From Sphyrna mokarran (lineage: Eukaryota), in NCBI GenBank assembly GCA_024679065.1, contig JAGIQG010000009.1, forward strand, positions 85,746,001-85,810,000: a DNA stretch of 64,000 bases, written 5' to 3'. The translations under genes and the position numbers were made by a program. This document shows, piece by piece, positions 1 to 64,000 of this stretch. Below the pieces are notes generated by a model. It had not been told where the DNA came from, made no database searches, and saw only the letters and a program-made list of their open reading frames with translations. Numbering within the stretch: the first letter of the stretch is position 1; each line of letters starts with the position of its first letter.

Positions 1-13
1 TATAAGACTTCTA

Positions 14-1560
14 GAACATAGAACATTACAGCACCGAACAGGCCCTTCGGCCTTCGATGTTGCGCCGACCAATATAAAAAGCAATGCCCCTCCAAACTAA
101 ACCATTCCCTTCTCTTCCATATACTTATCAACGAACCTCTTAAACGCCACCAAACTTGGCGCATCTACAACCGCTGCAGGCAGGGCATTCCACTCCCGAA
201 CCACCCTTTGGGTAAAGAACCTGCCTCTGATATCCGTCCTATAACTATCACCCTTAATTTAAAGCTGTGTCCCCTCGTGCTAGCTTTCTCCATCCTAGGA
301 AAAAGGCTATCACTGTCCACCCTATCTAAACCTCTAATCATCTATATGTTTCGATTAGGTCCCCTCTTAGCCGCCTCCTTTCTAACGAAAACAACCTCAA
401 ATCCCTCAGCCTCTCTTCATAAGACCGGCCCTCCATACCAGGCAACATCCTGGTAAACCTCCTCTGTACCCTCTCCAATGCCTCCACATCTTTCTTATAA
501 TGCGGGGACCAGAACTGCACACAATACTCCAGTGCGGCCGCACTAGAGTTTTGTACAGTTGCAACATGACGTTGCGGCTCCAAAATTCAATCCCCCTACC
601 AATAAAAGCTAAGACTCCATATGCCTTCTTAACAACTTTATCCACTTGACTGCCTACTTTCAGGATCTATTGACACATACACCAAGATCCTTCTGTTCCT
701 CAACACTATTAAGAGCCCTACCATTAGCCCTATACTCTACACATTTATTCTCCAACTTGTCCAAGTCCTCTGCAAACTATAACACCCCTCTCACTATCTA
801 CCACTCCACCGACTTTAGTGTCATCTGATTAACTCCCCCTCTGTTCATCAAGACTACTAAGTATCCTACCATTAGCCCTATACTCTACACATTTATTCTT
901 CCTGCCATAGTGCATTACCTCACACTTTTCCACATTAAACTCCATTTGCCACCTCTCGGCCCAGCTCTGCAACTTGTCCAAGTCCCTCTGCAAACTATAA
1001 CACCCCTCTTCCCTATCTACCACCCCACCGACTTTAGTGTCATCTGCAAATTTACTAATCCATCCTTCAATACCCTCATCCAGATCATTTATAAAAATTA
1101 CAAACAGCAGGGGCCCCAAAACAGACCCCTGAGGTACACCACTTGTCACCGAACTCCACGATGAATATCTCCATCAACCACCACCCTCTGTCTTCTATCT
1201 GCTAGCCAATTCCTAACCCAATTAGCTAAATCACCCTCTATCCCATACATCTGCATTTTCTGCAGAAGCCTTCCATGGGCCACCTTATGAAACGCCTTAC
1301 TAAAGTCCATATATACCACATCAACTGCCTTACCCCCATCCACCTCTTTAGTCACTTTTTTAAAAAACTCAATGAGGTTAGTAAGGCACGACCTATCCTT
1401 CACAAAACCATGCTGACTGTCCCCAATCAATTCATTTCTCTCTAAATAACTATAATTAGGGATAGGATTTATTCTCTCCAATACTTTGCCCACAACAGAA
1501 GTAAGACTCACTGGCCTATAATTCCCTGGAAGATCTCTCTTCCCCTTCTTGAACAAAAAG
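14..1560 (-). mobile_element. CR1 family A, 5'-truncated and internally rearranged
   Basis: ATAGAAC tail at about 14; RT fragments in ORFs 338-583, 829-1149 and 1146-1592. Confidence 0.9.
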
Positions 1561-1959
1561 AAGAGTATATGGAATGAGTATATGGAAAACAATAGGATAG
1601 GGGGTTATAGATAGGTCTGTGGATTGGTAGATGTGATCAGCGCAACTCTTGGGCCGAAGGGCCTATTTGTGCTGTATTGTTCTATGTGCTGCTGAGGTGG
1701 TGACTAGGAGGATTTCACAGTATTTTTATTACAATATTAATGTAAGCCTTACTTGTGACTAATAAATTTATTCCCAATTTATTCTGGATCTTCCAATCCC
1801 CTTTCACCCCAGATTCCCCAACCTCTTTTTATTCTGGATTCTACCCCACTCCTCCTTTAGTCCAGATCCCCATCACTGCCCCTTTACCGCTTTGTCACTC
1901 CCCTTTTGTTCTGGATTTCATTTCATTCCCTATTCTCCATTACGCCCAGATACTAACCC

Positions 1960-3325
1960 AAAGAACAATACAGCACAGGAAATAGGCCCTTCGGCTCTCC
2001 AAGCCTGCACCGCTCCTGCTTCCAGCTAGACTATTCATTTGTATCCCTCCATTCCCAGTCTGTTCATGTGGCTATCCAGATAAGTCTAAAACAATCCCAG
2101 CGTGATCGCCTCTACCACCTTGCTTGGCAGTGCATTCCAGGTCCCCACCACCTTCTGTGTAAAATACGTCCCTCTGTGTTAAACCTTGCCCCGCTTATCT
2201 TGAACCTGTGACCCCTTGTGTTCGTCACCTCCGATCTGAGAAAAAGTTTCCCACTGTTCACCCTATCTATGCCCTTCATAATTTTATACACCTCTATAAG
2301 GTCGCCTCTCATCCTCCATCTTTCCAGGGAGAACAACCCCAGTTTACCCAACCTCTCCTCATAGCTAAGACCCTCTATACCAGGCAACATCCTAGTAAAC
2401 CTTCCCTGTATTCTCTCCAAAGCCTTCCATGTCTTTCTGGTAACATGGCGACTAGAACTGGACGCAGTATTCCAAATTTGGCCTAACCAACGTTCTGTAT
2501 AGCTCCAACATCATACTCCAACTTTTATACTCTATGCCCTGTCCTATAAAGGCAAACATGCCATATGCCTCCTTTACCACCTTCTTCACCTGGATTGCCA
2601 ACTTTAAGGATCTGTGAACTTGCACATCCACGTCCCCCTGTATCTATATTCCTGATGGTTCTGCCATTTATTATGTAGCTCCCCTTTGCATTAGTTCTAC
2701 CAAAATGCATCAATTCGCATTTATCTGGATTAAATTCCATCTGCCACTTCACTGCCCAATTTTCCAGCCTATCTATATCCTGCTATATTCTCCGATAATG
2801 TTCATCGCTATCTGCAAATCCAGCCATCTTTGTGTCATCTGCAACCTTACTGATCACACTAGTTACATCTTCTTCCAAATCATTTATATATATTACAAAT
2901 ATCAGAGGTCCCAATACAGAGCCCTGCGGAATTCCACTAGTCACAGACCTCCAGCCGGAAAAAGACCCTTCCACTGTTACCCTCTGTCTTCTATGGCCAA
3001 ACTTGTTCTCTACCCATCTAGCTAGCTCTCCTTTTATCCCGTGAGATTTAACTTTTTGCACTAACCTGTCATGAAGGACTTTGTCAAACGCTTTACTAAA
3101 ATCCATATAGGTGACATCCACAGCCCTTCCCACATCAATTTTTCTTGTCACCTCCTCAAAAAAATTCAACCAAATTTGCAAGGCATGACCTCCCTCTTAC
3201 AAAACCATACTGTCTATCACTAATGAGATTATTCCGTTCTAAATGTATATACATCTAAGAATCCTCTCCAACAATTTCCTTACCAAGGACATCAAGCTCA
3301 CCGGCCTATAATTACCTGGGTTATC
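1960..3325 (-). mobile_element. Older CR1 3' fragment (distinct family)
   Basis: RT fragments in ORFs 2112-2420, 2525-2752 and 2783-3181; CR1-type 3' end. Confidence 0.85.
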
Positions 3326-5100
3326 AAAGAACAAAGAACAAAACAGCACAGGAAATAGGTCCTTCGGCCCAACGAGCCTGCGCCGCCACCCTGATGTTCC
3401 CACCTCTACCCGCGATCTCTGGCCTTGTTTATAGATGTATGGATTAAAAAACCAAATTTGAGACAATTTAGGGAGAATTTGTTTTGCCAATTAGCCTAAG
3501 AGCATATCTTTGGGATGTGGGAGGAAACCGGAGCGCCCGGAGAAAACCTACGCAAACACAGGGAGAATGCGCAAACTCCCACAGACACAGGCCCAAATCC
3601 ATGTATCTGCACAGCACAGCAATAGTCACTGAGCTGTCACGTTGCCCATCAAATGGTCCAGGTCAAGCATACACTAATGATGTGAAGCACTAGGATACTC
3701 TCGAAAAAGATCCAAGAGCAGCCCTCTCACGATCCATCGCGTGTATGCCCCTCGTTAGACAACAAGGTGGACCAAAGCACCTGTAGGATAAAAACAAGTA
3801 CATCAATATCATCATCTATTTACATCAGGGACTCCCAAGGCTCATGACCTTATTTTGTATCAGTTTTCTATACCCCTCCATTCCCATTCTGTTCGTGTGC
3901 CCATCTAAGTATTTCTTAAATAACTCCAGAGTACCTGCCTCCACCACTTTACTTGGCAGCGCATTCCATACCCCCACCATCCTCTGTGTGAAAAAACTCC
4001 CTCTAGCATCCAAATTACACCTTACCCCCCACACCCTAAGCCCGTGATCCCTCGTGCTATTTGAGTCCTTTGTACCCTTCTTAAATAATGGGACCACATT
4101 TGCTATCCTCCAATCCTCTGGGACTTCACCTGTGTCCACTGAAGAGACAAAGATTTCTGTTAGAGGCCCAGCAATTTCACCTCTTGTCTCCCTTAGCAGT
4201 CTAGGATAGATGCCATTAGGCCCTAGGGATTTGTCTGTCTTAATGTTCCCTACAAAACCTAACACTTCCTTCCTTGTAATTGAGATTTTCCCTCACGGGT
4301 CAACATACCCTTCTGAGACACTTCCAGTCAACACGTCCCTCCCCTTTGTGAATACTGATGCAAAGTGTTCGTTTAGGATCTCTCCTACCTCCTTCAGCTC
4401 TAAGCATAATTCCGCTCCTTTGTCCCCGAGAGGTCCGATTTTTTTCCCTGACAACTCTCTTGCTCCTAATGTATGAATAAAATGCCTTAGGATTCTCCTT
4501 AATCCTGTCTGCCAAGGACATTTCATGGCCCCTTTTTGCTTTTCTAACTCCCCTTTGAGTTCTTTCCTTCTTTCCCTGTATTCTTCCAGTGCTCCATTTG
4601 TTTTTAGCTGCCTGGAACTAACGTTTGTCTTTCCTTTCTTTTTGATCAGATCCTCAATTTCCCTTGTTATCCATGGCTCTCAAATCCTACCTTTCCTATC
4701 CTTCCCTTTTACAGGTACGTGCCCGTCCTGCAGTTCTATCAACTGCTCCTCAAAAGACTCCCACGTGCCAGATGTGGATTAACCCTCGACCAGCCTCTCC
4801 CAATCAACAGCCACCATTTCCTGCCTAATTTGGCTATAGTTAGCCTTTTCCCAATTCAGCACCTTACCGCACGACAACACTCATCTTTTTCCATTACTAT
4901 CCTAAGTTTACAGAATTGTGATCACTATTTGCCGTATGTTCTCCTACTAAAACTTTAACGACCTGACCGGGCTCATTCCCCACTACAAGGTCCAGTATTG
5001 CACCTCCCCCACCCCTACCCCAAGTTGGGGTATCAACGGGGATACGTTGGGGATATCAACGTATTGTTCCAAAAAATTTTCCTGTACACATTTTATAAAT
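3326..5100 (-). mobile_element. CR1 with long V-SINE-containing 3' UTR (family B) joined to internal ORF2 fragments
   Basis: AAAGAAC tail; V-domain at about 3500-3600; ORF2 fragments 3825-4265 and 4300-4521. Confidence 0.8.
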
Positions 5101-6232
5101 TTCTTCCGGTCCAGACTGATTGGGAAACTGATTGGGAAACTGATTGGGAACGGTTGTTTGAGGGTAAGTCCACGCTAGGCATGTGGGACTCTTTCAAGGG
5201 AATACTGAAAATGTTGCAAGATAAGTATGTGCCGGCCAAGAGGAAAGATGTGAAAGGTAGGATTAGAGAGCCGTGGATTACTAGGGATATTGAGGACTTG
5301 GTTAGGAAGAAAAGAGAAGCGTATGATAGGTTGAAGCAGCTGGGAACCGAAACAGTATTGAAGGAATATAGAGAGCGTAGGAGGGAGCTCAAACGGGGAG
5401 TTAGAAGGGCAAAAAGAGGGCTTGAAATGATTTTGGCAGACAGGATTAAGGAAAACCCAAAGGCTTTTTACTCCTATGTTAGGAATAAAAGGGTGGTTAG
5501 AGGAAAAATTGGACCTCTTAGGGACAGAGGAGGGGAACTGTGCTTAGAGCCCGAGGGAATGGCGGAGATCCTGAATGAATACTTTGCGTCGGTATTCACG
5601 AAGGAGGGGGGATTGTTGACAGCTCCTGTCTCTGAGGGAGCTGTAGACCAGTTGAGGGAAATATCCATACCGAGGGAGGAAGTGTTACAGCTTCTAGGTA
5701 GCATTAAAACTGATAAATCTCCGGGGCCTGATGGCATTTATCCCAGGTTGCTTAGGGAGGTGCGAGGAGAAATTGCTGGGCCTCTGATGCAAATTTTTGT
5801 CTCTTCCTTGGGCACAGGTGAGGTCCCAGAGGACTGGAGAATACCTAATGTTGTACCATTGTTTAAAAAGGGTACTAGGGATAACCCTGGAAATTATAGA
5901 CCGGTGAGTTTGATGTCAGTGGTAGGGAAGCTGTTGGAGGGGATTCTTAGAGATGGGATGTATAGGCACTTGAAGGTTGCAATCTGATTGGGGATACGCA
6001 GCATGGATTTGTTAAGGGGAGGTCATGCCTTACAACTCTGGTAGAATTTTTTGAGGAGGTGACGAAAACGGTTGACAAAGGGCAAGCTGTTGATGTTGTC
6101 TATATGGATTTTAGTAAGGCGTTTGACAAAGTCCCTCATGGGAGGTTAGTCGAGAAGGTCAAGGCTAATGGGATACAAGGACACGTAGCTAGATGGATAA
6201 GTAACTGGCTTGGTAATAGGAGACAGAGAGTA

Positions 6233-8566
6233 ATAGAACATAGAACATTACAGCGCAGAACAAGCCCTTCGGCCCTCGATGTTGCGCCGACCAATTAAGA
6301 AAAAGCAATGACCCTCTAACCTAAACCATTCCCTTTTCGTCCATAAACTTATCTACTAACCTCTTAAACGCCATCAAACTTGGCGCATCTACAACTGATG
6401 CAGGCAGGGCATTCCATACCCTTACCACCCTCTGGGTAAAGAACCTACCTCTGACATCTGTCTTAAAACCACAACCCCTTAATTTAAAGCTGTGTTCCCT
6501 CGTGCTAGCTTTCTCCATCCTAGGAAAAAGGCTATCACTGTCCACCCTATCTAAACCTCTAATCATCTTATATGTTTCAATAAGGTCTCCTCTTAGCCAC
6601 CTTCTTTCTAACGAAACCAACCTCAAATCCCTCAGCCTCTCTTCATAAGACCTGCCCTCCATACCAGGCAACATCCTGGTAAACCTCCTCTGTACCTCTC
6701 CAATGCCTCCACATCTTTCTTATAATGCGGGGACCAGAACTGCACACAATACTCCAAGTGCGGCCGCACTAGAGTTTTGTACAGTTTGCAACATGACGTT
6801 GCGGCTCCGAAATTCAATCCCCCTACCAATAAAAGCTAAGACTCCGTATGCCTTCTTAACAACCTTATCGACTTGATTGCCAACTTTCAGGGATCTATGC
6901 ACATGTACACCAAGATCCCTCTGTTCTTCAACACTATTAAGAGTCCTAACAAGGGCCTTTACTCTACACATTTGTTATTCCTGCCAAAGTGAATTACCTC
7001 ACACTTCTCCGCATTAAACTCCACTTGCCACCTCTCGGCCCAGCTCTGCAACTTGTCCAAGTCTCTCTGCAAACTATAACACCCCTCTTCACTATCTACC
7101 ACTCCTCCGACTTTGGTGTCATCCCAAATTTACTAATCCATCCTTCAATACCCTCATCCAGATCATTTATAAAAATTACAAACAGCAGGGGCTCCAAAAC
7201 AGACCCCTGAGGTACACCACTTGTCACCGAACTCCACGATGAATATCTCCCATCAACCACCACCCTCTGTCTTCTATCTGATAGCCAATTCCTAATCCAA
7301 TTAGCTAAATCACCCTCTATCCCATACATCTGCATTTTCTGCAGAAGCCTTCCATGGGCCACCTTATCGAACGCCTTACTAAAGTCCATATATACCACAT
7401 CAACTGCCTTACCCCCATCCACATCTTTGGTCACTTTTTCAAAAAACTCAATAAGGTTAGTAAGGCACGACCTACCCTTCACAAAACCATGCTGACTATC
7501 CCCAATCAATTCATTTCTCTCGAAATAACTATAAATCCTATCCCTAATAATTCTCTCCAATACTTTGCCCACAACAGAAGTAAGACTCACCGGCCTATAA
7601 TTCCCCGGAAAGTCTCTCTTCCCTTTCTTGAACAATGGGACCACATTCGCTATCCTCCAGTCTTCCGGCACTGTACCCGTAACCAACGACGACCTGAAGA
7701 TCAGAGCCAGAGGCTCTGCAATCGCCTCTCTCGCTTTCCAGAGAATCCTAGGGTAAATCCCGTCTGGCCCAGGGGACTTATCCAACTTCAAATCCTCAAG
7801 AATATCTAGCACAATCCTCCTTATCTACTTCAATACTTTCCAGTTTGCAACCCTGTATCCCAGTGTTCTCCACAACTACATTTACATCTCCCTGCATGAA
7901 CACCGAAGAGAAATATTTGTTCAGTGCCTCTCCAATCTCTTCAGGCTCCACGCACAACTTCCCACTGCTGTCCATGACTGGCCCTAATCTTGCCCTGACC
8001 AATCTTCTATTCTTAACATATCTAAAGAAAGCTTTAGGATTCTCCTTGATCCTATCGGCCAAAGTCTTCTCGTGTCCCCTTTTAGCTCTTCTCAACTCAC
8101 TCTTTAGCTCCGTCCTGGCTAATCTGTAGCTATCCAGTGCACTAACTGAGCCTTCAAGCCTCATCCTGACATAAGCCTCCTTTTTCCTTTTAACCAGCGA
8201 ATTAACTTTTTTAGAACACCATGGTTCCCTTACTCGACCATTTCCTCCTTGCCTGACAGGGACATACTTATCAAGGACTCGCAGTAGCTGCTCCTTGAAT
8301 AAGCTCCACACTTCAGATGTTCCCAGTCCCTGTAGTTTCCTAGTCCAGCCTATGCACCCTAATTCCCTCCTTAAGGCCTCATAATTACCATTCCCCCAGG
8401 TTCATGCCTATCCTTATCCATCACTAAGTGAATGTAACCAAATTGTGGTCTTTATCACCAAAATGTTCACCAACTTCCAAATCTAACACCTGGTCTGGCT
8501 CATTGCCCAGCACCAAATCCAATGTAGCCTCATCTCTAGTTGGCCTATCTACACACTGAGTCAAAA
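6233..8566 (-). mobile_element. CR1 family A, 5'-truncated, nested in family B
   Basis: Tail at about 6233; ORF fragments 6321-6674, 7096-7812 and 7796-8311 with frameshifts. Confidence 0.9.
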
Positions 8567-9271
8567 AATAGTGGAAGGGTGTTTCTGTACCTGGAGGTCA
8601 GTCACTAGTGATGTGCCACAGGGCTCGGTACTGGGACCTCTTCTATTTGTAATATATATAAATGACTTGGAAGAGGGAGTAAGTGGAGTGATCAGCAAGT
8701 TTGCAGACAATACAAAGATGGCTGGACTTTCGGAGAGTGAGGAGCATTGTCAGGCGACGCAGCAGGACATAGTTAGACTGGTAACTTGGGCAGACAGATG
8801 GCAGACGGAATTCAATCCTGCTAAATGTGAGGTGATGCATTTCGGGAGAAAGAATGTAGCAGGGAGGTATATGATAAAGGGTAGACCTATTAAGAGTATA
8901 GAAACGCAGAAGGACCTGGGGGTGTAGGTGAACAAGTCTCTGAAGGTGGCAGAGCAAGTGGAGAAGGTTGCGAAGAAAGCATATAGTATGCTAGCCTTTA
9001 TAGGAAGGGGTATAGAGTACAAGAGCTGGCCTTTAATGTTGCAGTTGTATAAAACGTTGGTTAGACCTCATTTTGAATACTGCGTCCAGTTCTGGTCGCC
9101 TTACTACCGGAAGATCGTGAACACTCTGGAGAGAGTGTAAAGGATGTTTACCAGGAGGCTGCCTGGTATGGAAGGTCTGAGTTACATAGAACATAGAACA
9201 ATACAGCACAGAACAGGCCCTTCGGCCTTCGATGTTGTGCCGACCAAAATAAAAAGCAATGCCCCTCCAAA

Positions 9272-12040
9272 CTAAACCATTCCCTTCTCTTCCATATACT
9301 TATCAACTAACCTCTTAAACGCCACCAAACTTGGCGCATCTACAACAGCTGCAGGCAGGGCATTCCACTCCCTAATCACTCTTTGAGTAAAGAACCTACC
9401 TCTGATATCCGTCCTATAACTCATACCCCTTAATTTAAAGCTGTGTCCCCTCGTGCTAGCTTTCTCCATCCTAGGAAAAAGGCTATCACTGTCCACCCTA
9501 TCTAAACCTCTAATCATCTTATATGCTTCAATAAGATCCCCTCTTAGCCGCCTCCTTTCTAACGAAAACAACCTCAAATCCTTCAACCTCTCCTCATAGG
9601 ACCTGCCCTCCATACCAGGCAACATCCTGGTAAACCTCCTCTGTACCCTCTCCAATGCCTCCACATCTTTCTTATAATGTGGCGACCAGAACTGCACACA
9701 ATACTCCAAGTGCGGCCGCACTAGAGTTTTGTACAGTTGCAACATGATGCTGCGGCTCCTAAATTCAATCCCCCTACCAATAAAAGCTAAGACTCCATAT
9801 GCCTTCTTAACAACTTTATCCACTTGACTGCCTACTTTCAGGGATCTATTGACACATACACCAAGATCCTTCTGTTCCTCAACACTATTAAGAGCCCTAC
9901 CATTAGCCCTATACTCTACACATTTATTGTTCCTGCCAAAGTGCATTACCTCACACTTTTCCACATTAAACTCCATTTGCCACCTCTCGGCCCAGCTCTG
10001 CAACTTGTCCAAGTCACTCTGTAAACTAAAACACCCCTCTTCACTATCTACCACACCACCAACTTTAGTATCATCTGCAAATTTACTGATCCATCCCTCA
10101 ATACCCTCATCCAGATCATTTATAAAAATTACAAACAGCAGGGGCCCCAAAACAGACCCCTGAGGCACACCACTCGTCACCGAACTCCACGATGAATATC
10201 TCCCATCAACCACCACCCTCTGTCTTCTATCTGCCAGCCAATTCCTAATCCAATTAGCTAAATCACCCTCTATTCCACACATCTGCATTTTCTGTAGAAG
10301 TCTTCCATGGGCCACCTTATCAAAAGCCTTACTAAAGTCCATATATACTACATCAACCGCCTTACCCCCATCCACCTCTCTGGTCACTTTCTCAAAAAAC
10401 TCAATGAGGTTAGTAAGGCATGACCTACCCTTCACGAAACCATGCTGACTATCCCCAATCAATTCATTTCTCTCTAAATAACTATAAATCCTATCCCTAA
10501 TAATTCTCTCCAATACCTTGCCCACAACAGAAGTAAGACTCACTGGCCTATAATTCCCTGGAAGGTCTCTCTTCCCCTTCTTAAACAATGGGACCACATT
10601 CGCTATCCTCCAGTCCTCCGGAACCACACCCGTAACCAACGACGACCTGAAGATCAGAGCCAGAGGCTCTGCAATCTCCTCTCTTGCCTCCCAGAGAATC
10701 CTAGGGTAAATCCCGTCCGGCCCAGGGGACTTATCCAACTTCAAACCCTCGAGAATTTCTAACACATCCTCCCTATCTACTACAATACTCCCCAATTTGC
10801 AACCCTGTACCTCAGTGCTCTCCATAGCTACATTTCCAGCACTCTGCGTGAATACCGAAGAGAAATATTTATTCAGTGCCTCACCAATCTCTTCAGGCTC
10901 CACGCACAACTTCCCACTGCTGTCTATGACTGGCCCTAATCTTGCCCTAACCAATCTTCTATTCTTAACATATCGAAAGAAAGCTTTAGGATTCTCCTTA
11001 ATCCTATCAGCCAACATCTTCTCGTGTCCCCTCTTAGCTCTCCTCAATTCACTTTTTACCTCCTTCCTGGCTAATCTATAGCTATCCATTGCACTATCTG
11101 AGCCTTCAAGCCTCATCCTGACATAAGCCTCCTTTTTCTTCTTAACCAGCAAATCAACTTTTTTCGTACACCAAGGCTCTCTTACTCGACCATTTCCTCC
11201 CTGCCTGACAGGGACATACTTATCAAGGACTCGCAGCAGCTGCTCCTTGAATAAGCACCACATTCCAGATGTTCCCAGTCCCTGTAGTTTCCTAGTCCAA
11301 TCTATGCACCCTAATTCTCTCCTGATGGCCTCATAATTACCCTTCCCCCAGCTATAACTACTGCCCCCAGCTTCATGCCTATCCCTGTCCATCACTAAGG
11401 TGAACGTAACCGAATTGTGGTCACTATCACCAAAATGTTCACTAACTTCCAAGCCTAACACCTGGTCTGGCTCATTGCCCAGCACCAAATCCAATGTAGC
11501 CTCACCTCTAGTTGGCCTCTCTACATACTGAGTCAAAAAACCTTCCTGCACACTCTGTACGAAAACTGACCCCTCTAACGAGCTAGAGCTATAGCTATTC
11601 CAATCAATATTAGCAAAGTTAAAGTCCCCCATCACAATTACCCTACTACTTTCACTCCTAATCAGAATTGACTTCGCAATCCTTTCCTCAACCTCTCTAG
11701 AACTATTAGGAGGTCTGTAAAAGACTCCCAACAGGGTGACCTCTCCTCTCCTGTTTCTAATCTCAGCCCATACTACCTCAACAGACAAGTCCTCATCAAA
11801 CTTCTTTTCTATCACCGTGATACAGTCTTTGACCAATAACGCCACTCCTCCCCCCCTTCTACCTCCTTCTCTACTCCGACTAAAGCATTTGTACCCCGGA
11901 ACCTGCAACATCCATTCCTGTCCCTGCTCTACCCAAGTCTCTGAAATGGCCACAACATCGAAGTTCCAGGTACTGGTCCAAGCTGCAAGTTCCTCCCCCT
12001 TATTGCGAATACTCCTTGCATTAAAGTATACGCATTTCAA
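9272..12040 (-). CDS. CR1 ORF2p: APE endonuclease and reverse transcriptase
   Basis: 922 aa uninterrupted; NARS, SETW, GDFN and SDH endonuclease motifs; [28 protein letters not shown] and FADD RT motifs. The frame stays open upstream to the ORF1 stop. Confidence 0.96.
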   Translation of the reverse strand: MKCVYFNARSIRNKGEELAAWTSTWNFDVVAISETWVEQGQEWMLQVPGYKCFSRSREGGRRGGGVALLVKDCITVIEKKFDEDLSVEVVWAEIRNRRGEVTLLGVFYRPPNSSREVEERIAKSILIRSESSRVIVMGDFNFANIDWNSYSSSSLEGSVFVQSVQEGFLTQYVERPTRGEATLDLVLGNEPDQVLGLEVSEHFGDSDHNSVTFTLVMDRDRHEAGGSSYSWGKGNYEAIRRELGCIDWTRKLQGLGTSGMWCLFKEQLLRVLDKYVPVRQGGNGRVREPWCTKKVDLLVKKKKEAYVRMRLEGSDSAMDSYRLARKEVKSELRRAKRGHEKMLADRIKENPKAFFRYVKNRRLVRARLGPVIDSSGKLCVEPEEIGEALNKYFSSVFTQSAGNVAMESTEVQGCKLGSIVVDREDVLEILEGLKLDKSPGPDGIYPRILWEAREEIAEPLALIFRSSLVTGVVPEDWRIANVVPLFKKGKRDLPGNYRPVSLTSVVGKVLERIIRDRIYSYLERNELIGDSQHGFVKGRSCLTNLIEFFEKVTREVDGGKAVDVVYMDFSKAFDKVAHGRLLQKMQMCGIEGDLANWIRNWLADRRQRVVVDGRYSSWSSVTSGVPQGSVLGPLLFVIFINDLDEGIEGWISKFADDTKVGGVVDSEEGCFSLQSDLDKLQSWAERWQMEFNVEKCEVMHFGRNNKCVEYRANGRALNSVEEQKDLGVCVNRSLKVGSQVDKVVKKAYGVLAFIGRGIEFRSRSIMLQLYKTLVRPHLEYCVQFWSPHYKKDVEALERVQRRFTRMLPGMEGRSYEERLKDLRLFSLERRRLRGDLIEAYKMIRGLDRVDSDSLFPRMEKASTRGHSFKLRGMSYRTDIRGRFFTQRVIREWNALPAAVVDAPSLVAFKRLVDKYMEEKGMV

Positions 12041-12151
12041 ACCATGCCCTACCCCACCCGTATGCTGCTGTGTTTTACAGCTTTCCTCTATGACCCCCTT
12101 ACTCTCATCCCTCTTAGCACCCCAACTATTCAGGATCCCACCCCCCCCGAA

Positions 12152-13078
12152 TCAGTTTAAAGCCCCCATCATAGCCTTAGCAAATTTTCCCCCCAAGATA
12201 TTAGTCCCCCTCTGGTTCAGGTGTAGACCATCTCTCTTGAAGAGGTCCCACCTATCCCAGAATGAGTCCCAATTGTTAAGGAACCTGAACCCCTCCCTCC
12301 TGCACCATCCACGCAGCCATGAGTTCAAACTATCCCTTTCTCTGTTCATCTCTAAACTATCTCTTGGCACAGGCAAGAGTCCAGAGATAACCACTCTGCC
12401 TGTTATGGACCTAAGCTTCCACCCTAACTCCATAAATTTCTGTTTAATATCCCCTTCCCTTGTCCTACCTACATCATGTGTCCCCACATGAACTATGACT
12501 TGGGGCTGACTCCCCTCACCCTTAAGAATCTTAAAAACCCGATCTGCAACATCCTGGACCCCAGCCCCTGGGAGGCAACACACCAGCCCTGAGTCCTGTT
12601 TATTACTATTTACCCTCCTATCTGTCCCTCTAACTATGGAGTCTCCTATAACTAGGCCTAATCTCTTATTCCCCCCACCCACCTGAGCATTCTCAGCAGG
12701 CTCACCCCCAGAGACCTGCTCCCTTTGGTCAGCTCCAGTTGATTCTTCCTCAACTGTAGCCTCCAAGACAGAAAATTTATTTTGGAGGGGAACAGCCCCA
12801 GGGGATTGTCTCCCCGATTGCTTCTTACCCCTCCTCCTAATAGTTACCCAATTATCACTTATAGGAGTTACAATCTCTTTGTTACTCCTGCCTATATCCT
12901 CCTCAACCTCTCGAATTACTCTGAGCTCCTCTAATTCCAGCTCCAGCTCCTTAACACGATCCTCAAGGAGCTGCAAATGTGCACACTTCCTGCAGGTATA
13001 ATCAGCAGGAACACTACTGGTGTCCCTCACCTCATACATACCGCAGGAGGTGCAATGTACTACCTGCACTGCCATCAC
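12152..13078 (-). CDS. CR1 ORF1p: N-terminal CxxC...CxxC zinc finger, coiled coil, SGNH/GDSL esterase-like domain
   Basis: CTSC...CRKC; LEDRVKELELELEELR heptads; GDS, HVGTHD and DGLHLN motifs. Confidence 0.92.
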   Translation of the reverse strand: MMAVQVVHCTSCGMYEVRDTSSVPADYTCRKCAHLQLLEDRVKELELELEELRVIREVEEDIGRSNKEIVTPISDNWVTIRRRGKKQSGRQSPGAVPLQNKFSVLEATVEEESTGADQREQVSGGEPAENAQVGGGNKRLGLVIGDSIVRGTDRRVNSNKQDSGLVCCLPGAGVQDVADRVFKILKGEGSQPQVIVHVGTHDVGRTREGDIKQKFMELGWKLRSITGRVVISGLLPVPRDSLEMNRERDSLNSWLRGWCRREGFRFLNNWDSFWDRWDLFKRDGLHLNQRGTNILGGKFAKAMMGALN

Positions 13079-14262
13079 TGTTACTTTAATTTGCAGGAGA
13101 GAAAAAAAACTTCACACACACTTTTATTATTAGGTTAGAGGAGGGGGGAGGGTGGGATACTCTACCTGTGTAGAGTATCGGGTTACCTCTCTGGACCAAT
13201 TTATAGAGTCAGAGAGAAAAACTACAACTACCGGCAGCCCCTAGTGACGACTTCCGGTTACAAGTTAGTTTAAATAAAAAAAAACGGCAAAAACTACTCC
13301 CGCTCGCTGTTTTAAACAAAGAGAAAAGTTAAAAAGCTACTTAACAATCGAACTTCTCGCTCTCCCAAATCGCTGCCTCTCCGTGCTGCTCCAATGGAAC
13401 AATGAGGAGAGATTTGGCAAATTGGGACTGTTTTCCTGAGAAAAACATAGACGTAGAGGAGATCTGATAGAGGTGTACAAGATTTTGAAGGGGATTGTTA
13501 GAGTAAACAGGGTTAAGCTTTTTCCTAGGATGGACTCAAATAGCACAAGGGGTCACGGGCTTAGGGTGAGGGGGGGTAAGGTGTAATTTGGATGCTAGAG
13601 GGAGTTTTTTCACACAGAGGGTGGTGGGGGTATGGAATGCGCTGCCAAGTAAAGTGGTGGAGGCAGGTACTCTGGAGTTATTTAAGAAATACTTAGATGG
13701 GCACATGAACAGAATGGGAATGGAGGGGTATAGAAAACTGATTTAAAATAGGGATCATGAGCCTTGGGAGTCCCTGGGAAGTGTGTAAATAGATGATGAT
13801 ATTTGATGTTACTTGTTTGGTCCGCCTTGTTGTCTAACGAGGGGCATACACGCAATGGGTTGTGGAGGACTGCTCTTGGATCTTTTTCGAGAGTATCCTA
13901 GTGCTTCACGTCGTTAGTGTACACTTGACCTGGACCATTTGATGGGCAACACAACAGCTCAGTGACTATCGCTGTGCTGTGCAGATACATGGATTTGGGC
14001 CTGTGTCTGTGGGAGTTTGCGCATTCTCCCCGTGCTTGCATGGTTTTTCTCCAGGTGCTCCGGTTTCCTCCCACATCCCAAAGATGTGCTCTTAGGCTAA
14101 TTGGCAAAACAAATTCTCCCTAAATTGTCTCAAATTTGGTTTTTAATCCATACATCTATCAACATGGACAGGGATCGTGGGTAGAGGTGGGAACATCGGG
14201 GTGGCGGTGTGGGCTCGTTGGGCCGAAGGGCCTGTTTCCCGTGCTGTTTTGTTCTTTGTTCA

Positions 14263-14720
14263 GACCACCACGCCTAAGCACTTTCCAGTCTATATAAGGG
14301 AAGGTAAAATCTCCCACTACAACAATGCTATTTTTTCTGCAACTATCCAGAATCTCCTTACACATCTCTTTCTCCACTCCGGGGGGCTGTCGAGGGGGAT
14401 GGAGGGGGCTGTCGTATACCCCCAGCATAGTGACTGCGCCCTTCCTGTTTCTGAGCTCCACCCACTGCAACTCTTTACATGACCCTTCTAAATTGTCTTC
14501 CGTCTGCACTGCTGTAATATCAGTATTGCTTCTCTCCCACCTCTTCTCGTCCCTGCTCTGTCTCGGCTAAACCACTTATACCTGGAATATTCAGCTGCCA
14601 CTCCTGTCCTTTCAACCAAGTCACATCACTGCAACCACATTCAAGTTCCGCGCGTGCATTGAGGCTCTAAATTCATCTGTCTTGCCTGTTATGCTCCTTA
14701 CATCCAAGCAGACCTACTCC
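14263..14720 (-). mobile_element. Degraded CR1 endonuclease fragment
   Basis: WVELRNRKGAVTMLGVY...VVGDF in ORF 14159-14509. Confidence 0.75.
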
Positions 14721-14916
14721 ACTCCTCCCCCAGATTGCTCTTCCTTTTAGATAGCCTTGTCCTGGCCCCAAGCTCGCCCCCAGCCTTATTGTGCTGATTG
14801 ACCTATTGTTTTGACCCTGTTTACTCCTCAATTCCGCCTCCCTCCTTTCACATCCCCTAACTCCGGATCCTCCCTCCATCCCTCCACACTCCCCTCCTCC
14901 TCCTCCTCTCACTTAC

Positions 14917-15454
14917 CGATCACAGCCAGTGTCAGGAAGGTGAAGGCTCCGCTCAGGGGGAGGAGGTCGGGCCGGGACAGGGTGAGGAGGCGGCGGCTGA
15001 TGGCGGTGCGCGCCGAGCCCGGAGCCTCCCCCCGCGGGCCCGGAGCCTCCCCCCGCGGGCCCGGAGCCTCCCCCCGCGGGCCCGGCAGCAGCCTCTCCAG
15101 CAGCCCGGCCGCCAGCCCCGAGGCCGAGTGCGAGAGCAGCAGCAGCGGCCAGGAGAGGCCGGGGCCGCGGTCCCCCCGCACCAGGCGCCGCAGCGGCAGC
15201 AGCAGGCTGGAGCAGGCCGTGTAGAGCAGCACCGGGCCCCGCAGGCAGCCCAGCCGGGGGCCCAGCAGCAGCCCCAGGGACAGGGCCCCCAGCACCGCCA
15301 CAGCCGGCAGCAGCGGCCCCGGGACAGGCGGCAGCAGCGGCGGCAGCAGCAGGTGCAGCAGAGCGGGGAGCAGAGAGAGCGCCAGTGCCCGGGGGCAGCA
15401 CTCTGAAACCGGGGAGGGAACCCCCAAAGGAAGCCGGCTGGACCCGGACACCAT
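14917..15454 (-). CDS. TAP2: TAP2-like ABC peptide transporter, first coding exon (TMD0 and start of core TMD)
   Basis: GC-rich 538-bp frame from ATG 15454 with a Leu-rich hydrophobic N-terminus. It ends RRLLTLSRPDLLPLSGAFTFLTLAVIG, matching my recollection of mammalian TAP2 RLLKLSRPDLPLLVAAFFFLVLAVLG. Phase-1 donor G|GTAAGT. Lies next to a class I gene. Start codon is less certain than the 3' end. Confidence 0.85.
15017..15085 (-). repeat. 21-bp coding VNTR, about 3.3 copies, encoding (PGPRGEA)n within the TAP2-like exon
   Basis: gcccggagcctccccccgcgg repeated perfectly three times, plus gcccgg. Confidence 0.95.
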
Positions 15455-15496
15455 CCTCCTCAAAGAGCCAGAGCAGAGTGATCCAGGTCGGCCACA

Positions 15497-15534
15497 GCTT
15501 TCAGTTTCACTACCAGAGAGAGAAAGGCCCGCCC
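15497..15534. promoter_or_regulatory. ISRE and GC box just upstream of the TAP2-like ATG
   Basis: GCTTTCAGTTTCACT 15497-15511 and CCCGCCC 15528-15534. The minus strand here also resembles a splice acceptor (ctttctctctctggtag). Confidence 0.6.
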
Positions 15535-15559
15535 AGAGAACACACAACGAGAAAGTGTG

Positions 15560-16370
15560 GAGAAATATACAGAGAGAAATGTATATACAGAGAAATATAT
15601 ACAATATAGAGTATACATAGATAAATACATCATGTACAGAAAATATAAACTACATGCAGAGAGAAGTTATGTATATATAGAAATATATACCAATATGTAC
15701 TATATATAGACAAATAGTATTGGGATAAATATTAAATACAGAAAATGTGGAATACATATAGAGGGTGTAGATAAATATATGCAGAAATATGAATATAAAA
15801 TAGATTTATATAGAGAGGAATAGTACAGAGATAAATACATAGAGAATACAAATTACATATAGCCAGAAAGAATAGGTAAACATAAAAATATACGATACAA
15901 ATTACATATGGAGAATAGAGATAAATATATATAATAAATTATATAGAGTTTAAATAAATATAAATTATATCTATAGATTATATATAGAGACAATGGTTAA
16001 ATTATATAGGTTATATATGGAGAGAGAATATAGAGATATACACCACGAGGTATTGAAAAATATATGTAATGTAGATTATATACAGAAAGATGAGATAAAT
16101 ATATAAATTATATACAGAAATACATCCCAGAGAGGAAGAAAGTATAGAGATAAATATAAACAATACTGATTGTAGATACATAAAAAGAATTAATATGTAC
16201 CATGTATAGATAAATATACATCTATATATATTTTATATACAAAGGAAGTATACACAAAATAGATTATATAGAGAGAATATAGATAAATATGCAACAATAT
16301 AGATTTCACAGAGTGAATATAGGTAACTACATAGAAAGTAGATAAATGTGTGTGTGTGTGTGTATATAAG
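15560..16370. repeat. AT-rich low-complexity (ATAG/AT/AG) tract
   Basis: Degenerate agataaatatat-type units. Confidence 0.85.
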
Positions 16371-17035
16371 ATATAGAACATATAGAACATAGAACAATAC
16401 AGCACAGAACAGGCCCTTCGGCCTTCGATGTTGTGCCGACCAAAATAAAAAGCAATGCCCCTCCAAACTAAACCATTCCCTTCTCTTCCATATACTTATC
16501 AATTAACTCTTAAACGCCACCAAACTTGGCGCATCTACAACAGCTGCAGGCAGGGCATTCCACTCCCTAATCACTCTTTGAGTAAAGAACCTACCTCTGA
16601 TATCCGTCCTATAACTCATACCCCTTAATTTAAAGCTGTGTCCCCTCGTGCTAGCTTTCTCCATCCTAGGAAAAAGGCTATCACTGTCCACCCTATCTAA
16701 ACCTCTAATCATCTTATATGCTTCAATAAGATCCCCTCTTAGCCGCCTCCTTTCTAACGAAAACAACCTCAAATCCTTCAACCTCTCTTCATAGGACCTG
16801 CCCTCCATACCAGGCAACATCCTGGTAAACCTCCTCTGTACCCTCTCCAATGCCTCACATCTTTCTTATAATGTGGGGACCAGAACTGCACACAATACTC
16901 CAAGTGCGGCCGCACTAGAGTTTTGTACAGTTGCAACATGATGCTGCGGCTCCTAAATTCAATCCCCCTACCAATAAAAGCTAAGACTCCATATGCCAAT
17001 CTCCCTACCAATAAAAGCTAAGACTCCATATGCCA
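16371..17035 (-). mobile_element. CR1 family A 3' fragment
   Basis: Near-identical to the 3' end of the 9186-13402 copy; 37-bp tandem duplication at the 5' junction. Confidence 0.92.
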
Positions 17036-20000
17036 ATATGTATTGTGGTCACCGTTCTCCTGAAGGTTGGGTATTTTGCTGCGAACAATGGTCTGTTTGA
17101 GGTTGCGCAGTTGTCTGAAGGCAAGAAGTAGAGGGGGGGGGTGGGGGGGGTGCGCGGTGGATGGCTCTGGCGAGATGTTCATCATCATCAATGATGTGTT
17201 GAAGACTCCGGAAAAGATGTCATAGCTTCTCCGCTCCGGGGAAGTACTGGACCACAAAGGGTATCTGTCCACATGTCTCGTGTTCATCTTCTGAGGAGAT
17301 CAGTGTGGTTTATCGCTGTGGCACGCCGGAACTATCGATCGATGAGTCGAGCGCTATATCCTGTTCTCATGAGGGCATCTTTCAGCGTCAGGAGGTGTCT
17401 GTCGCGATCCTCCTCATCTGAGCAAATTCTATGTATACGGAGGGCTTGTTTAACGTGTTTCGGGTGGAAGCTGGAGAAGTGGAGCATTGTGAATTTGTCT
17501 GCCGGCTTGCGGTACAGTGAGGTGCTGAAGTGACCATCCTTGATGGAGATGCGTGTATCCAATAATACAACCAATTCTGAGGAATAGTTCATGGTGAGTC
17601 TGATAGTGGGATGGAACTTGTTGATATCATCATATAGTTGTTTCAATGATTGTTCACCATGAGTCCAAAGGAAAAAAATGACACCAATTATCCAGTGTAT
17701 AGCATTGGTTGAAGGTCCTGTGCAGTGAAGAAGTCTTGTTCGAACCTGTGCATGAAGATGTTGGCATATTGAGATGCGAATTTGGTCCCCATGGCTATTC
17801 CGTGTATCTGGACATTGTGGTCCAGGATAAAGGGATGAGCTGTAAAATTGCATCTGGAAACTGGCAGTTGTTGGCATTGACTACTGAGGCAGTTGCAGCA
17901 ATGCGATCGTCATGGGGGATGTTGGTGTAGAGTGCCGAGACATCCATTGTGACAAGGAGTATCCCTGGTTCAACTGCTCCATGGGTGCTGAGTTTCCGTA
18001 GGAAGTCCGTAGTGTCACAACCAAATTCGCACCTCAATATGCCAACATCTTCATGCATAGGTTCAAACAAGATTTCTTCACCGCATGGGATCTTCAACCG
18101 AGGCTATAAACTAGATACATTGATGACATTTTTTTCCTTTGGACTCATGGTGAACAATCATTGAAACAACAATATGATGACATCGACAAGCTCTATCCCA
18201 CCATCAGACTCACCATGGACTATTCTCCGGAATCGGTTGCATTCTTCGACACACGCATCTCCATTAAGGACGGTCACCTCAGCACCTCACTGTACAGCAA
18301 GCCAACAGACAACCTCACAATGCTCCACTTCTCCAGCTTCCACCCTAGACACGTTAAAGAGGCCATCCCCTATGGACAAGCCCTCCGTATGCACAGAATT
18401 TGCTTAGATGAGGAGGATCGCGACAGACACCTCCAGATGCTGAAAGATGCCCTCATGAGAACAGGATATGGCACTCGACTCATCAATTAACAGTTCTGAC
18501 GTGCCACAGCGATAAACCGCACTGAACTCCTCAGAAGACGAACACGGGACATGATGGACAGAGTACCCTTTGTGGTCCAGTACTTCCCCCTGAGGTGACC
18601 ATCCTTGATGGAGTTGCGTGTATCCAATAATACAACCAATTCTGGAGAATAGTTCGTGGTGAGTCTGATAGTGGGATGGAACTTGTTGATATCATCATAT
18701 AGTTGTTTCAATGATTGTTCACCATGAGTCCAAAGGAAAAAAAAATGACACCAATGTATCCAGTATATAGCATTGGTTGAAGGTCCTGTGCAGTGAAGAA
18801 ATCTTGTTTGAACCTGTGCATGAAGATGTTGGCATATTGAGATGCGAATTTGGTCCCCATGGCTGTTCCGTGTGTCTGGACATTGTGGTCAAGGATAAAG
18901 GGATGAGCTGTAAAATTGCATCTGGAAACTGGCAGTTGTTAGCATTGAGTACTGAGGCAGTTGCAGCAATGTGATTGTCATGGGGAATGTTGGTGTAGAG
19001 TGCCGAGACATCCATTGTGACAAGGAGTATCCCTGGTTCAACTGGAGCGGAGAAGCTACGACATCTTCTCTTGGAGTCTTCAACACATCATTGATGATGA
19101 TGAACATTTCGCCAGGTCCATCCCCACACCCCCACTTCTTGCTTTCAGATAACCGCGCAACCTCAAACAGATCATTGTTCACAGCAAACGACCAACCTTC
19201 AGGAGAACAGTGACCACAATACCACACAACCCTGCCACAGCAACCTCTGCAAAACATGCCGGATCATCGACATGGATAACATCATCAAACGTGAGAATAC
19301 CATTCACCAAGTACACGGTACATACTCTTGCAACTCGGCCAACATTGTCTACCTAATACATTGCAAGAAAGGATGTCCCGAAGCATGACACATTGGGGAG
19401 ACCATGCAGACACTACGACAGCGGATGAATGAGCATCGCTCGACAATCACCAGGCAAAATTGTTCCCTTCCTGTTGGCGAGCATTTCAACGGTCACGGGC
19501 ATTTGGCCTCCGACCTTCAGGTAAACGATCTCCAAGGGGGCCTTCACGACACACGACAGTGCAGAGTCGCTGAGCAGAGACTGATAGTCAAGTTTTGCAC
19601 ACATGAGGATAAGTGTATGCTTAAATTGGACCATCTGATGGGCAACATGACAGCTCAGAGACTATCGCTGTTGCTGTGCAGACGCATGGATTTGGGTCTG
19701 TGTCTGCGGGAGTTTGCGCGTTCTCCCCGTGGTTGCGTGGGTTTTCTCCGGGTGCTCCGGTTTCCTCCCACATCCCAAAAATGTGCTCTTAGGCTGATTG
19801 GGCAACAAATTTTCCCTATATTGGTCCCTAATTGTCATTAAGACGTTAGGACGGCGGCGTGGGCTCATTGGGCCGAAGGGCCTGTTTCCCGTGCTGTGTT
19901 GCTCTTTGTTCTTTGTTCTTTGTTCTTGTCTTAACAGGGGCCTTGGCTTCATGTCACACTATCTGTAACCCCCATGACTTGCCTGGGTTAGCAAAAAACC

Positions 20001-20315
20001 TCACTTACTGTGCTGTCTGGAGACAATACACATTTCTTTAACCTGTGCTCAGTGCTCCTTCCACTCACATTGTTAGCCACTTTAAGACTTGAATAGCAGA
20101 TTAGGTGTAAAGATTCGCACTATAATCAGTAATCTGTAATAGTCTGTGCTGGTATCTGTGCTGTTGGAGACCAGAACACTTCATTCACCTGACGAAGACC
20201 ATAGAGTTGAAAGCTTGTGAGTTTACTATCAAATAAATTGGTTGGATTTAAATCTAATTTTGTCAGACTTCTTACTGTGTTTACCCCGGTCCAACGCTGG
20301 CATCTCTACATCAGC
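17036..20315. mobile_element. Penelope-like element complex with inverted and duplicated segments
   Basis: PLE RT motifs (LVTMDVSALYTNIPH, LDTRISIKDGHLSTSLY, KEAIPYGQALR) and a GIY-YIG region (NIVYLIHCKKGC...IGETMQTLRQRMNEHR). Segments alternate -,+,-,+. Interrupted by a CR1 3' UTR at about 19615-19925. Confidence 0.88.
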
Positions 20316-20410
20316 AACCTGAATTTTCAGACTTTGCCCAACAACAAATGATTCACATCGGCTGTTTGTTCTCATTGGTTTTTTGTTCCCAATTTCTCCC
20401 GCTGTAACCA

Positions 20411-20534
20411 GGAGTTTCCCGGAATTATTGTCATTTTCCAAGAATATCTAAGCCTGGAGGAGGGGCAGAAAGTGAGATTACTGGGGTGGGGTGTGGTGGG
20501 GGGGGGCAGCGGGCAAAGGTAGCAGGAATTTCCC
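20411..20534. promoter_or_regulatory. Candidate kB/GAS/GAS/kB cluster upstream of TAP2
   Basis: GGAGTTTCCC 20411-20420 overlapping TTCCCGGAA 20416-20424; TTCCAAGAA 20436-20444; GGAATTTCCC 20525-20534; in a non-repetitive island. Confidence 0.45.
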
Positions 20535-22029
20535 AGTGTTGGCAAATGGCAGAGATCCTGAAGAGAAAATACAGTGTGAGCAATTGCATTATACTTTAGG
20601 GCATTATTCTGTACTCTGACCCTTTGTCCCATTTGTTCCCCATTTCTAAGGACAACCTGTGGGAGACTGAGCAGGGGAATAAATTGTGGGACAATAAATT
20701 TTTGGAGTTGCTGAATGAAGGATTATACTGAGTCCACAAGATTGCATTAAACCTGCTCTCCTTCCTGCTCAGGTGGTTTCCAGACCCCCCTCTGCCATTA
20801 TAGTAGCCCTCATTCTCCACTCATATGGCAACCACCCCAGTCTGCAGTCAAACTTTTACACCCACATAACCTGGCCCAAGGCGAGTGTGAAAGCAGGAAG
20901 GAACAGGCAGGAGAGGTTGGGAATAGGAGATGACAGAGCAATGGGTGGACAGACTAGAACAAGTTATGTACAGTAACGGGACCCTGAGTGAGTAAGGATC
21001 CTTAGGATTTAGCAGAGAGAGAAAGAGGGTCCTCAGAGAAGGGAATAGGAGAGCACATGGAGCCAGGAGGGCAAGCAAATTAAGGAGTGGGCCTTGAAGG
21101 CAGGAGAGTCATCCCTGAGAGCCGGCTGGAGTAATTGAGGTTTGGTCCAGAGTGCAGTTGGAGCAGGATCCAGGGTTACTACTGGGACTCAGCAATCCCA
21201 CAGAGAGTGAGAAAGACACCAGAGCCCCAAAACACCAGCCCCATACAGGGAGGGAGCAAAGCAGCCCCACTCCATGTGTTTATGTGATGGCCCCTTCTCC
21301 AAGCCTACACTTTGGAATCTCTGAGTGTGTGAGGACATAATTGCACTGGAGGGGGGAGGAGCGATGAGAGGAGATTCACCAGGATGCTGTCTTGAATGGA
21401 ACATTTAAATTATGAAAAGAGATTGGGTAGACTTAGGTTGTTTTCATTGGAGCACAGAAGACTGAGGGGTGACCTGATTGAGGTGTATAAGATTATGAGA
21501 TACATGGACAGTGGATAAGGAGCAGCTGTTTCCCTTGGAGGACTGTTGAGAGTCAGCCACATTGCTGTGTCTCTGGAGTCACACGTAGCCCAAACAGGTT
21601 AGGACAGCAGATTTCCTTCCCTAAAGGACATTAATGAACCAGGTGGGTTTTTCTGACAATCTACAATGGTTTCATGGTCATTGATAGATTCTTAATTCCA
21701 GATATTTTATATTAAATTCAAATTCCACCATCTGCCATGATCTCCCAGAATATTAGCTAAATTTCTGGATTAATAATCAAGCGATATATTATTGCTACAT
21801 TATATATATCTGGCAATAATACCATTAGCCACTACCTCTCCAGTGTGTTTTCTTTAATCTGTCAAGGGTGGGCTTTGCTAGAAAGGCCAGCAATTATTAA
21901 TTCATTGTTTCCAGAGGAGCAATTGGAGTGGAGATACAGTACAGAGAGCTTGTAGGTAAGAGGGATTTTTATCTTACTTTTCTTGGAGGTTTTTTTTCTA
22001 AATTGGGAGTGTAAAACCAAAAGTAGGAC

Positions 22030-25000
22030 CCAGTGACACCTGGGAAGGTTTTTTTTCCCACACGCTTTAAGAAATGATGCTCCTTTGTCAGGTGTGTGGA
22101 AGGTTCTGATCAGAGAAAGGCTTATAAAGACACACACAGTTTACAGAATACTGATTAGAATGCACGTCTTTACAACTAACCTGCTATTCAAGTCTTAAAG
22201 ATGCAGACAATGTGAGTGGAGATAGCATTAGCTTAGGTTAAAGAGATGTGTATTGTTTCCAGACAGGACAGTAAGTGAGATTTTACAAGCCTAGGGAAGT
22301 CATGGGAGTTACAGATAGTGCGACATGAACCCCAGATCCCAGTTGAGGCCGTCCTCATGTGTGTGGAACTTGATTATCAGTCTCTGCTCAGCGACTCTGC
22401 GCTGTCGTGTGTCGTGAAGGCCACCCTGAAGAACGCGTACTCGAAGTCAGAGATCAAATGCGCGTGACCGCTGAAGTGTTCGTCAACAGGAAGGGAACAG
22501 TCTTGCCTGATGATTATCGAGCAATGTTCATTCATCCGTTGTCATACCGTCTGCATGGTCTCCCCAATGTACCATGCTTCAGGACTTCCTTTCCTGCAGT
22601 GTATTATGTAGACAATATTACCCAAGTTGCAAGAGTATGTGCCGTGTACCTGGTGGATGGTGTTCTCACGTGAGATGATGTCATCCATATCGATGATCCG
22701 GCATGTCTTGTAGAGGTTCCTGTAGCAGGGTTGTGTGGTATTGTGGTCACCATTCTCCTGAAGGCTGGGTAGTTTGCTGCAAGCAACGGTCTGTTTGAGG
22801 TTGTGCGTTTGTTTGAAGGCAAGAAGTGGAGGTGTGGGAATGGCCCTGGCGAGATGTTCATCTTCATCAATAATGTGTTGAAGGCGCTGGAGAAGATGTC
22901 ATAACTTCTCCACTCTGGGGAAGTACTGGATGTCCATCGTGTCCCATGTTTGTCTTCTGAGGAGGTCGATGCAGTTTCTCGCTGTGGCACGTCGGAACTG
23001 TCGATCGATGAGTTGAGTGCCATATCTTGTCCTTATGAGGGTATCTTTCAGCATTTGGATCCTCCTCATCTAAGCACATTCTGTGTATATGGAGGGCTTG
23101 TCCGTAGGGGATGGCTGCTTTAACGAGTTTAGGGTGGAAGCTGGAGAAGTGGAGCATCATGAGGTTATCTGTGGGCTTGTGGTACAGTGAGGTGCTGAGG
23201 TGACCGTCCTTGATTTTTTTTTAGAGCAACACAGCACGGGAAACAGGCCCTTCGGCCCAACGAGCCTGCGCCATCGTCATAACTATATAGTAACAGTTCC
23301 ATTATCCTATCCTAATTTTAGGTTATTCCTAATATAGAAGAGTCTAAATGTAGGGACAATTTGTTTCCCAATCAGCCTAAGAGCAAATTTTTGGGATGTG
23401 GGAGGAAACCGGAGCGCCCGGAGAAAACCCACGCAACCACGGGGAGAACGCGCAAACACCCGCAGACACCGGCCCAATTCCAAGTGCCTGCACAGCTACA
23501 GCGATAGTCACTGAGCTGTCATGGTGCCCTTCAGATGGTCCAGATAAAGCACTCATTTACGACATGAAGCACCAGGCAACCCATGAATCAACATCCAAGA
23601 GCTGTCCTCGCACCACCTGCCGAATGCATGCTCCTTGTTGGTCAAGTATGGACCGAATTACCTGTGGAAAAAAAAGCCATAGTTAAACAGTCCTACTATA
23701 TCCCTCTATCTGCATACCGCTCATGTGGCTGTCCAAGAGACCCTTAAACAGCCCCAGCGTGCCTGCTCCCACCACCTTACTCGGCAGTGCATTCCACACC
23801 CCCACTACCCTTTGTGTGAAAAACTGCCCTCTAATATTCGTCTTATACATAGCCCCCCTCACCCTAAGGCCATGACCCCTCGTCCTATCCATTTCTGAAG
23901 GTGGAAAAAGTTTACCTCCATTTACTCTATCTATACCCCTTATAATCTTATACACCTCTATGAGATCCCCTCTAAGCCGACGTCTTTCAAGGGAAAACAA
24001 CCCCAGTCTATTTAATCATTCCTCATAAGACAGTCCTTCCATACCAGGCAGCATCCTGGTAAACCTCCTCTGCACTCTCTCCAAGGACTCCACATCCTTC
24101 CGATAGTACGGCGACCAGAACTGGACGCAGTATTCCAAGTGAGGCCTAACCAACGTTCTATACAACTGCAACATCAAACTCCTACTCTTGTATTCTATAC
24201 CCTTTTCTATGAAAGCTAACATACTATACGCCTTCTTTATCACCTTCTCCACCTGTGAGGACACCTTCAGAGACTTGTGAACCTGCACTCCCAAGTCTCT
24301 CTGCGTCTCTATGCTCTGTATAGTTTTACCTTTTATCCTATAACTCTCTTCTACATTTTTCCGGCCAAAATGCATCACCTCGCATTTATCCAGATTAAAT
24401 TCCATTTGCCATCTATCTGCCCAGTCTACCAACCTACCTATGTCCTGTTGTATTGCCTGACACTGCTCCTCTGTACCCGCCAATCCAAGCATCTTGGTGT
24501 CATCAGCAAATTTGCTGATCTCACCACCTACCCCAACTTCCAAGTCGTTTATGTAGACCACAAATAGAAGAGGACCTAGTACTGAGCCTTGTGGCACTCC
24601 ACTAGTGACAGGCTTCCAGCCGGAAAAAGAGCCTTCCACTACTACCCTCTGTCTCCTCCTCCCGAGCCAGTTCTCGACCCATCTACATACCTGACCCTGT
24701 ATCCCATGCGCCTTCACCTTCTCTATCAGTCTACCATGAGGAACCTTGTCAAACGCCTTACTGAAATCCATGTAGACGACATCAACAGCATGTCCTTCAT
24801 CAACTGTTTTTGTCACTTCTTCAAAAAATTCCACTAGATTTGTAAGACAAGACTTCCCCTTGACGAAGCCATGCTGCGTATCCCTGATCAGATCGCAGCG
24901 CTCCAGATGCTCATACATCCTGTCCCTAAGGATCCTCTCCATTAGCTTACCTATAACTGAAGTCAAGCTCACCGGCCTATAGTTCCCTGGGTGATCCCTC

Positions 25001-25232
25001 TGACCTTTTTTAAACAACGGTACTACGTTTGCTATCCTCCAGTCCTCTGGGACCTCACCTGTGTCCAAGGAAGAGACAAAGATTTGCGTCAGAGGCCCAG
25101 CATGGAGATGCTTGACTCCAAGAATGCAACCGATTTCAGAGAATAGTCCATGGTGAGCCTGATGGTGTGGTGGAACTTGTTGATGTCATTATGTAATGGT
25201 TTCAGTGTTTGTTCCCCATGAGTCCAAAGGAA
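22030..25232 (-). mobile_element. Penelope-like element (about 22030-23215 and 25102-25232) interrupted by a CR1
   Basis: MLHFSSFHPKLVKAAIPYGQAL and a GIY-YIG region homologous to 19040-19610. Confidence 0.85.
23224..25101 (-). mobile_element. CR1 family C, 5'-truncated, with V-SINE-containing 3' UTR
   Basis: RT ORF 24016-25068 (FADD) and 23683-24000; V-domain at about 23385-23470. Confidence 0.9.
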
Positions 25233-26185
25233 GTTTTAAGTTGCTAGATCTGTTCAAAATCCATCCTAGTTAGAGGTCTTTGCAAGGTTGACAGGACTGG
25301 GTGTGCTGTTGTGGTTTCTGGTCAAAGGTGAATGCTGGGTGGTATATCCAATTGTATCTCTTATCAATCTTTCTGCATGAGTTCAACACAACTGAATGGC
25401 TTGCCATCCATTTCAGAGGGCAGTTAAGAAGTAACAGCATTGCAGTGAGTCTTGTGTAAACCAGACCAGATAAGAAGGACAGATTTACTTTTCTAAAGGA
25501 TATTAGTGAATCAAATTGATTTTTAAAACAACAATTGATAGTTTAACGGTCACTATTTAATCCCAACAAATTGGATGATTTTAAATTTCACCAGCTAATA
25601 TGGATTAAACGTTTGTCCCCGGACCATTTAACTGGACCCCTGGATTACAACCCCAGTGACATTGCCACAATGCCACTCTCACTGTGTGGGGTCTCCTTTT
25701 CTTCTCTGCATCTGATCACAGCCTCAGTCCCCTGTACAGTTGGTGTGTGTGTGTGGGTGTGATGCCGTCTGTTAGTAAGATTCTTGACACAGGGATCTCT
25801 AGCGATGCCGTCTGTTAGTAAGATTCTTGACACAGGGATCTCTAGCACCAAAGCAAGAGTATTAGGTTCCCTGTGAAAACCTTCATTCCTTCTATCTGCA
25901 AAATTAATTTCCAAATTAGCATGAATGAAAATTATGTACTTATAATAGAGCATTCTTAATTATTATTAATTAATATTCACATGAATATTAAGATACTAAC
26001 TGCGCAGTCTCATTGTTCTACATTGTCACAAATACCAGAGGAAATGCAGGTTATACAAAGAACAGAGAAAATTACAGCACAGGATCAGGCCATTCAGTCC
26101 TCCAAGCCTGCACTGACTTAACTGAAACCTCTTAACTATGACTTAACTAAAAACTAAACCCTTCCGGGGACCATATCTCTCTCAT

Positions 26186-26938
26186 TTGGAATACTGCGTC
26201 CAGTTCTGGTCACCCTCCTACTGGAAGGACGTGGAGACTCTAGAGAGTGTGCAGAGGAGGTTTACCAGGATGCTGCCGGGTATGGAAGGTCTGAGTTACG
26301 AGGAGAGGTTAGGCAAATTGGGGCTGTTTTCCTTAGAAAGATGTAGACTTAGAGGAGATCTAATAGAGGTGTACAAGATTATGAGGGGTATAGATAAACA
26401 GGGTAAAGCTCTATCCTAGGATGGACTCAAATAGCACGAGGGATCACGGGCTTAGGGTGAGGGGGTAAGGTATAATTTGGATGCTAGAGGGAGTTTTTTC
26501 ACACGGAGGGTGGTGGGGGTATGGAATGTGCTGCCAAGTAAAGTGGTGGAGGCGGGCACTCTGGAGTTATTTAAGAAATACTTAGATGAGCACATGAACA
26601 GAATGGGAATGGAGGGGTATAGAAAACTGATTTAAAATAGAGATCATGAGCCTTGGGAGTCCCTGGGAAGTGTGTAAATAGATGATGATATTGATGTACT
26701 TGTTTTTATCCTACAGGTGCTTTGGTCCACCTTGTTGTCTAACGAGGGGCATACACGCGATGGGTCGTGAGAGGGCTGCTCTTGGATCTTTTTTGAGAGT
26801 ATCCTAGTGCTTCACGTCGTTAGTGTACGTTTGACCTGGACCATTTGATGGGCAACACGACAGCTCAGTGACTATCGCTGTGCTGTGCAGATACATGGAT
26901 TTGGGCCTGTGTCTGTGGCAGTTTGCGCATTCTCCCCG
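26186..26938 (+). mobile_element. CR1 family B 3' portion, broken inside its V-domain
   Basis: ORF 26186-26419 and a 3' UTR near-identical to 13740-14030. Confidence 0.88.
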
Positions 26939-29890
26939 TTCGGGGGGGGTGGGGTCCTAAGTAGTTGGGGTGCTAAGAGGGATGAGAGTAAGGGGGTCAT
27001 AGAGGAAAGCTGTAAAACACAGCAGCGTACGGGTGGGGCAGGACATGGTTTGAAATGCGTATACTTTAATGCAAGGAGTATTCGCAATAAGGGGGAGGAA
27101 CTTGCAGCTTGGACCATTACCTGGAACTTCGATGTTGTGGCCATTTCAGAGACTTGGGTAGAGCAGGGACAAGAATGGATGTTGCAGGTTCAAATGCTTT
27201 AGTCGGAGTAGAGAAGGAGTTGGAAGGGGGGGAGGAGTGGCATTATTAGTCAAAGACTGTATCACAGTGACAGAGAAGAAGTTTGATGAGGACTTGTCTG
27301 TTGAGGTAGTATGGGCTGAGATTAGAAACAGGAAAGGAGAGGTCACCCTGTTGGGAGTCTTTTATAGACCTCCTAAAAGTTCTAGAGAGGTAGAGGAAAG
27401 GATTGCAAAGTCAATTCTGGTCAGGAGTGAAAGTAATAGGGTAATTGTTATGGGGGACTTTAACTTTACTAATATTGATTGGAATAGCTATAGCTCTAGC
27501 TCGTTAGAGGGGTCAGTTTTCGTACAAAGTGTGCAGGAAGGTTTTTTGACTCAGTATGTAGATAGGCCAACTAGAGGTGAGGCTACATTGGATTTGGTGC
27601 TGGGCAATGAGCCAGACCAGGTGTTAGGCTTGGAAGTTAGTGAACATTTTGGTGATAATGACCACAATTCGGTTACGTTCACCTTAGTGATGGATAGGGA
27701 TAGGCATGAAGCTGGGGGCAGTAGTTATAGCTGGGGGAAGGGTAATTATGAGGCCATCAGGAGAGAATTAGGGTGCATAGATTGGACTAGGAAACTACAG
27801 GGACTGGGAACATCTGGAATGTGGAGCTTATTCAAGGAGCAGCTGCTGCGAGTCCTTGATAAGTATGTCCCTGTCAGGCAAGGAGGAAATGGTCGAGTAA
27901 GAGAACCTTGGTGTACGAAAAAAGTTGATTTTCTGGTTAAAAGGAAAAAGGAGGCTTATGTCAGGATGAGGCTTGAAGGCTCGGTTAGTGCAATGGATAG
28001 CTATAGATTAGCCAGGAGGGAGCTAAAGAGTGAATTGAGGAGAGCTAAGAGGGGACACGAGAAGACTTTGGCTGATAGGATTAAGGAGAATCCTAAAGCT
28101 TTCTTTAGATATGTTAAGAATAGAAGATTGGTTAGGGCAAGATTAGGGCCAGTCATAGACAGCAGTGGGAAGTTGTGCGTGGAGCCTGAAGAGATTGGAG
28201 AGGCACTGAATAAATATTTCTCTTCGGTATTCACGCGGGTGATGTAAATGTAGTTATGGAGAACACTGAGGTACAGGGTAGCAAACTGGAAAGTGTTGAA
28301 GTAGATAGGGAGGATGTGCTAGATATTCTCGAGGGTTTGAAGTTGGATAAGTCCCCTGGCCCGGACGGGATTTACCCTAGGATTCTCTGGGAGGCAAGAG
28401 AGGAGATTGCAGAGCCTCTGGCTCTGATCTTCAGGTCGTCGTTGGTTACGGGTGTGGTTCCGGAGGACTGGAGGATAGCGAATGTGGTCCCGTTGTTTAA
28501 GAAGGGGAAGAGAGACCTTCCAGGGAATTAGAGGCCAGTGAGTCTTACTTCTGTTGTGGGCAAAGTATTGGAGAGAATAATTAGGGATAGGATTTATAGT
28601 TATTTAGAGAGAAATGAATTGATTGGAGATAGTCAGCATGGTTTTGTGAAGGTAGGTCGTGCCTTACTAACCTCATTGAGTTTTTTGAAAAAGTGACTAA
28701 AGAGGTGGATGGGGGTAAGGCGGTTGATGTGGTATATTTGGACTTTAGTAAGGCGTTTGATAAGGTGGCCCATGGAAGACTTCTGCAGAAAATGCAGATG
28801 TATGGGATAGAGGGTGATTTAGCTAATTGGTTAGGAATTGGCTAGCAGATAGAAGACAGAGGGTGGTGGTTGATGGGAGATATTCATCGTGGAGTTCGGT
28901 GACAAGTGGTGGACCTCAGGGGTCTGTTTTGGGGCCCCTGCTGTTTGTAATTTTTATAAATGATCTGGATGAGGGTATTGAAGGATGGATTATTAAATTT
29001 GCAGATGACACTAAAGTTGGTGGAGTGGTAGATAGTGAAGAGGGGTGTTATAGTTTGCAGAGGGACTTGGACAAGTTGCAGAGCTGGGCCGAGAGGTGGC
29101 AAATGGAGTTTAATGTGGAAAAGTGTGAGGTAATGCACTATGGCAAAAATAATAAATGTGTAGAGTATAGGGCAAATGGTAGGATTCTTAGTAGTCTAGA
29201 TGAACAGAGGGATCTTGGTGTGTATGTGCATATATCCCTGAAAGTAGGCAGTCAGGTCGAGAAGGTTGTTAGGAAGGCATATGGAGTCTTGGCTTTTATT
29301 GGTAGAGGGATTGAATTTCGGAGCCGCAACGTCATGTTGCAAGTGTACAAAACTCTAGTGCGGCCGCACTTGGAGTATTGTGTGCAGTTCTGGTCTCCAC
29401 ATTATAAGAAAGATGTGGAGGCATTGGAGAGGGTACAGAGGAGGTTTACCAGGATGTTGCCTGGTATGGAGGGCAGGTCTTATGAAGAGAGGCTGAGGAT
29501 TTGAGGTTGTTTTCGTTAGAAAGGAGGCGGCTAAGAGGGGACCTAATCGAAACATATAAGATGATTAGAGGTTTAGATAGGGTGGACAGTGATAGCCTTT
29601 TTCTAGGATGGAGAAAGCTAGCACGAGGGGACACAGCTTTAAATTAAGGGGTGATAGTTATAGGACGGATATCAGAGGCAGGTTCTTTACCCAAAGGGTG
29701 GTTCGGGAGTGGAATGCCCTGCTGCAGCAGTTGTAGATGCGCCAAGTTTGGTGGCGTTTAAGAGGTTAGTTGATAAGTATATGGAAGAGAAGGGAATGGT
29801 TTAGTTTGGAGGGGCATTGCTTTTTATATTGGTCGGCGCAACATTGAAGGCCGAAGGGCCTGTTCTGTGCTGTAATGTTCTATGTTCTAT
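26939..29890 (+). mobile_element. CR1 family A, ORF2-only copy with frameshifts and stops
   Basis: ORFs 27237-28247, 28256-28531 and 28827-29504; ATGTTCT tail at about 29890. Confidence 0.93.
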
Positions 29891-31239
29891 ACCATACGCT
29901 TTCTTTATCACATTCTCCACCTATACTGACACCTTCAGAGACTTGTGAACCTGCACCCCCAGGTCTCTCTGCATCTCTATATTCCGGATAGTTTTACCTT
30001 TTATCCTGATGCTGAAGAGGCTGAAATCAGCTCACTGCGCGGGATACTGTTGCGCCTATGTATCAATGCCGATATGCATACGCAATGGCCCCACACTGAT
30101 GGCCTCCAAATTCTGGCCAGTCCCACAATGGTTCAATTGCTGGCCCCCCCGACCATTTCCAGCCCCAACACCCACACCTCTTGGTCCAACATGTATCCCC
30201 ACCCTCACCCCTATCTCCTGCAGTCTTGACTCCCTCTTCCAACACCCGCCACAATTCTGATACACCCCGCAACCGCCTCCCCGCCAAAGCCGGCTGATTG
30301 CTTTGCCCTGGCCTGCCCTGATTGCTGGTCATGTGCAGGGAGCACCCCACCTTCCTCTCCCCGCCCAACTTTCTTTGAGGCCCCCAGCTTCCCCCCCACA
30401 TTTCACTCCAGTGGGGTCGGACTACAAGTTCCATGTTAGTGGGGAGCTACTGAATGAACCACTGCTAGAGTGGGGGAGAAGGGGTAGAGAGAGAGATTAG
30501 CAGGAATGGAGACTTTAGTCCTAGGCCCTCTAATTAAATTTAAAAAATACTTTAATAAGTATTTAAATTACTTCTGTGCCTCCCACTGATATATGGTGCA
30601 GAACTGATGCTGCTGGAAATCCTTTGCTGGGAGGTACTTTTGCGGCAGCAACACGTGTGAATCCTGCACATTGCCTATCGCGAAATTCTCCTGGCCCACT
30701 GCACTAAAAAATTAGCACAGCTGAATGGGAAAATCATAGCCTTTGGTCGGAATCCTCCAACCGTTCATACCCTATCACCGTTGCCAGTGAGAATGGAAAA
30801 TGTGGTGCTCAGCCAAATCTCCATATACTTCAGTAGGACTAGAGAATCCCGTTGGTGTGAACGGTCAGAGAATCCTGTTCTCTGCTCCCAGTGTCTTTTC
30901 AGGAGGAGTTCCAGATACTCATCACCTTCTGAAAGAAAACAATCCTCTCATCTTTGCCTTAAATTGGTGACTCCTTACTTTCAAACAGTGACCCATAGTT
31001 CAAGATTCTCTAACAAGAGGAAACATCCTTTCCACATCCACCCAGTCAGGTATTGACTCGATTTCAATCAAGTCGCCTCTTCCTCTAAACTTGAGTGGAT
31101 ACAAACCAAACTTGTCCAATCTTTCGTCATAAGACAACCTGTCCAATCCTAGTCTGGTAAATCTTCTCTGATCTGCTTCTAACACATTTATCTTTTCTTA
31201 AATAAGTAAGGAGACCAATACAGTACATGGTATTCATAT

Positions 31240-31740
31240 ATGAACAAAAAACAAAGAACAAAACAGCATGGGAAACAGGCCCCTCGGCCCAACGAGCCCG
31301 CACCACCACATCGATGTTCTCATGTCCACCCATGATCCCTGTCATCCCTGTCTATGTTTATAGATCTATGCATTAGAACCAAATTTGAGACAATTTAGGG
31401 AGAATTTGTTTTGCCAATTAGCCTAAGAGCATATCTTTGGGACATGGGAGGAAACCGGAGCACCCAGAGAAAACCCACGCAAGCACGGGGAGAATGCGCA
31501 AACTCCCACAGACACAGGCCCAAATCCATGTATCTGCACAGCACAGTGATAGTCACTGAGCTGTCGTGTTGCCCATCAACTGGTCCAGGTCAAGCGTACA
31601 CTAACAATGTGAAGCACTAGGATAATCTTGAAAAATCCAAGAATAGCCCTCTCATGACCCATCGCGTGTATGCCCCTTGTTAGACAACAAGGTGGACCAA
31701 AGCACCTGTAGAATAAAAACAAGTACATTAATATCATCGA
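31240..31740 (-). mobile_element. Family B CR1 3' UTR fragment (V-SINE-containing)
   Basis: Homologous to 3326-3815. Confidence 0.85.
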
Positions 31741-32099
31741 CAATATCATCATATGGTCTCACCAATGATTTTCTCTTTGCAACTTCACACAAATTTAAGT
31801 TGTAAACAGACTTTGTTGCAAAACCATGTTAATATGGGGAAACAGCATGCAAGTATAATTAACCTACCAAAGAGCTGACACTGGCATGACTGTGCTCTTC
31901 TAATGATGTGGGAGTGAGAGGTGTAGGATCAATACCATGAACTGGAACGGACTCAGCTAATCCCACTCCCCTTATGGACACCCTGCCCTTTGAATACCTC
32001 TTGAGGATGACATGTCAGGGAAGGATTTTCTTCCTGAAAAAGAAGGCTGAGAGGTGACCTGATGAAGGTCTTTGAAATTCTGGAAGTTTTCAGAAGAGT

Positions 32100-33635
32100 G
32101 AATAGAGAGATGTTTGTTAGGTGTGTTCAGGAAGGTTTCCTGACACAGTACGTGGAAAAGCCTATGAGAGGAGAGGCTCTACTTGATCTGGTGCTTGCTA
32201 ATGAACCAGGACAGGTATCAGATCTCACGGTAGGTGAGCATCTTGGGAATGGAGATCATAACTCTATCTCTTTCATGATAGTGATGGAAAGAGATAGGAT
32301 CAGACAGGCTAGGAAGGTGTATGTCTGGAGTAAGGGGAAATATGAAAACATTAGGCAGGTAATTGGATGTATAAACTGGAAGGAGGCGTTCTTGGGGAAG
32401 AGTACAGAAGGAAAGTGGCGGATATTCAAGGAATGTTTGTCTGGGGCACTGCAAGACAACGTTCCGAGGAGTCGAGGAGGTTCTGGTAGGACGCGGGAAC
32501 CGTGGTGCACGAAGGTTGTGGTGAACCTAGTTAGGAAGGGAAAAATGGTATATCAAAGGTTCAGAGAGCTAGGGGATGTTAGGGATCTAGAGGAGTATAA
32601 GGTGTGTAGAAGGGAGCTTAAAAAGAAAATTAGGAGATCCAGAAGGGGTCATGAGAAGGCCTTGGCAGGGAAGATTAAGGAGAATCCCAAGGCCTTCTAC
32701 AAATATGTGAAAAGTAAAAGGATGAGAAGAGAAGGGATAGGGCCTATAAAAGGTGAAGGAGGAAAAGTCTGTGTGAATCCGGAAGAAATGGCAGAGGTGC
32801 TTAACGAGTACTTTGCCTCGGTATTCACAGTGGAAAGTGAACTGGGAGATTGCACTGCAGGTTTGAGGCATACGGAAAAGATTGAGTATGTGGATGTTAG
32901 GAAAAAGGATGTGTTAGACCTGTTAAATTCTATCAAGATAGACAAGTCGCCGGGACCGGATGGGATGTACCCCAGGTTATTGTGGGAGGTGAGGGAAGCG
33001 GTTGCAGAGCCCCTGACGATGATATTTGCGTCCTCCTTGGAAACGGGAGAGGTTCCGGAGGATTGGAGGATTTAAGGTGCAGGGAAGCAAATACAAAGGA
33101 GATGTCAGGGGTAGGTTTTTCACTCAGAGGGTGGTGAGTCAATGGAACTGACTGCCGTCGGAGGTTGTTGAGGCAAACTCACTGGTGTCTTTTAAGAGAC
33201 TTCTGGATGAGTATATGGAAAAGAATAGGATAGGGGGTTATAGATAGGTCTGTGGATTGGTAGATGTGATCGGCACAACTCGTGGGCCGAAGTCAATCCT
33301 CTATCCATTTGTGCTGTATTGTTCTATGTTCTATCTTCTATGATTGCGGATGTGGTTCCTATCTTTAAGAAAGGGAACAGGGATAGTCCAGGAAATTACC
33401 GACTGGTGAGTCTGACTTCAGTGGTTGGTAAGCTGATGGAGAGGCTTCTGAGGGATAAGATTTATGAACATTTGGAGAAGTTTGGATTGATTAGAAATAG
33501 CATGGTTTTGCCAAGGGCAGGTCATGCCTTACGAGCCTAGTTGAGTTCTTCGAAAATGTGACTCAACACATTGACGAAGGAAGAACGGTGGACGTAGTGT
33601 ACATGGACTTTAGTAAGGCGTTTGATAAGGCGTTT
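32100..33635 (+). mobile_element. CR1 fragments (another family, D), rearranged
   Basis: ORF 32062-33075, a 3' UTR at about 33075-33335, then resumed RT at 33340-33630. Confidence 0.85.
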
Positions 33636-35565
33636 GGAAATTAAAGTAACAGTGATGGCAGTGCAGGTAGTACGTTGCACCTCCTGCAGTATGTATGAGG
33701 TGAGGGACACCAGTAGTGTTCCTGCTGATTACACCTGCAGGAAGTGTGCACATTTGCAGCTCCTTGAGGATCGTGTTAAGGAGCTGGAGCTGGAATTAGA
33801 GGAACTCAGGGTAATTCGAGAGGTTGAGGAGGATATAGGCAGGAGTAACAAAGAGATTGTAACTCCTAAAAGTGATAATTGGGTAACTATTAGGAGGAGG
33901 GGTAAGAAGCAATCGGGGAGACAATCCCCTGGGGCTGTTCCCCTCCAAAATAAATTTTCTGTCTTGGAGGCGACAGTTGAGGAAGAATCAACTGGAGCTG
34001 ACCAAAGGGAGCAGGTCTCTGGGGGTGAGCCTGCTGAGAATGCTCAGGTGGGTGGGGGGAATAAGAGATTAGGCCTAGTTATAGGAGACTCCATAGTTAG
34101 AGGGACAGATAGGAGGGTAAGTAGTAATAAACGGGACTCAGGGCTGGTGTGTTGCCTCCCAGGGGCTGGGGTCCAGGATGTCGCAGATCGGGTTTTTAAG
34201 ATTCTTAAGGGTGAGGGGAGTCAGCCCCAAGTCATAGTTCATGTGGGGACACATGATGTAGGTAGGACAAGGGAAGGGGATATTAAACAGAAATTTATGG
34301 AGTTAGGGTGGAAGCTTAGGTCCATAACAGGCAGAGTGGTTATCTCTGGACTCTTGCCTGTGCCAAGGGATAGTTTAGAGAAGAACAGAGAAAGGGAAAG
34401 TTTGAACTCATGGCTGCGTGGATGGTGCAGGAGGGAGGGGTTCAGGTTCCTTAACAATTGGGACTCATTCTGGGATAGGTGGGACCTCTTCAAGAGAGAT
34501 GGTCTACACCTGAACCAGAGGGGGACTAATATCTTGGGGGGAAAATTTGCTAAGGCTATGATGGGGGCTTTAAACTGATTCGGGGGGGGGGTGGGATCCT
34601 AAGTAGTTGGGGTGCTGAGAGGGATGAGAGTAAGGGGGTTATAGAAGAGAGTTGTAAAACACAGCAGCATACGGGTGGGGTGGAGCATGGTTTGAAATGC
34701 GTATACTTTAATGCAAGGAGTATTCGCAATAAGGGGGAGGAACTTGCAGCTTGGACCAGTACCTGGAACTTCGATGTTGTGGCCATTTCAGAGACTTGGG
34801 TAGAGCAGGGACAAGAATGGATGTTGCAGGTTCCGGGGTACAAATGCTTTAGTCGGAGTAGAGAAGGAGGTAGAAGGGGGGAGGAGTGGCATTATGGTCA
34901 AAGACTGTATCACGGTGATAGAAAAGAAGTTTGATGAGGACTTGTCTGTTGAGGTAGTATGGGCTGAGATTAGAAACAGGAGAGGAGAGGTCACCCTGTT
35001 GGGAGTCTTTTACAGACCTCCTAATAGTTCTAGAGAGGTGGAGGAAAGGATTGCAAGTCAATTCTGATTAGGAGTGAAAGTAGTAGGGTAATTGTGATGG
35101 GGGACTTTAACTTTGCTAATATTGATTGGAATAGCTATAGCTCTACTCGTAGAGGGGTCAGTTTTCGTACAAAGTGTGCAGGAAGGTTTTTTGACTCAGT
35201 ATGTAGATAGGCCAACTAGAGGTGAGGCTACATTGGATTTGGTGCTGGGCAATGAGCCAGACCAGGTGTTAGGCTTGGAAGTTAGTGAACATTTTGGTGA
35301 TAGTGACCACAATTCGGTTACGTTCACCTTAGTGATGGACAGGGATAGGCATGAAGCTGGGGGCAGTAGTTATAGCTGGGGGAAGGGTAATTATGAGGCC
35401 ATCAGGAGAGAATTAGGGTGCATAGATTGGACTAGGAAACTACAGGGACTGGGAACATCTGGAATGTGGTGCTTATTCAAGGAGCAGCTGCTGCGAGTCC
35501 TTGATAAGTATGTCCCTGTCAGGCAGGGAGGAAATGGACGAGTAAGAGAGCCTTGGTGTACGAAA
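33636..35565 (+). mobile_element. CR1 family A (ORF1 and 5' part of ORF2) running into the assembly gap
   Basis: ORF1 33622-34578 nearly identical to 12152-13078; ORF2 fragments with indels. Confidence 0.92.
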
Positions 35566-35665
35566 NNNNNNNNNNNNNNNNNNNNNNNNNNNNNNNNNNN
35601 NNNNNNNNNNNNNNNNNNNNNNNNNNNNNNNNNNNNNNNNNNNNNNNNNNNNNNNNNNNNNNNNN
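35566..35665. other. Assembly gap (100 N)
   Basis: Run of N. Confidence 1.
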
Positions 35666-36099
35666 CAGCAGTCAAGGAGCAGAGTGAAGGACTGAAGGAC
35701 TTGTTAGAGCCTATGCAGTAACAGAGTCAGACCACTTGCTGCCTGTATCACCATGCAAAAATCCTCACCAATGCAAAAATCAGCAAGTTGAACAGCGCAA
35801 CATCCTGTGTGTGTTCAACTCTTCAGCAAAGTCATTCCTGTTTAGTCCTACCATAAGACCGTATCTCCAGAATGGAAAATTCCACCCATTTTCCCAGTGT
35901 TTGCGCAAACAGTGCAAGTTGAAGCTTACTTCATCAGGTATTCCCTATTCAAAGCACAAAATTTGATTATGTACAGATCCCACCCCCCCTCCCAATCGCA
36001 GTTACAATCAGTTTCAGAAAGAGTCAGTGATGAAAACCCATTCTCTCCATTTTTCTCATCAGCTCCATTCATTAGTTGATTGAACTCCATAAAATGTCA
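35666..36099 (-). other. Candidate 3' UTR terminal exon of the class I gene, truncated by the assembly gap
   Basis: Strong acceptor ccatcttttatttctcttcctcag at about 36123-36100, followed by non-repetitive sequence. A downstream exon is implied by the donor just after the stop codon. No polyA signal seen before the gap. Confidence 0.5.
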
Positions 36100-36579
36100 C
36101 TGAGGAAGAGAAATAAAAGATGGTTAGAGTGAGGCAAATCCACACAACAAACCCATCAGGCCCAACCCCCTCCCACCCAATCTATCGCTCTCCAAAAACC
36201 AATAACAGTTCCAGTGAGAAATGAAAATAGGACAGATGAATACATGGCTCAAGAGGTGGTGCAGGAAGGAGGATTTAAGTTTGCTGGATGACTGGGACTT
36301 TTTCTGGGGGCGGTGGGACATGTACAAATGGGACATTTTGCCCCGGGATCCACATTAGGCCAATATTTTTGTGGATAGCTTTGCTATTGCTGTTGGGAGG
36401 AGTCTGGTAGGAGAGGACACAGGACATTAATAGAGACACACTGACTTGCTTCCTTTACTATAGCAGAGAGAATTTAACCATGTTGAGCATCAAGAGAGTA
36501 AGACAAGGTTGGATGGTGTTTACTTTAATGCTTATTTTAACACCAGTTCAACACCGGCATCTCCACATCATAACTTCCA

Positions 36580-37650
36580 TTGGTCAAAAAAAGACACAGG
36601 CAGTGGAAAGGTGTTTCTGAATGGAGGGCTGTGACAAGAAACACTCCTCAGGGATCAGTGCTGGGACCTTTGCTGTTTGTACAAGTATACAACGATTTGG
36701 AGGAAAAAGTAACTGGATTGATCAGCAAGTTTGCTGACAACACAAAGGTTATTAATTTGCAGATAGCAATGAGGATCAGAGGATACAGCAGATATAGATT
36801 AGCTGGAGACTTGTACAGAAAGATGGCAGATGGAGTTTAATCCAGACAAATGTGAGGTAATGCATTTTGGACTGTCAAATACATGTAGGAAATATACAGT
36901 AAATGGCAGAGCCTTTAAGTGTCTTGACAGATAAAGGGATCTGGATGTACAGGTACACAGGTCACTGAAAGTGGCAATGTAGGTGGACAGGTAGTCACGA
37001 AGGTATACAGCGTATTTGCCTTCATCAGTCGGAGCATTAAGTTAAAAATTGTCAAGTCATGTTGCAGCTTTACAGAACCTTAGTTAGGCTGCACTTGCGA
37101 TATAGTGTTCAATTCTGGTCGCCACACAGGGTGTGGAGGCTTCAGAGAGGGTACAGAAAAGATTTACCAGGATGTTGACTGAATTGGAGATCATTAGCTA
37201 TGAGAAGAAGTTGGAGAAATTTGGTTTGTTCTTACTAAAATGACAGAAGTTGAGGGGTGACCTGATAGAAATCTACAAAATTGAGAGGAGCATGGACAGA
37301 GTGGATAATCAGAAGGTTTTCCCCCAGGGTTTCAGAATCAATTACTAGGGGGCACAGGTTTAAGGTGCGAGGGACAAGGTTTAAAAGGAAATGTATGAGG
37401 CAGGTTTTCTCCACCCCACGCCCCCCCTCAGGGTAGTGGGTGCCTGGAACTCATTGCTGCAGGAGGTAGTGCAAGCGAATACGGTGGTGACTTAAGGGGC
37501 ATCGTCTTGACAAATACATGACTAGATTGGAATAGAGGGATATGTCTTTAGAAGGGTAGGGGGTTTTAGTTAAGTTGTGCTGCATGGTCAGTGCAGGCTT
37601 GGAGGGCCAAAGGGCCTGGACCTGAGATGTAATTTTCTTTGTTCTTTGAG
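36580..37650 (+). mobile_element. Old CR1 3' fragment
   Basis: [11 protein letters not shown] and SKFAD remnants; CR1-type 3' end. Confidence 0.8.
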
Positions 37651-38828
37651 GTCCCCAAAAGAGTCAGGAGGAAAGAGATAGTAGATATAAAAGATAATTT
37701 ACTTTCTTACACACATCAGTGAACTATCCTGCAAAATTTCAACTTCCCCAAAATAAATTGGGATTGTCATTGTGTAAAGGGTTTAAGCTAGAGAGTTTCT
37801 TGCATCAGTAAGCAGAAGGCCCAAAGGATAGTTGTAGTGTAGGATCTGGTTCTGGGGAAATGAATACTTTCAGCTTCGACGTGGCAGCATCTCAGCAGTA
37901 GCGAGCACAACTTGTTACAGTTCAAGTTTGTTATGGAGAAGGAGAAAATTGGCTTGCAAAAGTCAACTTCGAATTGGGGAAAAAAGCAGATTTTACTAAA
38001 ATAAAGAAGGATTTGACCAAGGTTGACAATGAATTAAGTTTCCGGCAGAGCGGGGTGGGGGGCATGCGGAGCAGAGGGGGGGCGACGTTCAGTAAGGAGC
38101 TGGGGAGAGTACTAACATGTTTAGGGCTAAGTGCAAGAGCAATAGGTTCAGGAAATCTTGGATATCAGGAGATTCAAGGATGGGGGGGGGGGGGGGGGGG
38201 GGGGGTGGGGGGGATTTGAAAAAAGCTTTTTCACTCAGTTGTGGGAATCTGGAATGCACTGTCTGGGAAGATAAACAACCTTTAAAAAAATACAAAGAGC
38301 ACTTGAAATATAATATTGAAGGATTTGAAGTAAGTGCATGAAAATAGGATTGATGTGAATTTACCAATGGCTATTATTGGTGCAGATTCGATGGGCCAAA
38401 GGGCTTTTTCTGTAATGTGTGACTATGGAGGAGGGGCAAAACAAGTCCCCATGGAGCAGCTGACAGCAGACACATCCCGGGTCAGTGATGAGAGCAGTTC
38501 CCAACTCCTCCCTCACAACTACCCAAGATATCCATGCCTCAAGTCCGTTACTCCAGGAGGTCCATTCCTAAGCTGTGTCAAATTGTACAACCCATGACGA
38601 GATTCTCCAGAGGTAGCCAATGGTGCAGACACAGGGACTAGAAAATCCCAATTGGTGGCCAACCGTGAACTGCCTCCATTGCTGAAGAACATGCTCTGAA
38701 GGGCTGGAAAATCCTCCCCGTCCTTAATGCACATATGCAGAGCCAGTTCCCACGCTAAGTGTACAGGAAACAACAACTTCAAAGCCAGTGCACAATCTGC
38801 TCACAATTGATCAGGAATGTTCGTACCT

Positions 38829-38875
38829 TTAGGCAGTAGCAGAAGAATTTGATGAAGATTCTGCTTTGTCAGAAG
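38829..38875 (-). CDS. UAA: MHC class I exon 7 coding part (TSDKAESSSNSSATA-stop); exon ends at 38827
   Basis: tttttttgttaacag acceptor; Ser-rich tail resembling the class I SDSAQGSD tail; TAA at 38831-38829, then AG|GTAC donor. Confidence 0.88.
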
Positions 38876-39125
38876 CTGTTAACAAAAAAAAACAAGCATT
38901 ACAAAACTGTTCACCAACAGTGAGCCACAGACACAAAGAGGGTCACAATTACAGAGGGGGCCAGAGGTTGACACGTAGAAACACAAGAGAATGGACGTCT
39001 CACACACACACAAAAGGGAGACATCACATACCAATGAAGATAACAATAAACCAATGACTGTACACAGAGTGCAAGTAATGTTTCCTGCTCTTAGATAAAG
39101 ATGCAGTGATTTGAGGCACACTTAC

Positions 39126-39158
39126 TCTTTGCTGGATTGTAGCCAGTCTTCTGCCCTG
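39126..39158 (-). CDS. UAA: MHC class I exon 6 (cytoplasmic, AGQKTGYNPAK)
   Basis: 33 bp between ttgttttacag and A|GTAAGT. Keeps phase 1 and carries the conserved class I G-Y-x-x-A tyrosine motif. Confidence 0.88.
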
Positions 39159-40193
39159 CTGTAAAACAAGGAATTCTCAGTGAGCAGAGAACAACATTCA
39201 GAGAGGAGACACAATCATTTTCTCTCTCCCAGCCAGGATCACACACAAAGGAAGATAAATACATTATAATGGGAGGAGACTATTCAGGGTCATAGAAGTG
39301 GTTTTGACATTCAATGAGATCATAGCTAATCTACAATCTGACTCCCAGCCAGTGAAAGCAGTGTCTTCCCATATATTCTCATTACCTTAAATTTCATTAG
39401 ATCATTTCTCAGCTTCCAAGATTGAAGAGAATACATTCCTAACTTTTTAAAAAATCTCTCACCTTTTCAGCCAAGCTACACTCCTCTGAAGGCAAATATC
39501 TTCTTCCTATAGTGTTAAGCCCAAAGCTGCTCCCAGTATTTCAGGTGTGGTCAAACCAGAACTTCTCGAAGAAGTGTCTTCCCCACTACCAAAATTACCT
39601 CTTCTCCCCCACCCTGATTCTTCCCTCCAAATAGAAAAGCAGTAATATTTTTGACTAATAATTTTTTTCTGAACCTGTAACCAGCGAGATGAATAACAGG
39701 AATCTAGTAGGTTTTGTAGATCTGGACTTCCAGGAGGCATTTGATAAGATACCACACGAAAGGTTAATACACAAGGTTTGGTCACATGGGATTAGGAGTA
39801 ATTTGTCATCTTGGATAGAAGATTGGCTAACAAAAGGAAAGCAGAGAGGGTAAATTAGTCATGTGGTTGGCATGATGTTTATACTGGGGTGCATAGGGTT
39901 CGGTGCTCAGGGGTCAACTACTTACAATCTACATTAATAATGACTTGAATACAGGGATAGAAGGTACCATAGCCAAATTGGTAGATGATAGATACCAAAA
40001 TAGGTGGGATGGTAAGTTGCGATAACAAAATAAGAAATTTACAAATGATCACCCAAGGCTAGAATTGAACACAGCTCCCTGGCACTATGAAGCAGCAGTG
40101 CTTGCCACAGTGCTGCCCACAGGAATCTGGGTCTCAACTGTTCACAGTAACCTTGATAATTGTCGCTGCAACAAAGATGAGTGTCATTGGAGA

Positions 40194-41950
40194 CAAAGAA
40201 CAAAACAGCTTGGGAAACAGGCCCTTCGGCCCAACGAGACCACGCCGCCACCCCGATGTTCCCACCTCTATCCGTGATCCCTGTCTGTTTATAGATCTAT
40301 GGATTAAAAACCAAATTTGAGACAATTTAGGGAGAATTTGTTTTGCCAATTAGCCTAAGAGCACATCTTTGGGATGTGGGAGGAAACCGGAGAAAACCCA
40401 CGCAAGCACAGGGAGAATACGCAAACTCCCACAGACACAGGCCCAAATCCATGTATCTGCACAGTACAGCAATAGTCACTGAGCTGTCATGTTGCCCATC
40501 AAATGGTCCAGGTCAAATATACACCAACTACGTAAATCACTAGGAGACTCAAAAAAAAAACTCCAAGAGCAGCCCCCTCACGACCCATCGCTTGTACGCC
40601 CCTTGTTAGACAACAAGGTGGACCAAAGCACCTGTAGGATAAAAACAAGCACATCAATATCATTGTCTATTTACACACTTCCCAGGAACTCCCAAGGCTC
40701 ATGATCCCTATTTTAAATCAGTTTTCTATACTCCTCCGTTCCCATTCTGTTCATGTGCCCATCTGGGTATTTCTTAAATAACTCCAGAGTGCCTACCTCC
40801 ACCACTTTACTTGGCAGCACATTCCCCACCCTCTGAAAAAACTCCCTCTAGCATCCAAATTATACCTTACCCCCCTCACCCTAAGCCCGTGACCCCTCGT
40901 GCTGAGACCATCCTAGGAAAAAGCTTAGCCCTGTTTACTCTGTCTATATCCCTCAATCTTGTATACCTCTATAGATCTCCAAGTCTATGTCTTTCTAAGG
41001 AAAACAGTCCCAATTTGCCTAACCTCTCCTCGTAACTCAGACCTTCCATACCAGGCAGCATCCTGGTAAACCTCCTCTGCACTCTCTCCAGAATCTCCAC
41101 GTCCTTCCGGTAGTAAGGCGACCAGAACTGGACGCAGTATTCCAAATGAAGTCTAACCAACGTTTTGTACAACTGCAACATTAAAGGCCAGCTCTTGTAC
41201 TCTATACCCCTTCCTATAAAGGCTAGCATACTATATGCTTTCTTCAACCTTCTCCACCTGCTCTGCCACCTTCAGAGACTTGTTCACCTACACCACCAGG
41301 TCCCTCTGCGTTTCTATACTCTTAATAGGTCTACCCTTTATCATATTTCTCCCAAAATGCATCACCTCACATTTATCAGGATTGAATTCCATCTGCCATC
41401 TGTCTGCCCAAGCTACTCACCCATGTCCTGCTGCATTGCCTGACAATGCTCCTCACTATCTGCAAGTCCAGCCATCTTTGTACCATCTGCAAACTTACTG
41501 ATCACTCCACTTACTCCCTCTTCCAAGTCATTTATGTATATTACAAAGAGGTCCTAATACCAAGCCCTGCGGCACACCACTGGTGACCGACCTCCAGTTA
41601 AAAAAACCCTTCCACTATTACTGTCTCCTATTACCAAGCCAGTTACTTATCCATCTAGCTACCTGTCCTTGTATCCCATGAGCCTTGACCTTCTCAACTA
41701 ACCTCCCACGAGGGACTTTATCAAACGCCTTACTGAAATCCATATAGACGAAGGGCGAGCCGTTGATGTCAACCATTTGTCACCTCCTCAAAAAATGCTA
41801 CCAAATTTGCAACGCACGACCTCCCCTTAACAAATCCATGCTGTGTATCCCTAATCAGATTGCAACGCTCTAAGTGCCTATACATCCTAAGAATTCCCTC
41901 CAACAGCTTCCCTACCACTGATGTCAAACTCACCAGCCTATAATTTCCAT
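40194..41950 (-). mobile_element. CR1 family B with V-SINE-containing 3' UTR, in class I intron 5
   Basis: RT remnants in ORF 40969-41247; 3' UTR homologous to 13740-14262. Confidence 0.88.
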
Positions 41951-44721
41951 AACGGAGACATTTCCTCTACAATTTAAACAGACATTAAAAAAAACATTGG
42001 AGCTATTATTTATCTATATTGGGTTAATTGAGCTTTTAAAAGAAAGTTAGCAAGTGTATGCTAATAGGGGACAAAATTTGAGCTGTGACTATTGAAGATT
42101 TACATTTATGATAACTATAACACCAGCTAAACGTGTTAAAACTAGGATCATATTCTGAAAGAAAATAAATAGTGCTGCAATAGTATTTGGATTAAGGTCT
42201 GGAAACATGTGAGGCAAAAGACCAGATAAGAATAGGAAGCCCTATTCAAATGTCCATCCTCTGCTTAAAATCCCAAATCTCAATAGAATAGACAAGATTG
42301 AGCTGGTAGAAACCTCTCTTAGCATTACCAAAAAAAAAACCCAAATAAATCCAAGAGAAATCTTCTTAAAATACAGAATCAGTATTAGATTTCTCCTACA
42401 AAGGGGAATAAAAAAAGCTAGCTAAAACTCAAATATATATTAATATTATGCAACAGGCAAGGACAATCAGAAGGAAATTGAAGCCATGAAAAAAAATAGC
42501 TGGTGAAGCACAAACATGTTCAGATACACACTTGGATAAAATCTCCCTCTCAAAACTGAGTTGTATCTCTCAAGTCCAAGCTATGGGTTTGAATTTTGTG
42601 AAGTTTTGATAACTTTTGAATACTTGTAATGAAGAAGGACAGAGTTTAGTTATTTTGTGTGTAATGAAGTTTAATGCCACGTGTAATTTTGTGGTAAATT
42701 GGGTCAGCACAGTAAAGGAAACATTTTGTGCAATAAATTTAAGAGTTCGAGTGTCTTTTACAGGTTCTAAGATAACAAGGTCAGTAATTGACCTCAAATT
42801 TCATGAGTTTAAGCTTTATTTAATATCCTCTCAAGAGATTTGATCAAATGTTTTTTCGTACGGATAAAATTCACGTGTTCACTTACATTAATCACCTCTT
42901 CAAACACTTCATTCGGTCATTTGACGCAAGTTCTCTTTGCAAATCCATGCTGTCTCTGAGCAGCCGAAAAGACTAGTGTTCAATCACCCCATCTTTAATG
43001 CTAGATTCTCATCATTTCCTGATACTCACAATAGGATAATGGATCTATAATTCCCTGCTCTCCCCCTTTCACTTTTCTCAATAGTGAAGGGAGAGGAGTA
43101 TAAATTTTCCAATCTAAAAGGAATGGTTATACAATTGAAAAAGCTTTGGAGATTGCTATTCAAACATTACTCTTATCTGGCCTTGGGGTTTAGTCGCCAT
43201 CCAATGTCATTTAATATTAATGAGAATTGTGTTGAGTCCCTGGCACACAGAGAACATTAAATTTACTGACACACTGCTTTCTTCCTCTACAGAAGATACT
43301 GACGTGTTCCCCATTTTGTATTCCCACTGACAATATACATCAGTTTTCAAAGGGCCCAATGTTTCAAACTTTTCACCTCATCTACTTCATGCGTTAATTT
43401 TGCTACCCCACACAAATTTCTTTTCATATCTATTTTTGTAACTTTCTGGGAAGGCCAGCACAGTGCTAACACCACTGAAGTAATAATCCAGAGTCCAGGT
43501 GAATGCTGTGGAGACAATGGTTCAAATACCACTGTCAGTTATTGTAAAAATCCATCTGGTTCATAATGTCCTTTAAGGAAGGAAATCTGTCATCCTTACC
43601 TGGTTGAGCCTAGGTGACTTTTAGCAACTGCCCTTGAAATGGCCTGGTAAGTAATTAGGGATGGGCAATAAATGCTGGCCTTACCACATTCCATAAAGGA
43701 ACAAAATTTGCTTTTTTTGGTCTGTTTCCCATTTACCGGGGTCTGTGCAATTTTTTTGTATCTTTTTCTTTTATGTTGTCTGTTGAATTGTTCACGACTA
43801 CCATTTGTGGCAAGTGGAGCTTTTGGATTTTAGGAGTCTAAATTGGGTATTCACTTTGGAAACAAAATCAAGGCAGATTACCACCTGAATGGTTGTAAAT
43901 TGGGAGAGGGGAGTGTGCAGTGGGACCTGGGTGTCCTTCTGCACCAATCATTGAAGATAAGCATGCAGGTACAGCAGGTGGTAAAGACAGCAAATGGCAT
44001 GTTAGCTTTAAAAGGTTGAGTACAGGAGCAGGGATGTGTTGTTGCAATTATACAGGGCATTGATGAGGCCACACCTAGAATACCGTGTGCAGTTTTGGTC
44101 TTTTTTTCTAAGGAAGGATGGTCTTGTTCTTGACAGTGCAGTGAAATTTACCAGGCTAATTCTGGGATTCTAGAATTTGTATTAGAAAACTATGCCACAA
44201 ACATTTGGAAATTTCACAGTCTGTCTGATAGTTGCATCTCTGTTTTTCCTAATTTCTATGAAAGAATAAACCTCACACCCAGTCTTTGCTACCTATTACA
44301 ACAGCTGTACTAGTGTCAATGCACAACTCCTAGTCCAGCCTTCAATCCTTTTCCTCTTTTCATTCTATTCAGAATGACTCCACTTCATACCTCTCATTAT
44401 ATGAGTTCTGAATTTATCCATAATCATTAAGGTTACACCATCCTATCATTTTCCTGATCTTATTTCTGAGTATCTTTAATTCCTGATTATTGAGTTGCAA
44501 TGCCCACCAGGTCATACCCTCCAAGATGAACTTAAACTTCCAATTCATACAACAGATGCTTTGTAGAAAGATGCTCATCTGGGCAAATCCATTCCAATGA
44601 TTCAATTTCACCATCTCTCTCCAAATGCAACTGTTTAACTTTGTGAAGTTTTGCCATTCCATGGAGTTCAAAAGTTATAATCTCACGTACCTCCCCCACC
44701 CACTAGGTGCCCATTTCCTAC

Positions 44722-44826
44722 CTTTCTTCTTGTACAGGATGACACCCACAACAGTGAGAGCAACAAGCACCAGGACAGCAATAATAATGACAATAATAAC
44801 TGGGAACCTGGAGTCAGCTTTTGGCT
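44722..44826 (-). CDS. UAA: MHC class I exon 5 (connecting peptide and transmembrane)
   Basis: 105 bp with polypyrimidine+cag acceptor and G|GTAGG donor. Translates EPKADSRFPVIIVIIIAVLVLVALTVVGVILYKKK (hydrophobic span followed by a basic stop-transfer). Confidence 0.92.
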
Positions 44827-45052
44827 CTGAGGAGAAAAAAAAACAGATAAAAAGAGTTACATAACAGGCATCAGGAACATCATACAGCACAAAGACCAAT
44901 TAAATTATAATATCTGAAAATACTGGGAAGTCTATGGTGTTGGATATGAGTCCCACTGGGATACAATGAACTCCTTCACACAGCTCAGCACTGACCCTCT
45001 CCCATAGCGAGGGAGACAGACTGGATCCTCACACATGGGGAGATGGTCTTAC

Positions 45053-45316
45053 CATAAAACACCACCAATTTCTGGTTCAGCCCGGCATGATCCACCACAC
45101 AGGAGAACTTGGCCGAGTCGCCCGGTTCAAAGTCGGTCTGTTTCTCCATCTGGTAAGTGCCATCGTGGTTGGGGCGGATCCCACTGGAATAAGGCTCATC
45201 GGCAGCCGCCTGATCTCGGTGCAGTTTCATCTCGATAGACTGAGGGTAGAAGCCAGTGGCCACACAGGAGAGTTTCTTACTGTCACCCCGCCGGGTAAAG
45301 GAGACGGTGGGAGCAA
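45053..45316 (-). CDS. UAA: MHC class I exon 4 (alpha-3, Ig C1 domain)
   Basis: 264 bp. Translates VAPTVSF...LSCVATGFYPQSI...RPNHDGTYQ...FSCVVDHAGL, with C1-set motifs CxATGFYP, DGTYQ and FxCxVxH; AG/GT boundaries. Confidence 0.97.
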
Positions 45317-45435
45317 CTGAGAGACAGAGAGAGAGAGAGAGATTAACACAGGAGCAGAGAAACTCCACACAGACTGAATTAAACCGACCCCATTCCCGGG
45401 GGACCGACCCCCAGATCTCCCCCTCACTCACTCAC

Positions 45436-45708
45436 CGGCTCTCAGCTCTCTCTCTCCATACCGCAGGTATTTATTCAGCCACTCGATGCAGATTCCCTCC
45501 AGGTAACCCTTCTGCTGCTGATTCCCTGCTTGGTTCTTATCCCACTTGGCCTTGGTGATCTCCCCCCATTGTACCGGGGTCACCCACACGCTCCGCTCCT
45601 TATCGAAGCTCACGAAGTCTTTCCCGTCCCAGCCGAACTGGAAAAATCCCGCGGTGCTGCCGTCCTTCCGCAGCTCACAGCCATACATCACCTGATAGGT
45701 GTGGATCC
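45436..45708 (-). CDS. UAA: MHC class I exon 3 (alpha-2 domain)
   Basis: 273 bp, cag acceptor and G|GTGAG donor. Translates GIHTYQVMYGCEL...WDGKDF...ITKAKWD...GYLEGICIEWLNKYL, with the C101-C164 pair, T143, K146, W147, Y159, W167 and Y171 of classical class I. Confidence 0.97.
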
Positions 45709-45909
45709 CTGTCAATCACACAGAAACAGCCAATCACAGAGAGGAACAGGAGACCCCCACCCGCCCAGCGGGCTCGGGCAGCCAATAGGAAACAGCGGGA
45801 TGAAGCGCGCACGCGCGCCCCCACTCCCGCCAGCCAATCAGGTTTAACAGGAACCCGGATGCCCCGCCCCCCGGCTCAGTGCGGGGGGGGGGGGGAGATG
45901 GTCACTTAC

Positions 45910-46170
45910 CGCCGCTCTGATTGGTCCGCTCCGAGAGGATCTGAATATTGACTTTTCCCATCTGCTCCCAGCCCTGCCGCTTCTGTGTCTCCTCATCCCA
46001 GTAATCGGGTCCCTCACTGTCCGCCATCCAGTGCTGCCGGGGAACCATCTTCTTCAGAACACTGCCATAATGAACAAACTCCAGCTCATCCACATAACCG
46101 ACTACCACAAACTCCGGCAGACTGGGAACCGGGGTCATTGATGTGTGGAAATACCGGAGAAAGTGAGAGT
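45910..46170 (-). CDS. UAA: MHC class I exon 2 (alpha-1 domain)
   Basis: 261 bp between tttttcag acceptor and G|GTAAGT donor. Translates DSHFLRYFHTSMTPVPSLPEFVVVGYVD...DYWDEETQ...SERTNQSG, with H3, Y7, D29, Y59, R84 and the N86 glycosylation sequon NQS. Confidence 0.97.
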
Positions 46171-46446
46171 CTGAAAAACACAGATCAGGACATTAACCTC
46201 AAACACACACAATAATCCCCCCCCCCCAACACAGAGAGAGAGAGATCAGGACATGAACCCCAAACCCATCCCCACTCCCAAACACACAGAAAGGGGCAGA
46301 GACACAGCCAGATCTCCCGGTCTCTGCTCACTCCGCTTCATCACCACCAGCGCCGGGGCAGGATCAGTCTGTCTCTCCCAGTGAGCGGCTCCCTCAACCC
46401 AACACAACCCGGAGAACAGCTTCGCAACATCACTGTCCACACACTG

Positions 46447-48312
46447 AACCCCACCGACACAACACACAGGGCCCCCTACAAATAAACCCCACCGACACAA
46501 CACACAGGGCCCCCTGCAAATAAACCCCACCGACACAACACACAGGGCCCCCTGCAAATAAACCCCACCGACACAACACACAGGGCCCCCTGCAATAAAC
46601 CCCACCGACACAACACACAGGGCCCCCTACAAATAACCCCACCGACACAACACACAGGGCCCCCTGCAAATAAACCCCACCGACACAACACACAGGGCCC
46701 CCTGCAAATAAACCCCACCGACACAACACACAGGGCCCCCTGCAAATAAACCCCACCGACACAACACACAGGGCCCCCTGCAAATAAACCCCACCGACAC
46801 AACACACAGGGCCCCTGACAAATAAACCCCACCGACACAACACACAGGGCCCCCTACAAATAAACCCCACCGACACAACACACAGGGCCCCCTGCAAATA
46901 AACCCCACCGACACAACACACAGGGCCCCCTGCAAATAAACCCCACCGACACAACACACAGGGCCCCCTACAAATAAACCCCACCGACACAACACACAGG
47001 GCCCCCTACAAATAAACCCCACCGACACAACACACAGGGCCCCCTACAAATAAACCCCACCGACACAACACACAGGGCCCCCTACAAATAAACCCCACCG
47101 ACACAACACACAGGGCCCCCTGCAAATAAACCCCACCGACACAACACACAGGGCCCCCTGCAAATAAACCCCACCGACACAACACACAGGGCCCCCTGCA
47201 AATAAACCCCACCGACACAACACACAGGGCCCCCTGCAAATAAACCCCACCGACACAACACACAGGGCCCCCTGCAAATAAACCCCACCGACACAACACA
47301 CAGGGCCCCCTACAAATAAACCCCACCGACACAACACACAGGGCCCCCTACAAATAAACCCCACCGACACAACACACAGGGCCCCCTACAAATAAACCCC
47401 ACCGACACAACACACAGGGCCCCCTACAAATAAACCCCACCGACACAACACACAGGGCCCCCTACAAATAAACCCCACCGACACAACACACAGGGCCCCC
47501 TGCAAATAAACCCCACCGACACAACACACAGGGCCCCCTACAAATAAACCCCACCGACACAACACACAGGGCCCCCTACAAATAAACCCCACCGACACAA
47601 CACACAGGGCCCCCTGCAAATAAACCCCACCGACACAACACACAGGGCCCCCTGCAAATAAACCCCACCGACACAACACACAGGGCCCCCTTACAATAAA
47701 CCCACCGACACAACACACAGGGCCCCCTGCAAATAACCCCACCGACACAACACACAAGAAATAAACACACACAACAGGGCCCCCTACAAATAAACCCCAC
47801 CGACACAACACACAGGGCCCCTGCAAATAAACCCCACCGACACAACACACAGGGCCCCCTAGCAAATAAACCCCACCGACACAACACACAGCCCCCTACA
47901 AATAAACCCCACCGACACAACACACAGGGCCCCCTGCAAATAAACCCCACCGACACAACACACAGGGCCCCCTACAAATAAACCCCACCGACACAACACA
48001 CAGGGCCCCCTACAAATAAACCCCACCGACACAACACACAGGGCCCCCTACAAATAAACCCCACCGACACAACACACAGGGCCCCCTACAAATAAACCCC
48101 ACCGACACAACACACAGGGCCCCCTGCAAATAAACCCCACCGACACAACACACAGGGCCCCCTGCAAATAAACCCCACCGACACAACACACAGGGCCCCC
48201 TACAAATAAACCCCACCGACACAACACACAGGGCCCCCTGCAAATAAACCCCACCGACACAACACACAGGGCCCCCTGCAAATAAACCCCACCGACACAA
48301 CACACAGGGCCC
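46447..48312. repeat. 38-bp minisatellite, about 49 copies, in class I intron 1
   Basis: Unit AAATAAACCCCACCGACACAACACACAGGGCCCCCT(G/A)C. Confidence 0.97.
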
Positions 48313-50019
48313 ATGTAGATAATGTTCAATCACACTGAGCACCATCAGGCTGTTATTTTTTGTAACAGTATACCGTTTATATTTAACCCCCTGTTGTCAA
48401 TGGAAACTCCTTTCTCCCATTCTCTCTTTCAGCTTCTGTTGCATCTCATTGGCCAGATCCTAATAGTTCTAATATCTACAGAGTTCCAATGAGTTTTTCA
48501 CTTTTTATGCATATTCATGTTTCCAACAATTCCAAATTACTTCTCCAAAATGTCATTCTCCTGAAGCTTTCCCTGCTTTTCTCCAAAAGGACACCTTACC
48601 TCACCAAAAGGATGCCCCTTGGCATCCGTCCCAAGAATTCTGTCTATTTAAGAATTTATCCTGAGAGCCCTATAGCCCACATGTCATGTTTTAGACATTC
48701 CACTGACAATTGGATTTGTTTGAAAGTTGTTGTATTTTTACAGGTGCACTGTCTCTTTGAAGCACAGGTGTGCAAAGACAACACAACTCCATTCCTGCGC
48801 CAAAAATGGTGGGTGCCGGTTTCAGGGGCTGGATTCTGAAATTGGGTTTCCTAAGCCGGGATCCTCTCTGTATTTCTGAGAATTGGATCCTTAGTGTCAT
48901 AGTTGCCCCAGAGATGAGATTCGGACACTAAAACTGCTGAGCTCCCCTCTAATGTCAGCTGATCTCAGCTGTTCTTCTGCTGAAATCCTCGCTCATACCT
49001 TCCCCACCATTAGACTTGACAGTTCAACACTCTCCTCGCTGATCTCCCACACTCTACCTCTGGAAACTTGAGACAATCCAAAACTCTGCCACCAACATTT
49101 TAACTCATGGCAAATCTCCTTTCCCCTATCACTTCCTGTGCTTACTGACTGGCTCACAATCATGCGACAGCCCCATGTTAAAATTCTCATCTTGTTTTCA
49201 AATCCCTCCATGGCCTTGCCCCTTCCTATAACTTCCTCCACCCACACAACCCTCTGAGATCTCTGAACTCCTTTAATTCTGGCCTCTTGAACATCCTGAT
49301 TTGATTTCTTCACTATTGCTGTCTGCGTCTTCAACTGGTATAACCTCAAGATCTCAAATAACTTCCATCAACCTCCTCCCCCCCACATCTCACTTCCCCC
49401 CTTCTACAATCTTCCCCCTCTCTATCTCACTTTCTCCTCCTGAGCATTTTGAGCAGGTCACTAACACAGAATATTAAGGATTGTCTATGGGTTTATTCCA
49501 TAGATTTCCAGGAGGTTTTCCATAAGGTTTCACACGAAAGACTGTTATTAAAAATGAGAGTGAATAGGAATGGATATGGATGGGGTCTTTTGACTTGGGC
49601 TAGGAATAGTTTTGGGAGGTCGGAGGCAGGGATTGGGGTTAATCGGTAAGTAATCTGATTAGTGGGATCTGTACTGGGGCCATAACTGTTCATCACATTT
49701 ATAAATGTATCAGTGAAGGAAAGTTGTGTATCAAAGTTATAAATGTTCAGATGGTCAATAAGTTGCATCGAAGGGAACAGAAAGTTCTAAAGGGATATTA
49801 ACAGATACTGTGAGTGGGTGAAACTACAACAGATTGAGTTTAATGTGGGATAGCCAGATCATCCACTGTGGAACTAAAACAAACAAATTTCTGGCATGGT
49901 CTATAAAATCTATGGAAAAGAATCCCAGAAAAGAGGGCATTTGGTCCTTTGGAGAATCAGCGCAGACCCAAAAAAGCAGCAATGTACCCTGGCTTTCCTC
50001 CTTGCCCTATCTCTGTAAC

Positions 50020-50196
50020 CCTGCATTTTTACCATAGCTAATTCACCTGACCTGCACATCTTTGGATTGTGGGAGGAAACCAGAGGACCCGGGAATACGT
50101 GCAAATTCCAACATAGTCACCTAAAACCAGAATTGAACCAGGGTCCCTCACACTATGAGGCAGCAATGCTAACCACAGTGCCACTGTGCTGCCCCA
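50020..50196 (-). mobile_element. tRNA-derived V-SINE (HE1-like), degraded
   Basis: A-box TGGCACTGTGG, B-box GGTTCAATTC, then V-domain GGTTTCCTCCCACAATCCAAAGATGTGCAGGT. Confidence 0.8.
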
Positions 50197-51329
50197 GTCA
50201 GAAATTGGGAATTGTGGATGAGTCAAAAGATTTAGGGATTCAAAACCAAAAATATATTGACAGATAGAAACATTAAAGAATGCTGTTCTTGATCTCAAGG
50301 GCTGGAATATTGAGGGTCAGAAGTTATGTTCCAGCTGTACAGAATCTGTTTTATTCCCATCTGGAGAAATGTGTTCAGTTTTCGGCACTGTATATCTGTC
50401 AGGATATATTAGTCTTGGAGGGAGTGCAGTGAAGTTTCAGCAGAATATTCCTGGGGTTAAAGGAGTTAAATTAAAAGGACACGTTACACAGACTGAGCTT
50501 GCATTTTGTTGACTCAGAAGATTAAGTGATGATCTAATAGAAATGTTTAAAATGTTAAATGTTGGTCTCAGCAACTCCAATTTTAATCGCTCTGCCATTG
50601 TTCACCAGTTCTTCAGCTGCTTGAGCCCAAACCGTCTGGAATTCCCTCCTTAAATCTCTCCCCCTCTCTGCCTCAGACAATCCTTAACTGCTACCTCTGA
50701 CCAAATACTTGTTATTCTGGCCTAATATCTCCTGATACAACTCACTGTCACAGCTTGTATTAGAAAGTTCCTGTGAATCCCCACAGGACGTTTTATTATG
50801 TTAAAGGGGCTACATAAATACAAGTTGTTGTTTTAATCTTTACCTGTTTACAATTTTTTTTATTGACAGAGACAAACACAAACCTTGTAACCCAACAAAC
50901 AGAGTGTGAATTTACCCTGATTAATAGGATTATAATGAATTCCTGATTAATCTCAGTGCCTGAGCACAATTAAACACTCAATTAATTTACAATGGACAGA
51001 AAGGGCTTAGAGACAGAGAAAGGGCTCCCTCTGGTGGGAGGAACATGAACAAGAGACATCATCTCAAACATAAACCTTGGCCATTCAGGAGGGAAATCAG
51101 AAAACAGTTTTTCACATAAAAGGTGGTGTAAATCCAGAATATTCTCTTTGTAAAACTATGGATTTTTGAGGTTAATTAAAGCTTTCAAATTGAGAAAGAC
51201 TTTTATAAAACAAAATACTGAATAAGTTGGAAATTTGAATTTAAAACAAAAAAAATGCTGGAAATACTCCACTCAGTTTTTTTATAGAGTGAGAAACAGA
51301 GAATGTTTCAGCTTGATGATCTTTGGTCA

Positions 51330-52595
51330 GAATCATAGAATCCTTACAATTCGGCCCATCGAGTCTGCACTAATCACAAAACCACCCAGGCCCTATCCCC
51401 ATAACCCCATGCATTTATCCTAGCTAGTCCCCCTGATACTAAGGGGTAGTTTAGCACGGCCAGTCCCCCTAATCCACACAGCTTTGGAGTGTAGGGGGAA
51501 ACTGAAGCACCAGAGGAAACCCATGCAGACACGGGGAGAATGTGCAAACTCCACACAGACCGTGACCCAAACCAGGAATTGAACATAGAACATAGAACAA
51601 TACAGCACAAACAGGTCCTTCGGCCCACGAGTTGCGCCGATCACATCTACCAATCCATAGACCTATCTATAACCCCCTATCCTATTCGTTTCCATATACT
51701 CATCCAGAAGTCTTTTAAAAGACCCCAATGAGTTTGCCTCAACAACCTCCGACGGCAGCCGATTCCATTCACTCACCACCCTCTGAGTGAAAAACCTACC
51801 CCTGACATCTCCTTTGTATTTGCTTCCCTGCACCTTAAATCTGTGTCCTCTGTAGTGACCATTTCAGCTCGGGAAATAGTCTCTGAGAGTCCACCCTATC
51901 TATTCCTCTCAATATTTTATAAACCTCTATCAGGTCGCCTCTCAACCTACGTCTCTCCAGTGAGAAGAGTCCGCTCCCTCAACCTATCTTCATAAGGCCT
52001 GCCTCCCAATCCAGGCAGCATCCTTGTAAATCTCCTCTGCACTCTTTCAATAGCCTCTACATCATTCCTATACTGAGGTGACCAGAACTGCGCACAATAT
52101 CCAAGTGGGGTCTGACAAGAGTCTTATAGAGCTGCATCATTACCTCCTGACTCCTAAACTCTATTTCTCGATTAATCAATTCCAGTACACCATACGCCTT
52201 CTTGACCACTTCCTCCACCTGCGATGCCGATTTGAGAGTCCTATGGACCCGGACCCCGAGATCCTTCTGCTCTACAACACAGCTAAGACTCCTACCCCTT
52301 ATATTGTACTCCTTCAACCCATTATTCCTGCCAAAATGGACCACTACACATTTATCCACGTTGAAGTCCATCTGCCACTTCTCCGCCCAGTCTTGCATCC
52401 TGTCTATGTCCCACTGCAACTTTTGGCATCCCTCCAGACCATCCACAACACCACCGACCTTTGTATCGTCGGCAAACTTACTAACCCATCCCTCCACTTC
52501 CTCATCCAGGTCATTTATGAAAATAAATAATTGAATGCGGGTCCCTTACGCTGTGAGGCAGCAGTGCTAATCTCTGTGCCACCGTGCCACCCCTG
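51330..52595 (-). mobile_element. V-SINE (head about 52530-52595, body about 51330-51580) split by a CR1 family D 3' fragment (about 51584-52528)
   Basis: SINE head and V-domain flank CR1 RT ORF 52057-52497; AATTGAA duplicated at 51577-51583 and 52529-52535. Confidence 0.85.
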
Positions 52596-53019
52596 AAAAA
52601 GGATGTTAAATCTGTTTCTCTGTCTATAGATAGCTTCATATTGATGGTCACAGCAAAGGTGGATCAGCGAGGGGTTAACCGGCTGGTAAAAGAGAATCAC
52701 GGCTCCCCTCTCGCTGTGTTTCTCTATCTGAACTCAATCTCCAGCTTCGTCTCACTAAATCTTAGTCTTCAGCACCATTTCTCAGTCAACCTCGTGCCTC
52801 GAATCCTTAGGCCTCCAAACTATCTACCGCTCTGTCCCGCTGTAGACCCATCACCCTAACCCTTAAGGCCCCCTGCACTCTCTCTGGATTAGTGTCCCTG
52901 ATTCTTAAAGCCACTTCGCCCAAACAATTCCCTTCTTATCTCTCTCTTTCTCCCTCCCCTTATCCAGTACCCAACCTGACACAGAGACACTCTGACGCCA
53001 TTACCCACTGAGTCCAGAG

Positions 53020-53352
53020 TTAATTGAATCCTTGCGGTGCCAAAGGAAGCCATTTGGCCCATCAAGTCTGCAGAGCACTCTACCTTTGAGACATCACTTT
53101 ATCTAGGCTCAGTCCCCTGTCCTATCCTTGTAACCCCACATATTCAGCCAGCTAATCCCCATAACTGGCATATCTTTGGACAATCGCTTGGCCAATCCAC
53201 TTAACCCGCACATCTTTGGAGTGTGGGAATAAACTGGAGCACCCAGAGGAAACCCAATAGACAGGGGGAGAATATGCAAACTCCACACTGTCACTCAAGG
53301 CTGGAATTGAACCCAGGTCCCTGGCGCTGTGAGACAGCAGTGCTAAACCACC
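53020..53352 (-). mobile_element. V-SINE (HE1-like) about 40 bp into class I intron 1
   Basis: GGTTTAGCACTGCTGTCTCACAGCGCCAGGGACCTGGGTTCAATTCC head, V-domain and CR1-like tail. Confidence 0.85.
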
Positions 53353-53393
53353 AGTACCCAGATACTGAGATCTTCTCAGAACCCATTACTCAC

Positions 53394-53442
53394 CTGCAGA
53401 GACCCCTCCACAGAGAAGGGTGAGTAGAATTAACCTCAGCAT
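53394..53442 (-). CDS. UAA: MHC class I heavy chain, exon 1 (signal peptide MLRLILLTLLCGGVSA)
   Basis: ATG at 53442 in context GCAACAATG; hydrophobic leader; phase-1 donor G|GTGAGT. It joins exon 2 to give mature N-terminus DSHFLRYF, and lies about 180 bp downstream of the proximal SXY module. Confidence 0.9.
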
Positions 53443-53593
53443 TGTTGCCTTAAATGAAGAGTTTGGTAGGAATTCTGTGTTTCTCCTGCTCTTTCTCACA
53501 GTCTGTGTCTGTGTGTGTGCCTCCCAATTCTCCTCTGCACCCTTGTAAGCTCCTTACCCACTGCTGTCTGCCCTAAACTCAGATTCCTCCACA

Positions 53594-53601
53594 CTGATTG
53601 G
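53594..53601 (-). promoter_or_regulatory. CCAAT box downstream of the proximal Y box
   Basis: Minus strand CCAATCAGTGT about 20 bp after the Y box, as in classical class I core promoters. Confidence 0.65.
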
Positions 53602-53620
53602 TTCACTGGGGTATCAGTGT

Positions 53621-53685
53621 CCAATCAGAATAGAAAGAACCAGTGAGTCATCAGTCTCCGGGTAGAAGAGTCCTGGACAGGTTGA
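53621..53685 (-). promoter_or_regulatory. Proximal S-X1/X2-Y module of the class I promoter
   Basis: Minus strand reads TCAACCT -16 nt- CCCGGAGACTGATG (overlapping TGACTCA) -20 nt- CTGATTGG; canonical spacing. Confidence 0.85.
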
Positions 53686-53723
53686 GTTCCATGTCAAAAT
53701 CAACTTTTTGGAAAGTGCTGCAT

Positions 53724-53788
53724 CCAATCAGAGAATTACTGTCAATGACATCATCAGTTACCAGGTAGAATAAACTGTAGCAGGTTAG
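53724..53788 (-). promoter_or_regulatory. Distal S-X1/X2-Y module of the class I promoter
   Basis: Minus strand reads CTAACCT -16 nt- CCTGGTAACTGATG (overlapping TGATGTCA) -20 nt- CTGATTGG; canonical spacing. Confidence 0.85.
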
Positions 53789-53798
53789 AGAACTGAAC

Positions 53799-53809
53799 AA
53801 ACTGAAAGT
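53799..53809 (-). promoter_or_regulatory. ISRE/IRF site immediately upstream of the distal S box
   Basis: ACTTTCAGTTT (plus strand AAACTGAAAGT), at the position where mammalian class I promoters carry the ISRE. Confidence 0.65.
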
Positions 53810-55475
53810 ACTGTGATCCTCCACCAGACAGAGGGAAAAACATTCACAGCAGGAGTAGGCCATTCGGCCCCTTAAGCCATTCAATAAGATCATGGCTGAC
53901 CTGATTGTGGTCTCAGTTCCACTTCCCATTTCCCCCTCCTCACGGTCCCCCAGCTACCTTGCCCCAGATTCAACCACCGATCAGAAATCTGTCTAACTCA
54001 GTGTGGACATGTTCAATGACTCAGCTTCCATTGCTCTCTGGGAAAGGGATATTTCTCCTTATCGCCATCTCAAAAGAGAGATGTCTTATTTTAAACAGTG
54101 TTCCACAATCTCCCACATCTTCCAGTATCTTCCCTGTCAAATCTTCTCAAGATCTAATCTATTTTAATAAGATCACTCCTCTAAACTGCAATGGATACAG
54201 GCCCAAAATATTCAACATTTTTCAACAGATAAACCCTTCATCGCAGGAATGAATTGAATGAACCTTCTCTGAAATGCAAGGACTTATATTCCTTTTTAAC
54301 TAAGGAGACTGAAACTACTCATTATTCCAGATGTGGTCTCATCAAAGCCCTGGACAGCTCAGTGAAACTTCTATTTTCGTATTTCATTCCTTTTGAATAA
54401 ACACCAACACTCTATTTGCCTTCCTGACCACTTCTACCTGCAGAATAACTTTCTCTGATTGGTGAATCAGGACAGCCAAATCCCTCTGTGCCCACTGAGT
54501 TCTGTAATCTCTCCATTTCAATGGTTTGTGTTTGCTCCCGTCAACATGGGCAAGTTCACATTTTCTCACATTATACAACTCTCTGTCTATGCGAGACAAC
54601 TTCCTTTCCCTACCTACCTCAGTATTATTTAGTAAATTTAGTGACTATACATGCCGTCCTTTCACCCAAATCATTTTCCTAAATTGTTAATAGTTGAGGT
54701 CCCAGCACTGTTGATCTCTGCTTTCTCAGACCTCGATTAGTTACATCTTACCAACATGAAAAACACCCATTTAACCCATTCTGTTTCCTGTTAGCTTTTT
54801 CTGTATTCATGGGCCAAGGGCCCTCTTTCTGCACTGTAGGGTTCTATAATTCTTTGATTTAAAGGATATGAGTGTCACTGGCTGGGCTCTAACTGCCCTC
54901 TATCCCTGATATTTAACAGTCAACCACATTGCTGTGGATCTGGAGTCACATGTAAGCTAGACCAGGTAAGGAAGGCAGATTTCCTCCTCTAAAGGACATT
55001 AGTGATGTATTTTTACAACAATCAACTATGTTTTTATAGTGACAAGACTTCTTTTTTTTTATAAAATTCAAATTTCACCATCTGCAATGATGGGATTCAA
55101 ACCTGGGTCCCCAGAGCATTATCCTGGGTCTCTGGATCACTCATCCAGTGACAATACAACTACCCCATCTAATTTATATTTTATATCTAATATATTACCC
55201 CTTACACAATGAACTGTTCCCATTCAGCCCTTGGGCCCTGCTACACCATTCAATCAGATCCGTATCTCATTTCCATTCACCTTACTTTTGCTCCCTGACC
55301 CCTCATACCCCAACCCCCAAAACAATCAATCCATCTCAGTCTGAAAATCTTCAATTGTTCTAAATTCCCCAGTCTCCCAAGGGAGAAAATTACAGATTTC
55401 TATAACCCTTTTGTGTGAAAATGGTTTCTGCGTGTCTATCCAATCAATTCCTTGTTAACATTATTAACATTTCAA

Positions 55476-55630
55476 TAGTGGTTCAGTGGTTAGCAACGCT
55501 CCTTCACAGTGCCAGGGACCCTAGTTCAATTCCAGCCTTGGTCACTGTCTGTGTGAGTATGTACATTCTCCCCATATTTCCTCTGGTGCTCCGGTTTCCT
55601 GCCACAATCCAAAGATGTTAGGGTTAATTT
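55476..55630 (+). mobile_element. V-SINE fragment
   Basis: GTGGTTCAGTGGTTAGC...GTTCAATTCC...GGTGCTCCGGTTTCCTGCCACAATCCAAAGATG. Confidence 0.8.
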
Positions 55631-56066
55631 GATTCGCAGGTAAATGCAATCCGAGGAGTGGAGGTTCTCTGAGGGGGAGACACTCGGGGGGGAATTGTGA
55701 TGGGAAACATTCTGACAGATAAGATATACTGAGTGGGGGGAAAGATGCTCTGAAGGGCAACTGAGGGGAGATATTCTGATGGGGGAGCACACTGAGACAT
55801 GAGATACTCTGAGGGAGCGAGACACTCTGAGAGTGGGGGAGTCACTATGAGGGGAAGAGATTCTGAGGAGAGGGACACACAGAGGGGCAGACACTCTTAC
55901 AGGGAGTCAATGTGAGATTGGGTTGTGCCACATTATGGTGTTAACCACAGTGACACTCTACTCTTTACTGGGCTGTGTGTCTTCACTGATTCCCTGCTCT
56001 CTGTCGCTGTATTTCTCTATAATAAACTGTAAGAAGGTTTCAATCCCAGTTTATGAGGGATCTGGG

Positions 56067-56182
56067 TGACGTTAATGACGAAACAGAAACAGGTTTGATC
56101 AACAGCTTCAAAATCAGGGACTTTCCGACTGAGACAAACACAAGGGAGGGGCAGAGAGCAAAATAACAGCGCGGGGAATTCC
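56067..56182. promoter_or_regulatory. Candidate distal enhancer: two CRE/ATF half-sites, ISRE, two NF-kB sites
   Basis: TGACG at 56067 and 56076; GAAACAGAAAC 56080-56090; GGGACTTTCC 56117-56126; GGGGAATTCC 56173-56182. Confidence 0.6.
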
Positions 56183-56185
56183 AGC

Positions 56186-56390
56186 TGGATGTGGAGATGG
56201 CAGCATTGGATTGGGGTAAGCATAGTAAAAAGTCTCACAACACCAGGTTAAAGTCCAACAGGTTTATTTGGTAGTAAACACAAACAGCTTTTGGGATTTG
56301 CCCCTTTGTCAGGTGACTGGGAGTTCTGATCACGAACGGGGCCTGTAAAGGCACACACTCAGTTTACAGAATACTGATTAGAATGCAGCT
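56186..56390 (-). mobile_element. Penelope pseudo-LTR fragment
   Basis: Homologous to 20180-20312 and 22040-22165. Confidence 0.7.
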
Positions 56391-56489
56391 GATCAGAGAG
56401 TGGGAGCAGTGAGTGACACCAACAACATATAAGTAAATTGTTAGACTTTGACAACAGGGTCAGAGCAAAAAAACCACTGAGAGATCTCA

Positions 56490-59400
56490 CCTCTCAGTCC
56501 CTCACTCTGGGGCCTCTCTCCCATCAGTCCCTCACTCTGAGGCCTCTCTCCCATCAGTCCCTCACTCTGGCCTCTTCTCCCATCCCTCATCTCTGGGCTC
56601 TCTCTCCCATCAGTCCCTCACTCTGGGGCCTCTCTCCCATCAGTCCCTCACTCTGGGGCCTCTCTCCCATCAGTCCCTCACTCTGGGGCCTCTCTCCTAT
56701 CAGTCCCTCACTCTGAGTGCCCTCACTCTCTGCTTCTCTCCCTCAGTCCCTCACTCTGGGGCCTCTCTCCCATCAGTCCCTCACTCTGGGGCCTCTCTCT
56801 CCTCAGTCCCTCACTCTGGGGCCTCTCTCCCATCAGTCCCTCACTCTTTGGCCTCTCTCCCCCACTCAGTCCCTCACTCTGTCTCTCCCATCAGTCCCTC
56901 ACTCTGGGGCCTCTCTCTCCTCAGTCCCTCACTCTGGGGCCTCTCTCCCCTCAGTCCCTCACTCTGGGGCCTCTCTCCCATCAGTCCCTCACTCTGGGGC
57001 CTCTCTCCCCTCAGTCCCTCACTCGGGGCCTCTCTCCCATCAGTCCTCACTCTGGGGCCTCTCTCCCTCAGTCCCTCACTCTGGGGCCTCTCTCCCATCA
57101 GTCCCTCACTCTGGGGCCTCTCTCCCTCAGTCCCTCACTCTGGGGCCTCTCTCCCTCAGTCCTCACTCTGGGGCCTCTCTCCCATCAGTCCCTCACTCTG
57201 GGGCCTCTCTCCCATCAGTCCCTCACTCTGGGGCCTCTCTCCCATCAGTCCCTCACTCTGGGGCCTCTCTCATCCAGTCCCTCACTCTGGGCCTCTCTCT
57301 CCCTCAGTCCCTCACTCTGGGGCCTCTCTCCCATCAGTCCCTCACTCTGGGCCTCTCTCTCCTAGTCCTCACTTGGGGCCTCTCTCCCCTCAGTCCCTCA
57401 CTCTGGGGCCTCCTCCCCTCAGTCCCTCACTCTGGGGCCTCTCTCCCTCAGTCCCTCACTCTGGGGCCTCTCTCTCCTCAGTCCCTCACTCTGGGGCCTC
57501 TCTCCCATCAGTCCCTCACTCTGGGGCCTCTCTCCCATCAGTCCCTCACTCTGGGGCCTCTCTCCCATCAGTCCCTCACTCTGGGGCCTCTCTCCCATCA
57601 GTCCCTCACTCTGGGGCCTCTCTCCCATCAGTCCCTCACTCTGGGGCCTCTCTCCCATCAGTCCCTCACTCTGGGGCCTCTCTCCCATCAGTCCCTCACT
57701 CTGGGGCCTCTCTCCCCTCAGTCCCTCACTCTGGGGCCTCTCTCCCATCAGTCCCTCACTCTGGGGCCTCTCTCCCATCAGTCCCTCACTCTGGGGCCTC
57801 TCTCCCATCAGTCCCTCACTCTGGGGCCTCTCTCCCATCAGTCCCTCACTCTGGGGCCTCTCTCCCATCAGTCCCTCACTCTGGGGCCTCTCTCCCATCA
57901 GTCCCTCACTCTGGGGCCTCTCTCCCATCAGTCCCTCACTCTGGGGCCTCTCTCCCCTCAGTCCCTCACTCTGGGGCCTCTCTCCCCAGCTCCCTCACTC
58001 TGGGGCCTCTCTCCTCAGTCCCTCACTCTGGGGCCTCTCTCCCTCAGTCCCTCACTCTGGGGCCTCTCTCCCATCAGTCCCTCACTCTGGGGCCTCTCTC
58101 CCATCAGTCCCTCACTCTGGGGCCTCTCTCCCATCAGTCCCTCACTCTGGGGCCTCTCTCCCCTCAGTCCCTCACTCTGGGGCCTCTCTCCCATCAGTCC
58201 CTCACTCTGGGGCCTCTCTCCCATCAGTCCCTCACTCTGGGGCCTCTCTCCCATCAGTCCCTCACTCTGGGGCCTCTCTCCCATCAGTCCCTCACTCTGG
58301 GTCTTCTCTCCCAGTCCCTCACTCTGGGCCTCTCTCCCATCAGTCCTCACTCTGGGGCCTCTCTCCCATCAGTCCCTCACTCTTGGGCCTCTCTCTCCTC
58401 AGTCCCTCACTCTGGGGCCTCTCTCCCATCAGTCCCTCACTCTGGGGCCTCTCTCCCTCAGTCCCTCACTCTGGGGCCTCTTCCCATCAGTCCCTCACTC
58501 TGGGGCCTCTCTCCCTCAGTCCCTCACTCTGGGGCCTCTCTCCCATCAGTCCCTCACTCTGGGGCCTCTCTCCTCAGTCCCTCACTCTGGGGCCTCTCTC
58601 CCATCAGTCCCTCACTCTGGGGCCTCTCTCCCATCAGTCCCTCACTCTGGGGCCTCTCTCCCTCAGTCCCTCACTCTGGGGCTCTCTCTCCCACAGTCCC
58701 TCACTCTGGGGCCTCTCTCCTCAGTCCCTCACTTCTGGCCTGTCCTCCCTCCTCAGTCCCTCACTCTGGGGCTTCTCTCCTCAGTCCCTCACTCTGGCCT
58801 CTCTCCCATCAGTCCCTCACTCTGGGGCCTCTCTCCCTCAGTCCCTCACTCTGGGGCCTCTCTCCCCTCAGTCCCTCACTCTGGGGCCTCTCTCCCATCA
58901 GTCCCTCACTCTGGGGCCTCTCTCCCCTCAGTCCCTCACTCTGGGGCCTCTCTCCCATCAGTCCCTCACTCTGGGGCCTCTCTCCCATCAGTCCCTCACT
59001 CTGGGGCCTCTCTCCCCTCAGTCCCTCACTCTGGGGCCTCTCTCCCCTCAGTCCCTCACTCTGGGGCCTCTCTCCCATCCCCTCACTCTGGGGCCTCTCT
59101 CCCTCAGTCCCTCACTCTGGGGCCTCTCTCCCTCAGTCCCTCACTCTGGTCCTCTCCTCAGTCCCTCACTCTGGGGCCTCTCTCCTCAGTCCCTCACTCT
59201 GGGGCCTCTCTCCCATCAGTCCCTCACTCTGGGGCCTCTCTCCTCAGTCCCTCACTCTGGGGCCTCTCCTCAGTCCCTCACTCTGGGGCCTCTCTCTCCT
59301 CAGTCCCTCACTCTGGGGCCTCTCTCCTCAGTCCCTCACTCTGGGGCCTCTCTCCCATCAGTCCCTCACTCTGGGGCCTCTCTCCCATCAGTCCCTCACT

Positions 59401-60625
59401 CTGGGGCCTCTCTCCCATCAGTCCCTCATTGGGGCCTCTCTCCCATCAGTCCCTCACTCTGGGGCCTCTCTCTCTCCTCAGTCCCTCACTCCTTGGCCTT
59501 CTCCCCTCACTGCCTCATTCTCTCCTCAGTCCCTCACTCTGTGCTCTCCCATCAGTCCCTCACTCTGGGCCTCTCTCCCATCAGTCCCTCACTCTGGGCC
59601 TCTCTCCCATCAGTCCCTCACTCTGGGCCTCTCTCCTATCAGTCCCTCACTCTGGGGCCTCTCTCCTCTCACTCTAGGTCTTCCCCCCTCCAGTCCCTCA
59701 CTCTTAGTCCCTTCCCCCATCAGGTCATCTCTCTCCCATCAGTCCCTCACTCTGGGGCTCTCTCCCTCAGTCCCTCACTCTGGGGCCTCTCTCCCATCAG
59801 TCCCTCACTCTGAGTCTTCCCTCCCCTCAGTCTGGGGCCACTCTGTGCCTTCAGTCCCTCACTCTGGGGCCTCTCTCCCCAGTCCCTCACTCTGGGGCCT
59901 CTCTCCCATCAGTCCCTCACTCTGGGGCCTCTCTCCCATCAGTCCCTCACTCTGGGGCCTCTCCTCCTTCAGTCCTCACTCTGGGGCCTCTCTCCCCAGT
60001 CCTCACTCTGGGGCCTCTCTCCCCATCAGTCCCTCACTCTGGGGCCTCTCTCCCATCAGTCCTCACTCTGGGGCCTCTCTCCCCATCAGTCCCTCACTCT
60101 GGGGCCTCTCTCCCTCAGTCCCTCACTCTGGGGCCTCTCTCCCCACAGTCCCTCACTCTGGGGCCTCTCTCCCCAGTCCCTCACTCTGGGGCCTCTCTCC
60201 CTCAGTCCCTCACTCTGGGGCCTCTCTCCTCCATCAGCCTCACTCTGGGGCCTCTCTCCCTCAGTCCCTCACTCTGGGGCCTCTCTCCCTCAGTCCCTCA
60301 CTCTGGGGCCTCTCTCCCATCAGTCCCTCACTCTGGGGCCTCTCTCCTCATCAGTCCCTCACTCTGGGGCCTCTCTCCCATCAGTCCCTCACTCTGGGGC
60401 CTCTCTCCCCAGTCCCACTCTGGGCCTCTCTCCCATCAGTCCCTCACTCTGGGGCCTCTCTCCCATCAGTCCCTCACTCTGGGGCCTCTCTCCCATCAGT
60501 CCTCACTCTGGGGCTCTCTCTCTCCATCAGTCCCTCACTCTGGGGCCTCTCTCCTCCATCAGTCCCTCACTCTGGGGCCTCTCTCCCATCAGTCCCTCAC
60601 TCTGGGGCCTCTCTCTCCCCCAGTT
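56490..60625. repeat. 30-bp minisatellite, about 135-140 copies
   Basis: Unit CAGTCCCTCACTCTGGGGCCTCTCTCCCAT; homogeneous core with degenerate edges. Confidence 0.97.
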
Positions 60626-60626
60626 C

Positions 60627-63600
60627 ATAGAACATAGAACATAGAACATAGAACAATACAGCACAGAACAGGCCCTTCGGCCTTCGATGTTGTGCCGACC
60701 AAAATAAAAAGCAATGCCCCTCCTAACTAAACCATTCCCTTATCATCCATATACTTATCAACTAACCTCTTAAACGCCACCAAACTTGGCGCATCTACAA
60801 CAGCTGCAGGCAGGGCATTCCACTCCCTAATCACTCTTTGAGTAAAGAACCTACCTCTGATATCCGTCCTATAACTCATACCCCTTAATTTAAAGTTGTG
60901 TCCCCTCGTGCTAGCTTTTTCCATCCTAGGAAAAAGGCTATCACTGTCCACCCTATCCAAACCTCTAATTATCTTATATGTTTCAATAAGATCCCCCCTT
61001 AGCCGCCTCCTTTCTAACGAAAACAACCTCAAATCCTTCAACCTCTCTTCATAGGACCTGCCCTCCATACCAGGCAACATCCTAGTAAACCTCCTCTGTA
61101 CCCTCTCCAATGCCTCCACATCTTTCTTATAATGTGGCGACCAGAACTGCACACAATACTCCAAGTGCGGCCGCACTAGAGTTTTGTACAGCTGCAACCT
61201 GATGCTGCGGCTCCTAAATTCAATCCCCCTACCAATAAAAGCTAAGACTCCATAAGCCTTCTTAACAACTTTATCCACTTGACTGCCTACTTTCAGGGAT
61301 CTATTGACACATACACCAAGATCCTTCTGTTCCTCAACACTATTAAGAGCCCTACCATTAGCCCTATACTCTACACATTTATTGTTCCTGCCAAAGTGCA
61401 TTACCTCACACTTTTCCACATTAAACTCCATTGCCACCTCTCGGCCCAGCTCTGCAACTTGTCCAAGTCACTCTGTAAACTAAAACACCCCTCTTCACTA
61501 TCTACCACACCACCAACTTTAGTATCATCTGCAAATTTACTGATCCATCCCTCAATACCCTCATCCAGATCATTTATAAAAATTACAAACAGCAGGGGCC
61601 CCAAAACAGACCCGAGGCACACCACTCGTCACCGAACTCCACGATGAAAATCTCCCATCAACCACCACCCTCTGTCTTCTATCTGCCAGCCAATTTCTAA
61701 TCCAATTAGCTAAATCACCCTCTATTCCACACATCTGCATTTTCTGTAGAAGTCTTCCATGGGCCACCTTATCAAAAGCCTTACTAAAGTCCATATATAC
61801 TACATCAACCGCCTTACCCCCATCCACCTCTCTGGTCACTTTCTCAAAAAACTCAATGAGGTTAGTAAGGCATGACCTACCCTTCACGAAACCATGCTGA
61901 CTAAATCCCCCCCCAAAAAAAAAAAAAACAAAAAAAAAACATTCATTTCTCTCTAAATAACTATAAATCCAATCCCTAATAATTCTCTCCATACCTTGCC
62001 CACACAGAAGTAAAACTCACTGGCCTATAATTCCCAGGAAGTTCTCTCTTCCCCTTCTTAAACAATGGGACCACATTCGCCATCCTCCAGTCCTCCGGAA
62101 CCACACCCGTAACCAACGAGGACCTGAAGATCAGAGCCAGAGGCTCTGCAATCTCCTCTCTTGCCTCCCAGAGAATCCTAGGGTAAATCCCGTCCGGCCC
62201 AGGGGACTTATCCAACTTCAAACCCCGAGAATTTCTAACACATCCTCCCTCATCTACTACAATACTCCCCAATTTGCACCCCTGTACCTCAGTGCTCTCC
62301 ACAGCTACATTTCCAGCACTCTGCGTGAATACCGAAGAGAAATTTACAAAAATTATTCAGTGCTCACCAATCTCTTCAGGCTCCACTCACAACTTCCCAC
62401 TGCTGTCTATGACTGGCCCTAATCTTGCCCTAACCAATCTTCTATTCTTAACATATCGAAAGAAAGCTTTAGGATTCTCCTTAATCCTATCAGCCAACAT
62501 CTTCTCGTGTCCCCTCTTAGCTCTCCTCAATTCACTTTTTACCTCCTTCCTAGCTAATCTATAGCTATCCATTGCACTACCTGAGCCTTCAAGCCTCATC
62601 CTGACATAAGCCTCCTTTTTCTTCTTAACCAGCAAATCAACTCTTTTCGTACACCAAGGCTCTCTTACTCGTCCATTTCCTCCCTGCCTGACAGGGACAT
62701 ACTTATCAAGGACTCGCAGCAGCTGCTCCTTGAATAAGCACCACATTCCAGATGTTCCCAGTCCCTGTAGTTCCCTAGTCCAATCTATGCACCCTAATTC
62801 TCTCCTGATGGCCTCATAATTACCCTTCCCCCAGCTATAACTACTGCCCCCAGCTTCATGCCTATCCCTATCCATCACTAAGGTGAACGTAACCGAATTG
62901 TGGTCACTATCACCAAAATGTTCACTAACTTCCAAGCCTAACACCTGGTCTGGCTCATTGCCCAGCACCAAATCCAATGTAGCCTCACCTCTAGTTGGCC
63001 TATCTACATACTGAGTCAAAAAACCTTCCTGCACACTCTGTACGAAAACTGACCCCTCTAACGAGCTAGAGCTATAGCTATTCCAATCAATATTAGCAAA
63101 GTTAAAGTCCCCCATCACAATTACCCTACTACTTTCACTCCTAATCAGAATTGACTTCGCAATCCTTTCCTCAACCTCTCTAGAACTATTAGGAGGTCTG
63201 TAAAAGACTCCCAACAGGGTGACCTCTCCTCTCCTGTTTCTAATATCAGCCCATACTACCTCAACAGACAAGTCCTCATCAAACTTCTTTTCGATCACCG
63301 TGATACAGTCTTTGACCAGTAACGCCACTCCTCCCCCCCTTCTACCCCCTTCTCTACTCCGACTAAAGCATTTGTACCCCGGAACCTGCAACATCCATTC
63401 CTGTCCCTGCTCTACCCAAGTCTCTGAAATGGCCACAACATCGAAGTTCCAGGTACTGGTCCAAGCTGCAAGTTCCTCCCCCTTATTGCGAATACTCCTT
63501 GCATTAAAGTATACGCATCTCAAACCATGCCCCACCCCACCCGTACGCCGCTGTGTTTTACAACTCTCCTCTATAACCCCCTTACTCTCATCCCTCTCAG

Positions 63601-64000
63601 CACCCCAACTACTTAGGATCCCACCCCCCCCCCCGAATCAGTTTAAAGCCCCCATCATAGCCTTAGCAAATTTTCCCCCCAAGATATTAGTCCCCCTCTG
63701 GTTCAGGTGTAGACCATCTCTCTTGAAGAGGTCCCACCTATCCCAGAATGAGTCCCAATTGTTAAGGAACCTGAACCCTTCCCTCCTGCACCATCCACGC
63801 AGCCATGAGTTCAAACTATCCCTTTCTCTGTTCATCTCTAAACTATCTCTTGGCACAGGCAAGAGTCCAGAGATAACCACTCTGCCTGTTATGGACCTAA
63901 GCTTCCACCCTAACTCCATAAATTTCTGTTTAATATCCCCTTCCCTTGTCCTACCTACATCATGTGTCCCCACATGAACAATGACTTGGGGCTGACTCCC
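60627..64000 (-). mobile_element. CR1 family A, near full-length (continues past the window end), with frameshifts
   Basis: (ATAGAAC)n tail; ORF2 pieces 60727-63535; ORF1 C-terminus 63638-63973. Confidence 0.95.

Follow-up and report, generated by a model that had tools for sequence, protein, structure and literature searches.

A V-SINE segment carried and conserved in the 3' UTR of CR1-like LINE families of Sphyrna mokarran

Results

A SINE-derived cassette between ORF2 and the LINE tail

The window (the whole 64,000-nt stretch of Sphyrna mokarran DNA analysed here, from an assembly of 2.77 Gb) is dense with CR1-type LINEs and a tRNA-headed SINE. We take these repeats to be the CR1 and the HE1 V-SINE of sharks and rays, and a segment of about 85 nt to be the V-domain; the CR1 clade is likewise presumed from the ORF2 C-terminus and the tail. 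ORF2 encodes a reverse transcriptase (Pfam RVT_1 in a longer family C copy, E = 9.5e-34) and an APE endonuclease (Pfam Exo_endo_phos in a family E copy). The ORF1 translation shows CxxC...CxxC and esterase-like motifs, presumably a zinc finger and an esterase-like domain, and a 255-aa piece of it had no Pfam match. The LINEs described below have the CR1 trait of a 3' hairpin followed by a short tandem repeat tail, with variable 5' truncation. The window also contains two long tandem arrays that give long open frames, at 46447-48315 (units of about 38-76 nt) and 56485-60624 (units of 30-60 nt).

An insert of about 350-550 nt, hereafter the cassette, lies between the ORF2 stop codon and the terminal hairpin of these LINEs. 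It comprises, in order, a splice acceptor, a folded block, a tRNA head without B-box, a V-domain and about 30 nt of further SINE sequence, so that the captured part corresponds to the front two-thirds of a V-SINE minus the B-box. The original prediction had placed such a chimera at 13740..14262, and the ORF2 stop, the head and the V-domain were found where it put them (Table 1). That description lacked two parts upstream of the head, the splice acceptor and a folded block of 134 nt. The hairpin and tail after the V-domain, which it regarded as the usual ones, are of LINE type and unlike those of the free SINE. Compared with a regular V-SINE, the cassette has a V-domain of about 80 nt (82-89% identity to the abundant free SINE), a homologous tRNA head in which the A and B boxes are not both intact owing to the deleted B-box, and no independent copies starting at the head: cassette heads are accompanied by an upstream block or a 5' truncation.

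Table 1 Features of the focal copy and of related copies in the window.
Feature	Position	Strand
CR1 ORF2 3' end in a 5'-truncated family B copy; TAA stop codon at 13744-13746	13402..13746	+
Family-specific stretch preceding the acceptor; acceptor lost here through an 18-nt deletion at about 13815	13747..13815	+
Folded block, 134 nt if intact; predicted three-way junction, side hairpin and long stem	13816..13943	+
V-SINE tRNA-head remnant; A-box-like part retained, B-box deleted (18 nt), predicted refold into two hairpins	13944..14004	+
V-domain, 82-89% identity to the genome's free V-SINE; sequence conserved, without a structure signal	14005..14089	+
Post-V stretch, SINE-derived, 64-69% identity to free SINE; conserved between families	14090..14121	+
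Variable spacer, mostly unalignable across families, no significant SINE homology	14122..14202	+
Terminal hairpin and short repeat tail of the LINE itself	14203..14260	+
Intact polypyrimidine-CAG splice acceptor inside family B copy 26182-26939	26697..26716	+
Family B copy, full cassette	3329..4068	-
Family B copy, full cassette	40193..41948	-
Family B copy, 5'-truncated within the UTR	31245..31738	-
Family C copy, young (98.7% to consensus UTR), full cassette	23223..25102	-
Family D copy, 5'-truncated within the folded block	19610..19911	+
Sister CR1 family, short UTR, like hairpin and tail, no cassette; represents the pre-capture state	1959..3325	-
Free decayed V-SINE (HE1-like), comparison sequence; 3' limit approximate	49985..50195	-

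The recurrence of the chimera in the window held up, with six further copies present. However, the copy at 19610-19911 had been assigned to family C and belongs to family D (96% identity to D, 78% to C), and of the two chimeras reported at 26640 and 31240, the first is cut inside the V-domain (it ends at 26939, where a second CR1 starts) and the second is 5'-truncated in the UTR. The free SINE used for comparison does start at 50195, on the minus strand.

Carrier families and their abundance

When the assembly was searched with the UTR, all of the best 40 of 2865 candidates, the ones that were scored, spanned nearly the whole UTR, and the 39 besides the focal copy showed 90-93% identity. At least five carrier families (B-F) were found, with at least 40 matches for each in its own search. 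The family consensuses, each built from 18-30 top-scoring copies, may carry a bias at CpG sites. Fetched copies matched the consensus UTR of their family with a median identity of 99.1% for C, 98.7% for E, 98.3% for D, 95.8% for B, and 93.2% for F. Full-length family E elements measure about 4.7 kb, with a 5' end that was defined in most of 20 copies. At most of the other CR1 ends sampled, among the matches listed, no more than about 65 nt separate the hairpin from the projected ORF2 end.

A UTR-block profile gave 21 matches in a 1-Mb sample (100 pieces of 10 kb each, taken from large contigs at round coordinates without formal randomisation), one of which was a free SINE head and two of which were halves of one copy. 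The density of about 19 carrier copies per Mb extrapolates to about 50,000 copies genome-wide. Part of a family D stretch was also contained in 19 of 21 listed sequencing runs. Of four runs compared in detail, three, each under its own organism label, yielded contigs that span at least 80% of the head and block (28-30 of 30 bins), and the fourth gave none; the cassette is therefore not limited to this assembly.

Several features of single families were seen as well. Among the 20 fetched family D copies (L191-L210), 12 share a 1-nt deletion near the ORF2 end, so a family D subfamily with an altered C-terminus was amplified. Family C ends in poly(A) and its relatives in a short T-rich repeat (L101-L130; window 23215-23225). 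In an E-like family, some full-length copies (L335, L337-L339, L348) begin with at least two tandem 5' UTR monomers of 200 nt, resembling the promoter monomers of rodent L1.

A single capture from SINE to LINE

We compared majority sequences derived from 27 copies of the free SINE and 30 of family B. The head remnant is 58-63% identical to the free-SINE head, with one 18-nt gap across the B-box, and its score was reached by 1-4 of 2000 dinucleotide shuffles. For the post-V stretch no shuffle out of 1000 reached the score, and the spacer showed no homology to the free SINE (148-924 of 1000 shuffles reached its score). The head had been described as having no recognisable B-box, and this can be ascribed to one 18-nt deletion common to the five families. 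Judging by these comparisons, a SINE is the only possible source of the head remnant.

Phylogenetic analysis of ORF2 (1188 columns, 24 of 52 rows after near-identical copies were dropped) placed the six carrier rows in one clade with support of 100/99, sister to the short-UTR family at 1959-3325; an earlier tree on 270 columns was unresolved. Nesting of the sister family inside the carriers was rejected (p-AU = 0.00014), and the carrier clade is itself nested among short-UTR CR1s, so that the sequence passed from SINE to LINE, a single time. The heritable chimera postulated by the original prediction is thus one capture inherited by five families rather than a set of separate insertions with different LINE/SINE junctions, and the direction that it proposed agrees with both the nesting of the clade and the tRNA-head remnant.

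What did not hold is that the LINE adopted the SINE body as its 3' end. The tails of carriers are 92-98% alike between families and only 65-71% identical to the free SINE tail, so they do not show a tail shared with the SINE as in HER1, and the sister family has the same type of terminal hairpin and repeat tail. The capture was therefore an insertion between stop codon and hairpin rather than a tail swap. SINE-like tails do occur in other sampled CR1 copies (e.g., L190 and L173).

No free SINE with a cassette-type V-domain was seen in the 1-Mb sample, so that either its donor family has died out or is rare, or the changes took place along the stem lineage. A look-alike of the chimera occurs at 51320-51810 in the window, where a short-UTR CR1 lies directly 5' of a headless V-SINE. 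This was rejected as a chimera, being an insertion into the SINE head whose near-identical copies (L072 and L073) represent local duplication.

A conserved splice acceptor and rare spliced copies

At the start of the block, a polypyrimidine tract (9-11 of 12 positions) followed by CAG/G is present in all five families, and the acceptor has been kept even though the preceding sequence and the exact bases of the tract vary. We searched for spliced copies with a pattern that excluded the normal upstream T-tract. It returned 48 matches, 30 with loci and 18 judged from their letters alone, and the located ones include antisense SINE tails, unrelated matches, six C-subfamily copies and 5' truncations. 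In one of the 48 (L317), the first approximately 45 nt of the element are joined to the acceptor exactly at G/GTGAG ... CAG/G. This copy has what is expected of a spliced retrocopy, namely a junction that falls exactly on the parental GT donor and AG acceptor; it has a 2-nt microhomology there and no clean target duplication. The element has 572 GG sites with this microhomology, and 9 of them are canonical donors. In families B and F, one of 48 matches (L351) is a candidate with a 10-nt match to the homologous donor at the junction, a donor known in family B from a single 5' end.

Further spliced copies were scarce. The best 40 of 353 candidates in a search with the L317 junction contained no second full-junction copy. 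The first donor is weak in some subfamilies. The 5' UTR (L271-L290) has a TATA-like box about 190 nt inside the 5' end and then a second consensus donor, a strong one about 70 nt before the ORF1 ATG, for which no spliced genomic copy was found. Two other internal deletions ending at the acceptor lack a GT and were joined through microhomology. Among the ends listed for assembled contigs, presumed to be RNA, from runs of the three organism labels, none was a joint at the acceptor; five contigs have one loose end there, of median 10 letters and too short to call. In internally deleted family E copies (L309 and L298), ORF1 or ORF2 is joined to the cassette via short microhomology. Copies of an F-related subfamily (L354 and L355) have GG in place of the acceptor AG, or a shifted AG, and may be carriers with a lost acceptor.

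Counted by hand, 37-41 of 48 rows start at the acceptor, whereas 11-13 of 38 do so at a single control site (binomial p = 2e-4 for 41 versus 13). The two motifs are about equally frequent per Mb (4 for the acceptor and 5 for the control). The approximately threefold excess was obtained against this one control site and need not be general. Among 23 acceptor-start copies examined, four had continuous flanks and several had short duplications; the readable flanks are insertion borders, and capture of a host exon was rejected for these copies. A purine-rich upstream sequence considered as a shared donor exon was also dismissed, as the rows with loci are antisense tails of free SINEs, and an excess of TG before the junction is about at genomic background.

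Taken together, the acceptor seems to be usable, and its spliced copies are rare and have not been amplified. These data bear on whether the cassette could serve as a selected terminal exon. It is unlikely in our estimation that the LINE encodes its own SINE-like RNA in this way, a short structured V RNA that tunes its parent; such an RNA might be made by splicing out both ORFs or by 5' trimming to the folded block, and its V-domain would then be a host-factor site common to SINE and LINE RNA. A version in which both ORFs are removed as one intron, or host exons join the cassette, and the short RNA regulates or competes with the LINE appears rather unlikely. The acceptor retained in five families despite varying letters, the exact L317 junction together with the L351 match, and the excess of copies starting at the acceptor are what one would expect of an exon, but they stand against the rarity of spliced copies, the GT-less deletions, the weak first donor, the insertion borders at acceptor-start copies and the missing joint in putative RNA contigs. 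Furthermore, spliced copies of human L1 are dead ends, according to the available text of PMC5860796.

Constraint across carrier families

The degree of change in the cassette was compared with that at fourfold degenerate sites of the adjoining gene. Between families B and E, 53 of 128 fourfold sites differ, against 4 of 61 sites in the head (Fisher p = 1.9e-7), 5 of 85 in the V-domain (1.5e-9), 4 of 32 in the post-V stretch (1.4e-3), 27 of 133 in the folded block (1.7e-4) and 3 of 51 in the tail (6.4e-7). The direction was the same in all five family pairs tested, and 24 of 25 segment tests gave p<0.05 against fourfold sites; the set consists of five families only, two of them close. Identity between B/F and C/D/E was 64-71% at third codon positions, 89-95% in the head, 87-95% in the V-domain, 85-100% in the post-V stretch, 71-88% in the block and 30-62% in the spacer, and spacer identity between families was in the range of 0.30-0.62 with the exception of the D-E pair.

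The proposal that the V-domain was kept across the divergence of the families is thus borne out in that it is far more conserved than silent sites and than the flanking spacer, the comparison in which equal divergence would have spoken against it. However, the V-domain is not singled out, because the head remnant, the post-V stretch and the folded block are constrained too. A coding role of the cassette was rejected, because every frame contains stops and indels between the families break the frame.

Conversion by free SINEs was considered as well. The 1-Mb sample contained 181 V matches, of which 18 have a cassette head and all 18 of these a cassette-type V; 127 combine a free-SINE head with a SINE-type V, none being cassette-type, and 36 are without a recognisable head. 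No cassette-type V thus goes with a free-SINE head in this sample, and ongoing conversion by the free SINE does not account for the conservation.

Predicted RNA structure of the cassette

The consensus of the folded block has a predicted fold of -49.6 versus -26.6 for column shuffles (0 of 200 reaching it), with an SCI of 0.94, and single copies give z scores from -2.2 to -4.0. For block, head and V start together, 95.8% of cells are paired in ten real copies under a structure derived from the same sequences on which it was scored. The same ten copies contain 12 cells with a two-sided change (0 of 500 shuffles), and the 5 pairs with a two-sided change are not above shuffles (100 of 500). Head and V start are predicted to form two new hairpins (z = -3.8), and the V-domain with the post-V stretch gave no fold signal (z = -0.4). 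No Rfam model matched the cassette up to E = 5. HDV-like and hammerhead ribozymes were rejected by eye since no matching pairing or core was seen.

The pattern of constraint and pairing also makes it improbable that the cassette is a neutral passenger, i.e., that a SINE-bearing stretch entered one master element and owes its apparent conservation to template-switch exchange between carriers. Conserved and variable stretches alternate inside 500 nt, paired sites of the block change while keeping their pairs, and most diagnostic sites, as judged by eye, agree with the ORF2 tree. A single such site, located in the head, contradicts that tree, however, and V-type domains are proposed recombination hot spots in the available text of PMC5804259. 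There is also a precedent in MER6, which carried a V-SINE with no function shown in the part of PMC6887750 consulted.

Selection at the DNA or host level, on an enhancer or chromatin site or on a small-RNA target that tempers the element for host tolerance, would fit a V-domain conserved in sequence without a fold signal and the fish V-SINEs reported as miRNA targets (PMC5499810, in a passage citing Scarpato 2015), but is quite improbable, as the adjoining block and head carry RNA pairing signals and conservation between master elements requires a benefit to the element itself.

Discussion

Since the cassette has changed far less than the silent sites of the gene beside it, a job at the RNA level is likely, and we infer such a function for the captured insert from sequence comparison. 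On balance, the insert probably functions as a cis-acting RNA module that raises the yield of retrotransposing LINE RNA and is maintained through selection acting on master elements. Under this module reading, a host or SINE-bearing RNA would have been captured by template switching, possibly as a terminal exon in which an old V-SINE was already present, and loss of the B-box would have stopped Pol III from producing a competing short RNA. The V-domain may act as a sequence-specific binding site for a host factor, as in SINE RNA, which would be conserved in sequence and not in fold, while the folded block and the refolded head might protect or position it. The LINE RNA could thereby be more stable, or be exported or packaged better, and the usable acceptor would give spliced copies as rare by-products. 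A point against the module is that abundant short-UTR CR1 families thrive without the cassette.

The finding bears on why SINE core domains remain conserved over hundreds of millions of years. Because constraint persists in the LINE after loss of the B-box, the V-domain is here separated from SINE transcription and from tail exchange between SINE and LINE. The young family C (99% to its consensus) and the cassette-less sister family make a direct deletion or swap assay of the V-domain feasible. Furthermore, about one tenth of the V-domains of this genome have been spread by a LINE, and many of the approximately 50,000 copies bring a splice acceptor into host DNA.

HE1 is classed as a V-SINE (PMC4824008) and is paired in a table of PMC3747384 with HER1, its CR1-type partner in sharks and rays. 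The free SINE of that system has a tRNA head, a V-domain of about 85 nt and a CR1-type hairpin tail, and the cassette has a homologous head, V-domain and post-V stretch. The known flow, however, is of a LINE tail to a SINE, whereas here the head and body of a SINE, without B-box, lie within an autonomous LINE that keeps its own tail. A full-text literature search returned no title or start of an abstract describing such a capture, and Repbase or Dfam may hold an uncommented consensus.

Related chimeras differ in carrier or direction. In the available text of PMC6887750, the MITE MER6/MER6A captured an Ac1-like V-SINE and amplified it as part of itself; MER6 is a DNA transposon, non-autonomous and lacking an RNA step, for which no constraint is shown there, whereas the cassette has an autonomous retrotransposon as its carrier and its constraint was measured over five families. 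LINE-derived SINE bodies (Kojima 2018, PMC5786205) likewise involve middle sequence shared by LINE and SINE. In the portion of that paper available, the flow is mostly from a LINE 5' UTR to a SINE (RTE, Vingi), recombination of Ceph-SINE with the 5' UTR of Ingi-3_AC is suggested as a possibility, and no V-domain in a CR1 3' UTR is reported. SpIREs resemble L317 in that LINE RNA was spliced before insertion, but as described in PMC5860796 (partial text) their splicing stays inside the 5' UTR or reaches into ORF1; in L317 both ORFs are gone. Alu/L1 chimeras also join SINE and LINE in one insertion; those in the accessible part of bioRxiv 2025.02.02.635956 are single insertions with a 3' L1 segment and not a lineage with a SINE in its 3' UTR. 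According to a passage of a 2016 paper, such domains are not found in LINEs. Capture of a SINE is already known, and what is new is that it occurred in a carrier class stated not to have it.

What the first reader, a model, noticed from the sequence alone, without database searches (positions are those of the whole stretch)
53594..53809. Tandem duplicated, perfectly spaced S-X-Y modules in a shark classical MHC class I promoter
Seen: two complete modules 103 bp apart (Y boxes at 53621 and 53724). Each has an S box, 16 nt, a 14-nt X1 ending ACTGATG with overlapping X2, 20 nt, then CTGATTGG. The spacer sequences have largely diverged while the boxes and spacer lengths are identical, which suggests selection on both copies. 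The X2 sites differ: CRE-like TGATGTCA in the distal module, AP-1-like TGACTCA in the proximal one. An ISRE precedes the pair and a CCAAT box follows it. Known: mammalian class I and II proximal promoters have one SXY bound by RFX/CREB/NF-Y that recruits NLRC5 or CIITA, with S-box sequence contributing to specificity. Inference: a dual-enhanceosome promoter, possibly one module per transactivator. I am not aware of this being described, but cannot search.
Basis: partly seen in the sequence, partly recalled or inferred. Interest (0 to 1): 0.85.

Follow-up and report, generated by a model that had tools for sequence, protein, structure and literature searches.

The report
Two SXY modules in shark class-I promoter
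The promoter of an expressed shark MHC class I gene carries two complete copies of the S-X-Y control module that switches on MHC genes in mammals, but only the copy nearer the gene shows clear evolutionary constraint among close relatives.

Summary
On the minus strand, upstream of the leader exon (ATG 53442), lie two motif sets: S core AACCTG, pyrimidine tract plus 14-nt X1 ending ACTGATG, overlapping X2, 20 nt, then Y box CTGATTGG. All anchors are offset by exactly 103 bp. An ISRE-like element lies upstream and a CCAAT box downstream.

- **Not chance or artefact:** 0 matches were expected by chance. A 556-bp short-read contig from a separate run spans both copies.
- **Gene:** classical-type, closest to Triakis UAA. 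RNA contigs join this leader exon to the window's alpha-1 exon.
- **Between the copies:** 32 of 36 box columns are identical. The other columns (20 of 67) are at background. If this was a duplication, it is old and both box sets were long kept.
- **In two related species:** both copies are present. The proximal boxes have 0 of 38 changes. The distal boxes have 3 of 39, one of which alters the CRE-like X2. That is no different from the flanks (27 of 221).

"One module per transactivator" has no support, because both S cores are identical. Other scan notes mention class I promoter duplications elsewhere in this genome, none on this stretch. This is a new variant of a known kind; interest is moderate.

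The parts
53798..53807 (-). ISRE-like element TTTCAGTTTG, upstream of the distal module
   Evidence: It matches my search pattern TTTCnnTTTC at 9 of 10 positions. Organism B carries a T>A change inside it, at 53805.
53781..53786 (-). Distal S-box core AACCTG
   Evidence: It is identical to the proximal core and offset by 103 bp. No change is listed in organisms B or C.
53752..53770 (-). Distal pyrimidine tract TTCTA plus X1 box CCTGGTAACTGATG
   Evidence: Organisms B and C carry A>G inside X1 (53759) and A>C in the tract (53766), both on the minus strand.
53746..53753 (-). Distal X2, CRE-like TGATGTCA, starting at the last TG of X1
   Evidence: Organisms B and C read TGATGTTA, from the change at 53747.
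53724..53731 (-). Distal Y box CTGATTGG (inverted CCAAT)
   Evidence: It lies 20 nt after X1. No change is listed in B or C.
53678..53683 (-). Proximal S-box core AACCTG
   Evidence: No change is listed in B or C.
53649..53667 (-). Proximal pyrimidine tract TTCTA plus X1 box CCCGGAGACTGATG
   Evidence: No change is listed in B or C. All three DNA runs show extra contig depth over 53603-53664.
53644..53650 (-). Proximal X2, AP-1/TRE-like TGACTCA, starting at the last TG of X1
   Evidence: No change is listed in B or C.
53621..53628 (-). Proximal Y box CTGATTGG
   Evidence: It lies 20 nt after X1. No change is listed in B or C.
53597..53601 (-). Forward CCAAT box (CCAATCAG, the reverse complement of the Y-box 8-mer), 19 nt after the proximal Y box
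53394..53517 (-). Exon 1. RNA-contig coverage runs from 53517 to the donor. ATG at 53442-53440, leader MLRLILLTLLCGGVSA, GT donor at 53393-53392.
   Evidence: In one search, run X2 has depth only over 53394-53517. Adapter letters follow 53517, and a loose end at 53394 matches the alpha-1 exon start. Confirmed.
45910..46170 (-). Alpha-1 exon
   Evidence: It is 67-72% identical to the Triakis, Mustelus and Heterodontus sequences aligned (59% to the nurse shark chain).
45436..45708 (-). Alpha-2 exon
   Evidence: It is 81% identical to the Triakis allele P0167.
45052..45316 (-). Alpha-3 exon (ends approximate)
44720..44826 (-). Connecting-peptide and transmembrane exon (ends approximate)
38835..39159 (-). 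Two cytoplasmic-tail exons, encoding AGQKTGYNPAK near 39159-39127 and SDKAESSSNSSATA-stop near 38880-38835
   Evidence: The peptides match the Triakis and Mustelus tails seen.
53820..53943 (.). High-copy repeat bounding the promoter upstream. A second high-copy, SINE-like repeat bounds it in intron 1 at 53200-53354.
   Evidence: In one search, summed depth is 10^3 to 10^6 in the repeats, against 12-40 over most of 53355-53819 in run X1 (a short simple repeat at 53479-53540 reaches about 340).

Best explanation
Positions 53594-53809 (minus strand) are the proximal promoter of an intact, transcribed, classical-type (UAA-like) MHC class I gene of a houndshark-like shark.

The promoter holds two full S/py-X1/X2/Y modules in the same orientation and register, 103 bp apart. 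An ISRE-like element lies 5' of the pair, and a CCAAT box lies between the pair and the transcript start.

The most likely history is an old tandem duplication of a roughly 103-bp ISRE-S-X-Y unit. The ISRE has decayed in the proximal copy.

The most likely mechanism is inferred by analogy with mammals. Each X1 would be bound by an RFX5-type complex, each X2 by a bZIP factor (ATF/CREB or AP-1), and each Y by NF-Y. Together these would form the platform that recruits an NLRC5-type transactivator.

The proximal module sits about -166 to -104 from the 5' end of the RNA contigs. It is the principal, constrained platform. The distal module sits about -269 to -207, beside the ISRE-like element. It is an auxiliary or partly redundant second platform whose boxes were kept long after the spacers had randomised. 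It tolerates changes among close relatives.

Shown here: the motifs, their spacing, non-randomness, single-copy status, presence in three species, and expression and splicing of the gene. Inferred: factor binding, the role of each module, and origin by duplication.
For: - **Motifs and offset:** exact motifs with an identical 103-bp offset.
- **Chance:** 2 matches against 0 expected in 100 shuffles.
- **Copy against copy:** box columns 32 of 36 identical; non-box columns 20 of 67, equal to background; clustering p=0.0013.
- **Assembly:** a 556-bp contig of DNA run X1 covers 53322-53877 with 1 difference and no gap.
- **Relatives:** contigs from organisms B and C span both modules, and no length change is listed inside or between them.
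- **Substitution rates, organism B:**
  - Whole module region: 10 events in 216 bp, against 27 in 221 bp of flanks (p=0.0055).
  - Proximal half: 3 of 116 (p=0.0023).
  - Proximal boxes: 0 of 38 (P=0.007).
- **Expression:** RNA-run contigs cover only 53394-53517 and continue into the letters that begin the window's alpha-1 exon.
- **Gene type:** residues Y7, Y59, R84, T143, K146, W147, Y159 and Y171 are conserved (numbering recalled; columns seen). The nearest named proteins are Triakis scyllium MHC class I antigens.
- **Literature, passages read:**
  - S and Y lie 16 and 20-22 bp from X in NLRC5 targets (PMC4374748).
  - The S-Y module is a constrained 65-70 bp unit with a pyrimidine tract 5' of X (PMC2278383).
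  - Class I promoters combine EnhA/ISRE with SXY (PMC3987962).
Against: - **Distal constraint not shown:** the distal half has 7 events in 100 bp (p=0.18 against flanks). The distal boxes have 3 of 39 (P=0.28). Proximal and distal halves do not differ significantly (p=0.19).
- **No box depletion overall:** within the module region, 4 of 10 events fall in boxes (92 of 216 positions; p=1.0).
- **Signs of decay in the distal copy:** the distal X2 differs from a perfect CRE at a CpG position and changes again in B and C. The ISRE-like element is imperfect and altered in B.
- **Limits of the comparison:**
  - Only relatives about 12% diverged could be compared.
  - Their contigs could be paralogues rather than orthologues.
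  - For organism C, only the differences it shares with B were listed.
  - About 18 gap letters in the B and C contigs were not itemised. I assume they lie in the simple repeat at 53479-53540.
- **Origin:** spacer identity at background means duplication is not demonstrable.
- **No binding or chromatin data** exist here.
- **Transcript start:** contigs cannot fix it.
Confidence: 0.55

Rival explanations
1. Each module is a separate enhanceosome for a different transactivator, for example NLRC5 on one and CIITA on the other. Alternatively, each gives a different signal input: CRE on the distal module and AP-1 on the proximal one.
For: - The X2 sites differ in the window: TGATGTCA against TGACTCA.
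- The distal X1 contains GGTAAC. This fits the general RFX half-site as I recall it. The proximal X1 has GGAGAC.
- Both modules have complete, canonical spacing.
Against: - In mammals the S box decides NLRC5 versus CIITA (PMC4374748 passages). Here the two S cores are identical.
- The CRE-like X2 and the GGTAAC half-site are both altered in organisms B and C, at 53747 and 53759. The supposed distinguishing features are therefore not conserved.
- No data exist on shark NLRC5 or CIITA specificity.
Confidence: 0.1
2. Only the proximal module works. The distal one is a non-functional relic of a duplication and is now drifting.
For: - In organism B, the distal boxes have 3 of 39 changes and the distal half 7 of 100. 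Neither differs from the flank rate of 27 in 221.
- The proximal boxes have 0 of 38.
- Extra contig depth, most likely from paralogous promoters, covers 53603-53664 (the proximal X-Y region) and part of the ISRE zone. It does not cover 53665-53788.
Against: - The spacers between the copies are at background identity, yet 32 of 36 box columns and both spacer lengths are still identical.
- A copy that had been neutral since the duplication should have lost its boxes and its register as well.
- The Y box, S core and X1 end are intact in all three species, and no indel is listed between them.
Confidence: 0.28
3. The second module did not arise by duplication. It was assembled independently, or brought in by recombination with another MHC promoter. 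The shared register would then reflect only the functional constraints on any SXY module.
For: - Non-box identity between the units is 20 of 67, equal to background.
- Unchecked scan notes report stacked or exchanged class I promoter and leader units elsewhere in this genome.
Against: - The identical pyrimidine tract TTCTACC and the weak similarity in the ISRE zone (10 of 26 columns) are more easily explained by common descent.
- The two units directly abut each other.
Confidence: 0.12
4. Chance motif matches, or an assembly artefact.
For: None found.
Against: - 0 matches were expected in 100 shuffles.
- Identity at offset 103 is 38 of 67, against a maximum of 30 at other offsets.
- A short-read contig from run X1, and contigs from two other organisms, span both copies.
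- Copies only about 50% identical cannot be created by repeat mis-assembly.
Confidence: 0.02

Closest known systems
Mammalian MHC class I proximal promoter (EnhA/ISRE, then the SXY module, then CCAAT), transactivated by NLRC5 through RFX, CREB/ATF1 and NF-Y
   Same: - The order ISRE, S, X1, X2, Y, CCAAT lies upstream of the start.
- X2 overlaps the end of X1.
- The Y box is an inverted CCAAT.
- S-to-X spacing is about 16 nt and X-to-Y spacing 20 nt. These match the values given for NLRC5 targets (PMC4374748 passages; PMC3987962 passages).
   Different: - There are two complete modules in tandem instead of one.
- No kB sites lie directly 5' of the ISRE-like element, where a repeat now abuts it. 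kB-like sites lie about 2.3 kb further upstream.
- The 5' UTR is longer, about 75 nt.
- Factor binding is untested.
MHC class II S-Y module bound by RFX, CREB and NF-Y and used by CIITA
   Same: A constrained composite module of about 65-70 bp with a pyrimidine tract 5' of X (PMC2278383 passages). Here each module spans 63 bp from the S core to the Y box and carries the tract TTCTACC.
   Different: The gene is class I. The S-core sequence could not be compared with the class II consensus, because that is shown only in figures, which are not held.
Short motif duplications in MHC class II promoters (dolphin DQA T-box, orca DRA 11-mer, S-motif duplications in mouse and human)
   Same: Regulatory motifs of MHC promoters can duplicate locally and persist (PMC6155461 passages).
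   Different: Those are 11-22 bp duplications of a single motif. Here a whole S-X-Y unit of about 103 bp is present twice with its internal spacing preserved.
Teleost MHC class I promoters with W/S, X2 and Y motifs
   Same: SXY-type motifs occur in class I promoters outside mammals (PMC7573153 passage).
   Different: That passage mentions no duplicated module. This window comes from a cartilaginous fish. I found no description of a class I SXY in cartilaginous fish.

Membership tests
MHC SXY (S-Y) enhanceosome module | S, X1, X2 and Y in fixed order and orientation upstream of the transcript start | tested here: met
   Both modules read S core, py-X1, X2, Y on the coding (minus) strand. They lie upstream of the RNA-contig 5' end at 53517.
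MHC SXY (S-Y) enhanceosome module | Tight spacing: S about 16 bp and Y about 20-22 bp from X (PMC4374748). Whole module about 65-70 bp (PMC2278383). | tested here: met
   From the end of X1 to Y is 20 nt in both modules. From the S core to X1 is 15 nt, or 16 nt if S ends at AACCT. From the S core to the end of Y is 63 bp in both. Box edges are a matter of definition, and the papers' logos are figures that are not held.
MHC SXY (S-Y) enhanceosome module | Pyrimidine-rich tract at the 5' end of X (PMC2278383 figure legend) | tested here: met
   TTCTACC is identical in both copies.
MHC SXY (S-Y) enhanceosome module | X2 is an ATF/CREB-type site next to or overlapping X1 (PMC3987962) | tested here: met
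   The proximal site is TGACTCA. The distal site is TGATGTCA, one mismatch from a CRE. The distal site reads TGATGTTA in organisms B and C.
MHC SXY (S-Y) enhanceosome module | Y box is an inverted CCAAT bound by NF-Y | tested here: met
   CTGATTGG occurs in both modules, with no change listed in B or C. This is a motif match only.
MHC SXY (S-Y) enhanceosome module | S-box sequence of the NLRC5 or CIITA type | tested here: inconclusive
   Both modules share AACCTG at the expected distance. The published S logos are figures or supplements that I could not see. Any resemblance to mammalian class I S boxes is recalled, not tested.
MHC SXY (S-Y) enhanceosome module | Occupied by RFX5/RFXAP/RFXANK, CREB/ATF1 and NF-Y, and dependent on NLRC5 or CIITA | not testable with these tools
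   No ChIP, ATAC or reporter data are available.
MHC SXY (S-Y) enhanceosome module | Boxes conserved in related species | tested here: inconclusive
   Proximal boxes have 0 of 38 changes (P=0.007), so the feature is met there. Distal boxes have 3 of 39 (P=0.28), so constraint is not shown there. Only one fully listed relative was available.
Classical (UAA-type) shark MHC class I gene | Conserved residues that bind the peptide termini, and full exon structure | tested here: met
   Invariant columns include Y in LRYF, Y in DYW, R-T-N-Q, T-K-x-K-W, GYLEG and KYL. These were seen in alignments against Triakis alleles, Mustelus, Heterodontus and the nurse shark 6LUP chain. All exons were found.
Classical (UAA-type) shark MHC class I gene | High polymorphism and broad, high expression | not tested
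   There is one RNA-like run with spliced contigs. I have no population data. A second class I gene with the same leader lies nearby (note s1-887462).

The most novel reading that the evidence does not exclude
Both modules are occupied in vivo and act together. In this reading, a tandem pair of RFX/bZIP/NF-Y platforms sits about ten helical turns apart and recruits two transactivator complexes to one class I promoter. The arrangement would be a conserved feature of UAA promoters in this shark lineage. It would show that the exact SXY geometry (16 and 20 nt) dates to the last common ancestor of jawed vertebrates and can be multiplied.
Probability: 0.3. Interest if true: 0.65.

Novelty: new variant of a known kind. 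Interest (0 to 1): 0.5.

Why it matters
The SXY enhanceosome is the central switch of MHC expression in mammals. Its presence in a shark class I promoter, with box order and spacing as in mammals, would push the RFX/NF-Y/NLR-transactivator logic back to the origin of adaptive immunity.

A naturally doubled module also offers a simple test system. It could show whether enhanceosome platforms act additively, redundantly or with divided inputs. No paper I could search describes SXY modules in cartilaginous-fish class I promoters, or a complete tandem SXY. Subscription journals and supplements were not searchable.

Tried and rejected
- **Fishing for relatives through a spurious ORF:** I searched with the 92-aa ORF that overlies the distal module, residues 37-92. 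It shared no words with any protein.
- **Metagenome scan:** the X1-N20-Y pattern gave 9 loci (L001-L009). GC was 0.42-0.62 and none had an S core upstream. I judged them chance microbial matches and dropped them.
- **Other copies in the window:** there is no second copy of the promoter or leader, and only one class I gene.
- **Tandem Repeats Finder:** it sees no array here. The repeat finder reports only the 20-nt X1 pair.
- **Bacterial promoter and terminator scan:** irrelevant and empty.
- **Scan-notes look-up by sequence:** blank.
- **Rejected readings:**
  - Chance.
  - Assembly artefact.
  - Origin of the modules from a transposable element. Positions 53355-53819 are single-copy in depth apart from a short simple repeat, and the flanks are high-copy.
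- **Not used as evidence:** my recollection that mammalian class I S, X and CCAAT regions resemble the proximal shark module. No tool here holds those sequences.
- **Not seen:** the figures and supplements of PMC4374748 (S3-S5 Figs) and PMC2278383 (Fig 6A). They hold the motif logos and may bear on the S-box comparison.

Full report
**1. What is there**

The finding lies on the minus strand. Read that way, the sequence runs as follows, in plus-strand coordinates:
- an ISRE-like TTTCAGTTTG at 53807-53798;
- a distal module: AACCTG at 53786-53781, TTCTA plus CCTGGTAACTGATG at 53770-53752, TGATGTCA at 53753-53746, then 20 nt from the end of X1 to CTGATTGG at 53731-53724;
- a proximal module with the same layout: AACCTG at 53683-53678, TTCTA plus CCCGGAGACTGATG at 53667-53649, TGACTCA at 53650-53644, and CTGATTGG at 53628-53621;
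- then 19 nt and a forward CCAAT box at 53601-53597.

Every anchor pair is offset by exactly 103 bp. Each module spans 63 bp from the S core to the Y box.

**2. More than chance, and not an artefact**

- The X1-end/Y pattern occurs only at these two places in the 64-kb window. None of 100 shuffles gave a match.
- Ungapped identity at offset 103 is 38 of 67, against a mean of 16.6 (sd 3.6, maximum 30) at other offsets.
- A 556-bp Logan contig of DNA run X1 (organism A) covers 53322-53877 with one difference and no gap. That run may come from the individual used for the assembly. In any case, copies only about 50% identical (52 of 103) cannot arise from repeat mis-assembly.
- Summed contig depth shows that 53355-53819 is single-copy apart from a short simple repeat at 53479-53540. 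It lies between high-copy repeats at 53200-53354 and 53820-53943. The modules are therefore not part of a transposable element.

**3. The gene**

Only one class I gene lies in the window. Its exons are:
- leader: ATG at 53442, peptide MLRLILLTLLCGGVSA, split codon at 53394, GT donor;
- alpha-1 at 46170-45910, alpha-2 at 45708-45436, and alpha-3 at about 45316-45052;
- the transmembrane exon at about 44826-44720;
- two cytoplasmic exons near 39159 and 38880.

Intron 1 is about 7.2 kb.

- The alpha-2 exon finds shark class I proteins.
- The best ordinary full-length hit, P0020, is a Triakis scyllium "MHC class I antigen" in a cluster of 13 such alleles. I recall these as the classical UAA alleles of Okamura 1997, a paper I did not see.
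- A Mustelus asterias model marked LOW QUALITY (P0168) has the identical leader. Its alpha-1 and alpha-2 are only 72% and 71% identical to the window. It is probably the neighbouring gene described in scan note s1-887462.
- Alignments of alpha-1 and alpha-2 against Triakis, Mustelus, Heterodontus and the nurse shark 6LUP chain keep the tyrosines, the R-T-N-Q motif, T-K-x-K-W, GYLEG and KYL. I recall these as the residues that hold the peptide termini.

"Classical-type" is therefore supported. Polymorphism was not tested.

**4. Expression and transcript start**

Run X2 is labelled only as a guess at RNA. It has depth of several thousand over 53394-53517 and none in the intron or upstream of 53540.
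- Two of its contigs continue past 53394 into letters that equal the start of this window's alpha-1 exon.
- One contig ends at 53517 and is followed by adapter letters. The depth of the last bin fits coverage that stops there.

Contigs cannot prove a start, so I treat 53517 as the minimum 5' end. Relative to that point:

| Element | Position |
|---|---|
| CCAAT box | -84 to -80 |
| Proximal module | -166 to -104 |
| Distal module | -269 to -207 |
| ISRE-like element | -290 to -281 |

**5. Copy against copy**

In the 103-column ungapped alignment, the box columns are 32 of 36 identical. Box columns here mean the S core, the pyrimidine tract with X1 and the start of X2, and the Y box with two flanking bases. 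All other columns are 20 of 67 identical, against a background of 25.3% (p=0.23). Matches cluster more than in permutations (p=0.0013).

Two readings fit. The units may descend from an old duplication whose spacers have randomised while the boxes and lengths were kept. Alternatively, they arose separately under the same constraints. In both cases the distal boxes were maintained for a long time. The ISRE zone of the distal unit aligns weakly with the matching proximal stretch (10 of 26 columns). This fits a duplicated ISRE that decayed in the proximal copy.

**6. Across species**

Contigs of run X3 (organism B) and run X4 (organism C) span both modules at roughly 90-95% identity.

For B, the listed differences account for all gaps and for the expected number of substitutions outside the repeats, so I treat B as fully listed over 53355-53822. 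For C, only the differences it shares with B were shown, and 60 further rows were cut. About 18 gap letters in each of the B and C contigs are not itemised. I assume they lie in the simple repeat at 53479-53540.

Counts for B:

| Region | Events | Test against the flank rate |
|---|---|---|
| Flanks (intron start, 5' UTR and core, one upstream unique stretch) | 27 of 221 (12.2%) | reference |
| Module region | 10 of 216 | p=0.0055 |
| Proximal half | 3 of 116 | p=0.0023 |
| Distal half | 7 of 100 | p=0.18 |
| Proximal boxes | 0 of 38 | P=0.007 |
| Distal boxes | 3 of 39 | P=0.28 |

The three distal-box changes are shared by B and C (minus strand):
- X2 changes from TGATGTCA to TGATGTTA;
- X1 carries A>G, turning GGTAAC into GGTGAC;
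- the pyrimidine tract carries A>C.

B alone also has T>A in the ISRE-like element. Proximal and distal halves do not differ significantly from each other (p=0.19). Within the module region, boxes are not depleted of changes (4 of 10 events in 92 of 216 positions, p=1.0).

All three DNA runs show extra depth over 53603-53664, and X1 also over 53789-53819, but none over 53665-53788. Paralogous promoters may therefore share the proximal X-Y region and the ISRE zone but not the distal module. This is a hint only.

**7. Comparison with what is known**

- Passages of Ludigs 2015 (PMC4374748) state that S and Y lie 16 and 20-22 bp from X in NLRC5-occupied promoters. They also state that spacing is critical and that the S box decides NLRC5 versus CIITA.
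- Passages of Krawczyk 2008 (PMC2278383) describe the S-Y unit as a constrained 65-70 bp module with a pyrimidine tract 5' of X.
- Passages of PMC3987962 give the class I layout of EnhA/ISRE plus SXY, with X2 as an ATF/CREB site and Y as the CCAAT or enhancer B box.
- A passage of PMC7573153 says that W/S, X2 and Y motifs occur in many teleost class I promoters.
- Passages of PMC6155461 report only short (11-22 bp) duplications of single motifs in class II promoters.

Both shark modules meet the architectural criteria. Factor binding cannot be tested here.

I found no paper on SXY in cartilaginous-fish class I promoters or on a complete tandem SXY. I saw listings only, apart from the passages named above. 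Subscription journals and supplements were not searched.

**8. Verdict**

This is a genuine, expressed class I promoter with two canonical SXY modules. The proximal one is clearly constrained. The distal one was maintained in the long run, but it is not distinguishable from neutral among close relatives, and its CRE-like X2 is not conserved. The idea of one module per transactivator has no support, because the S cores are identical.

My probabilities:

| Claim | Probability |
|---|---|
| This is a true SXY-type promoter | about 0.9 |
| Origin by duplication | about 0.8 |
| The distal module contributes measurably to transcription | about 0.5 |
| Division of labour between transactivators | about 0.1 |

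Other notes of this scan (unchecked) mention duplicated or stacked class I promoter and leader units elsewhere in this genome. None concerns this stretch.

Noticed in passing
window 45727-45838 (minus strand, intron 2): There are three ATTGGCTG boxes starting at 45838, 45786 and 45734. They are spaced exactly 52 bp apart in a GC-rich intron 2. Scan note s1-887489 reports the same pattern for the neighbouring class I gene, so it appears to be shared between paralogues.
   Followed up: partly
window 56067-56182 (minus strand): About 2.3 kb upstream of the modules there are two kB-like sites (GGAATTCCCC and GGAAAGTCCC), a perfect TTTCTGTTTC, and paired CRE half-sites. The order recalls the mammalian EnhA-ISRE unit. 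It may have been separated from the SXY region by repeat insertions. This is the subject of note s1-884571.
   Followed up: partly
window 46246-48345 (intron 1) and 56438-60630 (upstream): Two very large tandem-repeat arrays show strong strand skew. They give long spurious ORFs on both strands. One fills much of the 7.2-kb intron 1.
   Followed up: no
window 53603-53664: Summed contig depth is 2-3 times the single-copy level in all three DNA runs. A variant at 53640 is carried by the extra contigs. Other promoters in these genomes probably share the proximal X1-X2-Y stretch.
   Followed up: partly
window 38835-39159: The cytoplasmic-tail exons lie 5.5 kb downstream of the transmembrane exon. 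The gene therefore spans about 14.7 kb, most of it repeat-filled introns.
   Followed up: partly
window 53611: The window has G where run X1 (same organism code) and organisms B and C have A. This is probably a private allele of the assembled haplotype.
   Followed up: no
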